64,000 nucleotides of DNA from Bacteroidales bacterium (lineage in GTDB: Bacteria > Bacteroidota > Bacteroidia > Bacteroidales > WCHB1-69): assembly GCA_045132235.1 (NCBI GenBank), contig JBGURX010000019.1, positions 5,756 to 69,755 on the forward strand, read 5' to 3'. Of this stretch, positions 1 through 64,000 are shown piece by piece (position 1 is the stretch's first letter; each line of letters begins with the position of its first letter). The position numbers and the translations under genes are program-made. The notes under the pieces were generated by a model. That model did not search any database. It worked only from the letters and a program-made list of their open reading frames with translations, and was not told the origin of the DNA.

Positions 1-653
1 GCGTAGTGCATGTAGTTGCCGACCGCGATGGAGGTGAGATAAGTGGGGACGGGCTCGTCGAGCACCCAGCGCCAGACGACGGTGTTGGAGTCGGTGGCGA
101 GGCTGTCCACCAGTTCGCCGCCGCAGATGGCGCGCTTGCCGGCTTCGGTCTCGATATTGAAGGTATAGGAGGATTTGTCGTTGAAGAAGTCGAGGCAGGG
201 GTACCAAGCGCGGCCGAACACATGGGGCAGGTCGCGGAAGGCGACGCCGAGGTTGTAGCAGTACTGTCCGGAGAAGTAGAAGCCGCCGAAGTAGGAGTCG
301 GTGGCGGGGTTGCCGCTGTAGAACACGCGCAGGCGGAGTGTGTCGGCCAGCGGGAGGGGCTGTGCGAGGGGGATGTGCAGCAGGGTGCCCTCATGCGTGT
401 AGTTCGTCACGGGCTGTCCTTCCACCCACAGCGAATCCACCACCAGCCGTTGCAGGTCGAGGTTCACATACGGCAGGGCATCCACCTTCGATACCACCTG
501 CAGGTCGGTGTGGCCATAGACGATTTTCGTATCGAAATCGGTGATATTCAAGAAAATATCGTAATGATCCACATGCACGCTGTCGGCACGGTCCTGCGCC
601 GATATCATGCACATCATTCCCAAAAATCCAGCAATAAGGAAAAGTTTTTTCAT
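1..653 (-). CDS. M1 family metallopeptidase (aminopeptidase N-like). N-terminal part only; the 3' end runs off the window.
   Basis: I translated the minus strand by hand from the ATG at 651-653. It reads MKKLFLIAGFLGMMCMISAQDRADSVHVDHYDIFLNITDF...FGRAWYPCLDFFNDKSSYTF...VPTYLTSIAVGNYMHY, which has a signal peptide and resembles an M1 N-terminal domain. It is absent from the ORF track because it has no stop in the window. The + ORF 6..713 is its antisense shadow. Confidence 0.7.
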   Translation of the reverse strand, partial: MKKLFLIAGFLGMMCMISAQDRADSVHVDHYDIFLNITDFDTKIVYGHTDLQVVSKVDALPYVNLDLQRLVVDSLWVEGQPVTNYTHEGTLLHIPLAQPLPLADTLRLRVFYSGNPATDSYFGGFYFSGQYCYNLGVAFRDLPHVFGRAWYPCLDFFNDKSSYTFNIETEAGKRAICGGELVDSLATDSNTVVWRWVLDEPVPTYLTSIAVGNYMHY

Positions 654-737
654 ACCCATGATTTTGAGGGCAAAAATACGATTTTTTTCGGAAATGATGA
701 CCGGCGAAAGTGAAACGCATCGCCACATAACAGCATG

Positions 738-745
738 CAAAAATA
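738..745 (-). promoter_or_regulatory. Candidate Bacteroidetes -7 box (TAnnTTTG) for the M1 peptidase gene
   Basis: The plus strand reads CAAAAATA, which is TATTTTTG on the minus strand. It lies 85 nt upstream of the ATG at 653. Confidence 0.4.
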
Positions 746-883
746 TTGTTATTTTTACAATTATTTTATTTTTATTTCAAAAATTGTTGTATTTTTGCAG
801 CGGGTTTAAACTCGTCACCAAGATCGCACAATGTGTGGACGCCCTTTGGGGAACGAACAGGATGGTTTGAGCCCTTTTTCTTT

Positions 884-1315
884 TTAAAATTTCCGATTGG
901 AGTAAAAACTTTTAAGATAGTTATCCTTCTTTCCGATTTTCAGACACAAAGTATAGGTTATTCCATTTTCCTTTTTTGTAAGATAATAACACAACCGCGA
1001 TGCTTCAGAATCATCTCTTTCCCCCATCTGAATAACCTCACACATATTAATTATTTCCAGTGCCGTAACCTGTCCAATTCTACTATTATAATGCTTTAAC
1101 AGAATGTGTTGTGGCCCATCACTTCGTTTAGTTGGATCCAATTTGAACGACACAATTCTATTGTTTAAGTCAGACACATGAATGCTTATTGGCCTGCCTT
1201 TCGTTTTAGTAAAAGCCGCATAAACTTTTGCTTGTTCCAGTGTAAATTCCATAGTTCCAACCTCGTCAACAAACAGACTCATCTTGGCTGGAAGGTCTTT
1301 TGTAGTTTTTGCCAT
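884..1315 (-). CDS. Hypothetical 143 aa protein in an AT-rich islet
   Basis: This is the only clean ORF in a visibly AT-rich stretch (about 700-1540) between GC-rich genes. It has no signal peptide. The GPQHILLKHYNSRIGQVTALEI segment faintly recalls BECR-type nuclease domains, but I cannot verify that. Confidence 0.55.
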   Translation of the reverse strand: MAKTTKDLPAKMSLFVDEVGTMEFTLEQAKVYAAFTKTKGRPISIHVSDLNNRIVSFKLDPTKRSDGPQHILLKHYNSRIGQVTALEIINMCEVIQMGERDDSEASRLCYYLTKKENGITYTLCLKIGKKDNYLKSFYSNRKF

Positions 1316-1536
1316 AACTTGTCAGAGAGCATCAATCATCTTTGTTCGAGTAGGTTAATTTGTACTTTAGTGGTTAGCAGTTTTTAGTCATGCATAAATA
1401 ATGGAAATCTATAAGAACATAAAAAAAGTGCTAATTTTACAAAAGCACAAGGGAGCATAACGATGGCAAAAGTACAACTATTTTTTCAAATCACAACAAA
1501 ATTACGATTTTTTTATAAAAATAATTGTAAAAAAAA

Positions 1537-2760
1537 TTACCCTCTATAGAAATTGGCATCGCCGTAGCTCAGGAAACGGTAGCCGTGGCTGAGGGCATGG
1601 GCGTAAATGTCGCGCCACGCATCGCCGAGATAGGCGGAGATGAGCAGTAGCAGCGTGCTCTTCGGCTGGTGGAAGTTGGTGATGATGGCGCCCATCATCT
1701 TGAACTGGTACGACGGCACAATCATCAGACAGGTGGAGCTGGTGACGCAGTCGAGCTGCCGCTCATCCAAGTAGTGCAGCAGTGCCTTCAATGCATCTTC
1801 TTTTTCAACTTTCTGAATATCAGAATTTTCATAGACCTCCCACTGCTCCACATGCAGCGGATTGGGCAGGCCGAGGTGCAGCTTTGCGCCCATGATGAAA
1901 ATCGACTCGAGGCTGCGGGTGACGGTGGTGCCGACCGCCACGATGGTTTTCTGCCGACTGGCCAGCAGGTGCTCCAGCAGCTCACGGCGGATAACAATCT
2001 GCTCGTCGTGCATGTAATGGTCGCCGATGGCCTCGGCGGTAACGGGCTTGAAGGTGCCCGCCCCCACATGCAGCGTCACATAGTCGGTTTCAACTCCCTT
2101 GTTTTCAATTTCTTTCACCAGCTCCTTACTGAAATGCAGTCCGGCGGTGGGGGCGGCCACCGAGCCGTCGTAATGGGCATACACGGTCTGGTAGCGGGTC
2201 TCGTCCGCCTTCTCGGCCATACGCTTGATGTAAGGTGGCAACGGCGTTTTGCCATAGGCCTCCACCCATTCGGCAAAGGTCACGGAGGCGTCATTCCACG
2301 AGAAGGCCACCTCAAAGGCATTCTCCACCTGCGCACCCTTCTCGGCCATGACGGTCAGCTGGCGGCCGTTGAGCTCCACCTCGAAGCTGAGCGGCTGTTT
2401 CCAACGTTTGGCGTTGCCCACGAAACATTTCCACGTCACGGGGCCAGTCTGGGCGAGTGCGGCGGTCTGCTCGGTAGTGGGCAGCAGCGGCTCGAGGCAG
2501 AAAATCTCGATGGCGGCACCGGTAGCGTTGTGTACCAGCAGCCGCGCATGGATGACCTTCGAGTCGTTGAACACCACCATCATGTCGGGCGACAAAAAGT
2601 CGGGCAGCGAGGCGAAGTCGCTGTCGGTAATACACTTATTACCACGCTGATACACCAGCAGTTTGGAGGTGGTGCGCGACTCTTTGGGGTAGAAGGCGAT
2701 GCGCTCGTCGGGCAGCGGGTAGTCGAAATCCTCTATTCGGATGTTTTTCTGAGGGGTCAT
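1537..2760 (-). CDS. queA: S-adenosylmethionine:tRNA ribosyltransferase-isomerase
   Basis: QueA motifs are present: DFDYPLPDERIAFYP, AAPTAGLHF, VTLHVGAGTFKPV, VGTTVTRSLES, FHQPKSTLLLLISA, FLSYGDA. Confidence 0.9.
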   Translation of the reverse strand: MTPQKNIRIEDFDYPLPDERIAFYPKESRTTSKLLVYQRGNKCITDSDFASLPDFLSPDMMVVFNDSKVIHARLLVHNATGAAIEIFCLEPLLPTTEQTAALAQTGPVTWKCFVGNAKRWKQPLSFEVELNGRQLTVMAEKGAQVENAFEVAFSWNDASVTFAEWVEAYGKTPLPPYIKRMAEKADETRYQTVYAHYDGSVAAPTAGLHFSKELVKEIENKGVETDYVTLHVGAGTFKPVTAEAIGDHYMHDEQIVIRRELLEHLLASRQKTIVAVGTTVTRSLESIFIMGAKLHLGLPNPLHVEQWEVYENSDIQKVEKEDALKALLHYLDERQLDCVTSSTCLMIVPSYQFKMMGAIITNFHQPKSTLLLLISAYLGDAWRDIYAHALSHGYRFLSYGDANFYRG

Positions 2761-2848
2761 AAAGGAATGATTAATGGTATGGAGATAACGAAGAATGGCA
2801 TTGAATATTATTTTCTATTCAAAAAAGCGGAAAATGCGAAAAATGATG

Positions 2849-2856
2849 TAACTTTG
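2849..2856 (+). promoter_or_regulatory. Candidate -7 box (TAACTTTG)
   Basis: It matches TAnnTTTG and lies 11 nt before the ATG at 2867, or 20 nt before the alternative ATG at 2876. Confidence 0.45.
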
Positions 2857-2866
2857 CAGCCGTAAA

Positions 2867-3655
2867 ATGAGACACATGAAGAAACTGACTCTTTGCCTAC
2901 TGATATTGGCGCTTGCCGGCGCGGCACAAGCCCAACGCTTTATCGGTTCCGTGATCGCCGGCGCCAACTTCACGCAGGTGGACGGCGACGAGGTGGCCGG
3001 CTTCTACCACCCCGGCTTCAACGGCGGCCTCTCGGTGATGATGCCGTTGGACAACAGCTTCCACTGGTTCGCCACCATCGAACTGCTCTACACCCAGAAG
3101 GGCAGCTACCAGAACGCCTACCGCGCCAACGCCACCCTCAGCGACACCGTGCCGCTGCTGTGGCATAACGAGGATTTCTCCGTGCCTTTCAACAACAAAA
3201 TTAAATACAAGCTGAACCTCGACTATGTGGAAGTGCCCGTGGTATTCCATTTTGAGGACTGGCGAAGCGGCTGCTCCATCGGGGCCGGCTTCGCATGGGG
3301 CCGTCTGGTGCGCGCCAACGAGATCGAGAACGGCTGGACCACCACCACCGACCTGCGCTCCGGCATGTACTCCAAAAACGACTGGAGCGTGATAGCCGAT
3401 GCCAAAATACGGCTGTGGAAAGGGCTGAAGCTCAACTTCCGCTTCCAATATTCGTTCATCCCGCTGCGCATCCGCATGTTCAACCCCTTCGTGCCCGACC
3501 TGAAGGAGGTGCGCAAGCAGTACAACAACGTCATCACCGTGCGGCTCATCTACTCCTTCAACGAGAAATACATCCCTAATCCCGACTACGTGCGGGGCGG
3601 CAAGAAAGGACCGCGCTGGATCCACGACACCTCCACCGGCTGGTACCGCAACTAA
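2867..3655 (+). CDS. Outer membrane beta-barrel (porin family) protein
   Basis: Signal peptide MKKLTLCLLILALAGAAQAQ, alternating beta-strand pattern, and a C-terminal aromatic region. The true start may be the ATG at 2876. Confidence 0.65.
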   Translation: MRHMKKLTLCLLILALAGAAQAQRFIGSVIAGANFTQVDGDEVAGFYHPGFNGGLSVMMPLDNSFHWFATIELLYTQKGSYQNAYRANATLSDTVPLLWHNEDFSVPFNNKIKYKLNLDYVEVPVVFHFEDWRSGCSIGAGFAWGRLVRANEIENGWTTTTDLRSGMYSKNDWSVIADAKIRLWKGLKLNFRFQYSFIPLRIRMFNPFVPDLKEVRKQYNNVITVRLIYSFNEKYIPNPDYVRGGKKGPRWIHDTSTGWYRN

Positions 3656-5469
3656 TTTACAATCAGGAGTTTTTCACTCTTATCCCCTACCCTTATTCCA
3701 TACATTCCGGCTGGCAACAGCAGCTGTCTGAGGAATTGTGTCTGCCCCTCCTCGCAGTACAGCAGACTGCTGTACACCATCCGGCCGCCCATGTCATACA
3801 CATACAGGATGCGGATGCCCGGCTCGCTTACCGTCACACTGACCGTCACCTCGCCCGCAGTGGGATTGGGGTAGAATGACAGCACACTAACATCTTCTTT
3901 TATAGGAATATACTTCAGCATCTCGGCGATGGCCTGTGCGGGGCGCTGCCTTAGGAACTCATCCACCTCCTTCACATCTGCACTCCACTTCTTGTATGTG
4001 GCCGGGAATTTAAAACGATCCATCTGCAAGGGAATCTCCTCCTGTATGGCATCGGTCGCGGCATCCAAGTAAGGTTTTGTTGAATAGTAACTTAAGATAC
4101 TATGGCATAAAGAATTATATCTCTCTACAAACTTCTTTTGAAAATCCGGATTTTCCAACAATTTACGGAACAGCAGCGTGGAAATACGCGAGGCAGGGTA
4201 CTCCTCATCACCATCATAGACAGCATAAGCAAAGCTATCCCAGTCGAGATGCTTTAAGGCCGCATCGCCATCAAAGAAAATCATCCGCCATCGACCATTC
4301 CCGTACTGCCAAAGCCGCACATTGTTGGCCGGCCAGTCTTCATTACAGGTAAAGATCTCCATTATCTGATAATCAATAAAATTATCCAGATCCATCCATT
4401 GCTGGATGCGGACATAATCTTCTTCCACACTCATATCGGCGGTTTCCAGCCACTCCATCATAACATCGAAATTCGTTCCCGAACCATTTTCCACCTCCCA
4501 TCCCCAGTTGGCGATGATGTTATAATAGGCATCATTGCCGTCGTAATGGTCTTCCAAAAAACGCTCATCGGGTTTCTCTTGCAGGAAATAGATGCCCCAA
4601 TACTCGCCATTGAGGTAGAGCACAACTGGACGGATGGCGGGCACGTCAAGGCGCAGGTTGCGTGCGATCTGCTCCGCCACCATGTTCTGCACACCGGCAT
4701 GAGTCCATGCCGCCGAAAAAGGCTTCAGCACCAATCGTTTATATGACTCAATATCATTATCCTCAAAAACTGGCAGACGAAACCGCTTGTCGCCATACTC
4801 CTCGCGGGCATACAGTTTCAAAGCCTTCTGCTGATACTGACGAGAATACCCCCCGTGGGTACGCAACCCGCAGGTCTGGTTCAGGCTCTGTCCGTTGGGT
4901 ATCAGCAGCTCCATATTCACCGCGCGTTCCCAGTCGCGCCCTTCCTGGAAATAGTTGCCTGTCCATGAGCTGCTGCCATCGAACCACACGCCCGGCACCA
5001 AGATGCCGACCGTATCGTCGATAATGTCGCGGTGGGAGGCGCAGAGCGACACCACCGGCAAACCATGACTGTCGCTTCCCAAATCTTGCACCAGATAGGT
5101 GTTGGTGACCACCTGCCCCACCCGCTGTCCGAGACTGTTGAACGGGGCGGCACGCAGCACCACCGCATGTTGCACATGGTCGGGCGGCTCCACAAAGTGG
5201 GTGGGCGAACACATCACCAGCCGGAAGAGGTCGGCCTGAGAGAAACAATTAGCACTCAGCGTGATAGGGTGCTCATACGGAATATCATCGGCGGTAGGCG
5301 GCTGTCCGTCAGTCGTGAAAAAGATGCGCAGGCTCGTGTCGGGACAGGTCATGGTCACCTGCGGGGCATGGGTATAGAAGCCGCCGGCGGGCACCACCTG
5401 CAAGTTCTGCGCTGGCAGCGACAGGGCTGACAGTAGCAGGATGGACAACAGGGCGGCACGGACTTTCAT
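3652..5469 (-). CDS. CotH-like protein with a T9SS C-terminal sorting domain
   Basis: It has a signal peptide and CotH-like segments (LKLYAREEYGDKRF, YLNGEYWGIYFLQEKPDERFLEDHY). The C-terminus is SFYPNPTAGEVTVSV...GMYGIRVGDKSEKLLIVN, which is typical of Por secretion tails. Confidence 0.75.
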   Translation of the reverse strand: MKVRAALLSILLLSALSLPAQNLQVVPAGGFYTHAPQVTMTCPDTSLRIFFTTDGQPPTADDIPYEHPITLSANCFSQADLFRLVMCSPTHFVEPPDHVQHAVVLRAAPFNSLGQRVGQVVTNTYLVQDLGSDSHGLPVVSLCASHRDIIDDTVGILVPGVWFDGSSSWTGNYFQEGRDWERAVNMELLIPNGQSLNQTCGLRTHGGYSRQYQQKALKLYAREEYGDKRFRLPVFEDNDIESYKRLVLKPFSAAWTHAGVQNMVAEQIARNLRLDVPAIRPVVLYLNGEYWGIYFLQEKPDERFLEDHYDGNDAYYNIIANWGWEVENGSGTNFDVMMEWLETADMSVEEDYVRIQQWMDLDNFIDYQIMEIFTCNEDWPANNVRLWQYGNGRWRMIFFDGDAALKHLDWDSFAYAVYDGDEEYPASRISTLLFRKLLENPDFQKKFVERYNSLCHSILSYYSTKPYLDAATDAIQEEIPLQMDRFKFPATYKKWSADVKEVDEFLRQRPAQAIAEMLKYIPIKEDVSVLSFYPNPTAGEVTVSVTVSEPGIRILYVYDMGGRMVYSSLLYCEEGQTQFLRQLLLPAGMYGIRVGDKSEKLLIVN

Positions 5470-5481
5470 GGCAGCGAGGGG

Positions 5482-6237
5482 CTACAGCGAGCGGTTGATG
5501 ACGCCGTTGAACTGTGCGGTGGGCGTGACGATGACCTCGTTGAGGCAGACGTGCGCGGGGCGGCTGAGCACAAACTCCACAATGTCGGCGATGTCCTGTG
5601 CCACCAGCGGCTCGTAGCCCTCGTACACCTTGTCGGCCTTGGCCTTGTCGCCATGGAAGCGCACGATGGAGAACTCCGTCTCGGCGGCGCCAGGGGCGAT
5701 CATGGTCACCTTGATGCCGTAGGGCAGGAAGTCGGTGCGCATGCCTTTGGTGAGAGCCAGCACGGCGTGTTTGGTGGCGCAATAGACGCTGCCGCCCATA
5801 TAGACCTCATGGCTGGCAGTGGAGCCAAGGTTGATGATGTGGCCGCTTTTGCGCTCCACCATCTGTGGGGCCACGAGGCGGGTTATATAGAGCAGACCCT
5901 TGATGTTGGTGTCAATCATGCGGTTCCAGTCCTCAAGGGAGGCCTTGTGGATGGGGTCGAGCTCGACGGCGAGACCGGCGTTGTTGACAAGCACGTCGAT
6001 AGGCTTGAACTCATCGGGGATGGAGTTGATGGCGCGTTCGCAGGCCTGCGGATCGCGCACGTCGAACACGAGCGGGAGCACCTTGCAGGAGGTGCTTCGG
6101 GTAATGTCATCCACAACCTTCATCAGCTTGTCTTCGCTGCGGGCGGTGAGGATGAGGCGGCCGTTCTCGCGGGCCATGGTGCGGGCGATGGCCTCGCCGA
6201 ATCCGGCGGAGGCTCCAGTAATCATAATCGTTCTCAT
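5482..6237 (-). CDS. SDR family NAD(P)-dependent oxidoreductase
   Basis: I chose the internal start MRTIMITGASAGFGEAIA (ATG at 6237). Motifs TGASAGFG, NNAG and YCATKHA are present. The upstream extension to 6372 is AT-rich promoter DNA. Confidence 0.85.
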   Translation of the reverse strand: MRTIMITGASAGFGEAIARTMARENGRLILTARSEDKLMKVVDDITRSTSCKVLPLVFDVRDPQACERAINSIPDEFKPIDVLVNNAGLAVELDPIHKASLEDWNRMIDTNIKGLLYITRLVAPQMVERKSGHIINLGSTASHEVYMGGSVYCATKHAVLALTKGMRTDFLPYGIKVTMIAPGAAETEFSIVRFHGDKAKADKVYEGYEPLVAQDIADIVEFVLSRPAHVCLNEVIVTPTAQFNGVINRSL

Positions 6238-6275
6238 ATCGGTAATTTTTAAATTGACAAAGGATGAACAGGTCG

Positions 6276-6283
6276 CAAAAGTA
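6276..6283 (-). promoter_or_regulatory. Candidate -7 box for the SDR gene
   Basis: The plus strand reads CAAAAGTA, which is TACTTTTG on the minus strand. It lies 39 nt upstream of the ATG at 6237. Confidence 0.45.
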
Positions 6284-6322
6284 CGACATTTTTTTAAGAT
6301 GGCAAATATTGCAAAAAATATG

Positions 6323-6330
6323 TACCTTTG
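6323..6330 (+). promoter_or_regulatory. Candidate -7 box (TACCTTTG)
   Basis: It lies 20 nt upstream of the ATG at 6350. Confidence 0.45.
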
Positions 6331-6349
6331 CAGGCTCAAATCACGACCA

Positions 6350-7621
6350 ATGAAACCCACTAAACTTTTCACACGATTTTGCCTCTTCCTCCTGCTGTGC
6401 TGCTGCGCCGTGCAGGGCTACGCCACCTACCTGTTCATCCCGATGGACCTGACGCAGAAGAACCACCTGAAGGCCTACGGCATTGCCTATTACGCTGTAA
6501 GCAAGGAGATTGACGTGAGCTGGCTGCTCAACTACCGCGGCGGCAGTTTCATGCTGCCCTACAGTGCCGATGTGGCCGACGAGTGCTCCATCCGCGGTGT
6601 GACCTACGAGAACATCTCCGACCTGCAAGGCACCCAGATTCTCTCCGAGATCGCTTCTTTGGAGAACAATATGGACGAAATCCGTCTGACGAAACTGCCC
6701 AAAATCGCCGTGTATTCCCCCAAGAACAAACTGCCGTGGGACGATGCCGTGACGCTGGTGCTCACCTACGCCGAGATTCCCTACACCGTGCTGTACGACA
6801 GCGAGGTGCTGAGCGGCGAGCTGCCCAAATACGACTGGCTGCACCTGCACCACGAGGATTTCACCGGCCAGTACGGCAAGTTCTGGGGCAACTACCGCAA
6901 CGCCAACTGGTACAAGGAGGATGTCGCCGAGCAGGAGGCCACCGCCGCCCGCCTCGGCTTCAGCAAGGTCTCCCAGATGAAACTGGCCGTCGCCAAGAGC
7001 ATCCGCGACTTCGTGGCAGGCGGCGGCTACCTGTTCGCCATGTGCTCCGGCCCCGACAGCTTCGACGTAGCCCTCGCCGCCGAAGGCGTGGACATCTGCG
7101 ACGTGATGTTCGACGGCGACCCCATGGACCCCGACGCACAGTCCAAACTCGACTTCGACAAAACCTTCGCCTTCACCAACTTCCACATCGTCACCAACCC
7201 CTACCAGTACGAAATCTCCGACATCGACATCAAGCCCACCAACAACCGCAAGGCCAACGACTACTTCACCCTCTTCGAGTTCTCCGCCAAATGGGACCCC
7301 GTGCCCACCATGCTCTGCCAAAACCACACCAACGTCATCAGCGGCTTCATGGGACAAACCACCGCCTTCAACAAAGACAAAATCAAACCCACCGTGCTGA
7401 TCATGGGTGAGACCCCCATCTTCAATGAGGCCCGCTACATCCACGGCGAATACGGCAAAGGCACCTGGACCTTCTACTCCGGCCACGACCCGGAAGACTA
7501 CCAGCACTTCGTGAACGACCCGCCCACCGACCTCAACCTCTTCCCCAACTCACCCGGCTACCGCCTGATTCTCAACAATGTGCTCTTCCCCGCTGCCAAG
7601 AAACAGGTAAGGAAAACGTAA
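6350..7621 (+). CDS. Conserved hypothetical secreted protein (family not recognised)
   Basis: Internal start MKPTKLFTRFCLFLLLCCCAVQGYA (signal peptide). Codon usage is like the neighbouring genes. It contains YLFAMCSGPDSF, which could be a nucleophile-elbow-like motif. The track ORF starting at 5900 overlaps the SDR gene antisense. Confidence 0.6.
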   Translation: MKPTKLFTRFCLFLLLCCCAVQGYATYLFIPMDLTQKNHLKAYGIAYYAVSKEIDVSWLLNYRGGSFMLPYSADVADECSIRGVTYENISDLQGTQILSEIASLENNMDEIRLTKLPKIAVYSPKNKLPWDDAVTLVLTYAEIPYTVLYDSEVLSGELPKYDWLHLHHEDFTGQYGKFWGNYRNANWYKEDVAEQEATAARLGFSKVSQMKLAVAKSIRDFVAGGGYLFAMCSGPDSFDVALAAEGVDICDVMFDGDPMDPDAQSKLDFDKTFAFTNFHIVTNPYQYEISDIDIKPTNNRKANDYFTLFEFSAKWDPVPTMLCQNHTNVISGFMGQTTAFNKDKIKPTVLIMGETPIFNEARYIHGEYGKGTWTFYSGHDPEDYQHFVNDPPTDLNLFPNSPGYRLILNNVLFPAAKKQVRKT

Positions 7622-7629
7622 GCCCTCCC

Positions 7630-9828
7630 CTACTCGGCCATCGGCACCGTCAATGAAACTTTCACCGCGAAGTTGTCCTTCCACGACGACAGACCATACG
7701 GACCGTACCGGTAGAAAAAGCCCACCCCCAGCGCCATCAGATCCTTTACCGACAGCAGGTTGTCAATCATCAACCCGCTCTCAAAGTAGCCTTTCGGCAT
7801 GGCCTGCATCGACACGCCGCGATGGTCCCCGGGATGTCGCAGCCAGCCAAAACCGATGTTCTGGCATACCACAATGCGCGGTGAGAATTTCCCTTCCCAC
7901 ATCTTGCCAAAATTATGACGGAAAAATATCGCCACATACGAGTCGGTGACAAACTCATTGGGACGCATCACCGCGAACTGTTCCTGTCCGTAAAAACCAA
8001 TTTTCTCGTAACCCGCCGCCATCACATACAGCAGCGAATAGGGCAACGACCGGTCAGCCCATCCCCCGACAACCGACAACTCGCTGTAACCCAAAATTTT
8101 ATATCTTTGCAGATGATGGGCACGGAAGTTGATTTTGTTGTAGGTGAAACCACTGCCCCACACATTTTTGAAACCATGCTCGTACAACACCTGAAACGTC
8201 GGGTACTTCGACATCTCATACAACGAGAAATTGCGCGTGCGATAGGTGGTTTCAGCATACGCAAAACGCAGTCCCACCCTCATATAACAATTTCTATATG
8301 AATAGCTTGTGGTATCGTAGCGTCCCACATCGGGCAAGAAAGCGTAGTCGTAAAGCGTCCGGTTCCACGAATAGCCACCCGCCAAGCTGAGCGTGATGTG
8401 CTTGATGGGCCGAATCTGCACCTTGGCCAGCAGCGTCCGGCTCAAATCGTACTTGGTGATGATCCAGTGGCGGTAGTACTCGCCGTTGAGCAGCCCCATC
8501 TCCTCGCGCGACACCAGCTGCGTGGCACCGCTCTCCACAATGTCGTTGAAGAAGCGGAGCTTGAGGATCAGGTCGCGCTTGCGGTACAATTCCCAGTCGG
8601 TGAAAGCGCCCCACTTCCAAGTCTTATCTTTCAGTCCGTAAGCAAAATAGCCGCCCAACCTACAGAAGCGAGCCATCCGCTGGTTGGTGTAGAGTCCCAG
8701 TCCGAAGCGCCATCCCTCGATGTAGCTGTAGTCCACAATGCGGGTGAGGTCGATGTCGATGGGACCGACGGGCAGGCAGCCGCGCGACAGCGAGGGCAGC
8801 AGTTCCAGCCGCCGCTGCAGCTTCAACTTGCGGCCGATGCTGTCAATCACTTCGTAGGTACGTACCTCTTTGGCATTCAACACACTGTCACGATACTGTT
8901 CCAGCAGGGCATCGCTGCTTTTCTGCGATGCAATGGCCTCCTCCACATCCACCACGCCGAAGTCGGAGTTGCGAAGCGGCGGGTCGAGGAGGATGTTTTT
9001 GACGGTGATGGTGGAAAGTCCGTACGACTCCAACGTATCGCCTTTGAAGGCGATGCGGGGCAGCGGGAAACGGGCGGCGAGGCGGTCGGGAAACCAGCGG
9101 CCGTTGTCGGCGCGGCGGTACTCCTGCTCCACCGACACCCGCACCAGCACGTTCTTATCTACCGGCACGGCCTCGATGCGCTGCACGGCATAGTCGGCCA
9201 GATGCACCCACACGGTGCCCCGCAGCGACTTGAAGGCCATGGAACTCTTGGGGGCATAGGTCACCGTGATGACGGTGTCGCCCTCCTGCACGAGCGTGTC
9301 CTCGATATGGAAGTCGTAGCGGCGGGTGGCACCGGCAGCCAGCGGACTGACGTACTCCACCTGAAACACCTCCAAGTAGTCACCGGCATAGAGATTTTGG
9401 AACTGTATGCGCGAGAACAGCAGGTTGAACATCGGGGTCTGGAGACCGGAGGTGCGTGAAGCCACCATCTTCTCGTAGCGGCGCGACGGGCTTTTGTAAT
9501 AGACCTCGCTGACACTCTCGCTCAGAAACAGCAGCTGCTCCTCCAGTTTTTGCAGGCTATCGCTAAGATACGAGGGGAAAACCGCCATCTTGTGGTAGGT
9601 GGTGTACTGGAAGGCATCGGTGCTGAAAGCTCCGTTGCGGTCGCGGTATTTGGCCACCGAATCCATGAGCATGTCGGCGGGGTTCACACCGCCATGCACG
9701 GTTACACCCTCCAGCGGATGGCGAGTGGTGTCGAGCTGCGCGGAAAGAGGTAAACTACAGGAGAAAAAGAGTACACAAAGCGACAACACGTGTCGGAACG
9801 ACAGCTGAAGTCTTTGTGTGAAAGGCAT
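7630..9828 (-). CDS. DUF5686-like large outer membrane protein
   Basis: 732 aa with a signal peptide. The N-terminal region (NPADMLMDSVAKYRDRNG) and the long beta-rich C-terminal half resemble the Bacteroidetes DUF5686/carboxypeptidase-regulatory-like family. Confidence 0.55.
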   Translation of the reverse strand: MPFTQRLQLSFRHVLSLCVLFFSCSLPLSAQLDTTRHPLEGVTVHGGVNPADMLMDSVAKYRDRNGAFSTDAFQYTTYHKMAVFPSYLSDSLQKLEEQLLFLSESVSEVYYKSPSRRYEKMVASRTSGLQTPMFNLLFSRIQFQNLYAGDYLEVFQVEYVSPLAAGATRRYDFHIEDTLVQEGDTVITVTYAPKSSMAFKSLRGTVWVHLADYAVQRIEAVPVDKNVLVRVSVEQEYRRADNGRWFPDRLAARFPLPRIAFKGDTLESYGLSTITVKNILLDPPLRNSDFGVVDVEEAIASQKSSDALLEQYRDSVLNAKEVRTYEVIDSIGRKLKLQRRLELLPSLSRGCLPVGPIDIDLTRIVDYSYIEGWRFGLGLYTNQRMARFCRLGGYFAYGLKDKTWKWGAFTDWELYRKRDLILKLRFFNDIVESGATQLVSREEMGLLNGEYYRHWIITKYDLSRTLLAKVQIRPIKHITLSLAGGYSWNRTLYDYAFLPDVGRYDTTSYSYRNCYMRVGLRFAYAETTYRTRNFSLYEMSKYPTFQVLYEHGFKNVWGSGFTYNKINFRAHHLQRYKILGYSELSVVGGWADRSLPYSLLYVMAAGYEKIGFYGQEQFAVMRPNEFVTDSYVAIFFRHNFGKMWEGKFSPRIVVCQNIGFGWLRHPGDHRGVSMQAMPKGYFESGLMIDNLLSVKDLMALGVGFFYRYGPYGLSSWKDNFAVKVSLTVPMAE

Positions 9829-9837
9829 AGAGCGTGA

Positions 9838-10260
9838 TTAGCGGCTCACGATACCAAGGAAATTGCCGTTGGCCTCAAAACGGTGTGCAAGGCCATCGTT
9901 GTAAATCAAAACGATAGTGCCATCGGCGACACGGTGGATGTTGACGACATTCTGCGGACGGCATTTCTGTTCCTCGATAGAGGCTTTCACCGGTTCAGAG
10001 AGGAACTGCGAGATGTCGCTGGAGAAAGACTCCACCTGCATCCAACGGCCGTTGTTGTCGAAATAGATGATGATGTCGGAGTCAAGGTCGGCGCGGTAGG
10101 CGAACTCACCGGCGCTGGCATCATACTGGGAGACGCTGGCGATTTGCGACTGGGGGAAGAAGGTGCTGATGGTCTGCACGGCCTCAGCGGGGAGCTGCTG
10201 CTGGGCGAAACCGGCGGCTATAGCGAAAAGACAAAGGAGGGTAAGGGCTATTTTTTTCAT
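9838..10260 (-). CDS. PepSY-like periplasmic protein
   Basis: Signal peptide MKKIALTLLCLFAIAAGFAQ. The pattern LPAEAVQTISTFFPQSQI...IIIYFDNNGRWMQVE is typical of the PepSY-like beta-lactamase-inhibitor-like family. Confidence 0.6.
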   Translation of the reverse strand: MKKIALTLLCLFAIAAGFAQQQLPAEAVQTISTFFPQSQIASVSQYDASAGEFAYRADLDSDIIIYFDNNGRWMQVESFSSDISQFLSEPVKASIEEQKCRPQNVVNIHRVADGTIVLIYNDGLAHRFEANGNFLGIVSR

Positions 10261-10298
10261 AATAATGGGATATTAAAGAGATATGCGATAATGCGCGG

Positions 10299-10306
10299 CA
10301 AAGATA
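10299..10306 (-). promoter_or_regulatory. Candidate -7 box for the PepSY-like gene
   Basis: The plus strand reads CAAAGATA, which is TATCTTTG on the minus strand. It lies 39 nt upstream of the ATG at 10260. Confidence 0.45.
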
Positions 10307-10340
10307 CAATAAAATTTGAAAATTGAACGGTGAGAAAATG

Positions 10341-10370
10341 AAAAAAGCGACTGAAAAAAAATCAGTCGCT
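10341..10370 (-). terminator. Rho-independent terminator after tRNA-Trp
   Basis: Stem AGCGACTGA / TCAGTCGCT (10346-10354 and 10362-10370). On the minus strand it is followed by a T run (complement of the A run at 10341-10345). Confidence 0.7.
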
Positions 10371-10372
10371 TT

Positions 10373-10446
10373 TGGCAGGGGAAGAGAGATTCGAACTCCC
10401 ATCAATGGTTTTGGAGACCACTATTCTGCCCTTAAACTATTCCCCT
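10373..10446 (-). tRNA. tRNA-Trp (anticodon CCA)
   Basis: The reverse complement reads AGGGGAATAGTTTAAGGGCAGAATAGTGGTCTCCAAAACCATTGATGGGAGTTCGAATCTCTCTTCCCCTGCCA. It has a 7 bp acceptor stem, anticodon loop CTCCAAA, T-loop GTTCGAATC and an encoded CCA. Confidence 0.9.
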
Positions 10447-10451
10447 GAAAA

Positions 10452-10479
10452 GAACGGACAAGCTTTCACTTGTCCGTTC
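10452..10479 (-). other. Perfect 11 bp hairpin between tuf and tRNA-Trp (attenuating terminator or processing site)
   Basis: GAACGGACAAG-CTTTCA-CTTGTCCGTTC. On the minus strand it is followed by TTTTCA. Confidence 0.6.
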
Positions 10480-10499
10480 GGGTATGTTGGAACTTAGAA

Positions 10500-11687
<1,188 letters not shown>

Positions 11688-11739
11688 TTTCTTATAAATT
11701 TAATGCGTTAATAATTTTACGTTTTTACACAAAAAAATG

Positions 11740-11811
<72 letters not shown>

Positions 11812-11857
11812 TTTTTTGTTCTTGGAGGCCTACGTTTCCGCTCCTCTTTTGAACATG

Positions 11858-11865
11858 CAAAAATA
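11858..11865 (-). promoter_or_regulatory. Candidate -7 box for the tRNA-Thr/tuf/tRNA-Trp unit
   Basis: The plus strand reads CAAAAATA, which is TATTTTTG on the minus strand. It lies 47 nt upstream of the tRNA-Thr 5' end. Confidence 0.5.
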
Positions 11866-12013
11866 CATCTTTTTTTCCATATACAAGTCTTTTTCAACAT
11901 TTTTTCAAAAAATATTTTCTAATGGTTGATTATCAACATTTTAAATTTCAAATATTCCACTAAAAAATGTCTGTAATCCGTTGTATGATGGACAAAAAGA
12001 GCGTTTTTCCTCG

Positions 12014-13696
12014 TTACTGTCGGATAATTTTCAGCATTTCGCTGCGTCCGCCTCTCTCCTGCACCCGCAGCAGATAGACGCCCGCAGGCCACGAACCGCT
12101 GTTGATACAGCGGGTGTCGTCGGCGCTGAAGCCCCGGTCGGCATACACCACGCGCCCCGACAGGTCGAAGACGCACAGGCTCACCTCCCGCTGCTCCGGA
12201 TTGCCCACCACCAGCAGGTCGCCGCACGGGTTGGGCCAGGCGGCATAGTGCCGCACCACGCCGCTCTCGCGCACCCCATCGGTACGGTGGTCGAGCCACG
12301 CCTGATAGACGTTCGGGATGCCGTAGCCCATCAGTGTGTCGGGAGCGTTGTACTGGTGCGCCGACTCGCGGATAATCTGCATGATTTCCAACGAGGTGAG
12401 CTGCGGCAACGCCTGCCACAAACAGGCCGCCAATCCCGCCATGTCGGGCGTGGCGCACGAGGTACCGCTGCCCTGCGCGATGTAATTGTACATGTTGTAG
12501 TTCACCTCGTCAGGGGCATACAAGCTGGAATATACCATGTACGTGTCCCAGCCGCACGAGGCCACATCGGGTTTCACACGTCCGTCGAAGCTCGGTCCGC
12601 AGCCGCTGAAGGGCGCATATACGCTGTCTGCATTGACCGCCCCCACGCACAGGATGTCCTCCGCGTCGCTCGGACGGCTCAGCTTGTGCCACGGGTTGGA
12701 GCCTTCGTTGCCGGCCGCCACGCACACCACCATCCCCTTGTGCGCCGCCTTCGTGGCCGCCAAAGATGCCACGCTGGTATGGCCGTCGCAGCTGCTATAG
12801 TCGAAAACAAAGGTGGTGTCGTCGAACTGGGTGTAGCCCAACGATGCCGTGATGACATCGGCGCCCAAGCTGTCGGCCAGCTCCGCGCCAGCCACCCAAA
12901 AGTCCTCTTCTATCAGCTGCTCGCTGAGCGGATCCTCGGTACGGATGAACACCATGTTGGCCGCCGGCGCGGTGCCCACCAACGTATCGTTGTCGCCGTA
13001 GATACTGCTTAGAATGATAGATGCGCAGGAGGTGCCGTGCCCATGGTTGGTATAGACATTGTCCATGCCGGGAATAAAGTTGTAAGTGCCCCAGATTTGT
13101 CCATTCTCATAGAGGTTGGCAAACATCGGGCAGCAGTCGAATCCAATCCAGCCGGCATCCAGCATCGCAATCAGCATTCCTTCGCCATGATAGCCTTCGG
13201 CATGGAGCAGATGTCCGTTGTGGAGGGCAATCTGTCCGTACCCGTCGCCATAGATCACCGTGTCGCTGCCATGGTTGACATCGGAGATGACGGGAAACTC
13301 CTGCGCCGGCGGGTTCTCGAAGCTGTCGTAGTACCCCACCGCCTTCACGCTGTCCACAAACGGCAGGTTGCGCACGTAACTCATGCGCACGGTATCGGGA
13401 CAGCACACCACGGCCGTGTTCAGCCACCGCGAGACCGCCAGCACCCGCAGCTGCGGACTGGCCTGCCCGATTTCGTGCAGATAGGCGGGATTCACCGGCA
13501 GGTCCTCCTCCGTGACGGGGATGTTGTAGCGGGCACGCTTGTCCAAACACCGCTGCGACAGAAAGTTCTGCGGCTGGTCGATACTGTACGGCGTGTTGTT
13601 CTTGTCATGCAGATAGACACGGTAGCAATTGACGTTCTGACCAAAAGCCATCGTAGTAATGAATGCCGAAAGCAATAAGAGAATGGTTCTTTTCAT
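12014..13696 (-). CDS. S8 family serine peptidase with a T9SS C-terminal sorting domain
   Basis: It has a signal peptide and a propeptide-like N-terminus (YRVYLHDKNNTPYS). The catalytic triad contexts are MLDAGW, HGHGTSCAS and GSGTSCATP. The C-terminus is WPNPCGDLLVV...AGVYLLRVQERGGRSEMLKIIRQ. Confidence 0.85.
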   Translation of the reverse strand: MKRTILLLLSAFITTMAFGQNVNCYRVYLHDKNNTPYSIDQPQNFLSQRCLDKRARYNIPVTEEDLPVNPAYLHEIGQASPQLRVLAVSRWLNTAVVCCPDTVRMSYVRNLPFVDSVKAVGYYDSFENPPAQEFPVISDVNHGSDTVIYGDGYGQIALHNGHLLHAEGYHGEGMLIAMLDAGWIGFDCCPMFANLYENGQIWGTYNFIPGMDNVYTNHGHGTSCASIILSSIYGDNDTLVGTAPAANMVFIRTEDPLSEQLIEEDFWVAGAELADSLGADVITASLGYTQFDDTTFVFDYSSCDGHTSVASLAATKAAHKGMVVCVAAGNEGSNPWHKLSRPSDAEDILCVGAVNADSVYAPFSGCGPSFDGRVKPDVASCGWDTYMVYSSLYAPDEVNYNMYNYIAQGSGTSCATPDMAGLAACLWQALPQLTSLEIMQIIRESAHQYNAPDTLMGYGIPNVYQAWLDHRTDGVRESGVVRHYAAWPNPCGDLLVVGNPEQREVSLCVFDLSGRVVYADRGFSADDTRCINSGSWPAGVYLLRVQERGGRSEMLKIIRQ

Positions 13697-13729
13697 TTTT
13701 ATACAATATAATAATAATGTGCGGATGAT

Positions 13730-15100
13730 TTATTTCATCATCTCAGCGTAATACTGGTAGAAGTACGGAATGGTTTCGATACCTTTGAAGAAATGCTCCA
13801 GTTTGTAGTTCTCGTTCGGGGAATGAATGGCGTCCTCGCCGAGACCGAAGCCCATGAGGATGGCCTTGGTGCCGAGGATGCGCTCGAAACCGGAGATAAC
13901 AGGGATGCTACCGCCGCTGCGAGTCGGGATGGGGCGTTTGCCGAAGGTCTGCTGGTAAGCCTTCTCGGCTGCCTTGTAGGCGGGCATGTCGATGGGCGAC
14001 ACGTAAGCCTCACCGCCATGGCACGGGGTGACCTTCACCTTCACGCTCTTGGGCGCAATCTTTTCGAAATGCTTCTGGAATAATTTTGAAATTTTAGTGG
14101 AATCCTGGTTGGGAACAAGACGCATTGAAATTTTGGCGCAAGCCTTGGAAGGCAATACAGTTTTAGAGCCCTCGCCGGTATATCCGCCCCAGATGCCACA
14201 AACGTCCAGCGTCGGACGGATGCCGGTACGCTCGATGGTGGTGTACCCCTTTTCGCCATGCACCTGACGCACGTCGAGGGCTTTCTTGTACTCTTCGAGA
14301 TTGAAAGGAGCCTTGGCCATCAGCGCGCGCTCGGCTTTGGAGAGCACCAGCACATCGTCGTAGAAATGCGGGATGGTGATTTCATTGTTCTCGTTCTGCA
14401 GCGAGGCAATCATCTGGCAGAGGATGTTGATGGGGTTGGCGACGGCACCTCCGAAGATGCCGGAGTGCAGGTCCTTGTTGGGTCCGGTCACCTCCACCTC
14501 GAGGTAGCTGAGGCCGCGGAGTCCGGTGGTGATGGAGGGCGTGTCGGTGGCAATCATGCCGGTGTCGGACACGAGGATGATGTCGGCCTTGAGGAGTTTC
14601 TTGTTCTGCTTGCAGAAGTCGTACAGGCTGCCGCTGCCGATCTCCTCCTCCCCTTCCAGCATGAACTTCACGTTGCAGGGCAACTGGTTGGTTTTCACCA
14701 TATATTCAAAGGCTTTGGCGTGCATGAACGACTGACCTTTGTCGTCGTCGGCACCGCGGGCCCAGATCTTACCGTCCTTGACAACCGGTTCGAAGGGGTC
14801 GGTTTTCCACAGCTCGATGGGGTCAACGGGCATCACATCGTAGTGGCCGTAAACCAGCACGGTGGGAGCGGTTTTGGAGATAATCTTCTCGCCATACACC
14901 ACGGGGTTGCCGGCGGTGGGCATCACTTCGCAACGGTCGGCACCGGCGGCGAGGATGAGTTCGCGCCAGCGTTCGGCGCAGCGCACCATGTCGCCCTTGT
15001 GCTCTTCCTGCGAGCTGATGGAGGGGATGCGGATGAGGCTGAAAAGTTCATCCAAAAAACGGTCTTTGTTGGTTTCGATGTATTTCTTTAAGTCTTTCAT
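13730..15100 (-). CDS. M20 family dipeptidase
   Basis: Motifs LIRIPSISS, VLVYGHYDVMPVDP, ARGADDDKGQ and MLEGEEEIGS are present. Confidence 0.85.
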   Translation of the reverse strand: MKDLKKYIETNKDRFLDELFSLIRIPSISSQEEHKGDMVRCAERWRELILAAGADRCEVMPTAGNPVVYGEKIISKTAPTVLVYGHYDVMPVDPIELWKTDPFEPVVKDGKIWARGADDDKGQSFMHAKAFEYMVKTNQLPCNVKFMLEGEEEIGSGSLYDFCKQNKKLLKADIILVSDTGMIATDTPSITTGLRGLSYLEVEVTGPNKDLHSGIFGGAVANPINILCQMIASLQNENNEITIPHFYDDVLVLSKAERALMAKAPFNLEEYKKALDVRQVHGEKGYTTIERTGIRPTLDVCGIWGGYTGEGSKTVLPSKACAKISMRLVPNQDSTKISKLFQKHFEKIAPKSVKVKVTPCHGGEAYVSPIDMPAYKAAEKAYQQTFGKRPIPTRSGGSIPVISGFERILGTKAILMGFGLGEDAIHSPNENYKLEHFFKGIETIPYFYQYYAEMMK

Positions 15101-15132
15101 TTTTAGATTATTAAATTATTAATTCTTTATTA

Positions 15133-15212
15133 AACTATGAAATTATTTAACTATGAAATTATTTAACTATGAAATTATTAAACTATGAAATTATGAATTC
15201 TATGAAAATTAT
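15133..15212. repeat. Tandem repeat, 5 copies of a roughly 16 nt unit (AACTATGAAATTATTT)
   Basis: The core CTATGAAATTAT recurs at 15135, 15151, 15167 and 15183, and a variant at 15200. The array lies between the stop of the 506 aa gene and the start of the M20 gene. Confidence 0.9.
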
Positions 15213-16729
15213 TGGGCTAAAAATTTGATATAGATATGATTAGGGATTAAATTCTGATACGGTTTGAGGGCATAGAAGGCCACGCAGCGTGTTTTGGAGA
15301 GGGCGGTATGGCGCGCCACCAGCTTGGCATTGAGCACACGGTCGAACGCACCCGATCCGTTCTGGAAGAAGTAGCGGCAGGCGGCCTGATTCGACCAGCG
15401 GCCATCCGTCTTGAGGAGGATGAAGAGCTGGTTGTCGTCCAACACACCGCCGGCCTTGACCGCTTTCTGGTACATGCGCAGATTGGCCGTCGAATCGGCA
15501 AAGATGAGGTAATCGCCTTCGCGCATGAAGACTGCGGGGGTGCAGTGCCGCCAACCGGCGTGCAGCACCGGCGCAAAGCTGCCATGTCCGAACCGATAGC
15601 TGCCGCATTCTCCCACCGAGTCGAGGGTATGGCCTGCCGGCAGCAACGAGAGCAGGTGTGCCGTGTCGGTGTCACACTTCACGGCAAAAAAGTGGTAGTC
15701 CAACGAATCAGAAAGTGTAAAACAATGTATCTCACTGCTTTGCAACAAAGAAAATGCTTTTTTCGCTTCTTCCGAAAGATTATTTCCGGTATTGAACTGT
15801 CCTGCATCGGAAAGGTGGAAGCAGGCGTAGTCAACGGCGGCGGCGGGCACCACAGCGGCCGACACGGTCTGTGCATCGGGCTGCTGGTTTTCCAGCTGCG
15901 TAAAGAGCGAGCCGTCCTTCATCACGCTGTAACCGGAGAGGGAGATTTCGCCAGCGGTCACCACCATCTGGTAGGCCGACCAGTCGGCAAGGTTGCCCAG
16001 TGCGGCAAGCGCTTCCTCGAATTCGGAGGAAACATTGGCTTTCTGGCTGGCCACAAAAGCGGCATGGTTCACCACCAGCCAGTTCTGCTTGGGATTTTTG
16101 TCCATCATCTCGCGCAGCGCCTTGAAGCCCTCCTCCTCGGCGATGCTCTTCCGCTGCGAGAGGCAGTCGAGGGAGGCATTCAGCAGAGTTTCATTTTCAG
16201 AAACCGTAAAAGCCCCGTCGTGATAGCAAAACGAGAAGGAACGGTGATGGGTATCCATTCCATAAATATGGTAATCTTTATACGTATGAAAATTATTATT
16301 ATTGATTTCCAATACTTTAAGAAGATTGTCAAAATCCTTTGGAGAGATGCGCAGGGAGAGCAGCAGTGCAAGGCGCCCCTCCACCTCGTGGGCGGAGCAA
16401 GCCAACGGGGAGCTGCCGGCCGGCTGTTCGGTGAACTGCTGCAGGAAATACTCCATGCCGTCGAGCGCGCCCAGCGGCACCGCGTCGGAAAGATAATTGC
16501 GCAAACCGCCTTCCGCCTTGACGAAGGCGTCGTAGTCGTTCACCTGCACCATCATGACAGCATCGGCCGGCACCATTTCCATGGGATCGGCGGTGCTTTT
16601 CCGCAAATGATTGACATAAAAATAGATACCAGCGCCCACGGCGGCGGTCAAGAGAATCAGAGCCACCACCAGCCATCCTTTTTTGTGGGATTTCCGGGGC
16701 TTTTGCATTGCAGTTTCTTCAGTTTCCAT
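15209..16729 (-). CDS. Hypothetical membrane-anchored protein
   Basis: 506 aa with one N-terminal transmembrane segment (GWLVVALILLTAAVGAGIYFYV). Composition is native-like. I recognise no family. Confidence 0.6.
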   Translation of the reverse strand: METEETAMQKPRKSHKKGWLVVALILLTAAVGAGIYFYVNHLRKSTADPMEMVPADAVMMVQVNDYDAFVKAEGGLRNYLSDAVPLGALDGMEYFLQQFTEQPAGSSPLACSAHEVEGRLALLLSLRISPKDFDNLLKVLEINNNNFHTYKDYHIYGMDTHHRSFSFCYHDGAFTVSENETLLNASLDCLSQRKSIAEEEGFKALREMMDKNPKQNWLVVNHAAFVASQKANVSSEFEEALAALGNLADWSAYQMVVTAGEISLSGYSVMKDGSLFTQLENQQPDAQTVSAAVVPAAAVDYACFHLSDAGQFNTGNNLSEEAKKAFSLLQSSEIHCFTLSDSLDYHFFAVKCDTDTAHLLSLLPAGHTLDSVGECGSYRFGHGSFAPVLHAGWRHCTPAVFMREGDYLIFADSTANLRMYQKAVKAGGVLDDNQLFILLKTDGRWSNQAACRYFFQNGSGAFDRVLNAKLVARHTALSKTRCVAFYALKPYQNLIPNHIYIKFLAQ

Positions 16730-16819
16730 TTCAAAAAAAAATCTATTGACAAATAGGCTGCAAATTTACACGAAATTCCCGAAATTTGCGTTATCATTTC
16801 CAAAAAAAGAAAAAATCCG

Positions 16820-16827
16820 TAACTTTG
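16820..16827 (+). promoter_or_regulatory. Candidate -7 box (TAACTTTG)
   Basis: It lies 18 nt upstream of the ATG at 16845. Confidence 0.5.
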
Positions 16828-16844
16828 CACCCAAATTTTTACCA

Positions 16845-18545
16845 ATGAAAAAAATCATCACCCTGCTTATCCTCATTGCCTTCACGATAGGCCTCCACGC
16901 ACAAGCCCCCGCCAAATACTGGGTGCAGTTCAAGGACAAAGAGGGCACTGCCTACTCGGTGAAACATCCCGAAGAGTTCCTGTCGCCCCGCGCCATTGAG
17001 AAGCGGCAGCATTTCAACATTCCCATCACCGAACAGGACCTGCCCGTCAGCGACCGCTACATCCAGCAGCTGATGGCCCTCGACACGAACATGATGCTGC
17101 TCACCAAATCGAAATGGCTGAACGGCGTGACCGTATATACCACCACGGAGAACATCGCGGACAAAATCCGGCAGCTGGACTTTGTGACGCTGTGCGAATG
17201 CACGGCGAAGCTGGATGCCGCGGAGAGTTTCGACTATCCCGTCCGGCCTTACACGCCGCCCGCGCAGACGAAGAGCGTGATGGAGATGCCCGCCCCCGGC
17301 ACTGACTTCCTGTACGGCTATGCCGGCTGGCAGCTCGGGGCCAACCGCGCCCAGTGGCTGCACCGCCTCGGCGCTTACGGCGAGGGCATGCTGATGGTGG
17401 TGATGGATGTGGGCTTCCACAATGTCAACACCATGCCCGCCTTCCAGGCGCTGCGCGACGAAGGTCGTCTGCTGGGCACCAAGAATTTTGTATTTCCGGG
17501 CCGGTCGGTGTTCATCAGCGGCTCGCACGGCACGGAGGTGCTCTCCTGCATCGCCGCCTACCTGCCCGACGAAATCATCGGCACGGCACCCAAGGCATCG
17601 TTCTACCTCGCCAAGACCGAGGACAGCCGCTCGGAAAACAAGATCGAGGAGGACAACTGGGTGGCCGGACTGGAGTGGGCCGACAGCCTCGGCTGTGACG
17701 TGCTCTCCTCTTCGCTCGGCTACTACAAGTTCGACAACAAAAGCCAGTCGTACCAGTATGAGGACCTGAACGGCAAGGTGAGCCGTTCCTCCATCGCCGC
17801 TTCGATGGCGGCCAGCAAGGGCATCGTCGTTTGCGTGAGCGCCGGCAACGAGGGCAACGGCGACTGGCATTACATCACCAGCCCCGCCGATGCCGACAGC
17901 ATCCTCACCATCGGCGCCGTTGACCGCGACTACAAGATTGCGGAATTCTCCTCCTTCGGTCCCACCGCCGACGGGCGCACCAAGCCCGACGGACTGGCCA
18001 TCGGCTCGCAAGCCGTTATCGTGACCCCCGAGAGCAAAGTGGATGCCTCCTACGGCACCTCCTTCTCCGCCCCCATCTTCGCCGGCATGGTGACCTGCCT
18101 CTGGCAGCTCTTCCCCGACAAGACCGCCGCTGACGTGATCAACGCCATCCACCGCGCCGGTCCTCTGTACGACAATCCCAACTACCACTATGGACTGGGA
18201 CTCACCAACTTCGTCACCGCCTACAACCATCTGGCACGCTCCAACGATGCCTCCGTGCTCGCCGCATTCGGCACATCGTCCAGCAACGGCAGCTGCGAGG
18301 GTATCTGCTACGCCAGCGTCGGAGTCAGCAGCTTCACCATCAAGGTCAGCCTCGACGGCACGCCCGTGCCCGGCGAGCAGGTCATCCGCGTGAAAGGCAA
18401 ATCAGTCGGCGACTACCAGTTCTGCAAATTCAAAATCAAACTCCCGAAATGCCCCAAAGGACACGACTACGCCATCGCAAAAGTGCAGGTCATCTGCCCC
18501 GAAGGCATCTCCTACGAACAGTTCATCGGCATATTGCCCAAATAG
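16845..18545 (+). CDS. S8 family serine peptidase, paralog of 12014..13696, without an obvious T9SS tail
   Basis: Internal start MKKIITLLILIAFTIGLHAQ. The propeptide-like YWVQFKDKEGTAYS matches the paralog. The triad contexts are VMDVGF, HGTEVLS and GTSFSAP. The C-terminus is Cys-containing (KLPKCPKGHDYAIAKVQVICPEG). Confidence 0.85.
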   Translation: MKKIITLLILIAFTIGLHAQAPAKYWVQFKDKEGTAYSVKHPEEFLSPRAIEKRQHFNIPITEQDLPVSDRYIQQLMALDTNMMLLTKSKWLNGVTVYTTTENIADKIRQLDFVTLCECTAKLDAAESFDYPVRPYTPPAQTKSVMEMPAPGTDFLYGYAGWQLGANRAQWLHRLGAYGEGMLMVVMDVGFHNVNTMPAFQALRDEGRLLGTKNFVFPGRSVFISGSHGTEVLSCIAAYLPDEIIGTAPKASFYLAKTEDSRSENKIEEDNWVAGLEWADSLGCDVLSSSLGYYKFDNKSQSYQYEDLNGKVSRSSIAASMAASKGIVVCVSAGNEGNGDWHYITSPADADSILTIGAVDRDYKIAEFSSFGPTADGRTKPDGLAIGSQAVIVTPESKVDASYGTSFSAPIFAGMVTCLWQLFPDKTAADVINAIHRAGPLYDNPNYHYGLGLTNFVTAYNHLARSNDASVLAAFGTSSSNGSCEGICYASVGVSSFTIKVSLDGTPVPGEQVIRVKGKSVGDYQFCKFKIKLPKCPKGHDYAIAKVQVICPEGISYEQFIGILPK

Positions 18546-18569
18546 TCCCCCCTGCTAAATCACATCATC

Positions 18570-20078
18570 ATGAAAAGAATACTCCTCTGTATCAGTTTGA
18601 TTTCCCTGCTCACGGTTGCAGGCTTCGCCCAGAAGAAAAAGGGTGACACGCCGGCGGAACCTGTCCAGAAGCACCTGCTGGCCATCCTGAACTACAACGC
18701 CTACTGCACCGACGAGCAGCAGCCCTATATCGAGTTCCAGTTCATCATCGACGGCAGCACCGCCCACTACATTCCCGCCTCTCCCGACACCTACGCCGCC
18801 GAAATCGACATCGAGGTGGAGGTGCGCAAGACCGAAGGCGACGAGCCTGTCGGCAAGCTCCACTACATCCTCGTCAGTCCGCAGACCCGCGACTCAGTGT
18901 CGGAAGAAAAAACATATTTCAGCGACATGCGCAATATGGCCGTCCCCAATGGCGAGTATTACCTTTATTTCAAGCTGAAGGATGTGCATGGCAACAGCGA
19001 CACCCTCCGCTATGTGGACTACCTGCAGGTGAATTATCCTGAAAACGAAGTGGCGGTGTCGGGCATTTCGCTCTACAGCCGCACCTCGCGCAGCGGCGAC
19101 GGCGGTGTCTTCTACAAATATGAGATGGCCACCACCCCGCTGTTCCAGCAATATGCGCCCGAGAATCTGTACGCCCTACCCTTCACTGCCGAAATCTACA
19201 ACACCGACAAAGCGTTAGGAAACGGCAACTTCATCGTCAAGGCCGAAATAGCAGAGCTCGGACGCGCCGCAGCGCCCGAATACACCATGACGCGCACGAT
19301 GAAGGCCGCACCGGCCGCCATCTTCTTCCATATTTTCAACATCTACATGCTGCCCTCCGGCAACTACCACCTCAACCTGTACGTGCTGGATGCCGACTCC
19401 AACCTGCTCGCCAGCTCCGCCGCCTTCTTCCAGCGCAGCAATCCGAGAGTGAAAATCGATCTCGCCAATTATGACAACGTGGTGGTGGAGAACACTTTCG
19501 TGGAAAAGATGACCGACCTCAAGCAGCTGCAGTATGACGTGGCCACCCTCTTCCCCATCGGCAACCGCATCGAGCAGGACTTTTTCACCCAGAACATGAA
19601 AAAGGTGCCGCTCGACCAGCTGCAACGCTACTTCTACAGCTTCTGGGTAAGCCGCAGCCCCAACGACCCCGAAGGGGCATGGCTGGCCTACAAGAAAAAG
19701 GTCGAGTTTGTGAACGAGCGGTACGGCAGCAAGGTCATCGAGGGCTTCCGCACCGACCGCGGCCGCGTGTATCTGCGCTACGGACCGCCGAACACCATCA
19801 CCGAGGAGCCTTACGACCCACAGGCCTACCCCTACGAGATATGGCACTACTATGAAATCGGCCAGCAGACCAACGTGAAGTTCATCTTCTACAACCGCGA
19901 CCTTGTGACCAACAACTACGAGCTGCTGCACTCCGACTACATCGGCGAGCTGCACGACCCCGCATGGCAGATGAAGCTCGTGAAGCGCCTCAACCCCAAC
20001 TCCAACCCCGACATCACCACGCCAGACGAATACTGGGGCGGACATGCCGGCGAATACTACAAGTACAACCGCCAGTAA
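18570..20078 (+). CDS. GWxTD domain-containing protein
   Basis: Signal peptide, and a C-terminal EGFRTDRGRVYLRYGPPNTI...YPYEIWHYY pattern characteristic of the GWxTD family. Confidence 0.7.
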   Translation: MKRILLCISLISLLTVAGFAQKKKGDTPAEPVQKHLLAILNYNAYCTDEQQPYIEFQFIIDGSTAHYIPASPDTYAAEIDIEVEVRKTEGDEPVGKLHYILVSPQTRDSVSEEKTYFSDMRNMAVPNGEYYLYFKLKDVHGNSDTLRYVDYLQVNYPENEVAVSGISLYSRTSRSGDGGVFYKYEMATTPLFQQYAPENLYALPFTAEIYNTDKALGNGNFIVKAEIAELGRAAAPEYTMTRTMKAAPAAIFFHIFNIYMLPSGNYHLNLYVLDADSNLLASSAAFFQRSNPRVKIDLANYDNVVVENTFVEKMTDLKQLQYDVATLFPIGNRIEQDFFTQNMKKVPLDQLQRYFYSFWVSRSPNDPEGAWLAYKKKVEFVNERYGSKVIEGFRTDRGRVYLRYGPPNTITEEPYDPQAYPYEIWHYYEIGQQTNVKFIFYNRDLVTNNYELLHSDYIGELHDPAWQMKLVKRLNPNSNPDITTPDEYWGGHAGEYYKYNRQ

Positions 20079-20668
20079 TGAAACGCACCTTCGACATCGT
20101 GAGCTGCACCCTCGCCGTGCTGCTGCTGTTCCCCTTCGGACTCCTCATCGCGCTGTGCATTGTTTGCGGGTCGAAAGGCGGCGTGTTCTACCGGCAGGTT
20201 CGTGTAGGCAAAGACGGAAAAGATTTCAAGCTACTGAAATTCAGAACCATGCGACCCAATGCCGACCGGCAGGGACTGCTCATCACGGTGGGCAACGACC
20301 AGCGCATCACCCGCATCGGCGGTTTCCTGCGGAAATACAAGATCGACGAGCTGCCGCAGCTGCTCAACATCATCAAGGGCGATATGAGCGTGGTGGGGCC
20401 TCGTCCCGAGGTGCGCCGGTATGTGGAGCTGTATGATGAGCGCCAGCGGCGTGTGCTCACCGTGCGGCCGGGGCTCACCGACTACGCCTCCCTGAAGTAC
20501 ATTTCCGAAAGCGAGCTGTTGGCGAAAAGCGACGATCCCGAAAAAACCTACATCGAAGAAATCATGCCCGCCAAACTGGAGCTAAACCTTCAATATATTG
20601 ACAATCAATCATTAAAAGAAGATCTCAAACTCATCTTCCAAACCCTGTTTTCCATTTTCAAGAAATAG
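20078..20668 (+). CDS. Polyprenyl-phosphate sugar-1-phosphate transferase (bacterial sugar transferase family)
   Basis: MKRTFDIVSCTLAVLLLFPFGLLIAL..., KLLKFRTM, DELPQLLNIIKGDMSVVGPRP. The ATG at 20078 shares one nucleotide with the upstream TAA stop. Confidence 0.85.
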   Translation: MKRTFDIVSCTLAVLLLFPFGLLIALCIVCGSKGGVFYRQVRVGKDGKDFKLLKFRTMRPNADRQGLLITVGNDQRITRIGGFLRKYKIDELPQLLNIIKGDMSVVGPRPEVRRYVELYDERQRRVLTVRPGLTDYASLKYISESELLAKSDDPEKTYIEEIMPAKLELNLQYIDNQSLKEDLKLIFQTLFSIFKK

Positions 20669-20713
20669 AAAATGGGGTAAATGATCGAACGAGAAATGAG
20701 GAATAGTATAGTA

Positions 20714-21277
20714 TCAATATCGCGACCCATTTCCATATACTTTTACAAATGACATTTTCCCAAATCGTATCGTTTTTTCGAGTAAAATCGTGTCTTTATT
20801 GTATAATTTGTTTGTTCGCATTTCCATTTCAGCTTCCCAGTATGAATTTTCATTTGCATTCAAAAAATGATCCGAAGAATGTCTGTATTTTTTGAATTTA
20901 CTTACTCGTATATCCCCATTATCATAATGGCATATCCATGAATTACACTTTCCTCTACGAACAAATATATTTTCTACAACCAACGAATCAGTGTTCTTGG
21001 TTGAGTCAGCGTGTGGATATATTCGCACCTGAAATATGGTGTCATTTTTTAATCCGAAGAAAAAAGGCGGAATGAGCGGCCTCTCATATTCAATTCCGTG
21101 GACATGATTTCCTGAGGAATCAACGATATTATACCCCATATTCTTCTCAGAATTTTTTTCTTTCGGGATGATAATGCTCACATTACTGATTGTATATGCA
21201 AAAGGTAAAAGTCCAAAATAAAACAGCAAGATTTTAATATTCATAATTTTGCACATAATATTACGGATACTTGTCAT
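20714..21277 (-). CDS. Putative immunity protein for the adjacent Rhs-CT toxin
   Basis: AT-rich. Its start overlaps the toxin stop (ATGA at 21274-21277). An N-terminal hydrophobic signal or anchor is present (MNIKILLFYFGLLPFAYT). The call rests on position and coupling only. Confidence 0.55.
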   Translation of the reverse strand: MTSIRNIMCKIMNIKILLFYFGLLPFAYTISNVSIIIPKEKNSEKNMGYNIVDSSGNHVHGIEYERPLIPPFFFGLKNDTIFQVRIYPHADSTKNTDSLVVENIFVRRGKCNSWICHYDNGDIRVSKFKKYRHSSDHFLNANENSYWEAEMEMRTNKLYNKDTILLEKTIRFGKMSFVKVYGNGSRY

Positions 21278-22059
21278 TGACGAGGCCTATATGGAAGTGC
21301 GTATATTTCACTATCCTGCCTTCTTTCTTTAAATGTAATATTTATTGGAATCAACTGGGGATTTTCTTCGTTATAGTATAAAAGGCCATAACATTTATGG
21401 AGACCTTCTATTCTTTGAGTTTTCGAAGCATTTTCCCATGTATAATAATTTTCACCAGTTCGCCAAAGGGTACCCTTATACATTTCAACATTGGCGTTAT
21501 ATTCATCGGACAGGTCATATGCTAAAGGCCACCAAGTTCCTTTTCTTTTCACAAACCCGAGTTCTCCATATTCAAATTGCATTGCATGTTCGGTTTCGTG
21601 TTTTAGCATGGTAAATATAGTTTCACCTCCTAATCTGTCATCATTCGAGAGAAAATAATTGACAAATATCTTTTCCCCATCGGTGCTCAAAAAAGATTTT
21701 GCCGAGTACATATTTTCAACTGTACAATATCTTTTGGCAAAAACATAAACCTCATTAGAATTTTTCAGTTCATTGAATTTGTCTCGGAAAGACCGATCGA
21801 AAACACGACTTATAAAAACAATTAGTTTATCTTCAAATGAATTGTATTCTACTATCCTCCCGTCCGGGTCTATCAACCGCACCGGATTATTCCCACAATA
21901 CGTGTATGGAGAGGTCGAGGGGTACTTGTCGGACATCGGGTCCACGCTGAGCCAGATGGAGAGTGTGGAGGTTCCGGCAAAGCCGGAATGGCGGTGCCGT
22001 GCCAAGTGGGTGGGCGGGGATGCGGTTGTACGGGGATGCGGGGACAGGTTGTGGGGCAT
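21274..22059 (-). CDS. Orphan Rhs/YD-repeat C-terminal fragment with an HExxH metallopeptidase-like toxin domain
   Basis: It contains the Rhs core-end junction LSIWLSVDPMSDKYPSTSPYTYCGNNPVRLIDPDGR, followed by a roughly 190 aa variable domain with LKHETEHAMQF (HExxH). There are no upstream YD repeats, and the region is AT-rich. Confidence 0.75.
   Translation of the reverse strand: MPHNLSPHPRTTASPPTHLARHRHSGFAGTSTLSIWLSVDPMSDKYPSTSPYTYCGNNPVRLIDPDGRIVEYNSFEDKLIVFISRVFDRSFRDKFNELKNSNEVYVFAKRYCTVENMYSAKSFLSTDGEKIFVNYFLSNDDRLGGETIFTMLKHETEHAMQFEYGELGFVKRKGTWWPLAYDLSDEYNANVEMYKGTLWRTGENYYTWENASKTQRIEGLHKCYGLLYYNEENPQLIPINITFKERRQDSEIYALPYRPRQ
21881..21970 (-). repeat. Rhs core-end junction sequence, copy 1
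   Basis: About 90 nt that aligns by eye with 23429-23517, for example ACCGGATT..CACAATACGTGTA.GGAGA...GGGTACTTGTC.GACAT.GGGTC.AC.CT.A.CCAGATGGAGAGTGTGGA. Confidence 0.8.
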
Positions 22060-22228
22060 GGGGCGGAGGTGTTGAATTGTCGATCTGTTGATTTGTTTGC
22101 GGAGAGGTGGGCAAAGATGGAGAACTTGGAAGCTTGAATATTGTGAGAAAACATCTATCCTTCACTTGTAGTCGGCTATTTCTTAAATTGTGGTTTGTTC
22201 ATTGGTGAGATTGCATTTTCGCGCAAAT

Positions 22229-22786
22229 TTATTGCTTTTTGAAGGGGTAAACGATGCCAATCACATCTTCATTAACAACAATGTATTGTTCGCCATTTAC
22301 CATTTCAATAATTTTGCGAGTGCTCTTAAAAGGTTTGCCTGAATACAAATCTTTTACGATAGCATTCAATGAAATATAAAGTTGTTCCCACACATATTGC
22401 TCTCTTTTTAGAATACGTCTGTTTTTTTTATCTATAGCTGCGTAATGAATGCAGCTGTCATTGCAATTCCTGCTCATTGCAAAGATAGCTCGCCCCCCCT
22501 TTGGCCATGTCACATAAATGTTATAGATATCAGCCTCAAGGACATGCCCATACACAGTCCTATTTTCGTCAATACTATCTGATTTGATATGTAATATGAT
22601 GCTCAAAAAAGGTTTACATGGTTCGTTAACATCAGCAAAAATGGAGTCATTATAAATCCCCCGCTCAATGAATAACCATCCGATTTCGTGCCCACCATCA
22701 ACAATCAATGTGTCATGTATCTGTCCCGATACTTCATTATTCCACCACCCTAAAAAAAATAAAATTGTTATAAGATATTTATACAT
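22229..22786 (-). CDS. Putative immunity protein for the second (decayed) Rhs-CT toxin
   Basis: Signal peptide MYKYLITILFFLGWWNNEVSGQ. It starts 2 nt after the toxin remnant's stop, and the region is AT-rich. Confidence 0.5.
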   Translation of the reverse strand: MYKYLITILFFLGWWNNEVSGQIHDTLIVDGGHEIGWLFIERGIYNDSIFADVNEPCKPFLSIILHIKSDSIDENRTVYGHVLEADIYNIYVTWPKGGRAIFAMSRNCNDSCIHYAAIDKKNRRILKREQYVWEQLYISLNAIVKDLYSGKPFKSTRKIIEMVNGEQYIVVNEDVIGIVYPFKKQ

Positions 22787-22788
22787 AA

Positions 22789-23586
22789 TTATTTAAATAA
22801 TAATTCTTCAAGTAGATTATCTTGATTTACTCCCATTGTGTATCCTTTTTTTTGTTCATATATACCAGCTTCATTCGCAACTGAGAATTCACGAAATCCA
22901 GCTGTTATCGCGCTAAAAATCTTGTTAAAATCTTCACTGTTTTTCCATTGTCTATTTGAAAAGGCAAGTGTAGCATCAAAGTATTCTTTATTATCCATGC
23001 CGGGACGCATATTTAACCAACCAGCTAATCCTTCATCACAAACGAGAACCTCAAACATATACGCCTCTACTTCGTTATGTATAGTTCTCCCACATTGGTT
23101 ACGTAGACATTGATATGCATGAAACATTTCATGAGCAATGAATGGTTGTCTCGTTCCAAATTTGATGCTTTGTATTCAAGTATATCGTTTTATCTGGGTT
23201 ATAGAAGCATGGTGCATCTTCACCAGGACATTTTTCGGTAAAAATATAATATGTAACTCCTTTAACATTTAGTGCATCAATAACTTTTTTCCCAATTTAG
23301 TGGCATATATTTTTTCCATTTTATTCCATATAGCAGCGACTTCTGTATTTTCCCCTTCATATGTTTGCCCTGGATTATACTTCTCTGTTCCGATTACCCA
23401 TTCTCTCCCATCCTCATCCACCAACCTCACCGGATTGTTCGCACAATACGTGTACGGAGACACTCCAGGGTACTTGTCCGACATAGGGTCAACACTCAAC
23501 CAGATGGAGAGTGTGGAATGGTAGTGCCGCTTATATGACAGCACCATAGTAACCGATACGGACGATGTGTTCATGGAAACTTTCAT
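22789..23586 (-). pseudogene. Frameshifted orphan Rhs C-terminal toxin (HExxH type)
   Basis: It reads in three frames. Frame a (23586-23269) gives ...STLSIWLSVDPMSDKYPGVSPYTYCANNPVRLVDEDGR...KLGKKLLMH*. Frame b (about 23282-23129) gives IDALNVKGVTYYIFTEKCPGEDAPCFYNPDKTIYLNTKHQIWNETTIHCS*. Frame c (23175-22789) gives IQSIKFGTRQPFIAHEMFHAYQCLRN.... I translated all three by hand. Confidence 0.75.
23429..23517 (-). repeat. Rhs core-end junction sequence, copy 2
   Basis: See 21881-21970. It encodes TLSIWLSVDPMSDKYP..SPYTYC.NNPVRL. Confidence 0.8.
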
Positions 23587-23605
23587 GAAGCATAATTTGA
23601 GCCGT

Positions 23606-23613
23606 CAAAGATA
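23606..23613 (-). promoter_or_regulatory. Candidate -7 box directly upstream of the decayed Rhs fragment
   Basis: The plus strand reads CAAAGATA, which is TATCTTTG on the minus strand. It lies 20 nt upstream of the ATG at 23586. Confidence 0.4.
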
Positions 23614-23826
23614 CAAATCTTTTGGTTACGTTTGCAAGCCATCAGAAAATAATTCGTAATTTTGTCCCGTTGTATTTTCAGATTCTGTTGAAGGATTGGC
23701 ACGGTCTGGAGATGCAGCTAAAATGATCAATTTATGAACAAATGCCGTGATAATTTCCCATTCATCAAGCTCATTCTTCATAAACACTAACAGTGAATGA
23801 AGAGAACCCCGTCGGTTTACGTACAA

Positions 23827-23864
23827 GAAAAAAGCACTTGCAACAAATGTTGCAAGTGCTTTTT
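23827..23864 (-). terminator. Rho-independent terminator after tRNA-Val
   Basis: Perfect 12 bp stem AGCACTTGCAAC-AAAT-GTTGCAAGTGCT (23833-23860). On the minus strand it is followed by a T run. Confidence 0.8.
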
Positions 23865-23867
23865 CAT

Positions 23868-23945
23868 TGGTGGGAACAACAAGGTTCGAACTTGTGACCC
23901 CCTGCTTGTAAGGCAGGTGCTCTGAACCAACTGAGCTATGCTCCC
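23868..23945 (-). tRNA. tRNA-Val (anticodon TAC)
   Basis: The reverse complement reads GGGAGCATAGCTCAGTTGGTTCAGAGCACCTGCCTTACAAGCAGGGGGTCACAAGTTCGAACCTTGTTGTTCCCACCA. The cloverleaf is consistent, with anticodon loop CTTACAA and an encoded CCA. Confidence 0.9.
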
Positions 23946-23963
23946 GTCTCACGAATGAGGCTG

Positions 23964-23971
23964 CAAAAATA
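23964..23971 (-). promoter_or_regulatory. Candidate -7 box for tRNA-Val
   Basis: The plus strand reads CAAAAATA. It lies 19 nt upstream of the tRNA 5' end. Confidence 0.5.
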
Positions 23972-24053
23972 CACAATTTTTCCTTACCCGCAACATTTTG
24001 CGGATAAAATTCAGCCATTCTTACAAAATATTCTAAATCAAATATTTATAAGA

Positions 24054-25604
24054 TTATTTGGGCTGTAATTTTATAAATGGGATCATCATCTCCTCCAAAG
24101 AGATGCCGCCGTGTTGGAAGGTGTCTTTGTAATAATTGACATAATAGGAGTAGTTGTTGGGGTACGCCAGGAACGAATTGCCCATGGCAAACACAAACGA
24201 GGAGGTGAGGTTCTCTTTGGGAAGGAAAATCTTCTCGGGCGACTTCACCTCGAAAATCTCCTTCGAGCTGCAGTCGAGGTTGCGCCCCACCTTGTAGCGC
24301 AAATTGCTGTTGGTGTTGCGGTCGCCCACAATCTTCACCGGCCGCTCGATCTTGATGGTGCCATGATCGGTGGTGAGGTAAATCGGCACCTTCTTTTCGG
24401 CCAAGAACTTCACCATCTCCAGCATCACGGAGTTGGCGAACCACGTGGCCGTGACATGGCGGTACGACTTCTCGTCGTTGGCCAGCTCGCGAATCAAATC
24501 CACATCGGTGCGGGCGTGCGAAAGCATATCCACAAAGTTGAAAACCACCACATTGAGCGGATTGTGAAGCATGCCGTGGAAGCTGTCAAGCACCTTTTTT
24601 CCAAAATCCATATTGAGAATTTTGGAGAAAGAGAGTTTTGGATTCTTGCCAAAACGCTTCAAATACTCCTCCAACAGAGGCTGCTCGAACTGGTTCTTGC
24701 CGCCCTCGTCGTTTTCATTAAGCCAATATTTCGGATATTTCCGTTGGATTTCGGAAGGCATCAGTCCGGCGAACATGGCATTGCGGGCGTAGTGGGTGGC
24801 AGTGGGTAAAATACTGTAAAACAGCGTTTCTTCCTCCACATGGTAGTAAGGATGAATCATGGGAAGGATGGCCCGCCACTGGTCGTAGCGCAGGTTGTCG
24901 ATGACAAAAAGGAAGGCGGTCTTTCCCTCCTGCAGGTCAGGGAAAAGTTTTTCTTTTAAGATGGTATGCGAGAAAAGCGGTTTCTCGTCACCGCGCCCGT
25001 TGATCCAATCTTCATAGTGGTTGGCCACAAAACGCGAGAAACGGCTGTTGGCCTCCAGCTTCTGGTCGGCGAGAATCTCGCCCACGCCGGCGTCCTCGAT
25101 GCGTTCGAGGTCGAGTTCCCACTTCACCAGCTCGCGATACACCAGCTCCCACTCGGCGCAGGTGTTGCTGTCTGAAATCTTCATCGCGATGTCGCGAAAA
25201 GCCTGCTGGTAGGCCTGCGTGTTCTTCTCGGTAAGGATGTCGCTTCGGTTGATGTTCTTCTTCAAACAAAGCAGTATCTGATTGGGATTCACGGGTTTGA
25301 TGAGGTAGTCGGCGATGTCGGAGCCGATGGCATCCTCCATGATATGCTCCTCTTCGCTCTTGGTAATCATCACCACGGGAATCTGCGGCCGCACCGCCTT
25401 GAGGTGCTTCAGCGTCTCGATGCCGCTCAGTCCGGGCATGTTCTCATCCAAAAATACAATATCCACCGACTCCTTGTCGATGATGTCAATGGCCTCGTTG
25501 CCGCTGACAGCGGGAATAACGTCGTAACCTTTGTTTTTCAGGAAAATGATGTGGGGCTTCAGAAGGTCGATTTCATCGTCAGCCCAAAGAATTTTCGTAC
25601 TCAT
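24054..25604 (-). CDS. porX: PorX-type response regulator (CheY receiver plus PglZ/alkaline-phosphatase-like domain), T9SS regulator
   Basis: The N-terminus MSTKILWADDEIDLLKPHIIFLKNKGYDV...FLDENMPGLSG...VVMITKSEEEHIMEDAIGSDIADYLIKPVNPNQILL closely matches my recollection of Porphyromonas gingivalis PorX. The length (516 aa) also fits. Confidence 0.8.
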   Translation of the reverse strand: MSTKILWADDEIDLLKPHIIFLKNKGYDVIPAVSGNEAIDIIDKESVDIVFLDENMPGLSGIETLKHLKAVRPQIPVVMITKSEEEHIMEDAIGSDIADYLIKPVNPNQILLCLKKNINRSDILTEKNTQAYQQAFRDIAMKISDSNTCAEWELVYRELVKWELDLERIEDAGVGEILADQKLEANSRFSRFVANHYEDWINGRGDEKPLFSHTILKEKLFPDLQEGKTAFLFVIDNLRYDQWRAILPMIHPYYHVEEETLFYSILPTATHYARNAMFAGLMPSEIQRKYPKYWLNENDEGGKNQFEQPLLEEYLKRFGKNPKLSFSKILNMDFGKKVLDSFHGMLHNPLNVVVFNFVDMLSHARTDVDLIRELANDEKSYRHVTATWFANSVMLEMVKFLAEKKVPIYLTTDHGTIKIERPVKIVGDRNTNSNLRYKVGRNLDCSSKEIFEVKSPEKIFLPKENLTSSFVFAMGNSFLAYPNNYSYYVNYYKDTFQHGGISLEEMMIPFIKLQPK

Positions 25605-25678
25605 GCGTCTGAATTTTAGTATAAAACAAACGCACGAATGGCGGTTTTAGTACACCTGCGGAGAATTTTTGCCCTCCC

Positions 25679-26242
25679 CTATTCGCGGATGACGGCGAAG
25701 TTGTAGTCGTCCACAAACTTGATCATGCGGGAGGGCTTGAAGTCGGTGGAGTCGGCGAAAGACTCGGGCACGACATAGTCAACGCGCTCGCGGATGACGG
25801 GCGAGATGTCACCGAAGACGGCCGGCGAGTGCTGTCCGGAGATGTTGGCGGAGGTAGATACCAGCGGGCGGTTCAGCGCCTTGATGAGCTTCCGGCAGAA
25901 GCAGTCGTGCACCACGCGGATGGCGAGGGTGCCGTCGGACGGGAGCATGATGTCGGGCAGGTTGAAGGCGGTGGGATAGACGAAGGTGGTGGGGCGTTCC
26001 ACCATCTGCAGCAAGTCCCACGCTATCAGCGGGATGTTCCGGACATACAGCGGCAGCTTGTCGGCCTTGTCAAGCAGCACCAGCATACTCTTGCTCTCCT
26101 GCCGTTCCTTGATTTCGAAAATGCGTCGCACGGCGGCCTCGTTGGTCGCATCGCATCCGATGCCCCACACGGTGTCGGTGGGGTACAGGATCACCTTGCC
26201 GTCGAGCAACAGATCCACACACCGTTTGATTTCTTCTTCCAT
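25679..26242 (-). CDS. tsaC: L-threonylcarbamoyladenylate synthase (TsaC/YrdC family)
   Basis: Motifs ILYPTDTVWGIGCDA and VSTSANISG are present; 187 aa. Confidence 0.85.
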   Translation of the reverse strand: MEEEIKRCVDLLLDGKVILYPTDTVWGIGCDATNEAAVRRIFEIKERQESKSMLVLLDKADKLPLYVRNIPLIAWDLLQMVERPTTFVYPTAFNLPDIMLPSDGTLAIRVVHDCFCRKLIKALNRPLVSTSANISGQHSPAVFGDISPVIRERVDYVVPESFADSTDFKPSRMIKFVDDYNFAVIRE

Positions 26243-26256
26243 GGTCGTATGTTTTT

Positions 26257-26514
26257 TTATTGTTCTTCCGATTGTCGCTCCAGCTCGGCTTCGTCAAAAC
26301 CTTGGTTCTCAGCCAAGAAACGGCGGGCAGCCTCTTCGTCGGCCGACTCCACCTGAACCTTGATGCCGCCGGTGAGCACCGACATGAAATTTCCTACCGT
26401 GTTGTCCTTGATGTAGCAGCTGATTCCAGCATCCTCCAAAATGGTGCGGATGACCTCTGCCTGCGAGCTGAAGTCCACCACTGCTACGGTTACCAATTTC
26501 AAGTTGTCTTTCAT
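26257..26514 (-). CDS. DUF2007-like small protein
   Basis: 85 aa. The pattern LVTVAVVDFSSQAEVIRTILEDAGISCYIKD...IKVQVESADEEAARRFL fits the DUF2007 family. Confidence 0.55.
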   Translation of the reverse strand: MKDNLKLVTVAVVDFSSQAEVIRTILEDAGISCYIKDNTVGNFMSVLTGGIKVQVESADEEAARRFLAENQGFDEAELERQSEEQ

Positions 26515-26535
26515 AATATAATAATTTACAATATT

Positions 26536-27051
26536 TTACTCATTGATACACTGCAATACCCACACATCCACAAAGCCTTCGCGGGTGCGCATCCATTCGC
26601 GCAGCCGTCCGCACTCGCTGAAGCCGGCCCGCCGGAACAATCTGATGCTGGCTTCGTTGTTGGCCATGACGTGGCAATAGACCTGATGGAGCCGCACGCT
26701 GTTGAACAGGTAGTCCTTCGCCAGCAGGATGCTCTCGAGGCCGTAGCCGCGCTGCCGGAACTCGGGCGCGATGAGGATGCCGAGGCCCGCCCGCTGGTGG
26801 TCAGGGTCGAAATCGAACACATCCAACGCCCCGACAGTGTTGCCGGTGCCGACCTCCTCCACCATCAGCCGCAGCTGGCGGTTGGCGTAGATGTCCTGCG
26901 AGGAGGTCTCGATGAATTTCTCCAGAATGTGCTTCGAGAAGGGCGCGGTGGTGTTGCTCACCAGCCAGTTGGCGCGGTCGTTTTCCCACGCATACATCAC
27001 CGGCAGGTCGCCGGGCTCCAACGCCCGAAGCAGCACATTCTTTCCAACCAT
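26536..27051 (-). CDS. GNAT family N-acetyltransferase
   Basis: LRALEPGDLPVMYAWEND..., QRGYGLESILLAKDYLF, NEASIRLFRRAGF. Confidence 0.8.
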   Translation of the reverse strand: MVGKNVLLRALEPGDLPVMYAWENDRANWLVSNTTAPFSKHILEKFIETSSQDIYANRQLRLMVEEVGTGNTVGALDVFDFDPDHQRAGLGILIAPEFRQRGYGLESILLAKDYLFNSVRLHQVYCHVMANNEASIRLFRRAGFSECGRLREWMRTREGFVDVWVLQCINE

Positions 27052-27851
27052 CAGTCTATCAACCTTTTAATTACTCTCAAAAAATGCGTATAGCGTTTCT
27101 CCTCATTGCAGAAGATGCCGGTGGAGTCGAGGGTGTCGATGCGCACCTTGCCGCTGGAGTGGATAATCTGGCCTTTGCCGCACACGATGCCGACGTGGGT
27201 GATTGATTCCGCGGCAGAGCTGGAGCTGAAGAAGGCGAGATCGCCGATGCGGGCTTCCTCCACGAAATCGACGGTGGTGCCGCAGTTCACCTGCTGGGAG
27301 GCGTCGCGCGGGAGGGTGATGCCTGCGCTTTTGAGCACCAGCTGCGAAAAGCCGGAGCAGTCGATGCCGGCGGGGGTGCGTCCGCCCCACAGGTAGGGAG
27401 CATTCAGGAAAGCGGCGGCGAACTGCATGAGCTTCACCTGCTGGACTGAAATGCCCTTGGACTCAGGAACAGGCTTCTCATCCGGAAGATTCACCAAGAA
27501 AATAGAATTCCCCAATATCAGTATGCCATCTTTGGGATACGGGAAGGAGGAGCCGATAAAGATCGGGAAGCTGATATTCTTTTCAAAAGTATTGATTATC
27601 AGCAACAAATCCCTCACCACATACTTGTCGGCGGCGAGGTAGTCAGCCACATCCTTTTCGTGCAGCGGGTTGTGCAGGCGGCGGCTGATCCAGCCCTCGT
27701 AGTCGCAGTCGCAGGTGCGCACCTTGAGCCATTCGGGGGCTTCCTCCACCACCTCGTAGGCGTCGCCGAAAAGCATCTGCGACACCAGCTCAGCGCGGTG
27801 CGAAGGTTCCGCCCGCATGTTCAGTACCGATAGGTTGGCAACTCCGTGCAT
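27051..27851 (-). CDS. C40 family (NlpC/P60) peptidase with an N-terminal SH3-like domain
   Basis: YLWGGRTPAGIDCSGFSQLV...THVGIV (Cys/His catalytic contexts). Confidence 0.8.
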   Translation of the reverse strand: MHGVANLSVLNMRAEPSHRAELVSQMLFGDAYEVVEEAPEWLKVRTCDCDYEGWISRRLHNPLHEKDVADYLAADKYVVRDLLLIINTFEKNISFPIFIGSSFPYPKDGILILGNSIFLVNLPDEKPVPESKGISVQQVKLMQFAAAFLNAPYLWGGRTPAGIDCSGFSQLVLKSAGITLPRDASQQVNCGTTVDFVEEARIGDLAFFSSSSAAESITHVGIVCGKGQIIHSSGKVRIDTLDSTGIFCNEEKRYTHFLRVIKRLID

Positions 27852-27860
27852 GGCAAGTGG

Positions 27861-28340
27861 TTAGAAGGGCAGGTCGTTGGTGTCGCCGCCGGGTTGGAAC
27901 TGCGGGTCGGGATATTGGGCAGGCTGCTGGGGCATGGGCATGGGCTGGCCGTAGGGTTGCTGGGCCGGCTGACCGTAAGGCTGCTGCATGGGTTGCTGCA
28001 TCGGCTGGCCGTAAGGCTGTTGCATCGGCTGGCCGTAAGGCTGCTGCACTTGGGGCTGCTGCATCTGTCCGGGACGGTCGATGCGCCATGCGCGCACGTC
28101 GGTGTACCAGCGGCCGTTGAACTCGCGCGACTCGATGCTCACCGACACGAGGATCATCTCGCCGGGCTGGAAAGTGTCGAGAATCGGGATGCTGTTGGTC
28201 CATGCGGCGATGCAGATTTTGCGCGGATACTGCTCCACCGTTTCGATGATAAAGTTCTGTTTCTTCCATTCGCCTCTGGCGCTGGTGCCGCTCTCCACGT
28301 CAAGTTTCTGGAGCAGCTTTCCTTCAATTTGCAATTCCAT
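27861..28340 (-). CDS. DUF3127-like OB-fold protein with a Q/P-rich repeat linker and a C-terminal DLPF tip
   Basis: Start MELQIEGKLLQKLDVESGTSARGEWKKQNFIIETVEQYPRKI (ATG at 28340). It has 4-5 QQPYGQPM repeats and ends GGDTNDLPF. Confidence 0.7.
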   Translation of the reverse strand: MELQIEGKLLQKLDVESGTSARGEWKKQNFIIETVEQYPRKICIAAWTNSIPILDTFQPGEMILVSVSIESREFNGRWYTDVRAWRIDRPGQMQQPQVQQPYGQPMQQPYGQPMQQPMQQPYGQPAQQPYGQPMPMPQQPAQYPDPQFQPGGDTNDLPF

Positions 28341-28382
28341 TTTACTATATTTTATAATATTCGACAATAAGATTTGAAGCTG

Positions 28383-28390
28383 CAAAAATA
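28383..28390 (-). promoter_or_regulatory. Candidate -7 box for the DUF3127 gene
   Basis: The plus strand reads CAAAAATA. It lies 43 nt upstream of the ATG at 28340. Confidence 0.45.
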
Positions 28391-28529
28391 CGGGAAATTT
28401 GCGAAAAACGGATTTTCTTCAATTTTTATATAAAATATTGATTATTAATAAATTAAATAACTTTTCAACAATTGTTAATAATTTTTTGAAAAAAAAGTAT
28501 GGATGTGCTGTCAGTTCAAAAAAAAGTTG

Positions 28530-28537
28530 TAATTTTG
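28530..28537 (+). promoter_or_regulatory. Candidate -7 box (TAATTTTG) for rpmG
   Basis: It lies 45 nt upstream of the ATG at 28582. Confidence 0.5.
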
Positions 28538-28581
28538 CAGCCGATTTTTTGAGACAAAAAAGAAGCTAAAAAAGTAAAGAA

Positions 28582-28770
28582 ATGGCAAAGAAAAACAAGG
28601 AAGCACGTCAACAAGTGATTTTGGAGTGCACAGAGCAGAAGGCCAGCGGTGTACCGGGTATGTCCAGATACATCACCACAAAGAACCGCAAGAACACTCC
28701 TGAGAGATTAGAGCTGAAGAAATACAATCCGTATCTGAAGCGCGTAACCGTTCACAAAGAAGTTAAATAA
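28582..28770 (+). CDS. rpmG: 50S ribosomal protein L33
   Basis: [62 protein letters not shown] is a typical L33 sequence. Confidence 0.92.
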
Positions 28771-28788
28771 CCTAAATACCTGTAAGAG

Positions 28789-28944
28789 ATGGCAAAGAAA
28801 GTTGTTGCAACATTGAAGAAAGAAGGTGGTGTCACCTATACGCGTGTAATCCGTATGGAGCGCTCACCGAAGACGGGTGCCTACACATTCAAAGAGGCAA
28901 TCGTCGAATCCACCCAAGTTAAAGACTTTTTATCCAAAAAGTAA
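28789..28944 (+). CDS. DUF4295 family small protein
   Basis: It is not in the ORF track (51 aa). My hand translation gives MAKKVVATLKKEGGVTYTRVIRMERSPKTGAYTFKEAIVESTQVKDFLSKK. This family conventionally follows rpmG in Bacteroidota. Confidence 0.75.
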   Translation: MAKKVVATLKKEGGVTYTRVIRMERSPKTGAYTFKEAIVESTQVKDFLSKK

Positions 28945-28964
28945 TATTTTTTTTCATGGCGTTT

Positions 28965-29001
28965 GGAAAAGCTGCACTGCGAAGTGCGGCTTTTCCGTTT
29001 T
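28965..29001 (+). terminator. Rho-independent terminator after rpmG and the DUF4295 gene
   Basis: GGAAAAGCTGCACT-GCGA-AGTGCGGCTTTTCC (one G-U pair), followed by GTTTT. Confidence 0.7.
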
Positions 29002-29060
29002 AAACCCATCCGTAATGCAAAAAAAGTGGCCGTCATCCATTACAATTCCGAATTTAGTCG

Positions 29061-29068
29061 TATCTTTG
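29061..29068 (+). promoter_or_regulatory. Candidate -7 box (TATCTTTG) for the toxin/antitoxin pair
   Basis: It lies 23 nt upstream of the ATG at 29091. Confidence 0.5.
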
Positions 29069-29090
29069 CAGGCTGAAAATTGTAATTAAA

Positions 29091-29309
29091 ATGATTAACG
29101 CCACACAAATGACCCCCACGCAGATACACCTGCTTAAACTGTTCTCTTTCGACAGAAGTGAAAGACGAGCTTTGGAAATTAAGGAGGTGTTAATGCGTTA
29201 TTTTCAAAGCCAGCTTGATGTCGAAGCCGACCGTCTGTGGGACGAAGGAATTTTGGACCAAGAACGCCTTGACCAACTTCGTGGTGAAGACTTGCACGCA
29301 AAGAAATGA
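29091..29309 (+). CDS. Putative antitoxin (72 aa) of a PIN-type toxin/antitoxin module
   Basis: A small helical protein whose stop overlaps the PIN gene start by 4 nt (ATGA). The assignment rests on position only. Confidence 0.5.
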   Translation: MINATQMTPTQIHLLKLFSFDRSERRALEIKEVLMRYFQSQLDVEADRLWDEGILDQERLDQLRGEDLHAKK

Positions 29310-29722
29310 GACTCGTCCTTGACACCAACAGCCTGATACAATGCGTATCCCGCCGCAGCCGCTATCACGGTTTGTGGTTGTCATTTGTTAATGGTCACAA
29401 TCAGTTGTGTGTCACAACTGAAATCCTGAACGAGTACATTGAAATTCTTCAACGGGAAACCAACGAGACATTTGCCTCTCTGGTATTGGAAGTAATACTC
29501 AACAACCCGAACACACAATTTATTCAAACATTTTACAGATTTAATCTTATCGCAGAAGACCCTGACGACAATAAATTCATAGATTGTGCCGTAGCCGCAC
29601 AAGCCAAGTATATTGTTACGGAAGACCACCATTACAACATACTCCAACAAGTGGAGTTCCCTAAAGTAGACATTATCGGATTAGACGAGGCAATGAAGAT
29701 GATTGTACACGACAAGGCTTAA
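29306..29722 (+). CDS. PIN domain toxin (toxin/antitoxin system toxin component)
   Basis: MRLVLDTNSLIQ (first acidic residue), TEILNEY, DPDDNKFIDCAVAAQAKYIVTED (conserved acidic residues); 138 aa. Confidence 0.75.
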   Translation: MRLVLDTNSLIQCVSRRSRYHGLWLSFVNGHNQLCVTTEILNEYIEILQRETNETFASLVLEVILNNPNTQFIQTFYRFNLIAEDPDDNKFIDCAVAAQAKYIVTEDHHYNILQQVEFPKVDIIGLDEAMKMIVHDKA

Positions 29723-29826
29723 TGTCCTAAGGCAGCAGAATCCCCTTGCGCCCCGCGGACAAACTTGAGATCGAAAATTTCGACCTCAAAAATGGGATGG
29801 AATAAACCAATGTCTTTTTCAAATTG

Positions 29827-29921
29827 TTCACCCTAAAGGGGTGAGATTTTCGTAACCCTAGATAAGGCCGTCAGGCCGCAATCTGGGGTAGGCAATGGCC
29901 TCGCGCGCCGCCCGCGGCACG
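29827..29921 (-). repeat. Two-hairpin intergenic element, copy A (inverted relative to copy B at 44002-44099)
   Basis: The reverse complement reads CGTGCCGCGGGCGGCGCGCGAGGCCATTGCCTACCCCAGATTGCGGCCTGACGGCCTTATCTAGGGTTACGAAAATCTCACCCCTTTAGGGTGAA. It aligns by eye with copy B. Confidence 0.7.
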
Positions 29922-29954
29922 GGCGGCAGGTACGGAAGAGCGGAAAGGGTTTGA

Positions 29955-30380
29955 CTACATTTTCTCCAACTCATAGGATATGTCTTCTGTCCACGATTCC
30001 CACCCAAGTTCACCAGTATTATAAGCAACACTTGCATTGCCTGACATCGACATCACTTTTTTTGAAAATTCATTCAGAGTAAGGTCAGCAGAAATTTTTT
30101 CCTGATGTTCTCCATTATACTCCACAAGAATGGACAACGTATTATCTTTCAAGGCATATTCTCCTTCCCAATCAATGCCATCAATATGCAGCGTACATTT
30201 TCCACCATCCCTAAATTCCCACGTCTTCCCCTTTTCAAATACACTTGCATCTTCACCATCTACTATTGCCTTTGTAATCTTCCACTTGCCAACAATCTGT
30301 TTGTCCTTAGAACAGGATGAAAATGAAACCAACGCTGCCATACAAAGGCAGATTATTCCGATTAATCTATTTTTTGACAT
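29955..30380 (-). CDS. Lipocalin-like lipoprotein
   Basis: It has a lipobox (LVSFSSC) and a GKWKITKAIVDGED... pattern. The gene is AT-rich. Confidence 0.6.
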   Translation of the reverse strand: MSKNRLIGIICLCMAALVSFSSCSKDKQIVGKWKITKAIVDGEDASVFEKGKTWEFRDGGKCTLHIDGIDWEGEYALKDNTLSILVEYNGEHQEKISADLTLNEFSKKVMSMSGNASVAYNTGELGWESWTEDISYELEKM

Positions 30381-30446
30381 AACATACTAAATTTTAAGTA
30401 TTTGAACAAACAAAACATTCACCTTGATCTTCAACAATCAACGCTG

Positions 30447-30454
30447 CAAAAATA
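30447..30454 (-). promoter_or_regulatory. Candidate -7 box for the lipoprotein gene
   Basis: The plus strand reads CAAAAATA. It lies 67 nt upstream of the ATG at 30380. Confidence 0.4.
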
Positions 30455-30506
30455 CACATTTTTTTCAATTGGTGAGAAAAACCTCTTCCGAATCACAAAA
30501 AGTATG

Positions 30507-30514
30507 TATCTTTG
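30507..30514 (+). promoter_or_regulatory. Candidate -7 box (TATCTTTG) for the DUF1015 gene
   Basis: It lies 87 nt upstream of the ATG at 30601. Confidence 0.4.
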
Positions 30515-30600
30515 CCGCTCGAAAAAGAATAGCAGAAAACACCGACCAGCCATCGCAACAACTTAATCATTAATAATTTAATAAATTAATAGTTTCCATT

Positions 30601-31866
30601 ATGAGCATCATCAAACCTTTCAAGGGCTTCCGCCCGCCCGTCGACATCGTCGAGAAACTGGCCTCCCGTCCGTATGACGTACTCAACTCCGCCGAAGCAC
30701 GCGTAGAAGCTGCCGGCAACCCCTACAGCCTCCTGCATGTCACCAAGGCCGAGATCGACCTTCCCGAAGGCACCGACGAACACTCTCCCGAAGTGTATCT
30801 CCAAGTGGTGAAAAACTACAACCTGTTCAAAGACCTCGGCTGGCTGGTAAAGGATGAAGAGGAGAAACTCTACGTCTATGCCCAGAGCATGAACCCGAAG
30901 GATGCCAACGCCAAATGGCAGTACGGCATCGTGGCCTGCGCCTATAGCGAGGACTATGTCAACAAGATCATCAAGAAACACGAGTTGACCCGCAAGGATA
31001 AAGAGGAAGACCGCATGAAACACGTGCGCATCACCAACGCCAACGTGGAACCCGTGTTCTTCGCCTATCCTGCCGTGGCCCGCATCGACGAGATCGTGGC
31101 CTCCGTCACTGCTAACAAGCCCATCTATGACTTCATCGCCAAGGAAGACGGCTTCGGCCATCGTTTCTGGGTTATCGACAACAAAGCCATGATCGCAGAA
31201 CTCGTGGAGCTGTTCGCCACCAAAGTTCCCGCCATGTACATCGCCGACGGCCATCACCGCAGCGCCGCCGCCGCCCTCGTGGGACAGGAGAAGAAGGAGC
31301 AGAACCCGCACCACACCGGCAAGGAAGAGTACAACTACTTCATGACCGTCATCTTCCCCGACAACCAGCTGAACATCATCGACTACAACCGCGTGGTGAA
31401 AGACCTCAACGGCCTCACCAAGGAGCAGTTCATCGCCGCCGTGAGCGAGAGCTACGACGTGCAGGACATGGGCACTGGCATCTACAAGCCCGCCAAGCTG
31501 CACGAGTTCAGCATGTACCTCGACGGCCACTGGTACAAGATGACCGCCAAGGCCGGCACCTTCGACGACAACGACCCGATCGGCGTGCTGGACGTGACCA
31601 TCCTCAGCAACCTCGTACTTGACAAAGTGCTCGGCATCAAGGATCTCCGCACCGACAAGCGCATCGACTTCGTGGGCGGTATCCGCGGCCTCGGCGAACT
31701 GAAACGCCGCGTCGATAACGGCGAGATGAAGGTCGCCTTCGCCCTCTACCCGGTGAGCATGAAGCAGATCATCGACATCGCCGACACCGGCAACATCATG
31801 CCTCCGAAGACCACCTGGTTCGAGCCGAAACTGCGCTCCGGCCTCGTGATCCACGAACTCTGCTAA
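30601..31866 (+). CDS. DUF1015 family protein
   Basis: MSIIKPFKGFRPPVDIVEKLASRPYDVLNSAEAR...YIADGHHRSAAA is the typical DUF1015 signature. Confidence 0.8.
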   Translation: MSIIKPFKGFRPPVDIVEKLASRPYDVLNSAEARVEAAGNPYSLLHVTKAEIDLPEGTDEHSPEVYLQVVKNYNLFKDLGWLVKDEEEKLYVYAQSMNPKDANAKWQYGIVACAYSEDYVNKIIKKHELTRKDKEEDRMKHVRITNANVEPVFFAYPAVARIDEIVASVTANKPIYDFIAKEDGFGHRFWVIDNKAMIAELVELFATKVPAMYIADGHHRSAAAALVGQEKKEQNPHHTGKEEYNYFMTVIFPDNQLNIIDYNRVVKDLNGLTKEQFIAAVSESYDVQDMGTGIYKPAKLHEFSMYLDGHWYKMTAKAGTFDDNDPIGVLDVTILSNLVLDKVLGIKDLRTDKRIDFVGGIRGLGELKRRVDNGEMKVAFALYPVSMKQIIDIADTGNIMPPKTTWFEPKLRSGLVIHELC

Positions 31867-31887
31867 ACAGAATGAAACCATCATCCC

Positions 31888-31923
31888 AGAGCGGCTGCCC
31901 CAGTGGGCAGCCGCTCTTTTTTT
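31888..31923 (+). terminator. Rho-independent terminator
   Basis: AGAGCGGCTGCCC-CAGT-GGGCAGCCGCTCT, followed by TTTTTT. Confidence 0.85.
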
Positions 31924-31961
31924 ATAAAACCAACTATCGTATTTATTTTCTGAAATTTATG

Positions 31962-31969
31962 TATTTTTG
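31962..31969 (+). promoter_or_regulatory. Candidate -7 box (TATTTTTG)
   Basis: It lies 27 nt upstream of the ATG at 31996. Confidence 0.5.
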
Positions 31970-31995
31970 CAGCGATAATACATCACCAAAAAATT

Positions 31996-33090
31996 ATGAA
32001 AAAAATCGCTTTATTCGTCGCTGCATTATTTTCGGCGATGACCCTCTGTGCCCAGATACCGCCCGTGAGTCCTGCCGCCTGCGCGGAATGCGGAGCCAAA
32101 AACGGCGAACCCCACAAGTCTTGGTGTCCCTACGCCCCGCAACAAGAGCCCGAGCCTGAACCGGAACACTACTCCGACCCCGTCACGCCGCCGGCTCCAA
32201 CCCCTACTACCCCGCCAGCCTCGCACTACACCGCACCCGACGCCGCTTCCACAGCATACGTCAAACCTGATTTCTCCATGATGTCGCATCCCACCGTGCA
32301 AGCCAGGCCGCTGTTCTCCGGCATCAACGAGCACAGCCTCACGGTGGCGCCGACCGAACTCACCAGCCAAACCCAATGGGGCGAGGTGGATTTGAAAAGC
32401 ATCGGTTCCTTCACGTACGACATCTGCCGCTACTCCCATTACAACAATACTGCCGTGGTGCTGGGCCATACCCACCCCAATGGCGCGGTGGAATGGAAAA
32501 TTCTGAAAAAATATCCCTACGGATACTATAATGAATGGGAGTTTGCAGATGAGAACCAAGAGGGAGTGAGCATTGTGAATGTCCATTTCGAGGCAGAAGG
32601 CAACTTCATCTTTGTGGACTACAGCGACGGTACGAACCGCGTTTTGGATGCTTGGGGAAATATGTGCTTTGTCTCAAAGAATAACGAAGTCAGACTGTTG
32701 GATTTCAGAGATGGAAACCGCTATTTCTTTGAAGTGTGGGACAGGGAATCATCGCAATACATGTTGTGGACCGTGGAGAACAGGGAGAGAGAGCTCATAG
32801 GCATCTCCAAGAAAGAGATACAATACTTTGACAATGCGTTTGTGACATTTGATTTTAATTACAGCATCAGAGACTATAACGGGGAAATGCTATCGCTCAA
32901 CATGGATGGCCGTGAGGTGAAGTTTTTTGATGATGTGACAGTCTATCAGGACGATGTAAAATGGCATTTTGTGATTACGGCCAACAAATGGGGCACACCC
33001 CAATACACCATCGTCACATCCGATTTGAAGCAGTTTGGCGGCTGGTATGCCACCATGGGCGACCTGCAAAAAACATGGGCGAACCGCTAA
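31996..33090 (+). CDS. Hypothetical secreted protein with a Cys-knuckle and a Pro-rich linker
   Basis: Signal peptide, then CAECGAKNGEPHKSWCPYAP, then a P/E/T-rich linker and a roughly 250 aa beta-rich domain. I recognise no family. Confidence 0.6.
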   Translation: MKKIALFVAALFSAMTLCAQIPPVSPAACAECGAKNGEPHKSWCPYAPQQEPEPEPEHYSDPVTPPAPTPTTPPASHYTAPDAASTAYVKPDFSMMSHPTVQARPLFSGINEHSLTVAPTELTSQTQWGEVDLKSIGSFTYDICRYSHYNNTAVVLGHTHPNGAVEWKILKKYPYGYYNEWEFADENQEGVSIVNVHFEAEGNFIFVDYSDGTNRVLDAWGNMCFVSKNNEVRLLDFRDGNRYFFEVWDRESSQYMLWTVENRERELIGISKKEIQYFDNAFVTFDFNYSIRDYNGEMLSLNMDGREVKFFDDVTVYQDDVKWHFVITANKWGTPQYTIVTSDLKQFGGWYATMGDLQKTWANR

Positions 33091-33156
33091 CTGGCGATTC
33101 GCCCACACAATCGATATAAGAATGTTGAATGACCGATAGGTTACCGCAGCGGACCT

Positions 33157-34023
33157 CTATCCGAGGTACGATCTGAGGTTTTTGCACTTGGCCTGGTTCT
33201 TGAGACGGCGGATGGCCTTCTCTTTGATCTGGCGCACACGCTCGCGGGTGAGGTTCTGCCGCTCAGCGATTTCCTCGAGCGTCCACGGGTGCTTCTCACC
33301 GTCAAGACCGAAATAGAGCTTGATGATGTCGGCCTCGCGCTCGGGAAGAGTGGCGATGGTACGGTTAATCTCCTGACGCAAAGACTCATACAGCAGCTCT
33401 CTGTCTGGCGGCGTGGAATCTTCCGACTTGAGCACGTCGTACATGTTGTTGTCCTTGTCCTGCGTGAGGGAGGCGTCCATGGAGAGGTGGCGCGACGAGT
33501 TGCGCATCGAGTCCTTCACCTCCGCCTCGGTGATGTCGAGGAGGGCGGCGATTTCATCGGCGCGGGGTTCGCGCTCGTACTCCTGCTCCAGATAGGCGTA
33601 TGCCTTGTTGATCTTGTTGATGGTACCGATCTTGTTCAGCGGCAGACGCACGATACGCGACTGCTCGGCCAGCGCCTGCAGGATGGACTGGCGGATCCAC
33701 CAAACGGCGTAGGAGATGAATTTGAAACCGCGGGTTTCGTCGAAACGCTGGGCGGCCTTGATGAGGCCAAGGTTACCTTCGTTGATCAGGTCAGGAAGAC
33801 TAAGTCCCTGATTCTGATACTGCTTGGCCACGGAGACCACAAAACGGAGGTTAGCCTTGGTGAGCTTCTCCAGTGCAGCTTGGTCGCCTTCTTTGATTTT
33901 GCGGGCCAGCTCCACCTCTTCCTCCGCCGTAATCAGCTCCACTTTGCCAATGTCGTGCAGATATTTGTCTAACGAAGCAGTTTCTCGATTGGTTACCTGT
34001 TTAGTGATATTGAGTTGTCTCAT
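33157..34023 (-). CDS. rpoD: Primary RNA polymerase sigma factor (Bacteroidetes sigma-A)
   Basis: 288 aa. Motifs [54 protein letters not shown] and [23 protein letters not shown] are present. Confidence 0.93.
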
Positions 34024-34101
34024 TTCAAAACTTTTTGCTGCCTTTTACGGCGGTTATTTTCATTTTGTTACACATAAAAATCCCGCTGCCGAAAAAGTTT
34101 G

Positions 34102-34109
34102 CAAAAGTA
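34102..34109 (-). promoter_or_regulatory. Candidate -7 box for rpoD
   Basis: The plus strand reads CAAAAGTA. It lies 79 nt upstream of the ATG at 34023. Confidence 0.4.
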
Positions 34110-34220
34110 CAACTTTTTGGCCAAAAAATCGGTTCGTTTTCGGTGTTTTTTTCAAAAAAATTATTCCTTTTTTATATGATTTTGATGAATTTTACGTTTT
34201 TATCAAAAACCATTCCCATC

Positions 34221-34907
34221 ATGCGCCGACGTATCACCGCCATCATGACCTTTTTTAGCCTCGTTCTGCTGATGTTTTCGGGCACTGCCCGCGCACAGAA
34301 CCTCAATGAGATCCTTCTTCATTTTTCGGAAGAGGAGATGGAAGTGCCCGTCGCGGTGCGCCAGAAAATGGTGGAAGAGAAAGGGAATACCCTGCTGAAC
34401 TACAGCAACTACAAGCTGCTGGTGTATGACAAGCGTGCCGGATTCCTACAGATCCGCACCCCGTTGGATGTCACCTACGAGATTGCCACGTGGCGCCGCG
34501 ACGGTCACGGCGACCTGCTGGTGGCTCTCTGCGAAACCCGCTGCGGCAACAGCTGCGGCTCGAAAATCTCCTTCTACGCCGTCACCAAGGAAGCCGACGA
34601 GGAGGTGTGGCAACCGCTTCCCACCGAAGACTACATTCCCACCTTCACCCTTGACGACATTTTCAACGAACAGAAACTCTCCAAGAACTACCTCACCACC
34701 GAAACCGTTTTGAAGGACTTTGAACTCAAAACCCAGTTCATGCTGCCGCAGAGCGGGCACGACATCATCGTGATTTTCACCTGTTTGGATGAATTGGACA
34801 AAAAAGAATACCAACGCATTTACAAGTATCTGGACGGCGTGATGCTGGACCTGATTTGGAAGAAAGGTACTTTCATCAAGAGCGATCCCTATTTTCCAGC
34901 CTATTAA
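34221..34907 (+). CDS. Hypothetical secreted protein
   Basis: Internal start MRRRITAIMTFFSLVLLMFSGTARAQ (signal peptide). The upstream extension of the track ORF is AT-rich promoter DNA. Confidence 0.55.
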   Translation: MRRRITAIMTFFSLVLLMFSGTARAQNLNEILLHFSEEEMEVPVAVRQKMVEEKGNTLLNYSNYKLLVYDKRAGFLQIRTPLDVTYEIATWRRDGHGDLLVALCETRCGNSCGSKISFYAVTKEADEEVWQPLPTEDYIPTFTLDDIFNEQKLSKNYLTTETVLKDFELKTQFMLPQSGHDIIVIFTCLDELDKKEYQRIYKYLDGVMLDLIWKKGTFIKSDPYFPAY

Positions 34908-34929
34908 AACGACCATAACCTTTGCTATC

Positions 34930-36201
34930 ATGATAGAGAAAATTTACGAGGCTTTTCTGAGCCATCCCAAAATCTGCACCGACACCCGCAACATACAGGC
35001 TGACAGTCTGTTTTTTTGTTTGAAAGGCGAAAATTTCGACGGCAACACCTTTGCGCTGCAAGCGTTGGAGGCGGGTGCCGCCTACGTGGTCACCAACCGG
35101 CAGGATTTAAGGGGCAATGACCGCTGCTTTGTGGTGGACGACACGTTGGCCACCTTGCAGCAGCTGGCACGGCACCACCGCCACCAGTTCACCATCCCCT
35201 TCATCGGCATCACCGGCACCAACGGCAAAACCACCACCAAGGAGCTGACGGCCCAGGTTTTGCAGACGAAATACCGCGTCACCTTCACCCAAGGCAATCT
35301 CAACAACCACATCGGCGTGCCGCTCACACTGCTCACGGTGAATGCCGACACCGAAATCGCCATCATCGAGATGGGCGCCAACCATCCGGGCGAGATCGCC
35401 GACCTGTGCCGCATCGCCGAGCCCACCCACGGTCTCATCACCAACATCGGCGTAGCCCATATCGAAGGCTTCGGCTCGCCGGAGAACATCGTCAAGACCA
35501 AGCGCGCCTTGTACGAGTCGGTGATGGAACGCAAGGGAACCCTCTTCGTGAACGCCGCCGACCCGGTGCTCACTGGCTGCGCGGGCAGTTACCAGCCGCA
35601 AGTGCGCTACGGCAACACGGCCGACAGCACCTGCCACGGCACCATTACCGACATGAACCCCTGCCTCACCATCGAAGCCGACGGCGTGTCCATCGCCACG
35701 CACCTCACCGGCGAGTACAACCTGAACAACCTGCTCGGCGCAATGGCTGTGGGCAAACACTTCGGCGTCAGCACCGAACAGGCCGCCCAGTCCATTGAAG
35801 CGTACATGCCCAGCAACCACCGCTCACAGATCATCCAGGCCGGCAGCAGTACCATCATCGCCGACTACTACAACGCCAACCCCACCAGCATGACAGCTGC
35901 CCTGCTCAACCTCGCCCATCTCCCCCACCCCGACAAGTACGCCATACTCGGCGACATGCTCGAACTCGGCAGCGTGAGCGAACAGGAGCACCGCAATATC
36001 ATCAGCCTCTGCCATGAGCATCACATCCAGCCCATCTTTGTCGGAGCCATCTTCCACCAACTTGCACCGGAACAAGCATTTGAAAACGTGGAGCAGGCCA
36101 ACCGATACCTTGCCGCCCATCCCATCCACCACTCCATGATTCTCATCAAAGGCTCCAGAGGCATTCATCTTGAAAAAATATCCACAGAGAATTTTCTATA
36201 A
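34930..36201 (+). CDS. murF: UDP-N-acetylmuramoyl-tripeptide--D-alanyl-D-alanine ligase
   Basis: DTRNIQADSLFFCLKGENFDGN, GITGTNGKTTTKE, NNHIGVPLTLL, DYYNANPTSM. Confidence 0.9.
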   Translation: MIEKIYEAFLSHPKICTDTRNIQADSLFFCLKGENFDGNTFALQALEAGAAYVVTNRQDLRGNDRCFVVDDTLATLQQLARHHRHQFTIPFIGITGTNGKTTTKELTAQVLQTKYRVTFTQGNLNNHIGVPLTLLTVNADTEIAIIEMGANHPGEIADLCRIAEPTHGLITNIGVAHIEGFGSPENIVKTKRALYESVMERKGTLFVNAADPVLTGCAGSYQPQVRYGNTADSTCHGTITDMNPCLTIEADGVSIATHLTGEYNLNNLLGAMAVGKHFGVSTEQAAQSIEAYMPSNHRSQIIQAGSSTIIADYYNANPTSMTAALLNLAHLPHPDKYAILGDMLELGSVSEQEHRNIISLCHEHHIQPIFVGAIFHQLAPEQAFENVEQANRYLAAHPIHHSMILIKGSRGIHLEKISTENFL

Positions 36202-36213
36202 CAAGTTATCAAC
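36200..36213. repeat. Left arm of a perfect 14 bp inverted repeat bracketing the DUF6150-like gene
   Basis: AACAAGTTATCAAC. Its exact reverse complement GTTGATAACTTGTT lies at 36585-36598. Confidence 0.9.
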
Positions 36214-36226
36214 CAAAATTTTATCT

Positions 36227-36565
36227 ATGAAAAAAAGGCTTACCCTCTTTATCCTCGCACTCCTCACCGCAGGCTATACGTTTGGACAGACCGTGTATAG
36301 CTGCGACTACAAATACGATGCGGATGTGAAGGTGTATGTAACTGATTACAAATATGATGCAGACCTCGTGGTGTATAAATGCAGCTACAAGTACGATGTC
36401 ACCGGCAACAACGGTCTGTGGTATTTCTGCGACCACAAGTACGACGCGAAAAAGAAAATCTATTTCGTGGACCACAAATACGATGCGGATCTGGTCATCT
36501 ACTTCACCGACTACAAATACGACGCCGGCTGGCGCAAGCAAGAGAAAAAGCACCTCATGTACTGA
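36227..36565 (+). CDS. DUF6150-like small secreted repeat protein (YKYDAD repeats)
   Basis: MKKRLTLFILALLTAGYTFGQ signal peptide, followed by six [YH]KYDA[DK] units. Confidence 0.65.
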   Translation: MKKRLTLFILALLTAGYTFGQTVYSCDYKYDADVKVYVTDYKYDADLVVYKCSYKYDVTGNNGLWYFCDHKYDAKKKIYFVDHKYDADLVIYFTDYKYDAGWRKQEKKHLMY

Positions 36566-36584
36566 GGATTATCAAAAAAAATCT

Positions 36585-36598
36585 GTTGATAACTTGTT
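36585..36598. repeat. Right arm of the 14 bp inverted repeat
   Basis: GTTGATAACTTGTT, the exact reverse complement of 36200-36213. Confidence 0.9.
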
Positions 36599-36630
36599 GA
36601 AAACTCTTCCGTCAGCTGATATCTCTTTTA

Positions 36631-36638
36631 TAACTTTG
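36631..36638 (+). promoter_or_regulatory. Candidate -7 box (TAACTTTG)
   Basis: It lies 33 nt upstream of the ATG at 36671. Confidence 0.45.
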
Positions 36639-36670
36639 TAAATTGGATTTAAAAATGAATATCGCTGATT

Positions 36671-39600
36671 ATGAAGAGATTAATCTTTCAAAGCATTGTC
36701 TTTATCGGACTGGCGTTGGCTTCTATGACGGTCAATGCGCAGCGTCCGTTGAACTATGAATCTCCGCTGCGGCAGTACAACACTGCCATGGAGCTGCTGC
36801 AAAAGCACGAGTACGGCTCCGCGCAGGAGTACTTCCACTACGTTTACGAAAACACCACGGACCAGCAGTATGACATGAAGTCCACCTCCTATTTTTACGA
36901 GGGAGTTTGTGCTGTGAAGCTGAACCACGGGAACGCCCTGTACCTGCTGCGCGACTTCGTGCGGAGGTATCCCATCCACACCCGCGTGCCGGAGGCGTAC
37001 CTGTACATCGCCCGTTCCTACTACTACCAAAAACAGTACAAGAAAGCACTTGAGTATTTCAATGAGCTGGATGAAAGGAAGATAGAAAAAGAAGACCTTG
37101 CAGAATTCTACTTCAAGAAAGGCTACTGTCTGCTGCGCGACAAAGACCGCGACGAAGCCAAATATTATCTGCGGAAAGCCCGCGAGTACGACGGACAGTA
37201 CAAAGACAAGGCCACCTACTACGTGGCGCACCTCGAGTACGAAGAGGGGCAGTATGAAGCCGCATTGGCTGACTTCAACGAAATCAAAGATGTGAAGGAA
37301 TATGCCAACGTGGTGCCCGCCTACATCATGCAGATTCACTTCATGCAGGGTGAATACGAGACCGTGGTGAGAGAGGCCGGCGGTGCCGGCGCGCAAGCCG
37401 GCGACCCCAACGAGCTGAAGCGCATCGTGGGGTTGTCGCACTACAACCTCGGCCACTATCAAGAAGCCTCCAACTATTTCGCACAGATTCTCCAGAAGAA
37501 GTCTGCCAACGATGCCTCCACCTACACCCGTGCCGACCGCTACGCCTTCGGCTACACCTTCTACAAGACCGGCAACTACAGCGAGGCCATCGCACAGCTC
37601 TCGCAGGTGACCGACACCGTGGATGCCATGACGCAGAACGCCTACTACCTCATCGCTGACTGTTTCCTGAAACAGAACAAACTCGCCGATGCCTCCAACT
37701 ACTTCTACGAAGCCTCCAAGATGGAATATTCTGCTGACATTCAAGAAGATGCTTTCTACAACTACGCCAAACTGCAGTATGAGACCGCCAACGCGCTCAA
37801 CCAACAGAAGGCTCTTTCCACCATCGAGGAGTACATCAACCGCTACCCGCACACAGCCCGCGCACAGGAGATGAGCTCCTACCTCGCCTCCATCTACGCC
37901 TCCACCAAGAACTACACCGAAGCCATCAAGGCCATTGAGAAACTCGACAAGAACCACCGCAGTCCGGAGATCCTGCGCTCGTACCAGCGCTGCACGCACT
38001 TCCGTGCCATGGAACTCATCGCCGACAAAAAATACCGCGATGCCGGCAAGATGCTCGACAAGTCGCTGCAGACCCCGCTGGACCAGAACCTGCACCTGTC
38101 GAACCTGTACTGGAAGGCAGAATGCGCCTACCGTGCCGAGCAGTACCGCGATGCCTACAACGCCTTCATGCTGTACCAGAACAGCGACAAGGTGACCGCC
38201 GACGAGAACTATCCGCTTTCGCTCTACTCGCAGGGCTATGCTGCCATGAAGCTTGAAAAGTACAAGGAGGCGCAGAAATCTTTCGATAAATTCTTAACAT
38301 TCTGCAATACAGACAAATATAGCTCATACAAATCTGATGTGTATGCCCGTCTGGGTGACTGTTACTTCATGCAGCGCAACCTCAAATCGGCCATCACCCA
38401 GTATGAGCGCTGCGAACAGCTGAAAGATGCCAACGCCGACTACGCACTTTACCAGCAGGCCGTGTGCCACGGCTACCTGCAGCACAGTGCCAAAAAGGTG
38501 GAACTGCTTGAGAAATTCACCCAGTATTACAGCAAATCCCCCTACATCATTGATGTGGAGTACGAGCTGGCCGGTATCTATCTGACACAGAACCAGTACA
38601 ATCTGGCCATCAACTCCTACAACGACTTCATTCGCAAGCACCCCAAAAGCAACTATGTGCCGAAAGCCTACATCAAGCTGGCGCAGGCGCACCAGAATGC
38701 CGGACAGAACGACAAGGCCATCGAGACCTTCAAGCTGGTGGTGGACCGCTATCCCGGCTCGCAAGAGGCCAAGGAGGCTGTGACCAACCTGCAGGACATC
38801 TACTCGGAGATGGGCCGTCCCGGCGATTTCCTCGACTATGTCACCTCCAAGGGCAACCTCTCCATCTCGCCCGAGCGACAGGACTCCATCACCTACAAGT
38901 CGGCGGAGGCCAAGTTTTTACAGGGCAACTGCGAGATGGCCATCGCCGGTTTCAGCGACTACATCAAGAAATTCCCCAACGGCTTCTTCATCGCCGACGC
39001 CTACTTCAAACGCAGCGAGTGCGAGTACGGCGACCGCAACTACGAGGATGCCTTGAGAGACTGCGAATACCTGCTCAACAACTTCCGCACCGAGAACAAC
39101 GAGATGGCTGCCAAGCGCGCCGCGACCATCCTTTTCAACAAGAAAGAGTACGACCGCGCCATCACCCGTTTCAACGAGCTGCTCACCCTCTCCACCAGCG
39201 AAGAGAACACCTCCTATGCCTACAACGGCATCATGAGATGTGCCTACGAGATGAAGAACTACAAGGAAGCCCTCGAAGGTGCCAAGGGTTACATCGCCTC
39301 CCCCAAGGCCGACCCCGACCTGATGGACGATGCCAACCTCATCGCCGGCAAGTCATCGTTTGAGCTCCGCGACTACAGCGCGGCCATCAAGTACCTGAGC
39401 CCCCTCTCCAAAGCCAGCACCAACAGCACCTCCGCCGAGGCCGCCTACTACTGCGCACTGACCGAGTACAAGCGGGGCGACTACGCCGCCTGCGAGAAGA
39501 AAATCACCGAGATCATCGAGGCACGCTACACCTCCGCCTACTGGATCGCCAGCACCTTCATCCTCTACGGCGACTACTACCAGGCTGTCGGCAACACCTT

Positions 39601-39763
39601 CCAGGCCCGCCACACCTACCAGAGTATCGTGGACAACTACGACGGTGACGACCTGCGGCAGATCGCCCTCGACAGAATCGCCGAGATGGAAGGCACGGCA
39701 AAACCCGCCCAGCCCACCCCCGACAACAACTCCGACGAAGACTCACTCAACCCTGAAGATTAA
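36671..39763 (+). CDS. Large tetratricopeptide repeat protein
   Basis: 1030 aa with a signal peptide. TPR-like A/Y/L periodicity is repeated throughout (for example YEEAL..F..). Confidence 0.75.
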   Translation: MKRLIFQSIVFIGLALASMTVNAQRPLNYESPLRQYNTAMELLQKHEYGSAQEYFHYVYENTTDQQYDMKSTSYFYEGVCAVKLNHGNALYLLRDFVRRYPIHTRVPEAYLYIARSYYYQKQYKKALEYFNELDERKIEKEDLAEFYFKKGYCLLRDKDRDEAKYYLRKAREYDGQYKDKATYYVAHLEYEEGQYEAALADFNEIKDVKEYANVVPAYIMQIHFMQGEYETVVREAGGAGAQAGDPNELKRIVGLSHYNLGHYQEASNYFAQILQKKSANDASTYTRADRYAFGYTFYKTGNYSEAIAQLSQVTDTVDAMTQNAYYLIADCFLKQNKLADASNYFYEASKMEYSADIQEDAFYNYAKLQYETANALNQQKALSTIEEYINRYPHTARAQEMSSYLASIYASTKNYTEAIKAIEKLDKNHRSPEILRSYQRCTHFRAMELIADKKYRDAGKMLDKSLQTPLDQNLHLSNLYWKAECAYRAEQYRDAYNAFMLYQNSDKVTADENYPLSLYSQGYAAMKLEKYKEAQKSFDKFLTFCNTDKYSSYKSDVYARLGDCYFMQRNLKSAITQYERCEQLKDANADYALYQQAVCHGYLQHSAKKVELLEKFTQYYSKSPYIIDVEYELAGIYLTQNQYNLAINSYNDFIRKHPKSNYVPKAYIKLAQAHQNAGQNDKAIETFKLVVDRYPGSQEAKEAVTNLQDIYSEMGRPGDFLDYVTSKGNLSISPERQDSITYKSAEAKFLQGNCEMAIAGFSDYIKKFPNGFFIADAYFKRSECEYGDRNYEDALRDCEYLLNNFRTENNEMAAKRAATILFNKKEYDRAITRFNELLTLSTSEENTSYAYNGIMRCAYEMKNYKEALEGAKGYIASPKADPDLMDDANLIAGKSSFELRDYSAAIKYLSPLSKASTNSTSAEAAYYCALTEYKRGDYAACEKKITEIIEARYTSAYWIASTFILYGDYYQAVGNTFQARHTYQSIVDNYDGDDLRQIALDRIAEMEGTAKPAQPTPDNNSDEDSLNPED

Positions 39764-39783
39764 CCCTGAAAAACATCACAGCA

Positions 39784-41505
39784 ATGAAAAAATATATCGC
39801 AACCGCCATCCTGATACTGGTCGCCTCCTGCCTCAGCGCACAAGTGGACACCTTCTACATCCAGATGAAGTACACCCCCAAGCTGAAGAATTTCAAGAAG
39901 GTCAACGAGAATCCCGACATGACCGACACGGTGACCGAGAAAGTCAAGTTCAACTATTACATCACGCCCCAACGCTACGATGTGACCTTCACCCCCACGC
40001 CCATTGAGTACAACAAAGTGTCGCCCGACATTCAGGAGGTGTTGTACCGCAACTTCCTCAAGGTGGGCTTCGGCTACCCCATCACTCCGCTGCTCGACTT
40101 CTCATTCCACAACCTCCAGACCGACCGCAAGAATCCCAACTCCTTCGGACTCAATGTCCATCATTTCTCCTCGTGGGCCAAACCCATCGGGAAAATCATG
40201 AAACAATACGCTTATTACCCCACCTCAGACACGCGCGTACATCTCAACTACAAGCATTTCTTCAGAAACCAGACGCTCTACAGCGCCATCAACTACAACC
40301 ACGAGGCCGCCCGTTTCTACGGTTTCAAAATCGACCCTGAAAAAGAGTACAACACCGACTCGCTCAAGAACAACTTCCACCATGTGAGCGCCGCCATCGG
40401 CATTGCCTCCAACTACGTTTTGGAAGACCGCAAGCTGAAACAGGATGTACGCCTCGACTACGACTTTCTTTACAACAACTGGAAAGACATGGAGAACCAC
40501 ATCGGTCTCACCTCCTTCTTCGCCTACGACGCCCGCTGGGCCAAGATCACCGGCAGCCAGCTCTACCGCCTCAACCTCAACTTCGACTATTTCAACGATG
40601 ATATGGACTACAGAGGAAGCCGCAATGCATTTCTCTTCAACCCAGAAGTTTACGCCCATTTCACCATCAAAGAGTACCATATTTTACTCGGTGTGGGCGG
40701 CATCGTGAACGCACTGTACGGCAAGGTGGGCGGCACCGCCTACCCCATCGCCGAACTCCAGCTCGGTCTCATCCCCTCCATCCTCAATATTTACGCTGGT
40801 GTGAAGGGCAATTGCGAGTACAACTCCCTCAAAAACCTGCTCTACGAAAACCCCTTCCTGAAACCGCACCTCGACACCGCCGCTTTCACCACCCACTACA
40901 TTAATATATATGGTGGCGTGAAGGGCAACCTCGTCAAAAAACTCAACTACAATCTCTCCGCCCATTACAGCTATGCCAAGAACCTCCAATTCTTTATTCT
41001 TGACACCCTCAGCGAACTCAAAAACCAGTTTGATGTCTGCTATAATGATGGCAATGTGTTGAATGTCAACCTGAACATCGACTACGAAATCCTCTCCAAC
41101 CTGCGCTTTGCCTTCGATGCCAACTATTGGCTTTATGTACTGAAAGACAAGGCTGTACCCTACCACAAACCCATGCTCGAATTCCGCTTCGACGGTCAAT
41201 ACACCCTCAAAGAGAAATTTGTGTTCGACGTGAACTTCAACCTCGGCTTCCTGAGCAAAGGCTTGGGATTTGATGCCAAGAAAGGCTACTGGACGGCTGT
41301 GAACATGAAGCCCACTCTCGACTTCGGCATCGGTTTCGAGTATCTCATCAACAACCATTTCTCGGCCTTCGCCACCGTGAACAACATCGGCTGCCAGTAC
41401 TACTCGAAATACTACGATTTCCGCAACATGGGCATCAACGCGCTGGTCGGCGTGAAATACTCGTTCGGCAACGAGAGCATCCGCAAACCGAAGAAAAGAA
41501 AATAA
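39784..41505 (+). CDS. Putative porin / outer membrane beta-barrel protein
   Basis: Signal peptide, beta-strand alternation throughout, and a C-terminal VGVKYSF strand. It probably forms an operon with the TPR gene. Confidence 0.6.
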   Translation: MKKYIATAILILVASCLSAQVDTFYIQMKYTPKLKNFKKVNENPDMTDTVTEKVKFNYYITPQRYDVTFTPTPIEYNKVSPDIQEVLYRNFLKVGFGYPITPLLDFSFHNLQTDRKNPNSFGLNVHHFSSWAKPIGKIMKQYAYYPTSDTRVHLNYKHFFRNQTLYSAINYNHEAARFYGFKIDPEKEYNTDSLKNNFHHVSAAIGIASNYVLEDRKLKQDVRLDYDFLYNNWKDMENHIGLTSFFAYDARWAKITGSQLYRLNLNFDYFNDDMDYRGSRNAFLFNPEVYAHFTIKEYHILLGVGGIVNALYGKVGGTAYPIAELQLGLIPSILNIYAGVKGNCEYNSLKNLLYENPFLKPHLDTAAFTTHYINIYGGVKGNLVKKLNYNLSAHYSYAKNLQFFILDTLSELKNQFDVCYNDGNVLNVNLNIDYEILSNLRFAFDANYWLYVLKDKAVPYHKPMLEFRFDGQYTLKEKFVFDVNFNLGFLSKGLGFDAKKGYWTAVNMKPTLDFGIGFEYLINNHFSAFATVNNIGCQYYSKYYDFRNMGINALVGVKYSFGNESIRKPKKRK

Positions 41506-41517
41506 CCTGACGGCACG

Positions 41518-41940
41518 ATGGAGACCCGAATGGAATTGTGGGAGCTGGACCACGAGGGATACCACCTTGTGGTCAACGGAAAGCTGCAAGGGCAGCCCGT
41601 GCGCATGCTGATTGACACGGGAGCCAACTACAGCTGTTTCGACCGCAACTTTCTTGAAAGCATCGGCACTGAGCACCCCACCGTTACCGGCCACGACGAG
41701 ATCAATGTGGGCATCGGCGGCAACGATTTCGAGACCTACATCACAGAGGTGAATGGATTCCAGATCGGACGCACCAAATTCCCCACCATGGAGGCTCGCG
41801 CGTTAGACCTGACCGCCATCGGCGAGATGTACGAGTCGGTGGGGTTCCATCCCATACAAGGCATACTTGGCGGCGATTTCCTGCGGAGGCACGAAGCAGT
41901 CATCAACTACAACACTTTGAAATTGTCATTGAAAAAATAA
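41518..41940 (+). CDS. Retropepsin-like (clan AA) aspartic protease
   Basis: LIDTGANYSCF catalytic motif in a 140 aa single-lobe protein, and ILGGDFLRRH near the C-terminus. Confidence 0.7.
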   Translation: METRMELWELDHEGYHLVVNGKLQGQPVRMLIDTGANYSCFDRNFLESIGTEHPTVTGHDEINVGIGGNDFETYITEVNGFQIGRTKFPTMEARALDLTAIGEMYESVGFHPIQGILGGDFLRRHEAVINYNTLKLSLKK

Positions 41941-41944
41941 CGCC

Positions 41945-42523
41945 ATGCCCAGCGAAAGCCTCACCGAACACACCATTCTCGGCATCGACCCCGGCACCAA
42001 CGTCATGGGGTACGCCATTTTGCAAATGCACGTGCGCAACAGCAGCATCGTGAAAATCGGGGTGGTGAAGATGCCGCGCACCGCCGACCAGAACACCAAG
42101 CTGACCACCATTTACGAGCACACCCAGCAGCTGATTACGACCTATCATCCTGACATATTGGCCATTGAGGAGCCGTTTTACGGAAAGAACCCGCAGTCGA
42201 TGCTGAAGTTGGGCCGTGCGCAGGGCGTGGTGATGGGGGCCTGTCTGCACGCCGGTCTGGAGGTATTCGAGTACACCCCGCGTCGGGTGAAACAGGCCAT
42301 CACGGGCAAGGGCGGGGCCTCGAAAGAACAGGTGGCCGCCATGCTGCACCGCATGTACAATTTCACCAACGAGACCAACCTCTTGGATGCCACCGACGCG
42401 CTGGCCGTGGCCGTGTGCCATCACCTACAAAACCGCGTCAGCTTCGGCGAGGGCGGCAAGGCAAAAGCCAACAGCTGGGCAGCCTTCCTCACCCAGAATC
42501 AAGATAGGATTATTAGGGGGTAA
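41945..42523 (+). CDS. ruvC: Crossover junction endodeoxyribonuclease RuvC
   Basis: ILGIDPGTNVMGYAIL, LAIEEPFYGKNPQSMLKLGRAQGV, DATDALAVAVCH. Confidence 0.9.
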   Translation: MPSESLTEHTILGIDPGTNVMGYAILQMHVRNSSIVKIGVVKMPRTADQNTKLTTIYEHTQQLITTYHPDILAIEEPFYGKNPQSMLKLGRAQGVVMGACLHAGLEVFEYTPRRVKQAITGKGGASKEQVAAMLHRMYNFTNETNLLDATDALAVAVCHHLQNRVSFGEGGKAKANSWAAFLTQNQDRIIRG

Positions 42524-42532
42524 AACTCCAAC

Positions 42533-43087
42533 TTAGACTTTCACCACAAACGGGAACTTGTCTATCTCGGCCAACACCTGCTGGGCACCTTTGTCGATCA
42601 GTTCGTGCAAAGGCGTGGTCGTACCGGCCACAGTCACTTCGCGGTTCAGGCATTTCGACAGCTCTTTCTGGAGCAGAACGGCCGTTGCGGGCGGGCAGGT
42701 CGCAAAGATGCCATCTCGGAAAATGTCAGCGGCCACCTCTATGGCAAGCCCTGACAATATCTCTTTGATTCCGGTTGTGATGGCATCCATATCGGTCGGG
42801 AGAGAACGGTGGGCACTGTAGCCGCCGAGGGCCAGCACACCGATTTCCGTGCGTTCTTCCTCCATGCAGACCACCATTTTGGCGTCGGGCGAGAGCACAT
42901 CGATGCCCATACCCGCCGCCACGGCGGTGAGTTTGTGGATGCGGTACACATTTTCTACGCCGGCTTCCTTCCATGTATCGGCCATGGCATCGGAATCAGC
43001 GCGGTTCATGCCCAAGGGTTCCACCAAGCAGACGGCTTTGGGCTGGGTGGTTTCTTCAAGAATGAAAAGGGGGATGTGGGGGTTCAT
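42533..43087 (-). CDS. Hypothetical protein, possibly a truncated and degenerate actin/MreB-like fold
   Basis: 184 aa with native GC content. By eye, KLTAVAAGMGIDV resembles the EEPMAAAIGAGLPV region of MreB. MVVCMEEERTEIGVLALGG resembles MVVDIGGGTTEVAVISLNG. IFATCPPATAVLLQKELSKCL resembles [17 protein letters not shown]. This is from memory and not verified. Confidence 0.5.
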   Translation of the reverse strand: MNPHIPLFILEETTQPKAVCLVEPLGMNRADSDAMADTWKEAGVENVYRIHKLTAVAAGMGIDVLSPDAKMVVCMEEERTEIGVLALGGYSAHRSLPTDMDAITTGIKEILSGLAIEVAADIFRDGIFATCPPATAVLLQKELSKCLNREVTVAGTTTPLHELIDKGAQQVLAEIDKFPFVVKV

Positions 43088-43133
43088 GATATGGTATTTT
43101 TAAGAAATATATTAGTTTTCAGAAATCACGATG

Positions 43134-43754
43134 CTATTTCAAAAACTTTTTTATAATTGGGATATACTCATAATTTGTCCTGCTTGGATGTAGCATTCTC
43201 AAACACTTGATTTCACGTCTGCCAATTTTATATGCACCGACCAATTCCTCATGTCCGTTCGCACGTATCGGATGCTCTTGTTCAGATAGCCAATTATCTT
43301 TAGGAAGCCACTTCCACAGCATGTGCCCACATACAATTATTCGGTCAGGTTTAACTTCTTTTATGACTTCGAAAAAAGGCTCAACTGACTTTTCAATATC
43401 CTCTCCACACGGGCGTTCTCCTACTTTCCTATTAGCATTTTGAATAAAATTGTAAAAAACAATAGAGTCCCAAAAATCACGAATAGCTGTTTTCTCGGGA
43501 CGAATAAGATTTGTAAGTTTTACATAGGTGACATTGTTTTTAGGATTTTCGCCCTTTCCATCTTGATAATCGAGAAAAGAATTTACCACATTCTTTGTGA
43601 ACTCTTTTTGTTCAGGGCAGTCCTTAATATTACATTTTGGACATGATTTTTTACAATAATGAGACTCACCCAAAATCAATATCTTTTTATCAAAAACACT
43701 TTGCTTTTTACTATAGTTTTTACCTATCCACGGCTTAAAGAACACACTTTCCAT
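43134..43754 (-). CDS. Hypothetical protein, uracil-DNA-glycosylase-superfamily-like, in an AT-rich islet
   Basis: 206 aa. ILILGESHY sits near the N-terminus (in the position of the GE[AS]PG motif) and MLHPSRTNY near the C-terminus (in the position of the HPS motif). A Cys cluster CKKSCPKCNIKDC is present. The gene is markedly AT-rich compared with its neighbours. Confidence 0.5.
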   Translation of the reverse strand: MESVFFKPWIGKNYSKKQSVFDKKILILGESHYCKKSCPKCNIKDCPEQKEFTKNVVNSFLDYQDGKGENPKNNVTYVKLTNLIRPEKTAIRDFWDSIVFYNFIQNANRKVGERPCGEDIEKSVEPFFEVIKEVKPDRIIVCGHMLWKWLPKDNWLSEQEHPIRANGHEELVGAYKIGRREIKCLRMLHPSRTNYEYIPIIKKFLK

Positions 43755-43851
43755 ATTAAAATTATTTTTAAAAGGACTTCTGATTATTTTTTTTCCACCA
43801 TACCTCCAGACCCTGCGAAGTCCATTAAACAGAATCTGAAATTATGGAGTG

Positions 43852-43859
43852 CAAAGTTA
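43852..43859 (-). promoter_or_regulatory. Candidate -7 box for the UDG-like gene
   Basis: The plus strand reads CAAAGTTA, which is TAACTTTG on the minus strand. It lies 98 nt upstream of the ATG at 43754. Confidence 0.4.
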
Positions 43860-43901
43860 ATCATTTTCATTCATCATTTTTCACCGGCAAAAATAATAAA
43901 A

Positions 43902-43926
43902 AACTATGTCAAAGCGTGACATAGTT
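43902..43926. terminator. Bidirectional terminator-like hairpin
   Basis: Perfect 10 bp stem AACTATGTCA-AAGCG-TGACATAGTT. An A run lies upstream and CCATTTTTTT lies downstream. Confidence 0.6.
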
Positions 43927-44001
43927 CCATTTTTTCTAAATTCTATCACACTGCCAGTTTTTCCGCGGCAAACACACTGTCAGGTACTATTCACCCCTAT
44001 G

Positions 44002-44099
44002 CGTGCCGCGGGGATGCACACGAGCCATCGCCAACCCCAGACAGCGTCCGCTACGCGGCCTTGTCTGGGGTTACTAAGATATCACCCCTACGGGGTGAA
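44002..44099 (+). repeat. Two-hairpin intergenic element, copy B
   Basis: CGTGCCGCGGGGATGCACACGAGCCATCGCCAACCCCAGACAGCGTCCGCTACGCGGCCTTGTCTGGGGTTACTAAGATATCACCCCTACGGGGTGAA. The hairpins are AACCCCAGACA/TGTCTGGGGTT (44033-44072) and TCACCCC-TAC-GGGGTGA (44082-44098). Confidence 0.7.
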
Positions 44100-44379
44100 T
44101 GACTATCGTAGCCGACAGAACATTACGAGCAGAGGTGCGATGAATCGCGTCTCTGCAGCAATCAATTTATATCTAATGGTTCAGAAAGAATCGGGCGATT
44201 CGTTCCTCTGGCCGCCTTGTAAATTACGGCGTGAAGAAATCGGCGGTGAGAGAGCGTGAAGAACGGCGAACTGTCCGAAGATGTGCGAAATGTATTGAGC
44301 ACATCAAGTTTTTCGCCGTTTAGCGAACGAGCCCCGATTTTAGCCGGAATTTGCACAGCGGCAAAGCGCATTTCTTTTC

Positions 44380-44415
44380 GTCTATTTTCTTTGTGCGCTT
44401 GCAAAGAAAATAGAC
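44380..44415. other. Perfect 14 bp hairpin whose loop is complementary to an upstream 7-mer
   Basis: GTCTATTTTCTTTG-TGCGCTTG-CAAAGAAAATAGAC. The loop TGCGCTT (44394-44400) is the exact complement of AAGCGCA at 44364-44370. Confidence 0.7.
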
Positions 44416-44482
44416 AGCAACCTACAAAAACAAAACACTATGCAGGATGTGTCAGCGCTGTATGAAGCGAATAGCTAGTTAG

Positions 44483-44516
44483 AAAAAAGTGCGGTGCATT
44501 GCAAATGCACCGCACT
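44483..44516 (-). terminator. Rho-independent terminator of the hotdog-fold gene
   Basis: AGTGCGGTGCAT-TGCAA-ATGCACCGCACT. On the minus strand it is followed by a T run (complement of the A run at 44483-44487). Confidence 0.8.
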
Positions 44517-44540
44517 AACTATACGTGTTTCAACAAATTA

Positions 44541-44933
44541 CTATTTGTTCTTGCGCTGGCACTGCTTCGGGGTGACGCAGGTACCGGAAGCGCGGCACAC
44601 TACGATGGGCTCCTCCAGCACGTCGGCGGCGGAGTCGGAAATGTCGGTGCGGGGAGTGATGACCTTGCGGGCCTCGAACACCATCTTGCGGCTGGTGTTG
44701 CCCACATGGGTAATCTCACCAACGGCCTCGATGAAGTCGCCGGCATGCACGGGAGCCAAGAACTCCACATTGTCGTAGGCGCAGAAAAGTCCCTCATCAC
44801 CGTCCTGGATGATGAGCAGCTCGGTAGCCACATCGCCGAAAATGGCCAACATGTGGGCACCGTCCACCAAATTTCCACCATAATGAGCATCACCTGCGCT
44901 CATTCTAACTCTGATCATTGATTTTGCGTTCAT
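44541..44933 (-). CDS. Hotdog-fold protein, 3-aminobutyryl-CoA ammonia-lyase-like
   Basis: [45 protein letters not shown]...[14 protein letters not shown]...[14 protein letters not shown] matches my recollection of the lysine-fermentation Kal family. Confidence 0.55.
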
Positions 44934-45000
44934 AATAAAATAGTTTATAATTTAATTGTTTAATAATTTAATAATTTAATAATCAACAACTTATCCCCTC

Positions 45001-46392
45001 TTACAGATGCACGCACTCTTCGTATGCGGCGGCAGCGGCCTCCATAATGGCCTCGGAAAGAGTGGGATGCGGATGCACGGCATGGATCAGCTCGGGACCT
45101 TTCACATGCTGCTGGCGCGCCACCACGATGCCGGAAACCATCTCGGTGACATTCTCGCCAATCATGTGGCAACCCAGAATCTCATCGGTCTTCTTGTCGA
45201 AGATGATCTTGATCATACCGTCGCGGTTGCCGGAAGCAGTCGCCTTGCCGGAAGCGGTGAAGGGGAACTTGCCGATGCGCAGCTCGTAGCCGGCTTCGAG
45301 AGCCTTCTTTTCCGTAAGACCCACCGACGCGATTTCGGGAGTCGTGTAGGTGCAGCCCGGGATGTTGGCATAGTCAACGGGCGTCGGGTTCAGACCGGCG
45401 ATTTTCTCCACGCAGACCAATGCCTCGTGGGAGGCCACGTGCGCGAGCGCAGGACCGGGCACGATGTCGCCGATGGCATAGACGCCCTCGCAGCTGGTGC
45501 GGTAGTACTGGTCCACCACCACCTTGCCGCGCTCCACCTGAATGCCGAGCTTCTCCAACCCGATACCCTCGATGTTGGTCACCACACCAACGGCTGACAG
45601 CACGATATCGCACTCAATCTCAGTAATTTTACCCTTAGCATCCTTCACGGTCACCTTGCATTTTTCGCCGGTGGTGTCAACACTTTCCACAGAAGAGGAG
45701 GTCATCACCTTCACGCCGTTCTTGCGGAAGCAGCGCTCCAGCTGTTTCGAAACCTCCTCATCCTCAACGGGCACGAGGTTAGGCAGGAACTCCACAATGG
45801 TAACTTTGGTACCGAGTGAAGAATAAAAGTGGGCGAACTCGCTGCCGATGGCACCCGAGCCCATCACCACCATCGATTCGGGAAGTTTGGGCAAGGTGAG
45901 GGCCATGCGGTAGCCGATCACCTTCTCGCCGTCCTGCTTGATGTGCGGCAGCTCTTTCGAGTGAGCACCCGTGGCGAGGATGATGTGGGTGGCCTCGTGG
46001 GTAACTGTGCCGCTCTCGCTGAGCACCTCCACCTTACGGTCGGCGGTGAGCGTGGCAAAGCCCTCAATCACCTCCACATTGTTCTTCTTCAGCAGGAACT
46101 GCACTCCCTTGCTCATGGCCTCGGCCACACCGCGGCTGCGGCGCACGATGGCCTCAAAGTCGGGCTGTGCGGGAGTGTCGAGCTTAATACCGTAACTCTC
46201 AGCATGTTTCATATAGTTGTACACCTGTGCTGATTTCAGCAAGGCTTTGGTGGGAATGCAACCCCAGTTGAGGCAAATTCCGCCCAGCTCGCCGGCCTCA
46301 ATCACAGCCGTCTTCATTCCTAACTGGCTGGCACGGATGGCCGCCACATAACCTCCGGGACCGCTCCCGATTACGATAACGTCGTATTTCAT
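45001..46392 (-). CDS. lpdA: Dihydrolipoyl dehydrogenase
   Basis: YDVIVIGSGPGGYVAA, GGICLNWGCIPTKALL (redox-active disulfide), and the C-terminal HPHPTLSE interface motif. Confidence 0.92.
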   Translation of the reverse strand: MKYDVIVIGSGPGGYVAAIRASQLGMKTAVIEAGELGGICLNWGCIPTKALLKSAQVYNYMKHAESYGIKLDTPAQPDFEAIVRRSRGVAEAMSKGVQFLLKKNNVEVIEGFATLTADRKVEVLSESGTVTHEATHIILATGAHSKELPHIKQDGEKVIGYRMALTLPKLPESMVVMGSGAIGSEFAHFYSSLGTKVTIVEFLPNLVPVEDEEVSKQLERCFRKNGVKVMTSSSVESVDTTGEKCKVTVKDAKGKITEIECDIVLSAVGVVTNIEGIGLEKLGIQVERGKVVVDQYYRTSCEGVYAIGDIVPGPALAHVASHEALVCVEKIAGLNPTPVDYANIPGCTYTTPEIASVGLTEKKALEAGYELRIGKFPFTASGKATASGNRDGMIKIIFDKKTDEILGCHMIGENVTEMVSGIVVARQQHVKGPELIHAVHPHPTLSEAIMEAAAAAYEECVHL

Positions 46393-46426
46393 ATTCCTAA
46401 TATTAAATTTATAATGATTTGATTTT

Positions 46427-47107
46427 CTATTTCTTAATACTTAAAATCAAGCCTAACACCACACCCAGGAAGGCCGCGAACAGCACTTGGAAATCGCCCG
46501 GCAAAAGGAAGGTGATGGTGTGCGCAGGATACCAGAAAAGCGGGATGGTTTTCTTGAAAACGAAACCCCACTGCACCTGCCAGTTGATTCTGTTGGCCAT
46601 GATGTCGCCGATTGGAATAGGCTTGAAGAAACGGATCAACGAGCCACCCGTATCCTGAATATGGATGTCGGTGATTTTGTGCAAAGTCATGAACACCGGC
46701 GCGAAAATGCTGTTCATCAGCACACTGATGCAGAAAGCCACCAACAGTTTGCCCCATGAGAGACCGCCTGCAAACCAAGTCGGTGCATGGTCCAGACCGA
46801 GGTATGAGAGGAAATCGATGGTGCCCACCGTGAAAATCTTCATCGACATGGCAATGCCCATACCCAAGATACCCCAAACCAGCATACGCGGCAGGATGCC
46901 GAAACCTTTCTCATAGTAACTGCCCATGCGGATGCGGTGTGCCAGCATCTCGCCAAAGGTAGCGAGGATGGCAAACTTGAAGAAACTCATGATCATACCA
47001 TGCTCTCTCGTCGAATCCTTGAACCAATCCATGGCACCCGGCACAAAGGCGAACACCGCTATTACCGCGGCCACACACACAATTGTTATAATATCACTTT
47101 TCTTCAT
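46427..47107 (-). CDS. Hypothetical multi-pass membrane protein
   Basis: 226 aa with about 6 hydrophobic segments. I recognise no family. Confidence 0.6.
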   Translation of the reverse strand: MKKSDIITIVCVAAVIAVFAFVPGAMDWFKDSTREHGMIMSFFKFAILATFGEMLAHRIRMGSYYEKGFGILPRMLVWGILGMGIAMSMKIFTVGTIDFLSYLGLDHAPTWFAGGLSWGKLLVAFCISVLMNSIFAPVFMTLHKITDIHIQDTGGSLIRFFKPIPIGDIMANRINWQVQWGFVFKKTIPLFWYPAHTITFLLPGDFQVLFAAFLGVVLGLILSIKK

Positions 47108-47116
47108 ATTTGAAAA

Positions 47117-47734
47117 TTAGCGTTTATTGAGTCTCATATATTTCTCCAACCAAGCAGGGTCATTGGAATAGGAAAATCCCTCCACGGCGGTGAAAACCTC
47201 CTCCACGCTCGTGGCAACGAGGAGCAAGCCACTGTGAAAAGACCGCAGAAATCCCTCTTGTTCAAACATTTCCAGCTGTTTAATGAGGTGGTCATAATAG
47301 CCGAAGGCATTGAGCACGACAATCGGTTTGCGATGCATGCCGAGCTGCGCGTCGGTCAGCACTTCGAAGAGCTCATCCATGGTGCCGAAGGAGCCGGGCA
47401 GGATGACAAAGGCATCGGCCAAGCGTTCCAGCGTCTGCTTCCGCTCGCTCATCGATTTCACCCAAATCTGCTCCGTAATATTCTGTGCCACAACGGCATC
47501 ACCGGAGAAAAAGTCGGGAATCACTCCCACCACACGGCCACCGCCGGCAAGAGCCGTTTCCGCAGCCGCACCCATCAGTCCGATTTTCGCACCGCCATAA
47601 TAGAGCGTAACCCCACGTCCGGCGCACTGCTTCCCCAATTCAGCGGCCAGAGCGGCATATTTCGGATCATGGCCAGTGGCGGAGCCGCAGAAAAGAGCGA
47701 TGGAACGGATTTGCGGACTATTCATGGACGCCAT
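47117..47734 (-). CDS. LOG family protein (nucleotide 5'-monophosphate nucleosidase)
   Basis: GGAKIGLMG and PGSFGTMDELFE motifs are present. Confidence 0.85.
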   Translation of the reverse strand: MASMNSPQIRSIALFCGSATGHDPKYAALAAELGKQCAGRGVTLYYGGAKIGLMGAAAETALAGGGRVVGVIPDFFSGDAVVAQNITEQIWVKSMSERKQTLERLADAFVILPGSFGTMDELFEVLTDAQLGMHRKPIVVLNAFGYYDHLIKQLEMFEQEGFLRSFHSGLLLVATSVEEVFTAVEGFSYSNDPAWLEKYMRLNKR

Positions 47735-48440
47735 GTTTTACATGTTTAATGGGAAGAAGTATCAAGGAAGTGAAGATATACACCAAGATGATGATGGGGC
47801 ATGCACCGAGGCGGAAAATGATGAGCAGCACAGCCGCGAACAGCAGGAAGATATACCTCACCAGATTCTCCTTGAAGCGCAAGTTTTTGAATTTCAGCGA
47901 AAACATAGGGAGGTCGGTCACCAGCAGCACGGCAAAAGCCAGCACCAAAGTGAGCACCACCCAGAAGTTGCTGAACACCGGGATGGAGCGAGCCGAGAAA
48001 TGGAGGAAACCGATGAAGAGCGCGTTGGCGGGAGTGGCCAGTCCGCGGAACTCTTCATGCTGCCGCTCGTCGTGGTTGAACTTGGCGAGACGGAAGGCCG
48101 ACATGGCGGGCACCACAAACACGCAGAAGGGCAGCAGGTGCACCCAACTGTCGCGCATGGCGGGCGGGAGCGTGTCCAACAGCTGCGTCAGGAAGACGAA
48201 CACGATGGTGGTGGGCGCCACCCCGAAAGAAACGATATCGGCCAGCGAGTCCATGTCCACGCCCATCGGCGACTGCACTTTGAGCATACGCGCCGCAAAA
48301 CCGTCGAAAAAATCGAAGGTGGCGGAGAGCAGAATCAGCAGGGAGGCCACATCCAGCATACCCCGGGTGGCGAACAAAATCGAGAGGCAGCCGGAGACCA
48401 GATTGCAGCTGGTGATGAGGTTGGGGACGTGCTTTTTCAT
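47718..48440 (-). CDS. pssA: CDP-diacylglycerol--serine O-phosphatidyltransferase
   Basis: Start MKKHVPNLITSCNL (ATG at 48440). The CDP-alcohol transferase motif DFFDGFAARML...GVDMDSLADIVSFGVAP is present. Confidence 0.85.
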   Translation of the reverse strand: MKKHVPNLITSCNLVSGCLSILFATRGMLDVASLLILLSATFDFFDGFAARMLKVQSPMGVDMDSLADIVSFGVAPTTIVFVFLTQLLDTLPPAMRDSWVHLLPFCVFVVPAMSAFRLAKFNHDERQHEEFRGLATPANALFIGFLHFSARSIPVFSNFWVVLTLVLAFAVLLVTDLPMFSLKFKNLRFKENLVRYIFLLFAAVLLIIFRLGACPIIILVYIFTSLILLPIKHVKHGVHE

Positions 48441-48456
48441 CGCTTGAAATTTGCTG

Positions 48457-48464
48457 CAAAAATA
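48457..48464 (-). promoter_or_regulatory. Candidate -7 box for pssA
   Basis: The plus strand reads CAAAAATA. It lies 17 nt upstream of the ATG at 48440. Confidence 0.5.
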
Positions 48465-48532
48465 CATCTTTTTTCACAATGAATTGTGTAAAAATTTCGG
48501 GAATCACAATAAAATTATCATCCAATTAGTTT

Positions 48533-48540
48533 TACCTTTG
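48533..48540 (+). promoter_or_regulatory. Candidate -7 box (TACCTTTG)
   Basis: It lies 39 nt upstream of the ATG at 48579. Confidence 0.45.
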
Positions 48541-48578
48541 TAAATTCTAAAATAGGGTATTAATAACTGGCTAAGAAC

Positions 48579-49874
48579 GTGTATATGAAGAAAATCTGGA
48601 TTCTGGTCATCTTTTCGCTCTTCTCGCTGACCTACTGCGGACTGGTGGCGCAGAGCAAGAAAAGCGACCAGCTGAAGAAGGACAAACAGAAGATACAGAC
48701 CGAGATCAACAAGAAGCAGAAACTTCTTGACGAAACGCGCAAGAACAAGAAGGCCTCGCAGCAGCAGCTGAGCGTGCTCCGCGACCAGATCGCCACCCGT
48801 GAGATGTACATGACCGAGCTGCAGGGTGAAATCGACGTGCTCGCCGACGAGCGGCGGCAGAACGAGACCGAGTCGTCGCGCCTCGCCCGCAAGCTCACCT
48901 ACCTCCGCGAAGACTACTCCCGCGTGGTCTATAACACCTTCAAGAACCGCCGCCAGAACGACCCGCTCATCTTCATCCTCTCCTCCGAAGACTACTCCTC
49001 CATGTTCCGCAGAATCCACTTTTACGCAGAATATTCGAAAAACGTGCAGCAGAAGGTGGACGAAATCACAGAGACCCGCAAAAACATCAACAAGAAATGC
49101 GAGGAACTCACCCTGATTGAGAACGAAAAACAGAGCGTGATGCGCGAGCAAGAGGCTGCCAACGCCAAGCAGCAACAGCAGCGCCGCGAGGCCGAAAAGC
49201 TCTCCAAAGAGCTCAAGAAGAAAGAGTCGAACTTGGTGGCCGAAATCAAGAAAAAACAGCAGGAAAAGAACCGCCTCGACGCAGCCATCAAGAAAGCCAT
49301 CGACGAGGAAATCGCCGCAGCAGCAGCCAAGCAGAACAAGAACAACAGTGGCAAGTCGGGCACCTCAGGGAGCGGCAAGTCGGGCACCAGCAGCGGCAAG
49401 TCGGGCGGCAAGTCCTCCACCCCCGCCATCGTGCTCACCCCCGCCGAACAACAGCTCAGCAACAGCTTCGCCAGCAACAAGGGCAAGCTGCCGTGGCCCG
49501 TCAGCGCCTGCGCCAAAACCCTCGACTTCGGCACCTACCAGCACCCCGACGCCCCCTCCGTCACCCTCTACAACAACGGCATCGAGCTCCTCACCCACGC
49601 CAACGCCGACGTCAAGTCCGTCTTCAAAGGCACCGTCGTCACCGTGCGCAACTTCGAAGGCTCCTACTTCATCATCATCCGCCACGGCGAATACCTCACC
49701 ACCTACCAGAACGTCACCGGCGTCACCGTCAAGGCCGGACAGGAGGTCGCCACTGGGCAGAAGATCGGCTCCGTGGCCAAGAAAGCCTCTTCCGGCACCT
49801 ACGAGCTCTCCTTCTTCATTACCAAAGGCACTACGTACCTCAACCCCAACGCGTGGCTCCAACGGATCAACTGA
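48579..49874 (+). CDS. EnvC-like murein hydrolase activator / M23 (LytM) domain protein
   Basis: Signal peptide, a long K/Q/E-rich coiled coil, a GKSGTSGSGKSGTSSGKSGGKSS low-complexity linker, and a C-terminal LytM-like domain (IIIRHGEYLTTYQNV...GQKIG). Confidence 0.75.
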   Translation: MYMKKIWILVIFSLFSLTYCGLVAQSKKSDQLKKDKQKIQTEINKKQKLLDETRKNKKASQQQLSVLRDQIATREMYMTELQGEIDVLADERRQNETESSRLARKLTYLREDYSRVVYNTFKNRRQNDPLIFILSSEDYSSMFRRIHFYAEYSKNVQQKVDEITETRKNINKKCEELTLIENEKQSVMREQEAANAKQQQQRREAEKLSKELKKKESNLVAEIKKKQQEKNRLDAAIKKAIDEEIAAAAAKQNKNNSGKSGTSGSGKSGTSSGKSGGKSSTPAIVLTPAEQQLSNSFASNKGKLPWPVSACAKTLDFGTYQHPDAPSVTLYNNGIELLTHANADVKSVFKGTVVTVRNFEGSYFIIIRHGEYLTTYQNVTGVTVKAGQEVATGQKIGSVAKKASSGTYELSFFITKGTTYLNPNAWLQRIN

Positions 49875-49880
49875 TTTTCC

Positions 49881-50471
49881 ATGTTCCTCGACGAAAAACT
49901 CTTCACCGAATTCCTCTCCGAAAAAGAGATCATGTGGCTCGGCATCGACTTCTCGAAAGCCAAGTTCACCAAGAAGGGTTTTGACATCTCGCAGGACAGC
50001 CTCCGCCAGCTCTTCAACGAGTGGAACCTCCTCATTATTTCCGACCAGAAGAAATACGACATCCGGCTCAGCTTCCGCAAGCCCATCATGTCGTACGACC
50101 TCTCCGCACTCTCCAAAAAGAACCGTTCCCTCCGTCTCTCCGGCATCCTGCGCGAGCACATCCACCTCAACGACCTTCTCGACGAGGAGCGCATCCGGCA
50201 GTACACCACCACCATCGAGATGCCCCAGCAGCACCGCTTCGCCCTCCTCTTCATCGTCGAATCCTTCGACGCCGTCAGCAAAACCGGCTCCGTCTGGGTG
50301 ACCGTCGCCGAGACCGCCACCCGCCAGACCGTGCTCTGCGAGAAATTCATCAAACTGCCCAGCGGCTTCGGCACCAAGAACTACTGGGGACGCATCTTCT
50401 ACAACACCCTCTTCGACATCAAAAACTACGCCTTCTACCGCTGGGAAAACCTCGTCAGCCAAGAACAATAA
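49881..50471 (+). CDS. Hypothetical cytoplasmic protein
   Basis: 196 aa with no signal peptide and native composition. It lies 6 nt downstream of the EnvC-like gene. Confidence 0.55.
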   Translation: MFLDEKLFTEFLSEKEIMWLGIDFSKAKFTKKGFDISQDSLRQLFNEWNLLIISDQKKYDIRLSFRKPIMSYDLSALSKKNRSLRLSGILREHIHLNDLLDEERIRQYTTTIEMPQQHRFALLFIVESFDAVSKTGSVWVTVAETATRQTVLCEKFIKLPSGFGTKNYWGRIFYNTLFDIKNYAFYRWENLVSQEQ

Positions 50472-50498
50472 AAACATCCATCCTCAAAATACAACAAC

Positions 50499-51839
50499 AT
50501 GAGCGCATTCAAAGCATACGATTTCAGAGGAGTCTTCGGAAAAGACTTCACCCTCGACGACATCTACCGCATCGGCTTCTTCCTGCCCGAACTGCTGAAA
50601 GTCAACAAGGTGCTGGTGGGTCGCGACATGCGTACCACCTCGCCCGCCATCTTCGAAGCCCTCACGCGAGGTATCACCGATGCCGGCGCCGATGCCTACG
50701 ACATGGGACTCACCACCACCCCGATGGTCTATTACTTCACCGCCAAGCACGGTTTCGACGCATCGGTCATGATCACCGCCTCCCACAACCCCAAGGAACA
50801 CAACGGCCTCAAGGTCTCCACCACCAACGCCCTGCCCGTCGGCTACGACACCGGCTTGGGACAATTGGAAAAGATGATCCAGCAAACGCCCCAGCCCACA
50901 CAGCCCAAGGGCAAGATCATCCCCCACGACGTGAAAACCGAATACCTACAGTTCCAACAGCAGTTCGCCCACGACAACAGCAACCTCAAAATCGCCATGG
51001 ACTGCTCCAACGGCATGGCCACCATATTAGTGAAGGATATTTTCGGAGAAGCACCTGTGTATCTGTACGATGAACTCGACGGCACCTTCCCCCACCACGA
51101 AGCCAACCCGCTGGAACCGCAGAATGTGAAAGACCTGCAAGCCCTTGTGCTGAAGGAGAAAGCCGACATCGGCGTCATCTTCGACGGCGACGCCGACCGC
51201 GTGATGTTTGTGGACGAAAAGGGAACCTTCATCCCGCCTGATCTGATGATCGCCGTTCTCGGACTTTATTTTATCAAAGAAAAGAATGTGCAGGGAAAAG
51301 TCATTCAGGACATCCGCACCTCGAAATCCGTCACCGAATACATCAACCAACTCGGCCGCGAGGTGGAAATCTGGCGTGTGGGGCGCGCCTACGCCGCCAT
51401 GAAACTGCGCGAGATCGACGGCGCCTTCGGAGGCGAGTTCGCCGGCCACTACTACTTCCGCGACTTCTACTACTCCGACTCCGCCATGATTGCCGCACAA
51501 GTCATCCTGCACGTGGTCAGCGAGATGAAAAAGAAAGGCATCTCCGTCTCCCAACTCATCTCCCAAATCGCCACGTATGCCAACTCCGGCGAAATCAATT
51601 TCAAGATTGAAAAGAAGAAAGAGGCCATGGAAGCCATGAAAGAGCATTTCATGGCAAAAGAGACCTGCACCCGCTATATGGACTTCGACGGCTACCGCAT
51701 TGAATTTCCGCAGTGGTGGTTCAACATAAGACCTTCCAACACAGAACCTTATCTCCGTCTTCTGATGGAAGCGCAGACCAAGGAATTATTGAATGAAAAG
51801 CTGGAAGAAGCCAGAGAAATTCTGAAAAAACACATGTAA
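50499..51839 (+). CDS. Phosphomannomutase/phosphoglucomutase family protein
   Basis: Active-site loop ITASHNPKEHNGLKV and metal loop FDGDADRV. Confidence 0.85.
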   Translation: MSAFKAYDFRGVFGKDFTLDDIYRIGFFLPELLKVNKVLVGRDMRTTSPAIFEALTRGITDAGADAYDMGLTTTPMVYYFTAKHGFDASVMITASHNPKEHNGLKVSTTNALPVGYDTGLGQLEKMIQQTPQPTQPKGKIIPHDVKTEYLQFQQQFAHDNSNLKIAMDCSNGMATILVKDIFGEAPVYLYDELDGTFPHHEANPLEPQNVKDLQALVLKEKADIGVIFDGDADRVMFVDEKGTFIPPDLMIAVLGLYFIKEKNVQGKVIQDIRTSKSVTEYINQLGREVEIWRVGRAYAAMKLREIDGAFGGEFAGHYYFRDFYYSDSAMIAAQVILHVVSEMKKKGISVSQLISQIATYANSGEINFKIEKKKEAMEAMKEHFMAKETCTRYMDFDGYRIEFPQWWFNIRPSNTEPYLRLLMEAQTKELLNEKLEEAREILKKHM

Positions 51840-51842
51840 TAT

Positions 51843-52577
51843 ATGTATCTTGCCATCGACATCGGCAACACCTTGCAAAAGGCAGCGGTCTTCTCCGATG
51901 ACGGAGAGATACTGACCCTCGTTGCAGAACCGGAACTCACAACCGACACGGTTAACAAGCTGTTGGACGAGTATGCCATAAGTCACTCCATCCTGTCGAG
52001 TGTAGGAGTGGAACGCACTGACATACAGCAACTGCTGTCTGACCGCACCCACCTGACCCGTTTCAACCATACCACTCCCCTCCCCATCCGGATTGACTAC
52101 CGCACGCCCGAAACCCTCGGACTGGACCGGCTGGCCTGCGCGGTGGCCACCCACGCGCTGTTTCCCACCGAAAACGCCCTTGCCATACAGGCCGGCTCGT
52201 GTCTCGTGACCGACTTCGTGACCGCCGACGGCCGCTACCTCGGCGGGTCCATCTCGCCCGGGGTGGACATGCGGTTCGCCGCTTTGCACCATTTCACCCA
52301 GCGGCTTCCCCAAGTGGAGCGCGAATCCATCCAATTTCTCACCGGACAAACCACCGAAGAGAGCATCCTCTCCGGTGTGATGAACGGAATTACAGATGAA
52401 ATCAACGGTGTGATTGAGCGTTACCGACAGCAGTATGGAAGCGTCAAAGTGGTGTTCACAGGGGGAAATAAAGATGATTTGCAGAATTCAATAAAATTTA
52501 CTATCTTTGCCGCCTCTAATATCGTCCTGCTTGGACTTTATAAAATATTGATATTCAATGCTAAAGGCAAAATATAG
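51843..52577 (+). CDS. coaX: Type III pantothenate kinase
   Basis: MYLAIDIGNTLQK, LGLDRL, and GGNKD near the C-terminus. Confidence 0.85.
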   Translation: MYLAIDIGNTLQKAAVFSDDGEILTLVAEPELTTDTVNKLLDEYAISHSILSSVGVERTDIQQLLSDRTHLTRFNHTTPLPIRIDYRTPETLGLDRLACAVATHALFPTENALAIQAGSCLVTDFVTADGRYLGGSISPGVDMRFAALHHFTQRLPQVERESIQFLTGQTTEESILSGVMNGITDEINGVIERYRQQYGSVKVVFTGGNKDDLQNSIKFTIFAASNIVLLGLYKILIFNAKGKI

Positions 52578-53838
52578 AATAATCTTGTCTGCGATTCTGG
52601 CGATCGCATTCTGCGTTTGTGCCCCTGCGCAGAACGAGATTAGCACCCCGTATTCCAAATACGGGTACGGTTTGCCCAGCAATGTGACATCGGGTGCATA
52701 CGATGCGATGGGGAAAGTGGGATATGCCGTGCAGCACCCGCACCTCATCAACTTCAAAAATCCCGCCTCCTACGTTGCCTTCGACTCCTTGTCGTTCATC
52801 GCAGATGCATCTTTCAGTATTTATTCCAGCACGTTAAAGACCTCTGAGGTCACCCAGAAGACGACCTTTGCACGTCCCAGCTACATCACCATCGGTCTGC
52901 CTGTAACCCGCCACTGGCGCACCTCCGCCGGCATCCTGCCTTTCAGCAACCTCGGCTACAACATCGCCGACAGCAAACTGCTGTACGACAATGTGACCGC
53001 CACCTACAACTACAAAGGCAGCGGCGGACTGCTGCAATTGTACTGGGGCAACGCCTTCAAAATCTGCAAGGGGCTCTCCATCGGGCTCAATGCCTCCTAC
53101 CTTTTCGGACGGCTCAACTACACCAAAAGCGCCGAGTTCGACGGCAGCTATTTCTTCCACACCATGGTGGACAACACCACGCAAATTGACGGACTGTACC
53201 TGTCGGGCGGCATCCAGTATTTCGCCACTGTGAAAGGCATTCACACCATCGGTTTCGGACTGGTGTACGAAAACAGCGCTTTCATCAAGACGCGCAACCG
53301 CATCCTCACCTACAACTACGAAGGAACGGGCACCAGCGCATCGCTGAACGACACCATGGCGTACAGCGAGAGCAAAGGAAAGATGCAGACCCCGCAAACC
53401 CTTGGCGGCGGTTTCTCGTACCAGTACCGCGACAAATGGCTGGTGACCGCCGATGTAACCTGGCAGGACTGGGCTCATTATTATCTTAATGGAAATGACA
53501 ACGGCACCCTGCAGGATGCCATCACCATTTCAGCCGGACTCCAATTCGTGCCCAACTCTGCTTCCACCAACTACCTCAACAAAATCCGCTTCCGCGCCGG
53601 CTTCCGCTACTGCACCGGTCAAATCTATGTCAACGACCGTTCCATCAACGACTTCAGCGTGTCCGTAGGACTCGGTTTCCCGCTGAAAATGTACAACAAC
53701 AACTCCTCCATGGGAATACTCTTCGAGTATGGACAGATGGGAACATTGCAAAACGAACTGCTCAGAGAAAATTACTTTAGATTCTCCTTACATTTTACTT
53801 TGCAAGAAAAATGGTATCAAAGAGTGAAATTAGAATAA
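52558..53838 (+). CDS. Outer membrane beta-barrel protein (family uncertain)
   Basis: Signal peptide, NEISTPYSKYGYGL N-terminal motif, beta alternation, and a C-terminal FRFSLHFTL strand. Confidence 0.6.
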   Translation: MLKAKYRIILSAILAIAFCVCAPAQNEISTPYSKYGYGLPSNVTSGAYDAMGKVGYAVQHPHLINFKNPASYVAFDSLSFIADASFSIYSSTLKTSEVTQKTTFARPSYITIGLPVTRHWRTSAGILPFSNLGYNIADSKLLYDNVTATYNYKGSGGLLQLYWGNAFKICKGLSIGLNASYLFGRLNYTKSAEFDGSYFFHTMVDNTTQIDGLYLSGGIQYFATVKGIHTIGFGLVYENSAFIKTRNRILTYNYEGTGTSASLNDTMAYSESKGKMQTPQTLGGGFSYQYRDKWLVTADVTWQDWAHYYLNGNDNGTLQDAITISAGLQFVPNSASTNYLNKIRFRAGFRYCTGQIYVNDRSINDFSVSVGLGFPLKMYNNNSSMGILFEYGQMGTLQNELLRENYFRFSLHFTLQEKWYQRVKLE

Positions 53839-53856
53839 TTTAAAATCATACCTATC

Positions 53857-55308
53857 ATGAAAAAAACACTGTTAACCTTAGTTGCGGCCCTTATCGCAGT
53901 GACCGCCGTCGCACAAAACCCGTGCCCGTTCAAGTATGGCGCCACAGAGGAAGACTCTCTGAAGTGCGCCGAACAAGTCACCCTTTTCCGTACATACTAC
54001 AACCAAAAACAGTATGAAGAGGCTTATGTTCCGTTCCAATACATCGTCAACACCTGCCCCTGCTCATGGAGCGGCACCTTCGTCTATGGCAAGACCATGC
54101 TGGAGAAGATGATCAAAACCGAGCAGGACTCCCTGCGCAGAGAGCGACTCATCGACACCCTGATCTGGTCACAGACTGCATTCAGCACCTACCATCCCAA
54201 CGTATACACCTATGGCAAGGGATTGGGTTGGAAAGCTTATTACACCACCAAATTCCGTTCAAAGGACAAGGAGCTCCTTGACCAAGCCTTTGATGATTTC
54301 GTCACTTCAGTTGAGTTGGAGAAAGAGAACACCCAGCCTGCCGTATGGGAAGCCTACTTCCAGCTGGCCACCTACAAAACCCGCTCAACGAAAGACACCA
54401 CTTACGTGATTGAAGCCTACGAACGCTCCACTGAATACATTGAAGACGCCATCATCTCCAATCAGGAGGCGTATGAAAAGGCTCTCGACAAGTTCGACAC
54501 CCTTGACAGCCAACTCGCCAAGGAACAGATTGGCAAAATGGCATACGACAAAGCGGTAGAGAAACTGGTGAAGGACACCACCGCCCGTATCAACGCCATC
54601 AATGGCTATAAAAAAGTGACCGCCAAACTGGAGAACGGTTTTGCACCCTTCGCCAACGGCCAGATTCTCCTCGCCATCTACGAAAAGAAATTCGAACAGA
54701 ACAAGGATGACATCAAGGCACTCAAGAAGATGCTCGGTATTTTGAGCAAAGACTCCCTCTGCCGCGCCTCACAGATGTACAGCGACATCCTTAAAATCCT
54801 CCACGCAGAAGAACCCAGTGGAAAGGTTGCCTTCTTCCTCGGCGTTCAGGAATTCCAGAAGAAAAACTACAACGAGGCCATCAACTTCTTCAATGAAGCC
54901 ATCCGTTTGTACACCACCAACGAAGAGAAGGCTCAGCCCTACTACTTCATCGCCACTATCGAATCGGTGAGAGGAAGCTTCGCTGCCGCACGTGCCCACG
55001 CACTGGATGCTGCAAGATGCAACCCGAAGTTCGGCCGTCCCTACATCCTGATTGGCGATATGTACCGCAATTCCTACAACCAGTTCACCAACGGTGGCGA
55101 AGGTGTCATTGCAGGTGCCGTCTATTGGGCTGCTGCCGACAAGTACAATAGAGCACAGGCTGTTGACCCCTCACTCGCCAACGAATGCGCCAGAAAACGC
55201 GCCGGCCTCCCGGCCGTCAGCGGCAAGACCCTCGTGGAAAACAACCTCCAGCCCGGCCAGAGCTACCATGTAGGTGGCTGGATTAACGAGAATACCACCG
55301 TACGCTAA
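53857..55308 (+). CDS. TPR-like secreted protein
   Basis: Signal peptide and TPR-like repeats (YEEAY, YNEAINFFNEAIRLY). Confidence 0.65.
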   Translation: MKKTLLTLVAALIAVTAVAQNPCPFKYGATEEDSLKCAEQVTLFRTYYNQKQYEEAYVPFQYIVNTCPCSWSGTFVYGKTMLEKMIKTEQDSLRRERLIDTLIWSQTAFSTYHPNVYTYGKGLGWKAYYTTKFRSKDKELLDQAFDDFVTSVELEKENTQPAVWEAYFQLATYKTRSTKDTTYVIEAYERSTEYIEDAIISNQEAYEKALDKFDTLDSQLAKEQIGKMAYDKAVEKLVKDTTARINAINGYKKVTAKLENGFAPFANGQILLAIYEKKFEQNKDDIKALKKMLGILSKDSLCRASQMYSDILKILHAEEPSGKVAFFLGVQEFQKKNYNEAINFFNEAIRLYTTNEEKAQPYYFIATIESVRGSFAAARAHALDAARCNPKFGRPYILIGDMYRNSYNQFTNGGEGVIAGAVYWAAADKYNRAQAVDPSLANECARKRAGLPAVSGKTLVENNLQPGQSYHVGGWINENTTVR

Positions 55309-55310
55309 CC

Positions 55311-55877
55311 ATGCGTATCATAAAAACATTCATGAAAATCGCCCCCTGCCTCATGGCACTGGGGGTGATTTTTGTTTCATGCAAACAAGAGGAGTTCTCC
55401 AAAGACAAACTCCTCTCCTACCATGGCAAGTATCCCGACGAGTCGGCGGAAGACCTGCACCTCACCTACAGCGACTCGGGACGGCTCAACTTTGAAATCC
55501 GCACCCCCATCCTCAACAAATATTACGGCGACCACACCTATATGGACTGCCCCGAAGGCATCGAAATCATCTCCTACGACATTTTCGGACAACCCGAGGC
55601 CGTCATGCGCGCCGACTATGCCATCAATGCGGAAAGAGACATGCGCATGGAGGCACAGAAAAACGTGGTGATCACCAACCTCAAGAAGGGCGACACCATC
55701 TGGACCGAGAAAATCATCTGGGACAAACGGTTCCGCAGAATATACTCCGACGTGCCCGTACGCCAGACCCGCGCCGACGGCACCGTCTATTACGGCAACG
55801 GCTTCGACGCCGATGAACGGTTCACCCACTACACCGTCCGCAACCCCAGAGGCGAAATCATCGCCGACAACCTCTGA
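55311..55877 (+). CDS. lptC: LPS export system protein LptC-like
   Basis: 188 aa with a lipobox-like VIFVSC. The OstA/LptC-like beta-jellyroll pattern is present (DLHLTYSDSGRLNFEIRTP...NVVITNLKKGDTIWTEKIIWD). Confidence 0.65.
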   Translation: MRIIKTFMKIAPCLMALGVIFVSCKQEEFSKDKLLSYHGKYPDESAEDLHLTYSDSGRLNFEIRTPILNKYYGDHTYMDCPEGIEIISYDIFGQPEAVMRADYAINAERDMRMEAQKNVVITNLKKGDTIWTEKIIWDKRFRRIYSDVPVRQTRADGTVYYGNGFDADERFTHYTVRNPRGEIIADNL

Positions 55878-55990
55878 AAACGGAAAACGGGAAATTGTAG
55901 GGACACACCGCATGCGCCTACATGATTGACAGGCGGAGAATTTTATAAAGAATAAGGGTAAAAAATCGGATATTTTTTCAGAAAATCGTG

Positions 55991-55998
55991 TAAATTTG
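55991..55998 (+). promoter_or_regulatory. Candidate -7 box (TAAATTTG) for panCD
   Basis: It lies 74 nt upstream of the ATG at 56072. Confidence 0.4.
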
Positions 55999-56071
55999 CC
56001 TGCTAAAAATTTTTACAAATAATAATTGTAATTATTTGTAAATCAATTTGTTATACAACAAAAAGTTTACT

Positions 56072-56908
56072 ATGTTGCTGACTGAAACGATATCAGATTT
56101 ACAAAAAATGCTCCAACAGGCGCACAACAGCGGGCAGACAATCGGCTTGGTGCCCACCATGGGAGCCCTGCACGAAGGGCATCTTTCCCTCATCAAACGC
56201 GCTCGCAAAGAAAACGACCTCTGCGTCATTTCCATCTTCGTCAACCCCACACAGTTCAACAATGCGGAGGATTTGGAGAAATATCCCCGCACACTGGAGC
56301 AGGATTTACAGCTGGTGAGCGACTATGTAGATATCGCCTTCGCCCCTTCCGTGGAGGAGGTGTACCGCGTGCCGGCCACCGAGCAATATGATTTCGGTCC
56401 CGTGGCGGAAGTGATGGAAGGTCCCGCGCGCCCCGGCCACTTCAACGGCGTGGGCATCATCGTGAAGCGGCTCTTCGACTGGGTGCAGCCCACCCGCGCC
56501 TACTTCGGCGAGAAGGACTTCCAGCAGATTGCCGTCATCAAAACCCTCGTGCGCCAATGCAACCTGCCCGTGCAGATCGTGCCCTGCCCCATCGTGCGGG
56601 AGGCCAGCGGACTGGCACTCAGCTCCCGCAACCGCCGTCTCACCGAAGAGGAACGCGCCACCTCCGCCAACATCTACCGCATCCTCAAAGCCTCCACGCA
56701 ACTCAAAACCACCAACACCGAAGAAATTCGCCAGTTTGTGGTAAAAGAAATAGAAAAATACGACCTTTTCAAAATAGAATATTACGAAATTGTAGATGAT
56801 GAAACCCTCCAGCCCGTCGCCGACCTCAACGACAGCAACGGTGTGGTGGGATGCATCACCGTGTGGGCCAACAACGTGCGGCTCATCGACAACATCCGAT
56901 ACAAATAA
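56072..56908 (+). CDS. panC: Pantoate--beta-alanine ligase
   Basis: GLVPTMGALHEGHLSLI, SIFVNPTQF, GEKDFQQ. I chose the ATG at 56072; the start at 56048 given in the ORF track is TTG. Confidence 0.9.
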   Translation: MLLTETISDLQKMLQQAHNSGQTIGLVPTMGALHEGHLSLIKRARKENDLCVISIFVNPTQFNNAEDLEKYPRTLEQDLQLVSDYVDIAFAPSVEEVYRVPATEQYDFGPVAEVMEGPARPGHFNGVGIIVKRLFDWVQPTRAYFGEKDFQQIAVIKTLVRQCNLPVQIVPCPIVREASGLALSSRNRRLTEEERATSANIYRILKASTQLKTTNTEEIRQFVVKEIEKYDLFKIEYYEIVDDETLQPVADLNDSNGVVGCITVWANNVRLIDNIRYK

Positions 56909-56938
56909 CATTCCGCAAAAAATTAAAGCACTGTCAAT

Positions 56939-57283
56939 ATGCAAATTGAAGTCTTAAAATCCAAAATCCACCGCGTAACAGTCACCGAAGCCGACATCAA
57001 CTATGTGGGCAGCATCACCATCGATGAGACCCTGATGGAGGCGGCCAACCTGATTGAAAACGAGAAAGTTCAGGTGCTCGACATGAACAACGGAGAACGC
57101 TTCGAGACCTACGTCATCAAAGGGAAAAAGGACTCCGGGGTCATCTGCCTCAACGGTCCGGCAGCCCGAAAAGTGCTGGTCGGCGACATCGTGGTCATCA
57201 TCTCCTACTGCACCATGGATTTCGAAGAAGCCAAAACCTTCAAACCCACCGTCATATTTCCCGAGAACAACCGAGTGAAGTGA
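56939..57283 (+). CDS. panD: Aspartate 1-decarboxylase
   Basis: [24 protein letters not shown], including the self-processing GS site. Confidence 0.92.
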
Positions 57284-57284
57284 G

Positions 57285-57370
57285 GAGTTTAGAGTTTAAA
57301 GTTTAAAGTTTAGAGTTAAAAGTTAAGTATTTGATTAATTGTAAATTGTTCATTGTTAATTGTAAATTGA
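57285..57370. repeat. Low-complexity intergenic repeats: six 7 nt units, then a duplicated 14-mer
   Basis: GAGTTTA GAGTTTA AAGTTTA AAGTTTA GAGTTAA AAGTTAA (57285-57326). TTAATTGTAAATTG occurs at 57337-57350 and again at 57357-57370. Confidence 0.85.
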
Positions 57371-57376
57371 AATAAA

Positions 57377-58126
57377 ATGCATAGATTAGTATTGATTCGC
57401 CACGGCGAAAGTGAATGGAACAAGGCCAACCTTTTTACGGGATGGACCGACGTGGATCTTTCCGAAAAAGGATTGCAGGAGGCCGCAGAGGCCGGTATCG
57501 CACTGAAAGAGGCCGGTTTCCAGTTTGAATATGCTTATACCTCATTTCTGAAACGCGCCATCAAAACCCTCAACATTGTGTTGGAAAAGATGGATCAATT
57601 GTGGATTCCTGTGGAGAAAAGCTGGCGCTTGAATGAAAAGCATTACGGTGCCCTCCAAGGCTTCAACAAAGCCGAGATGACCGAGAAATACGGTCCCGAG
57701 AAAATCAAACAGTGGAGAAGAAGCTATGACATCCGTCCGGAGAGCCTGACCGACGACGACGAGCGCAACCCCGCCCTCGACCCGCGCTACAAGAACATCG
57801 ACGACCCGATGGCCAAACCGCACACCGAAGCGCTTTGCGACACCATCGCCCGCATCATCCCCTACTGGGAGAACGTGATTCTTCCCAAAGTGAAGAGCTC
57901 CAACGACATCATCATCGCCGCCCACGGCAACAGTCTGCGCGGCATCATCAAGGTGCTCAAGAACATCTCCGACGAAGACATCATTGGTCTGAACCTGCCC
58001 ACCGGCATCCCGTACGTCTTCGAGTTCGACGACAACATGCAGCTTCAGAAAGACTACTTCCTCGCTGATGAGGAGAAAGTGAAAGCGCTGATGGACGCGG
58101 TCGCCAACCAGGGCAACAAAAAATAA
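57377..58126 (+). CDS. gpmA: 2,3-bisphosphoglycerate-dependent phosphoglycerate mutase
   Basis: [35 protein letters not shown]. Confidence 0.93.
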
Positions 58127-58163
58127 TTCATCCTTTATAAAGAAAAACGAAAAACAACATACA

Positions 58164-59987
58164 GTGCAGAAAATCAAAAACATAGCTATCATCGCCCACG
58201 TTGACCACGGCAAGACCACCCTCGTGGATCGCTTCCTTTACCAAAGCAACCTGTTCCGCAAGGACCAGCAGCAGCAGGAGTTGTTGCTCGACAACAACGA
58301 CCTCGAGCGAGAACGCGGCATCACCATCTTGTCGAAGAACGTGTCGGTGCGATACAAGGATTATAAGATCAACATCATCGACACCCCCGGTCACAGCGAC
58401 TTCGGCGGTGAGGTGGAGCGTGTGCTGAACATGGCCGACGGCGTGCTGCTGATTGTGGATGCGCTGGAAGGCCCCATGCCGCAGACGCGCTTCGTGTGCC
58501 AGAAGGCCATCGAAATGGGACTGAAGCCCATCGTGGTCATCAACAAGGTGGACAAGCCCAACTGCAATCCCGAATTGGCGCAAGAAGCTGTGTTTGAGCT
58601 GATGTTCAACCTCGGTGCCACCGACGACCAGCTCGACTTCCCCACCGTTTACGGTTCGGCCAAGCAGGGCTGGATGGGTCCCGACTGGAGAACGCCCACC
58701 GAAGATGTGAGCTATCTTTTAGAGAAAATCATTGAGGTAATTCCCGACCCGAAAGTGGAGGAGGGCAACCTTCAGATGATGATTTCCTCGTTGGATTACT
58801 CCTCCTACGTAGGACGTATCGCCATCGGAAAACTGAAAAGAGGCACTTTGGACTGGGGACAGAACGTCACCCTCGTGAAGCGTGACGGAACCCATATCCA
58901 ATCCAAAATCAAGGAGTTATATGTTTTTGAAGGATTGGGAAAAGAGAAGATGAAACAGACCATCTACCCAGGTGAAATCTGCGCCGTGTTGGGTCTGGAC
59001 AACTTCGACATCGGTGACACCATTGCCGACTTTGAGAACCCGGAGCCGCTTCCGCCCATTAAGGTGGACGAGCCGACCATGAGCATGCTGTTCACCATCA
59101 ACAACTCACCTTTCTTCGGAAAAGAGGGTAAATATGTAACTTCCAGACATTTGCGTGACCGCTTGTTTTTGGAACTCGAAAAGAACCTCGCCCTCCGCGT
59201 GGAGGAGACCGACTCACCGGACCGACTGACTGTATTCGGCCGCGGCATCCTGCACCTGTCGGTGCTCATCGAGACCATGCGTCGCGAAGGCTACGAGCTG
59301 CAAGTAGGTCAGCCGCAGGTAATTATCAAGGAAATTGACGGTGTAAAATGCGAGCCTGTGGAGCAGCTGACCGTGCTGGTACCCGAAGAGTTCTCCAGCC
59401 GTGTCATCGACTATGTTTCCAGAAGAAAAGGCACCATGACCTCGATGGATACCGTCGGCGACCGCATCCACCTCAACTTTGAGATTCCGTCGCGCGGTAT
59501 CATCGGTCTGCGCAACCAGGTGCTCACCGCCACCGAAGGCGAGGCCATCATGTCGCACCGTTTCCTCGAATACCAGCCGTGGAAGGGAGAGATTCCGGGC
59601 CGTCACTGCGGTGCGCTCATCTCCATGGAGACCGGACAGTCGTTCCCGTATGCCATCAACAAGCTGCAGGACCGCGGTTCCTTCTTCATCGAACCCAACG
59701 ACATGGTGTATGAGGGTCAGGTCATCGGCGAGCACATCCGTCAGGACGACTTGGTCATCAACGTGTGCAAGTCGAAGCAGCTCAGCAACATGCGCGCAGC
59801 CGGTTCGGACGAGAAGATGCGCATCGCGCCTGCCGTGAAGCTCTCGTTGGAAGAGTACATGGAGTTCATCGCCAACGATGAATACTTGGAGGTAACGCCC
59901 AAGTCGTTGAGAGTGAGAAAAATCATCTTGAACGAAATCGAACGCAAGCGTGCCCGCCAGCGTGCTGAAGCTGCCAACGAAGAATAA
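58164..59987 (+). CDS. typA: Translational GTPase TypA/BipA
   Basis: [34 protein letters not shown]; 607 aa. Confidence 0.93.
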
Positions 59988-60015
59988 ACGTTGCAAGAAT
60001 ACAAAACCATTGACC

Positions 60016-60960
60016 ATGAGCAACGAAACCAAACCCTACGCCATTGGCATCGACATGGGCGGCACCAACACCGACATCGGGCTGGTGGACCGCGACGGTC
60101 ACTGCTTGGCGCGCAAGAACCTGCCGATGGGCTGTTACACGGAAATCGGGGCGTATGTAACCGACGTAGCCGCAGCGATTCAGCAGTTAGTGGCCGATAA
60201 GCATATTACTTTCAGCGAGATAGCAGGAGCCGGCATCGGGGCGCCAAACGGCAACTTCTTCACCGGCTGCATCGAGCACGCCTCCAACCTCGCCTTCACG
60301 GGGGTGGTTCCGTTGGCGAAACTGTTGGGCGAGCAGCTGCCAGTACCGGTAGCGTTGACCAACGATGCCAACGCGGCGGCCTTGGGCGAAAAGGTGTATG
60401 GCGGTGCCCGCAACATGAATGACTTCATCGTCATCACGCTCGGCACGGGCGTGGGCAGCGGCATCTTCGCCGACGGCAAGTTGGTGTATGGCCACGACGG
60501 TTTTGGCGGTGAGGTGGGACACACCATCCTGCACCCCGGCGGTCGGTTGTGCACCTGCGGCCGGAAGGGCTGTTTGGAAGAGTACGCCTCGGCACGCGGT
60601 ATCATTCAGAATTACAGAGAGGTATGTGAAGAAAACCGACGCGAAGCCTATATCGAAGCCGACTGCCGCTGGCTGACCGAAGCCGCCGACAACGGCGACA
60701 TGATGGCCATCCGCGCATGGGAGGTCACCGCATGGCACCTCGGCATCGGCATCGCCAACGCCGCCACCACACTGGCTCCCGAAGCCATCTTCCTGATGGG
60801 CGGCATCATCAACGCGGGACGCTGGCTTTTCGACCCGCTGCGCGCGATTTTCAACGAGCACCTGCTCTGCATGCAGCGCGGCAAAATCGCCATCCTTCCC
60901 ACCCAACTCAACGCCAACGACGCCGCCATCCTCGGTGCCGCCGCCTTAGTGCAATTGTAG
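60016..60960 (+). CDS. ROK family sugar kinase
   Basis: Start MSNETKPYAIGIDMGGTNTD. The ROK signature GGEVGHTILHPGGRLCTCGRKGCLEEYAS is present. Confidence 0.85.
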   Translation: MSNETKPYAIGIDMGGTNTDIGLVDRDGHCLARKNLPMGCYTEIGAYVTDVAAAIQQLVADKHITFSEIAGAGIGAPNGNFFTGCIEHASNLAFTGVVPLAKLLGEQLPVPVALTNDANAAALGEKVYGGARNMNDFIVITLGTGVGSGIFADGKLVYGHDGFGGEVGHTILHPGGRLCTCGRKGCLEEYASARGIIQNYREVCEENRREAYIEADCRWLTEAADNGDMMAIRAWEVTAWHLGIGIANAATTLAPEAIFLMGGIINAGRWLFDPLRAIFNEHLLCMQRGKIAILPTQLNANDAAILGAAALVQL

Positions 60961-60963
60961 CCC

Positions 60964-62280
60964 ATGGATTGGAAACGACTTCTCACCACAGAGCGCATCC
61001 GCCCGTCGCAGCGACAGAACGATGCCCGCAACGCCTTTGAAAGCGATTTCGGCAGAATCATCTTCAGTCCGGCCACGCGCCGCATGCACGCCAAGACGCA
61101 GGTGTTTCCGCTGACCGAAGACGACAATATCCACTCGCGCCTCACCCACTCACTAGAGGTGATGTCGGTAGGCCATTCGTTCAGCATCCGCTGCTGCGAA
61201 AGTCCTGTCATACAGCAACGTGCGCAGTGCGACAGCATGGAACTGTTCCGCAAAATCACCCTCATTTTAGAAAATGCCTGCTTGATTCACGACATCGGCA
61301 ATCCGCCGTTCGGCCATTTCGGGGAGACCGTGATACAGGACTACTTCAAGGCATTTTTCAGCCGTCCGGATGTGCCGTTGCAGCTCACCGAAGATGAGCA
61401 GCGCGACTTCACCCATTTCGATGGCAATGCGCAGGGGCTGCGCGTGCTCACCAAACTGCAGAGTGTAAACGACTGCTACGGGTTGAACCTCACCTGCCCC
61501 ACGTTGGCCGCCTGCATCAAGTACCCCAACTTCGGCGAGGTGGACAAGCGCCGTATCGAGAGCAAAAAGGTGGGGGTATTTCAATCGGAAAAAGCTTATT
61601 TACAGAATATTGCAGAGAAATGCGGATTGGTGGTAGAGGGTCGCATCGTGCGCCATCCGCTCTGTTATCTGGTGGAGGCGGCCGACTCCATCTGCTACCT
61701 CACCATGGATTTGGAAGACGGTTTCAACAAAAAGCTGTACACCCTCGACATGCTGCGAGAGGCCATCGGGCAGGATTTTCCGCAGATTGACGACCTTTTA
61801 AACGACGACATCCCCGACAAAGCGAAAATCACCAACATTCGCAATTCACTGATTACCATATTAGTAGAGAAAGCCTTCCGCAATTTTGAAAATCATATTG
61901 AAGAAATAGAAGCGGGGAATTACAACCGCGAGCTCATCTTTTCCGACTCACCATTGGCCGACCATTTGCAGAAATTCTGCATCGAAAACATCTTCTCCAT
62001 CAAAAGCATCTATGAATTGGAGATGCTGGGGGACAATGTGTTGCGCGGACTTTTAGACTTTTTCACCTCAGCATTATACATCAAAGGAAAAGAATACAGG
62101 AAGAGAGCGCTTAAATTATTGTCGGAAAGCATTTTAGAAGTTACCTTAAAAGAATGCGGGGTGAACAGTTTCGAGGAGCTACCCGACTATTACAAGCTGC
62201 GGGGGCTGCTTGACCACCTGACGGGCATGACCGACCGCTATGCGCTGAAAGTCTATCGTAAAATTTCGGGGATGAATTAA
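60964..62280 (+). CDS. dgt: dNTP triphosphohydrolase (dGTPase family)
   Basis: FESDFGRIIFSPATRRMHAKTQVF, HSRLTHSLEV, HDIGNPPFGH (HD domain). Confidence 0.88.
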   Translation: MDWKRLLTTERIRPSQRQNDARNAFESDFGRIIFSPATRRMHAKTQVFPLTEDDNIHSRLTHSLEVMSVGHSFSIRCCESPVIQQRAQCDSMELFRKITLILENACLIHDIGNPPFGHFGETVIQDYFKAFFSRPDVPLQLTEDEQRDFTHFDGNAQGLRVLTKLQSVNDCYGLNLTCPTLAACIKYPNFGEVDKRRIESKKVGVFQSEKAYLQNIAEKCGLVVEGRIVRHPLCYLVEAADSICYLTMDLEDGFNKKLYTLDMLREAIGQDFPQIDDLLNDDIPDKAKITNIRNSLITILVEKAFRNFENHIEEIEAGNYNRELIFSDSPLADHLQKFCIENIFSIKSIYELEMLGDNVLRGLLDFFTSALYIKGKEYRKRALKLLSESILEVTLKECGVNSFEELPDYYKLRGLLDHLTGMTDRYALKVYRKISGMN

Positions 62281-62312
62281 GTTCAGGCTGCGGTGCGTTT
62301 GAAGATTTATTG

Positions 62313-62320
62313 TACCTTTG
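62313..62320 (+). promoter_or_regulatory. Candidate -7 box (TACCTTTG)
   Basis: It lies 27 nt upstream of the ATG at 62347. Confidence 0.5.
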
Positions 62321-62346
62321 CAAACTGAAAAATTCTACACCTTATC

Positions 62347-63249
62347 ATGCAGCAAAATGTCCTCGTAACAGGTGCTAACGGTCAGTTAGGCAAGAGTTTG
62401 CAAGACCTTGCGCCTCAATATTCTGAAGATTTCCGCTTCATCTTCACCGATGTGGCGGAGTTGGACATCACGCAGCCCGATGCGATACGGGAGATGGTGC
62501 AGCACGAGCGGGTGGATTTTATCATTAATGCAGCGGCCTACACGGCGGTTGACAAGGCCGAAAGTGACGAGGCGATGGCCTACCTGCTAAACGAGAAGGC
62601 AGTGGGCAACCTGGCGGAAGCGGCCAAGGAGGCGGGGGCGATGCTCCTGCACATTTCCACCGACTATGTATTTGATGGAAAAAGCGAAACACCCTACCCT
62701 ACTGATGCAACCCCGAATCCGCTTTCGGTATATGGGAAATCGAAATGGGCGGGCGAGCAGGCCATTCTGCGCAGCGGTTGCAAAGCGGTAATCGTGCGCA
62801 CGGCGTGGCTGTATTCTCCTTACGGCAACAACTTCGTGAAGACCATGCTGCGGTTGGCCACCACGAAGGAAAGCATCGGCGTGGTGAGCGACCAGATTGG
62901 TTGTCCCACCTTGGCTGCCGACCTTGCCGGACTGCTCATCCGCATTCTGCAACACTCTGACCATCTGCAAGGTGTGTCGATATATCATTTTGCCAACCAA
63001 GGAAAAATCTCGTGGTACGACTTCGCCTGCGAGATCATGCGGTTGGCTGAAAAACAGATGGGGAAAAGCTGTAAAGTCAATCCCATCACCACGGCTGAAT
63101 ATCCCACTGCCGCCACACGGCCAAACTTTTCGCTCTTCGACCTGTCGAAAACAACCAAAGACTTCAACCTTGACATTCCCGACTGGAAGGAGAGCCTTGA
63201 AAAAGCCTTCCCGCAAATCTGCCACAACTTCCTGAACGACATTCGATAA
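62347..63249 (+). CDS. rfbD: dTDP-4-dehydrorhamnose reductase
   Basis: VLVTGANGQLG, AAYTAVDKAE, STDYVFDG, YGKSKWAGE. Confidence 0.9.
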   Translation: MQQNVLVTGANGQLGKSLQDLAPQYSEDFRFIFTDVAELDITQPDAIREMVQHERVDFIINAAAYTAVDKAESDEAMAYLLNEKAVGNLAEAAKEAGAMLLHISTDYVFDGKSETPYPTDATPNPLSVYGKSKWAGEQAILRSGCKAVIVRTAWLYSPYGNNFVKTMLRLATTKESIGVVSDQIGCPTLAADLAGLLIRILQHSDHLQGVSIYHFANQGKISWYDFACEIMRLAEKQMGKSCKVNPITTAEYPTAATRPNFSLFDLSKTTKDFNLDIPDWKESLEKAFPQICHNFLNDIR

Positions 63250-63267
63250 CCTTCAAAAAGTAAAGTT

Positions 63268-63909
63268 ATGAAAAAGATTATCGTCATCCTGATCATGCTG
63301 AGCCTCACGGTGGCGGGCGTTGCCCAAAAGACCGACGGCGGTGCCAACGAAATCATGAAAGAGCTGGACAGCAAATACAAAGGTTTCACCACCATGAAAA
63401 TCAACTACACCTACAAGGCCGAAAAGGAGAAAAAGAACTTGGCGGCCCTGACCGGTGTGGCGCTCATCAAGGGCGACAAATACTACATCACCTTCGACGA
63501 CCAAGTGTTTTATTGCGATGGCACCACGATGTGGAATTACCAAAAATCCACCAATGAGGTTTCGATATATGACTATGAGGAGAGCGACGACGACGCCTTG
63601 AATCCGGCCAAGATGCTGGCCACGTGGTCGAAAGAGTTCACCGCCAAGTTTATACGGGAAGATAACGAAAAGAACCGGACCGTGCAAATCATCGACCTTA
63701 CGCCGAAAAAAGGACAATCCTATTACAAAATCAGGATTGTGGTGGACAAAGGGAAGAAAGAGATTGTGCGCACCTCCATCTATGAAAAAGACAACACCAT
63801 TTATACCTACTACTTCGACACCTTCACCCCCAATGCCACCATTGACGACAGCACTTTCAAGTTCAATGCCAGCAAATTCCCGGGAGTGGAGGTCAATGAT
63901 ATGAGATAA
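63268..63909 (+). CDS. LolA-like outer membrane lipoprotein carrier protein
   Basis: Signal peptide and the pattern GDKYYITFDDQVFYCDGTTMWNYQKSTNEVSIY. Confidence 0.7.
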   Translation: MKKIIVILIMLSLTVAGVAQKTDGGANEIMKELDSKYKGFTTMKINYTYKAEKEKKNLAALTGVALIKGDKYYITFDDQVFYCDGTTMWNYQKSTNEVSIYDYEESDDDALNPAKMLATWSKEFTAKFIREDNEKNRTVQIIDLTPKKGQSYYKIRIVVDKGKKEIVRTSIYEKDNTIYTYYFDTFTPNATIDDSTFKFNASKFPGVEVNDMR

Positions 63910-63910
63910 C

Positions 63911-64000
63911 ATGCGAAAACTTCTGTTCCCCATCCTTCTTCTTGGCCTTCTCTTGAGCGCGTGCAACCCGTCGAAGCACCTGTCGGACGGCGAGTACATG
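63911..64000 (+). CDS. Hypothetical lipoprotein, N-terminal fragment (runs off the window)
   Basis: MRKLLFPILLLGLLLSACNPSKHLSDGEYM has a lipobox (LLSAC). Only 30 codons are visible. Confidence 0.45.
   Translation, partial: MRKLLFPILLLGLLLSACNPSKHLSDGEYM

Follow-up and report, generated by a model that had tools for sequence, protein, structure and literature searches.

A short, partly decayed array of two probable orphan Rhs toxin/immunity cassettes next to a tRNA-Val gene in a Bacteroidales bacterium

The window, that is, the whole 64-kb stretch of Bacteroidales DNA that was analysed here, contains an island of about 3.2 kb (20669-23867) with a GC content of 0.375, as compared to 0.531 in the rest of the window. 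As claimed in a sequence-only reading, the step is abrupt, with values of 0.31-0.39 within the island and 0.55-0.60 in the flanks. One border is formed by a sugar-transferase (Bac_transf) gene, the stop of which lies at 20668. The other, fixed boundary is a minus-strand tRNA-Val(tac) gene (23868-23945) with its terminator hairpin on the same strand at 23824-23869 (tRNA and hairpin together span 23824..23945), so that the proposed location at a tRNA locus, up to the tRNA-Val terminator, is correct. All island genes are on the minus strand and follow the order toxin, predicted immunity, toxin, predicted immunity, with the immunity genes named by their position. The same reading had counted four intact genes, while toxin 1 is in three frame pieces. 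The composition also varies within the cassettes: leader and junction have a GC content of 0.62 in toxin 2 and 0.49 in toxin 1, as opposed to 0.33-0.36 in the C-terminal domains and the immunity genes. A GC-rich core segment joined to an AT-rich tip, as in orphan modules, is thus found in both toxins. Just downstream of Imm1, the first predicted immunity gene, a stretch of 16 nt at 22195..22210 on the minus strand resembles the tRNA-Val 3' end and its flank at 14/16 positions. It is the single copy of this end, is located inside the island and not at the far border, and is also present in the sister strain L001, where its orientation with respect to the tRNA is inverted. Either an att remnant or a chance match could explain it.

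The first part of both toxin ORFs corresponds to the final ~45 residues of the Rhs core (TIGR03696). Toxin 1 covers positions 34-75 of the 76 in this model (E 5e-10, 39.8 bits, above the 32.5-bit cutoff) and toxin 2 positions 42-75 of 76 (E 2e-7, 31.3 bits, just under the same cutoff). Upon comparison with the PDB, the family profile matches the C-terminal ends of the YenC2, TccC3, Rhs, teneurin and SGS shells. These two sets of matches confirm that the toxin ORFs begin with the Rhs core end; the possibility that the LSIWLSVDP...DPDGR segment is something else is dismissed by the homology searches, which identify it as a true core end. In a residue alignment to YenC2 658-689, D663 and D686 pair with the invariant D40 and D64 of toxin 2. 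The junction arginine and two aspartates align with the autoprotease residues of TcC/Rhs shells. At the DNA level, the junction constitutes a direct repeat over 113 nt with 82-88% identity, of which copy 1 is in toxin 1 (23405..23517, minus strand) and copy 2, the Rhs core-end DNA of toxin 2, at 21857..21969 (minus strand). Copy 2 is a GC-rich patch (0.62 including the leader) in the AT-rich island. An in-frame insertion of 18 nt (SGFAGT) is present at the 5' edge of the toxin 2 junction and contains a perfect 7-bp hairpin, TTCCGGC-TTT-GCCGGAA (21972..21988, minus strand), as read from the sequence. About 10 of the 49 orphan leaders, as well as one fragment of a real core (P0058), have this insertion at the same position.

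The junction is preceded by only 20-35 aa, and the toxin genes have neither a YD-repeat shell nor N-terminal delivery domains. A tblastn search with three Rhs proteins reveals no YD/Rhs shell in the 64-kb window, finding only the two junctions and the C-terminal domain of toxin 2, and no ORF in the window exceeds 1030 aa. The tblastn result and the ORF sizes agree with the earlier statement that neither an Rhs shell nor a parent rhs gene is present in the 64 kb.

Toxin 2 (21274..22059, minus strand) is an intact orphan Rhs-CT ORF of 261 aa, assigned on the basis of its TIGR03696 match and its homologues. It is built up of a C-rich leader, MPHNLSPHPRTTASPPTH, the junction (aa ~21-67) and a C-terminal domain (aa 68-261) with an HExxH motif (H154, E155, H158). 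Across 40 sequences of the family, D40, D64, E155, Q161, G165, W176 and D185 are invariant, and H154 and H158 are near-invariant (90% or more). The search yielded 712 homologues, the best 120 of which are all 143-385 aa long; the C-terminal family comprises 81 clusters in 1.84 billion proteins. An AF2 model of the HExxH domain of toxin 2 could be obtained with a pLDDT of ~90, but it has no fold match in the PDB at E<=0.001. Neither window toxin has a Pfam match at E<=1 or reaches the curated cutoff of the M91 and Tox-MPTase models. Among 40 relatives of toxin 2, two match PF14891 (M91) and one matches PF15638 (Tox-MPTase2). By its sequence, the domain appears to be zincin-like and is uncharacterised, and a metallopeptidase activity is suggested by just the HExxH motif and the invariant columns.

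Downstream of toxin 2 lies Imm2 (20714..21277, minus strand), its predicted immunity gene by position, with an ORF of 187 aa, the start of which overlaps the toxin 2 stop (ATGA). The true start is likely the ATG at 21244, which gives a protein of 176 aa beginning with MNIKILLFYFG; the only 6 homologues (53-100% identity) all begin at MN. The N-terminus has a hydrophobic signal or anchor. The AF2 model of Imm2 is unusable (pLDDT 40), with an N-terminal helix of residues 5-27 as the sole visible element. Toxin 2 and Imm2 are 96% and 99.5% identical, respectively, in L001 and L002. More distant counterparts of both, P0002 (a toxin, 76% identical) and P0122 (an Imm2 homologue, 67%), each have 8,262 nt as the length of the longest contig on record, probably the same one. 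The dN/dS of 0.5-0.7 does not separate selection from drift.

Three-frame translations show that toxin 1 (22789..23586, minus strand) is an orphan Rhs-CT pseudogene, the reading frame of which falls into three pieces. Its HExxH domain (AHEMFHAYQ) has this motif at a distance from the junction equivalent to that in toxin 2. In a gapped alignment with an intact homologue of 283 aa in L001 (tox283), one nucleotide is missing between 23294 and 23293 and four bases are additional at 23140-23144; both frameshift sites recur, at 100% identity, in an independent assembly (L007). Since the second ORF piece begins within the HExxH motif, no active toxin 1 is predicted. Toxin 1 is dead and, if the island is considered as a reservoir of toxins, half of it is unusable without repair. 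The intact tox283 has weak matches to DUF6782 and Peptidase_M91 (13.7 bits vs a 25-bit cutoff). The predicted immunity gene of toxin 1, Imm1 (22229..22786, minus strand), is an intact ORF of 185 aa designated by its position, with an N-terminal hydrophobic signal (MYKYLITILFFLGWW) and 88% amino acid identity to the gene downstream of tox283 in L001. Family matches were found for neither Imm1 nor Imm2. Both predicted immunity proteins seem to be exported, which makes the periplasm or cell envelope the probable site of toxin action.

A comparison across related strains, as had been recommended, reveals that the cassette content of the locus differs. In L001, with flanks that are 96.5-98.3% identical, six modules are present in another arrangement between tRNA-Val and the sugar-transferase gene. 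Identity to L001 is 96.5% in the block that contains tRNA-Val and the PorX-like gene next to it, and toxin 2 and Imm2 belong to a conserved 98% block shared with this strain, outside the variable block. The toxin 1 cassette of the window is the tox283 cassette of L001 (89.8% identical), inverted relative to the flanks and fused at the junction to the head that serves another module, tox270, in L001. Window positions 23391-23709 correspond to L001 9398-9716 and 22136-23517 to L001 1898-3285; the two segments overlap in the junction only, and it is at junction copy 1 that the homology changes from the tox270 head module to the tox283 cassette. The endpoints of this inversion were found to lack inverted repeats. 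Cassettes nearby in L001 encode a CHAP domain (above the Pfam cutoff) and JAB-like and metallopeptidase-like domains (below it), a variety as expected for polymorphic toxins.

In other related Bacteroidales contigs (L003-L006), an Rhs gene is followed by six or more modules of 258-283 aa, every one of which is paired with a small downstream gene. The nearest species compared, MAG RGIG6737 (flank 80.5% identical), has two YD-repeat Rhs-core ORFs together with orphan modules at the syntenic site. The ARHYH...LSIWLSVDP junction is shared by long Rhs cores, one of which (L051) has more than 1059 aa upstream of it, and parents with a matching junction occur in related MAGs and metagenomes. The C-terminal family of toxin 2 also ends real Rhs cores; the one full-length carrier of its domain is a SpvB/FG-GAP/TcdB_midN/RHS protein of 1943 aa (P0160). 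This carrier, the modules behind Rhs-core genes and the RGIG6737 site lend support to the previously claimed layout of orphan or stored Rhs-CT modules, because the same modules stack behind Rhs-core genes and the syntenic site of the sister species contains Rhs cores. We therefore consider it probable that the island represents two orphan Rhs-CT toxin/immunity cassettes of a rumen or hindgut-type Bacteroidales, in a short array that has partly decayed. Orphan cassettes of such a layout are already known, and the island adds another example.

The array begins with a conserved, promoter-like head (23606..23635, minus strand) with the motif GCAAACGTAACCAAAAGATTTGTATCTTTG, which includes a Bacteroidetes-type -7 box, TAnnTTTG (TATCTTTG), about 20 nt upstream of the toxin 1 ATG. 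The motif occurs once in the window vs 0 expected and has been kept in L001 and in 11 other loci. At 10 of these 11, it is adjoined by a tyrosine recombinase of the Phage_integrase family (350-376 aa), divergent from the array. A tblastn search with the array-associated recombinase detects no recombinase or fragment in the window or in L001-L007, and no integrase or recombinase ORF is found near the island. Since this head, with which the tRNA-proximal module starts, is found together with a tyrosine recombinase at other loci, the island may in part derive from a cassette array that had such an enzyme, instead of from mere displacement behind a parent gene.

In several aspects the island is reminiscent of known systems. 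Zhang, Iyer, Aravind and colleagues (Biol Direct 2012) are said to have catalogued polymorphic toxin cassette arrays. These share with the island the tandem cassettes of a toxin tip and an immunity gene (predicted in the island), the conserved pre-toxin junction and the diverse toxin domains, but the toxin 2 domain is below the threshold of every Pfam Tox-MPTase/M91 model. The enterobacterial orphan rhs-CT/rhsI genes (Salmonella Typhimurium rhs-orphan, E. coli, Dickeya; Koskiniemi et al. 2014, PMC3967940; Starsta et al. 2020, PMC7043789) are likewise 5'-truncated, with a GC-rich core end joined to a variable, AT-rich toxin tip and followed by a small gene, for immunity in these bacteria and predicted so in the island; a shared junction open to recombination and possible internal expression are further common traits. 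Unlike these, the island has no parent gene adjacent or within the 64 kb, modules of its type all start at the same breakpoint, ARH(Y/R)H, and have a C-rich leader and an ATG that are both conserved, and its array owns a promoter-like head. Furthermore, the parents in this lineage are SpvB/FG-GAP/TcdB_midN/RHS fusions, which sometimes adjoin a protein with a T9SS-type C-terminal domain, and not PAAR/VgrG-linked T6SS Rhs proteins. An HExxH metallopeptidase-type toxin at an Rhs C-terminus is also found in Salmonella Dublin, where the antibacterial activity of the Rhs protein SED_RS06335 is attributed to its C-terminal M91 metallopeptidase domain (PMC13556075). In contrast to the latter, both window toxins are below the M91 threshold, and the toxin 2 model is without a significant PDB match.

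The same anatomy could have other meanings. The immunity genes might be the selected cargo, directed against Rhs attack by neighbours as in an AID-like island, with the toxin parts as hitch-hiking remnants that are free to decay. We lean slightly against this explanation, although it is a serious one: Imm1 is intact just downstream of a frameshifted toxin, Imm2 is conserved at 99.5% between strains, Bacteroidales are known to carry orphan-immunity arrays made up of short, low-GC genes in one orientation (10.1101/471110, PMC12247911), and some related arrays end in toxin-free runs of small signal-peptide genes (L029 3916-5684, RGIG6737 5459-7122). It fits less well with an intact toxin 2 that has kept all family-invariant residues, and with the full-length toxin ORFs with a conserved ATG in most homologous modules of other genomes. 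Immunity-driven retention and a toxin reservoir are compatible and both can hold. Membership in the published Bacteroidales orphan-immunity system with an associated recombinase, rAID-1, is very improbable. The co-oriented short genes, a GC content below 41% and a repeated inter-gene sequence do resemble three of its published hallmarks (Ross et al. 2019, 10.1101/471110; PMC12247911), and a tyrosine recombinase is situated at the array head in loci related to the island family. However, the defining XerD-like recombinase is absent from the window, which contradicts membership, and that of the related loci is divergent from the array; the repeated linker is coding Rhs core-end sequence and not an intergenic motif, and every second gene contains a toxin domain instead of all being immunity genes.

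Two further explanations concern the activity and the origin of the modules. Instead of silent spares, they could be independently expressed short proteins, acting in the producer like type II toxin-antitoxin pairs, as do the Salmonella orphan rhs-CT/rhsI genes, which are expressed from internal promoters and show TA-like behaviour (PMC7043789). Such expression would account for the MP start directly at the leader in 50 of 116 junction-bearing homologues examined, the conservation of the leader ATG among 49 orphan leaders aligned as DNA, the TAnnTTTG box upstream of 13 of these 49 (1.3 +/- 1.2 expected), the -7 box in the array head and the overlap of the toxin 2 stop with the start of the Imm2 ORF. 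It nevertheless seems rather improbable, as the hydrophobic N-termini of the immunity proteins point to an envelope target, beyond the reach of a cytoplasmic leaderless toxin, and toxin 2 is preceded by an imperfect -7 box (CATCTTTG). Somewhat less doubtful, but still on the unlikely side, is the idea that at least the tRNA-proximal cassette is a relic of a mobile or invertible array, targeted to the tRNA-Val 3' end by a tyrosine recombinase that was since lost, leaving the island inert. The island abuts this 3' end and contains the near-copy of it, the variable block has opposite orientations in the window and in L001, and the head motif is found beside a recombinase in nearly all loci outside the locus family of the window. 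In addition, compact elements of a recombinase and 2-3 cassettes exist between housekeeping genes (L039/L042, L049), and L029 ends near a tRNA-Met. On the other hand, neither the window nor L001-L007 contains any part of a recombinase, no att-type direct repeats were found around complete elements, the inversion endpoints are without inverted repeats, and close relatives of the recombinase also work as ordinary prophage integrases. Moreover, toxin 2 and Imm2 lie in the conserved and not in the variable block.

Returning to the island as an array of orphan cassettes, each cassette consists of a short leader, ~115 nt of GC-rich core-end DNA, an AT-rich variable toxin domain, HExxH zincin-like in both cases, and a small gene for a signal-bearing protein, taken as the cognate immunity protein. 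Their functioning could be imagined as follows. The conserved junction would serve as a recombination handle: recombination between its copies would move a toxin/immunity cassette either into a different slot or behind a SpvB/TcdB/RHS gene of full length at another place in the genome, whereby the deployed toxin changes. The immunity genes would meanwhile defend the cell against related bacteria that use those toxins. Cassette 1 of this strain has lost its toxin by two frameshifts but kept its predicted immunity gene, while cassette 2 is intact. Among themselves, the junction copies share only 80-91% identity, a low value for homologous recombination to be efficient.

A site-specific exchange of Rhs tips in rumen and hindgut Bacteroidales, by a tyrosine recombinase, a promoter-bearing head and the junction, is a tentative idea that we regard as unlikely. 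In the fullest loci (L100, L105, L114), the recombinase lies between two mirror-image arms, each with Rhs-core genes and orphan cassettes, and in L069 it has an inverted six-cassette array on one side and a 3140-aa SpvB/TcdB/RHS gene on the other. With such a layout, the deployed toxin would be exchanged, and no DNA lost, by inversion across two copies of the junction. If true, this would be an exchange system resembling an integron or shufflon; the island of the window would then be a recombinase-less relic, and the inverted, slot-shifted toxin 1 cassette, as compared to L001, a footprint of its activity.

The stretch between the sugar-transferase gene and the tRNA-Val gene is best explained as a small, partly decayed array of orphan Rhs-CT toxin and immunity genes. 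The sharp switch from GC-rich to AT-rich DNA noticed in the sequence-only reading is real. In 300-nt windows, the GC content is 0.57-0.59 up to 20668, where the flanking Bac_transf sugar-transferase gene ends, drops to 0.31-0.39 directly beyond it and recovers past about 24050; it is 0.375 for the island (20669-23867) versus 0.531 for the remainder of the window. The other border is formed by the tRNA-Val(tac) gene, placed by ARAGORN at 23868-23945 on the minus strand, and its terminator hairpin (23824-23869). All island ORFs lie on the minus strand: toxin 1, in two pieces of 105 aa (23586..23269) and 112 aa (23127..22789), Imm1 (185 aa, 22786..22229), toxin 2 (261 aa, 22059..21274) and Imm2 (187 aa, 21277..20714). 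The toxin-immunity-toxin-immunity layout proposed earlier stands as far as strand is concerned, with the amendment that toxin 1 is a pseudogene, its frame broken twice. Just downstream of Imm1, a direct repeat (22195-22210) agrees at 14 of 16 positions with the 3' end of the tRNA-Val (23860-23875). By a rough estimate, about 0.01 chance matches for this 16-mer would be expected in the island, and the repeat is possibly an att remnant. In the related metagenome contig L001 it (1958-1973) lies in inverted orientation with respect to the tRNA.

The other flank carries a PorX-like response-regulator/PglZ protein (24054-25604). Together with an S8 peptidase of L001 (18330-20012) that matches Por_Secre_tail weakly, it points to a T9SS-bearing Bacteroidales host. 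Elsewhere in the window, a second stretch of lower GC content (28000-31000, 0.43-0.45) contains a DUF3127 protein with a Q/P-rich repeat tail (27861-28385), a PIN_3-domain protein (29306-29722) and a lipocalin-like/DUF5640 lipoprotein (29955-30380). A lone 206-aa ORF on the minus strand (43134-43754), with no Pfam match, is situated in an AT-rich pocket of 1 kb (GC 0.36 versus about 0.53 around it) and looks like a single-gene insertion.

The assignment to the Rhs family is carried by the junction, the DNA near the start of each toxin ORF (21857-21969 and 23405-23517). The two copies are 82-88% identical over their common 113 nt, and their identification as an Rhs core end has been borne out. 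Both the 105-aa ORF (positions 34-75 of 76, E 5e-10) and the 261-aa ORF (positions 42-75, E 2e-7) match the second half of NCBIfam TIGR03696 (Rhs_assc_core). A profile of 40 family members matches solved shells only, at their very C-termini; these shells belong to mosquito SGS1/SGS4, YenC2, TcdB2-TccC3, the putative Rhs-family protein 8h8a, RHS2, TccC2 and teneurin-like proteins. Residues 658-689 of YenC2 (RWLSADP...NNPLRLTDPDG) pair one by one with IWLSVDP...NNPVRLIDPDG, so that D40 and D64 of toxin 2, both invariant in the family alignment, correspond to D663 and D686. We take the latter to be the two autoprotease aspartates described with the YenC2 and TccC3 structures, and the arginine of the ARH motif would presumably be the catalytic arginine. 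The shell and the YD repeats are missing from the window, as had been claimed: tblastn of the 64 kb with two Rhs-core ORFs from a relative and a 1943-aa Rhs protein detected no further Rhs sequence, all matches being confined to the two junctions and the C-terminal domain of toxin 2, and the longest ORF measures 1030 aa.

The sequence in front of the junction is also conserved. Fifty of the 116 junction-bearing homologues examined have a leader starting with MP (MPHxLS...P.ARHYHS.LSIW), and a DNA alignment of 49 leaders displays strong conservation from CTCCC.CGGCGCGGCACTACCA onward as well as a conserved ATGCCCCAC start. About 10 of the 49 contain an optional in-frame insertion of 18 nt with a perfect 7-bp hairpin, TTCCGGCTTTGCCGGAA (TTCCGGC-TTT-GCCGGAA; 21972-21988 in the window), at a junction point that is the same in L001, L009, L023, L049, L058, L059 and others, and in the true-core fragment P0058. 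Inspection of the leader alignment by eye revealed no compensatory changes among the hairpin variants. A second optional insertion, consisting of CATTGT-type repeats (...CATTGTACATTGTTCATTGTCAATTGTACATT...) that translate as IVHCSLSIVHSP, occurs in orphan leaders of L001 (about 3300-3400 and 4840-4900), L013, L014 and L017. Since Bacteroidetes promoters have a different consensus, a sigma-70 promoter tool was set aside and the -7 box TAnnTTTG was counted directly; it is found upstream of 13 of the 49 leaders versus 1.3 ± 1.2 in shuffles. The N-terminus of toxin 1, MKVSMNT...YKRHYHS, departs from this pattern, and toxin 1 is preceded by a conserved promoter-like head, GCAAACGTAACCAAAAGATTTGTATCTTTG (23606-23635), which occurs once in the window with none expected. 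The head is also present in L001, L002 and L007, which belong to the window's own locus family, and in 11 other loci.

Three-frame translation indicates that the frame of toxin 1 is lost and then re-entered. Placed against the intact 283-aa homologue of L001, one base is missing between 23294 and 23293, directly ahead of a G3A6 run, and four extra bases are present at 23140-23144. The 112-aa ORF begins at the Met within AHEMFHAYQ and therefore lacks the first zinc ligand. It could be imagined that these frameshifts are artefacts of a single assembly; this is unlikely, because L007, an independent assembly of a public run, is 100% identical to the window over 18000-23914. To judge from its reading frame, toxin 1 is a pseudogene. 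Imm1, directly behind it, has remained intact, with 88% identity to the corresponding L001 protein. The intact toxin 1 homologue scores weakly on DUF6782 and M91, and the two toxin domains have only HExxHAxQ in common, at an equal distance from the junction.

For the toxin domains and the immunity ORFs, Pfam and NCBIfam searches returned nothing besides the core end. Toxin 2 has 712 homologues, of which the best 120 all measure 143-385 aa. Its C-terminal motif, HETEHAMQFEYGE, includes H154, E155, H158, Q161, G165, W176 and D185 as invariant or nearly invariant positions, columns that by sequence are a zincin-like signature. Peptidase_M91 is touched by two of 40 relatives and Tox-MPTase2 by one of 40. 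The C-terminal domain was modelled confidently by AlphaFold2 (block pLDDT mostly 79-96 from residue 71, with a single dip at residues 111-120). In the Foldseek comparison that the sequence-only reading had suggested, the toxin 2 model had no match in the PDB at E<=0.001, and only weak, scattered zincin matches (OgpA, SPRTN, PepF). When 1.84 billion representative proteins were searched exhaustively with HMMER for the C-terminal domain alone, only 81 clusters were found. A single one of these contains a full-length carrier, P0160 (1943 aa), in which SpvB, FG-GAP, TcdB_toxin_midN and RHS_repeat precede the toxin 2 domain. Several other homologues have a longer true core upstream (YFYHPDHLGSSS...YTFSGKEKD.ETGY.YFGARYY), and the domain is therefore also found on real Rhs proteins. 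In Salmonella Dublin, an M91 domain at an Rhs C-terminus has demonstrated antibacterial activity (PMC13556075); this effector may serve as an analogy for the window toxins, not as evidence of membership.

The immunity candidates Imm1 and Imm2 match no Pfam or NCBIfam family and are mutually unrelated in sequence. Only six Imm2 homologues were found; as these begin with MN(I/S/V)..LL, the true start of Imm2 is likely at 21244. The AlphaFold2 model built from these 6 sequences is poor (pLDDT 40), an N-terminal helix (residues 5-27) being its sole confident feature. Both proteins have a hydrophobic N-terminal segment and are predicted to be exported or membrane-anchored, for which reason the toxins would be envelope-acting.

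Cassette content differs across related strains, the comparison that the sequence-only reading had proposed: two cassettes in the window and six in the metagenome contigs L001 and L002, whose flanks are 96.5-98.3% identical. All six modules lie between the tRNA-Val and the sugar-transferase gene. Five are directed at the tRNA, with toxins of 270, 272, 259, 259 and 283 aa, while toxin 2/Imm2 has the opposite direction, the same as in the window. Among the L001 toxins, a CHAP domain scores above the Pfam cutoff, and JAB-like and metallopeptidase-like domains below it. Window positions 18000-22079, with toxin 2, Imm2 and the leader, fall within a block 98.3% identical to L001, and the variable part is confined to 22080-23827. 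Cassette 1 of the window is the tox283/imm185 cassette of L001 (89.8% identity), inverted relative to the flanks; upstream of its junction it has the head of tox270 (window 23391-23709 versus L001 9398-9716, 82.6%). These two homologies overlap solely inside the junction. Therefore, the cassette differs in slot and orientation between the two strains, and the exchange point lies within the junction. The endpoints of the inversion between the window and L001 are not marked by inverted repeats. The dN/dS between the strains is 0.5-0.7 for every gene and is non-discriminating.

The orphan Rhs-CT reading is supported by the wider relatives, in which equal modules stand behind Rhs-core genes. In L003-L006, Rhs-core genes (true core ...YTFSGKERDEETGYSYFGARYYNSSLSIWLSVDP) are followed by at least six modules (258-283 aa), and a small gene lies behind each of them; this is the textbook layout. 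A DUF6088/AbiEii toxin-antitoxin pair lies inside the array of L003-L006 (about 11500-13100 in L003). A single scan of a genome collection with a degenerate junction pattern yielded 57 stretches, nearly all from rumen, hindgut or faecal Bacteroidales MAGs, with two titles binned as Clostridia and Lachnospiraceae. Their 114 junction copies comprise long cores (reaching more than 1059 aa ahead of the junction, and in some cases with its ARHYH variant), short orphans starting with TFSAKE, and short orphans starting with ARH(Y/R)H behind a C-rich leader. A recurrent class of long orphans, Rhs genes of about 650-770 aa, was seen in L003, L064 (MAG RGIG6737) and L100; they have a common start near one core position (...TFALP.E.Q.YTFKM.Y.YDSW...) and occur as tandem or mirrored copies. 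Only one of the 57 stretches, JAFXTS010000016.1 of RGIG6737, has the window flank, at 80.5% identity over 14920-20667. Adjoining its sugar-transferase gene, this site contains two YD-repeat Rhs-core ORFs (769 and 652 aa), several small signal-peptide genes, two orphan modules and a truncated junction remnant. It is therefore an Rhs locus in the wider lineage, of which the window keeps the orphans only. No precise cassette indel was seen between the window and RGIG6737 beside the sugar-transferase gene.

A recombinase was not found in the window or in L001-L007. Ten of the 11 other loci with the head have, immediately upstream and divergent, a tyrosine recombinase of 350-376 aa with Pfam Phage_integrase and SAM-like N-terminal domains. 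In L039/L042, L049 and L029, compact elements, each made up of a recombinase, a head cassette and one or two cassettes of the MP-leader type, lie between housekeeping genes, one ending in a truncated leader-junction and one near a tRNA-Met; no att repeats were found around the complete recombinase elements. In L039+L042 (about 10080-10210) and L058 (1963-2000), the array ends with a leader and a truncated or stop-containing junction against host DNA, placing the distal array boundary inside the junction repeat. A metagenome scan with the recombinase alignment returned 80 loci, ten of them with a junction on the minus strand, 279-382 nt ahead of where the recombinase starts; other members of the recombinase family are plain prophage integrases. 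Several of the ten, L100 (Ga0310691_10000206), L105, L114 and L085, are quasi-palindromic, with an Rhs-core gene and orphans also on the other side of the recombinase in opposite orientation. Each arm consists of an Rhs 3'-portion gene (about 650-770 aa) and orphan cassettes, and in L100 the inverted junction repeats span about 190 nt with 81-87% complementarity. In L069-L071, an inverted six-cassette array is followed by the recombinase, a 541-aa Por_Secre_tail-domain protein and a 3140-aa SpvB/TcdB/RHS gene. This head-recombinase link concerns related loci, not the window itself. Full-text searching found no paper on a tyrosine recombinase with polymorphic toxin cassettes in Bacteroidetes.

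Orphan Rhs cassettes are considered a means by which bacteria switch the toxin fired at neighbours and bank immunity against relatives. Within such a scheme, the common junction would be a handle for cassette exchange, and the immunity genes may be of use in their own right. Activation of orphan Rhs toxins through recombination has been described (PMC3967940), internal promoters can make orphan Rhs-CT/RhsI act as a toxin-antitoxin pair (PMC7043789), and orphan-immunity arrays exist in Bacteroidales (10.1101/471110, PMC12247911). The rAID-1 type was considered for the island and rejected, because the island has no recombinase; furthermore, its repeat is coding sequence and its cassettes include toxins, unlike rAID-1. 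The finding is real and the orphan array interpretation is supported, with corrections, for a kind of system that is already known.

The biology of the window itself is expected rather than surprising. Three things add slightly to its interest: the zincin-like toxin family, the comparison of one site in three relatives and the lead to recombinase-associated Rhs arrays. The locus is a clean natural example from poorly studied, uncultured rumen-type Bacteroidales: three relatives carry two, six and more than four cassettes at one chromosomal site, with one cassette in a different slot and orientation. It points to an uncharacterised, compact HExxH toxin family without a structural neighbour in the PDB, and to a conserved array head that is elsewhere accompanied by a tyrosine recombinase. 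If the head and the recombinase do work together, a process attributed until now to homologous recombination would gain a site-specific mechanism as well.
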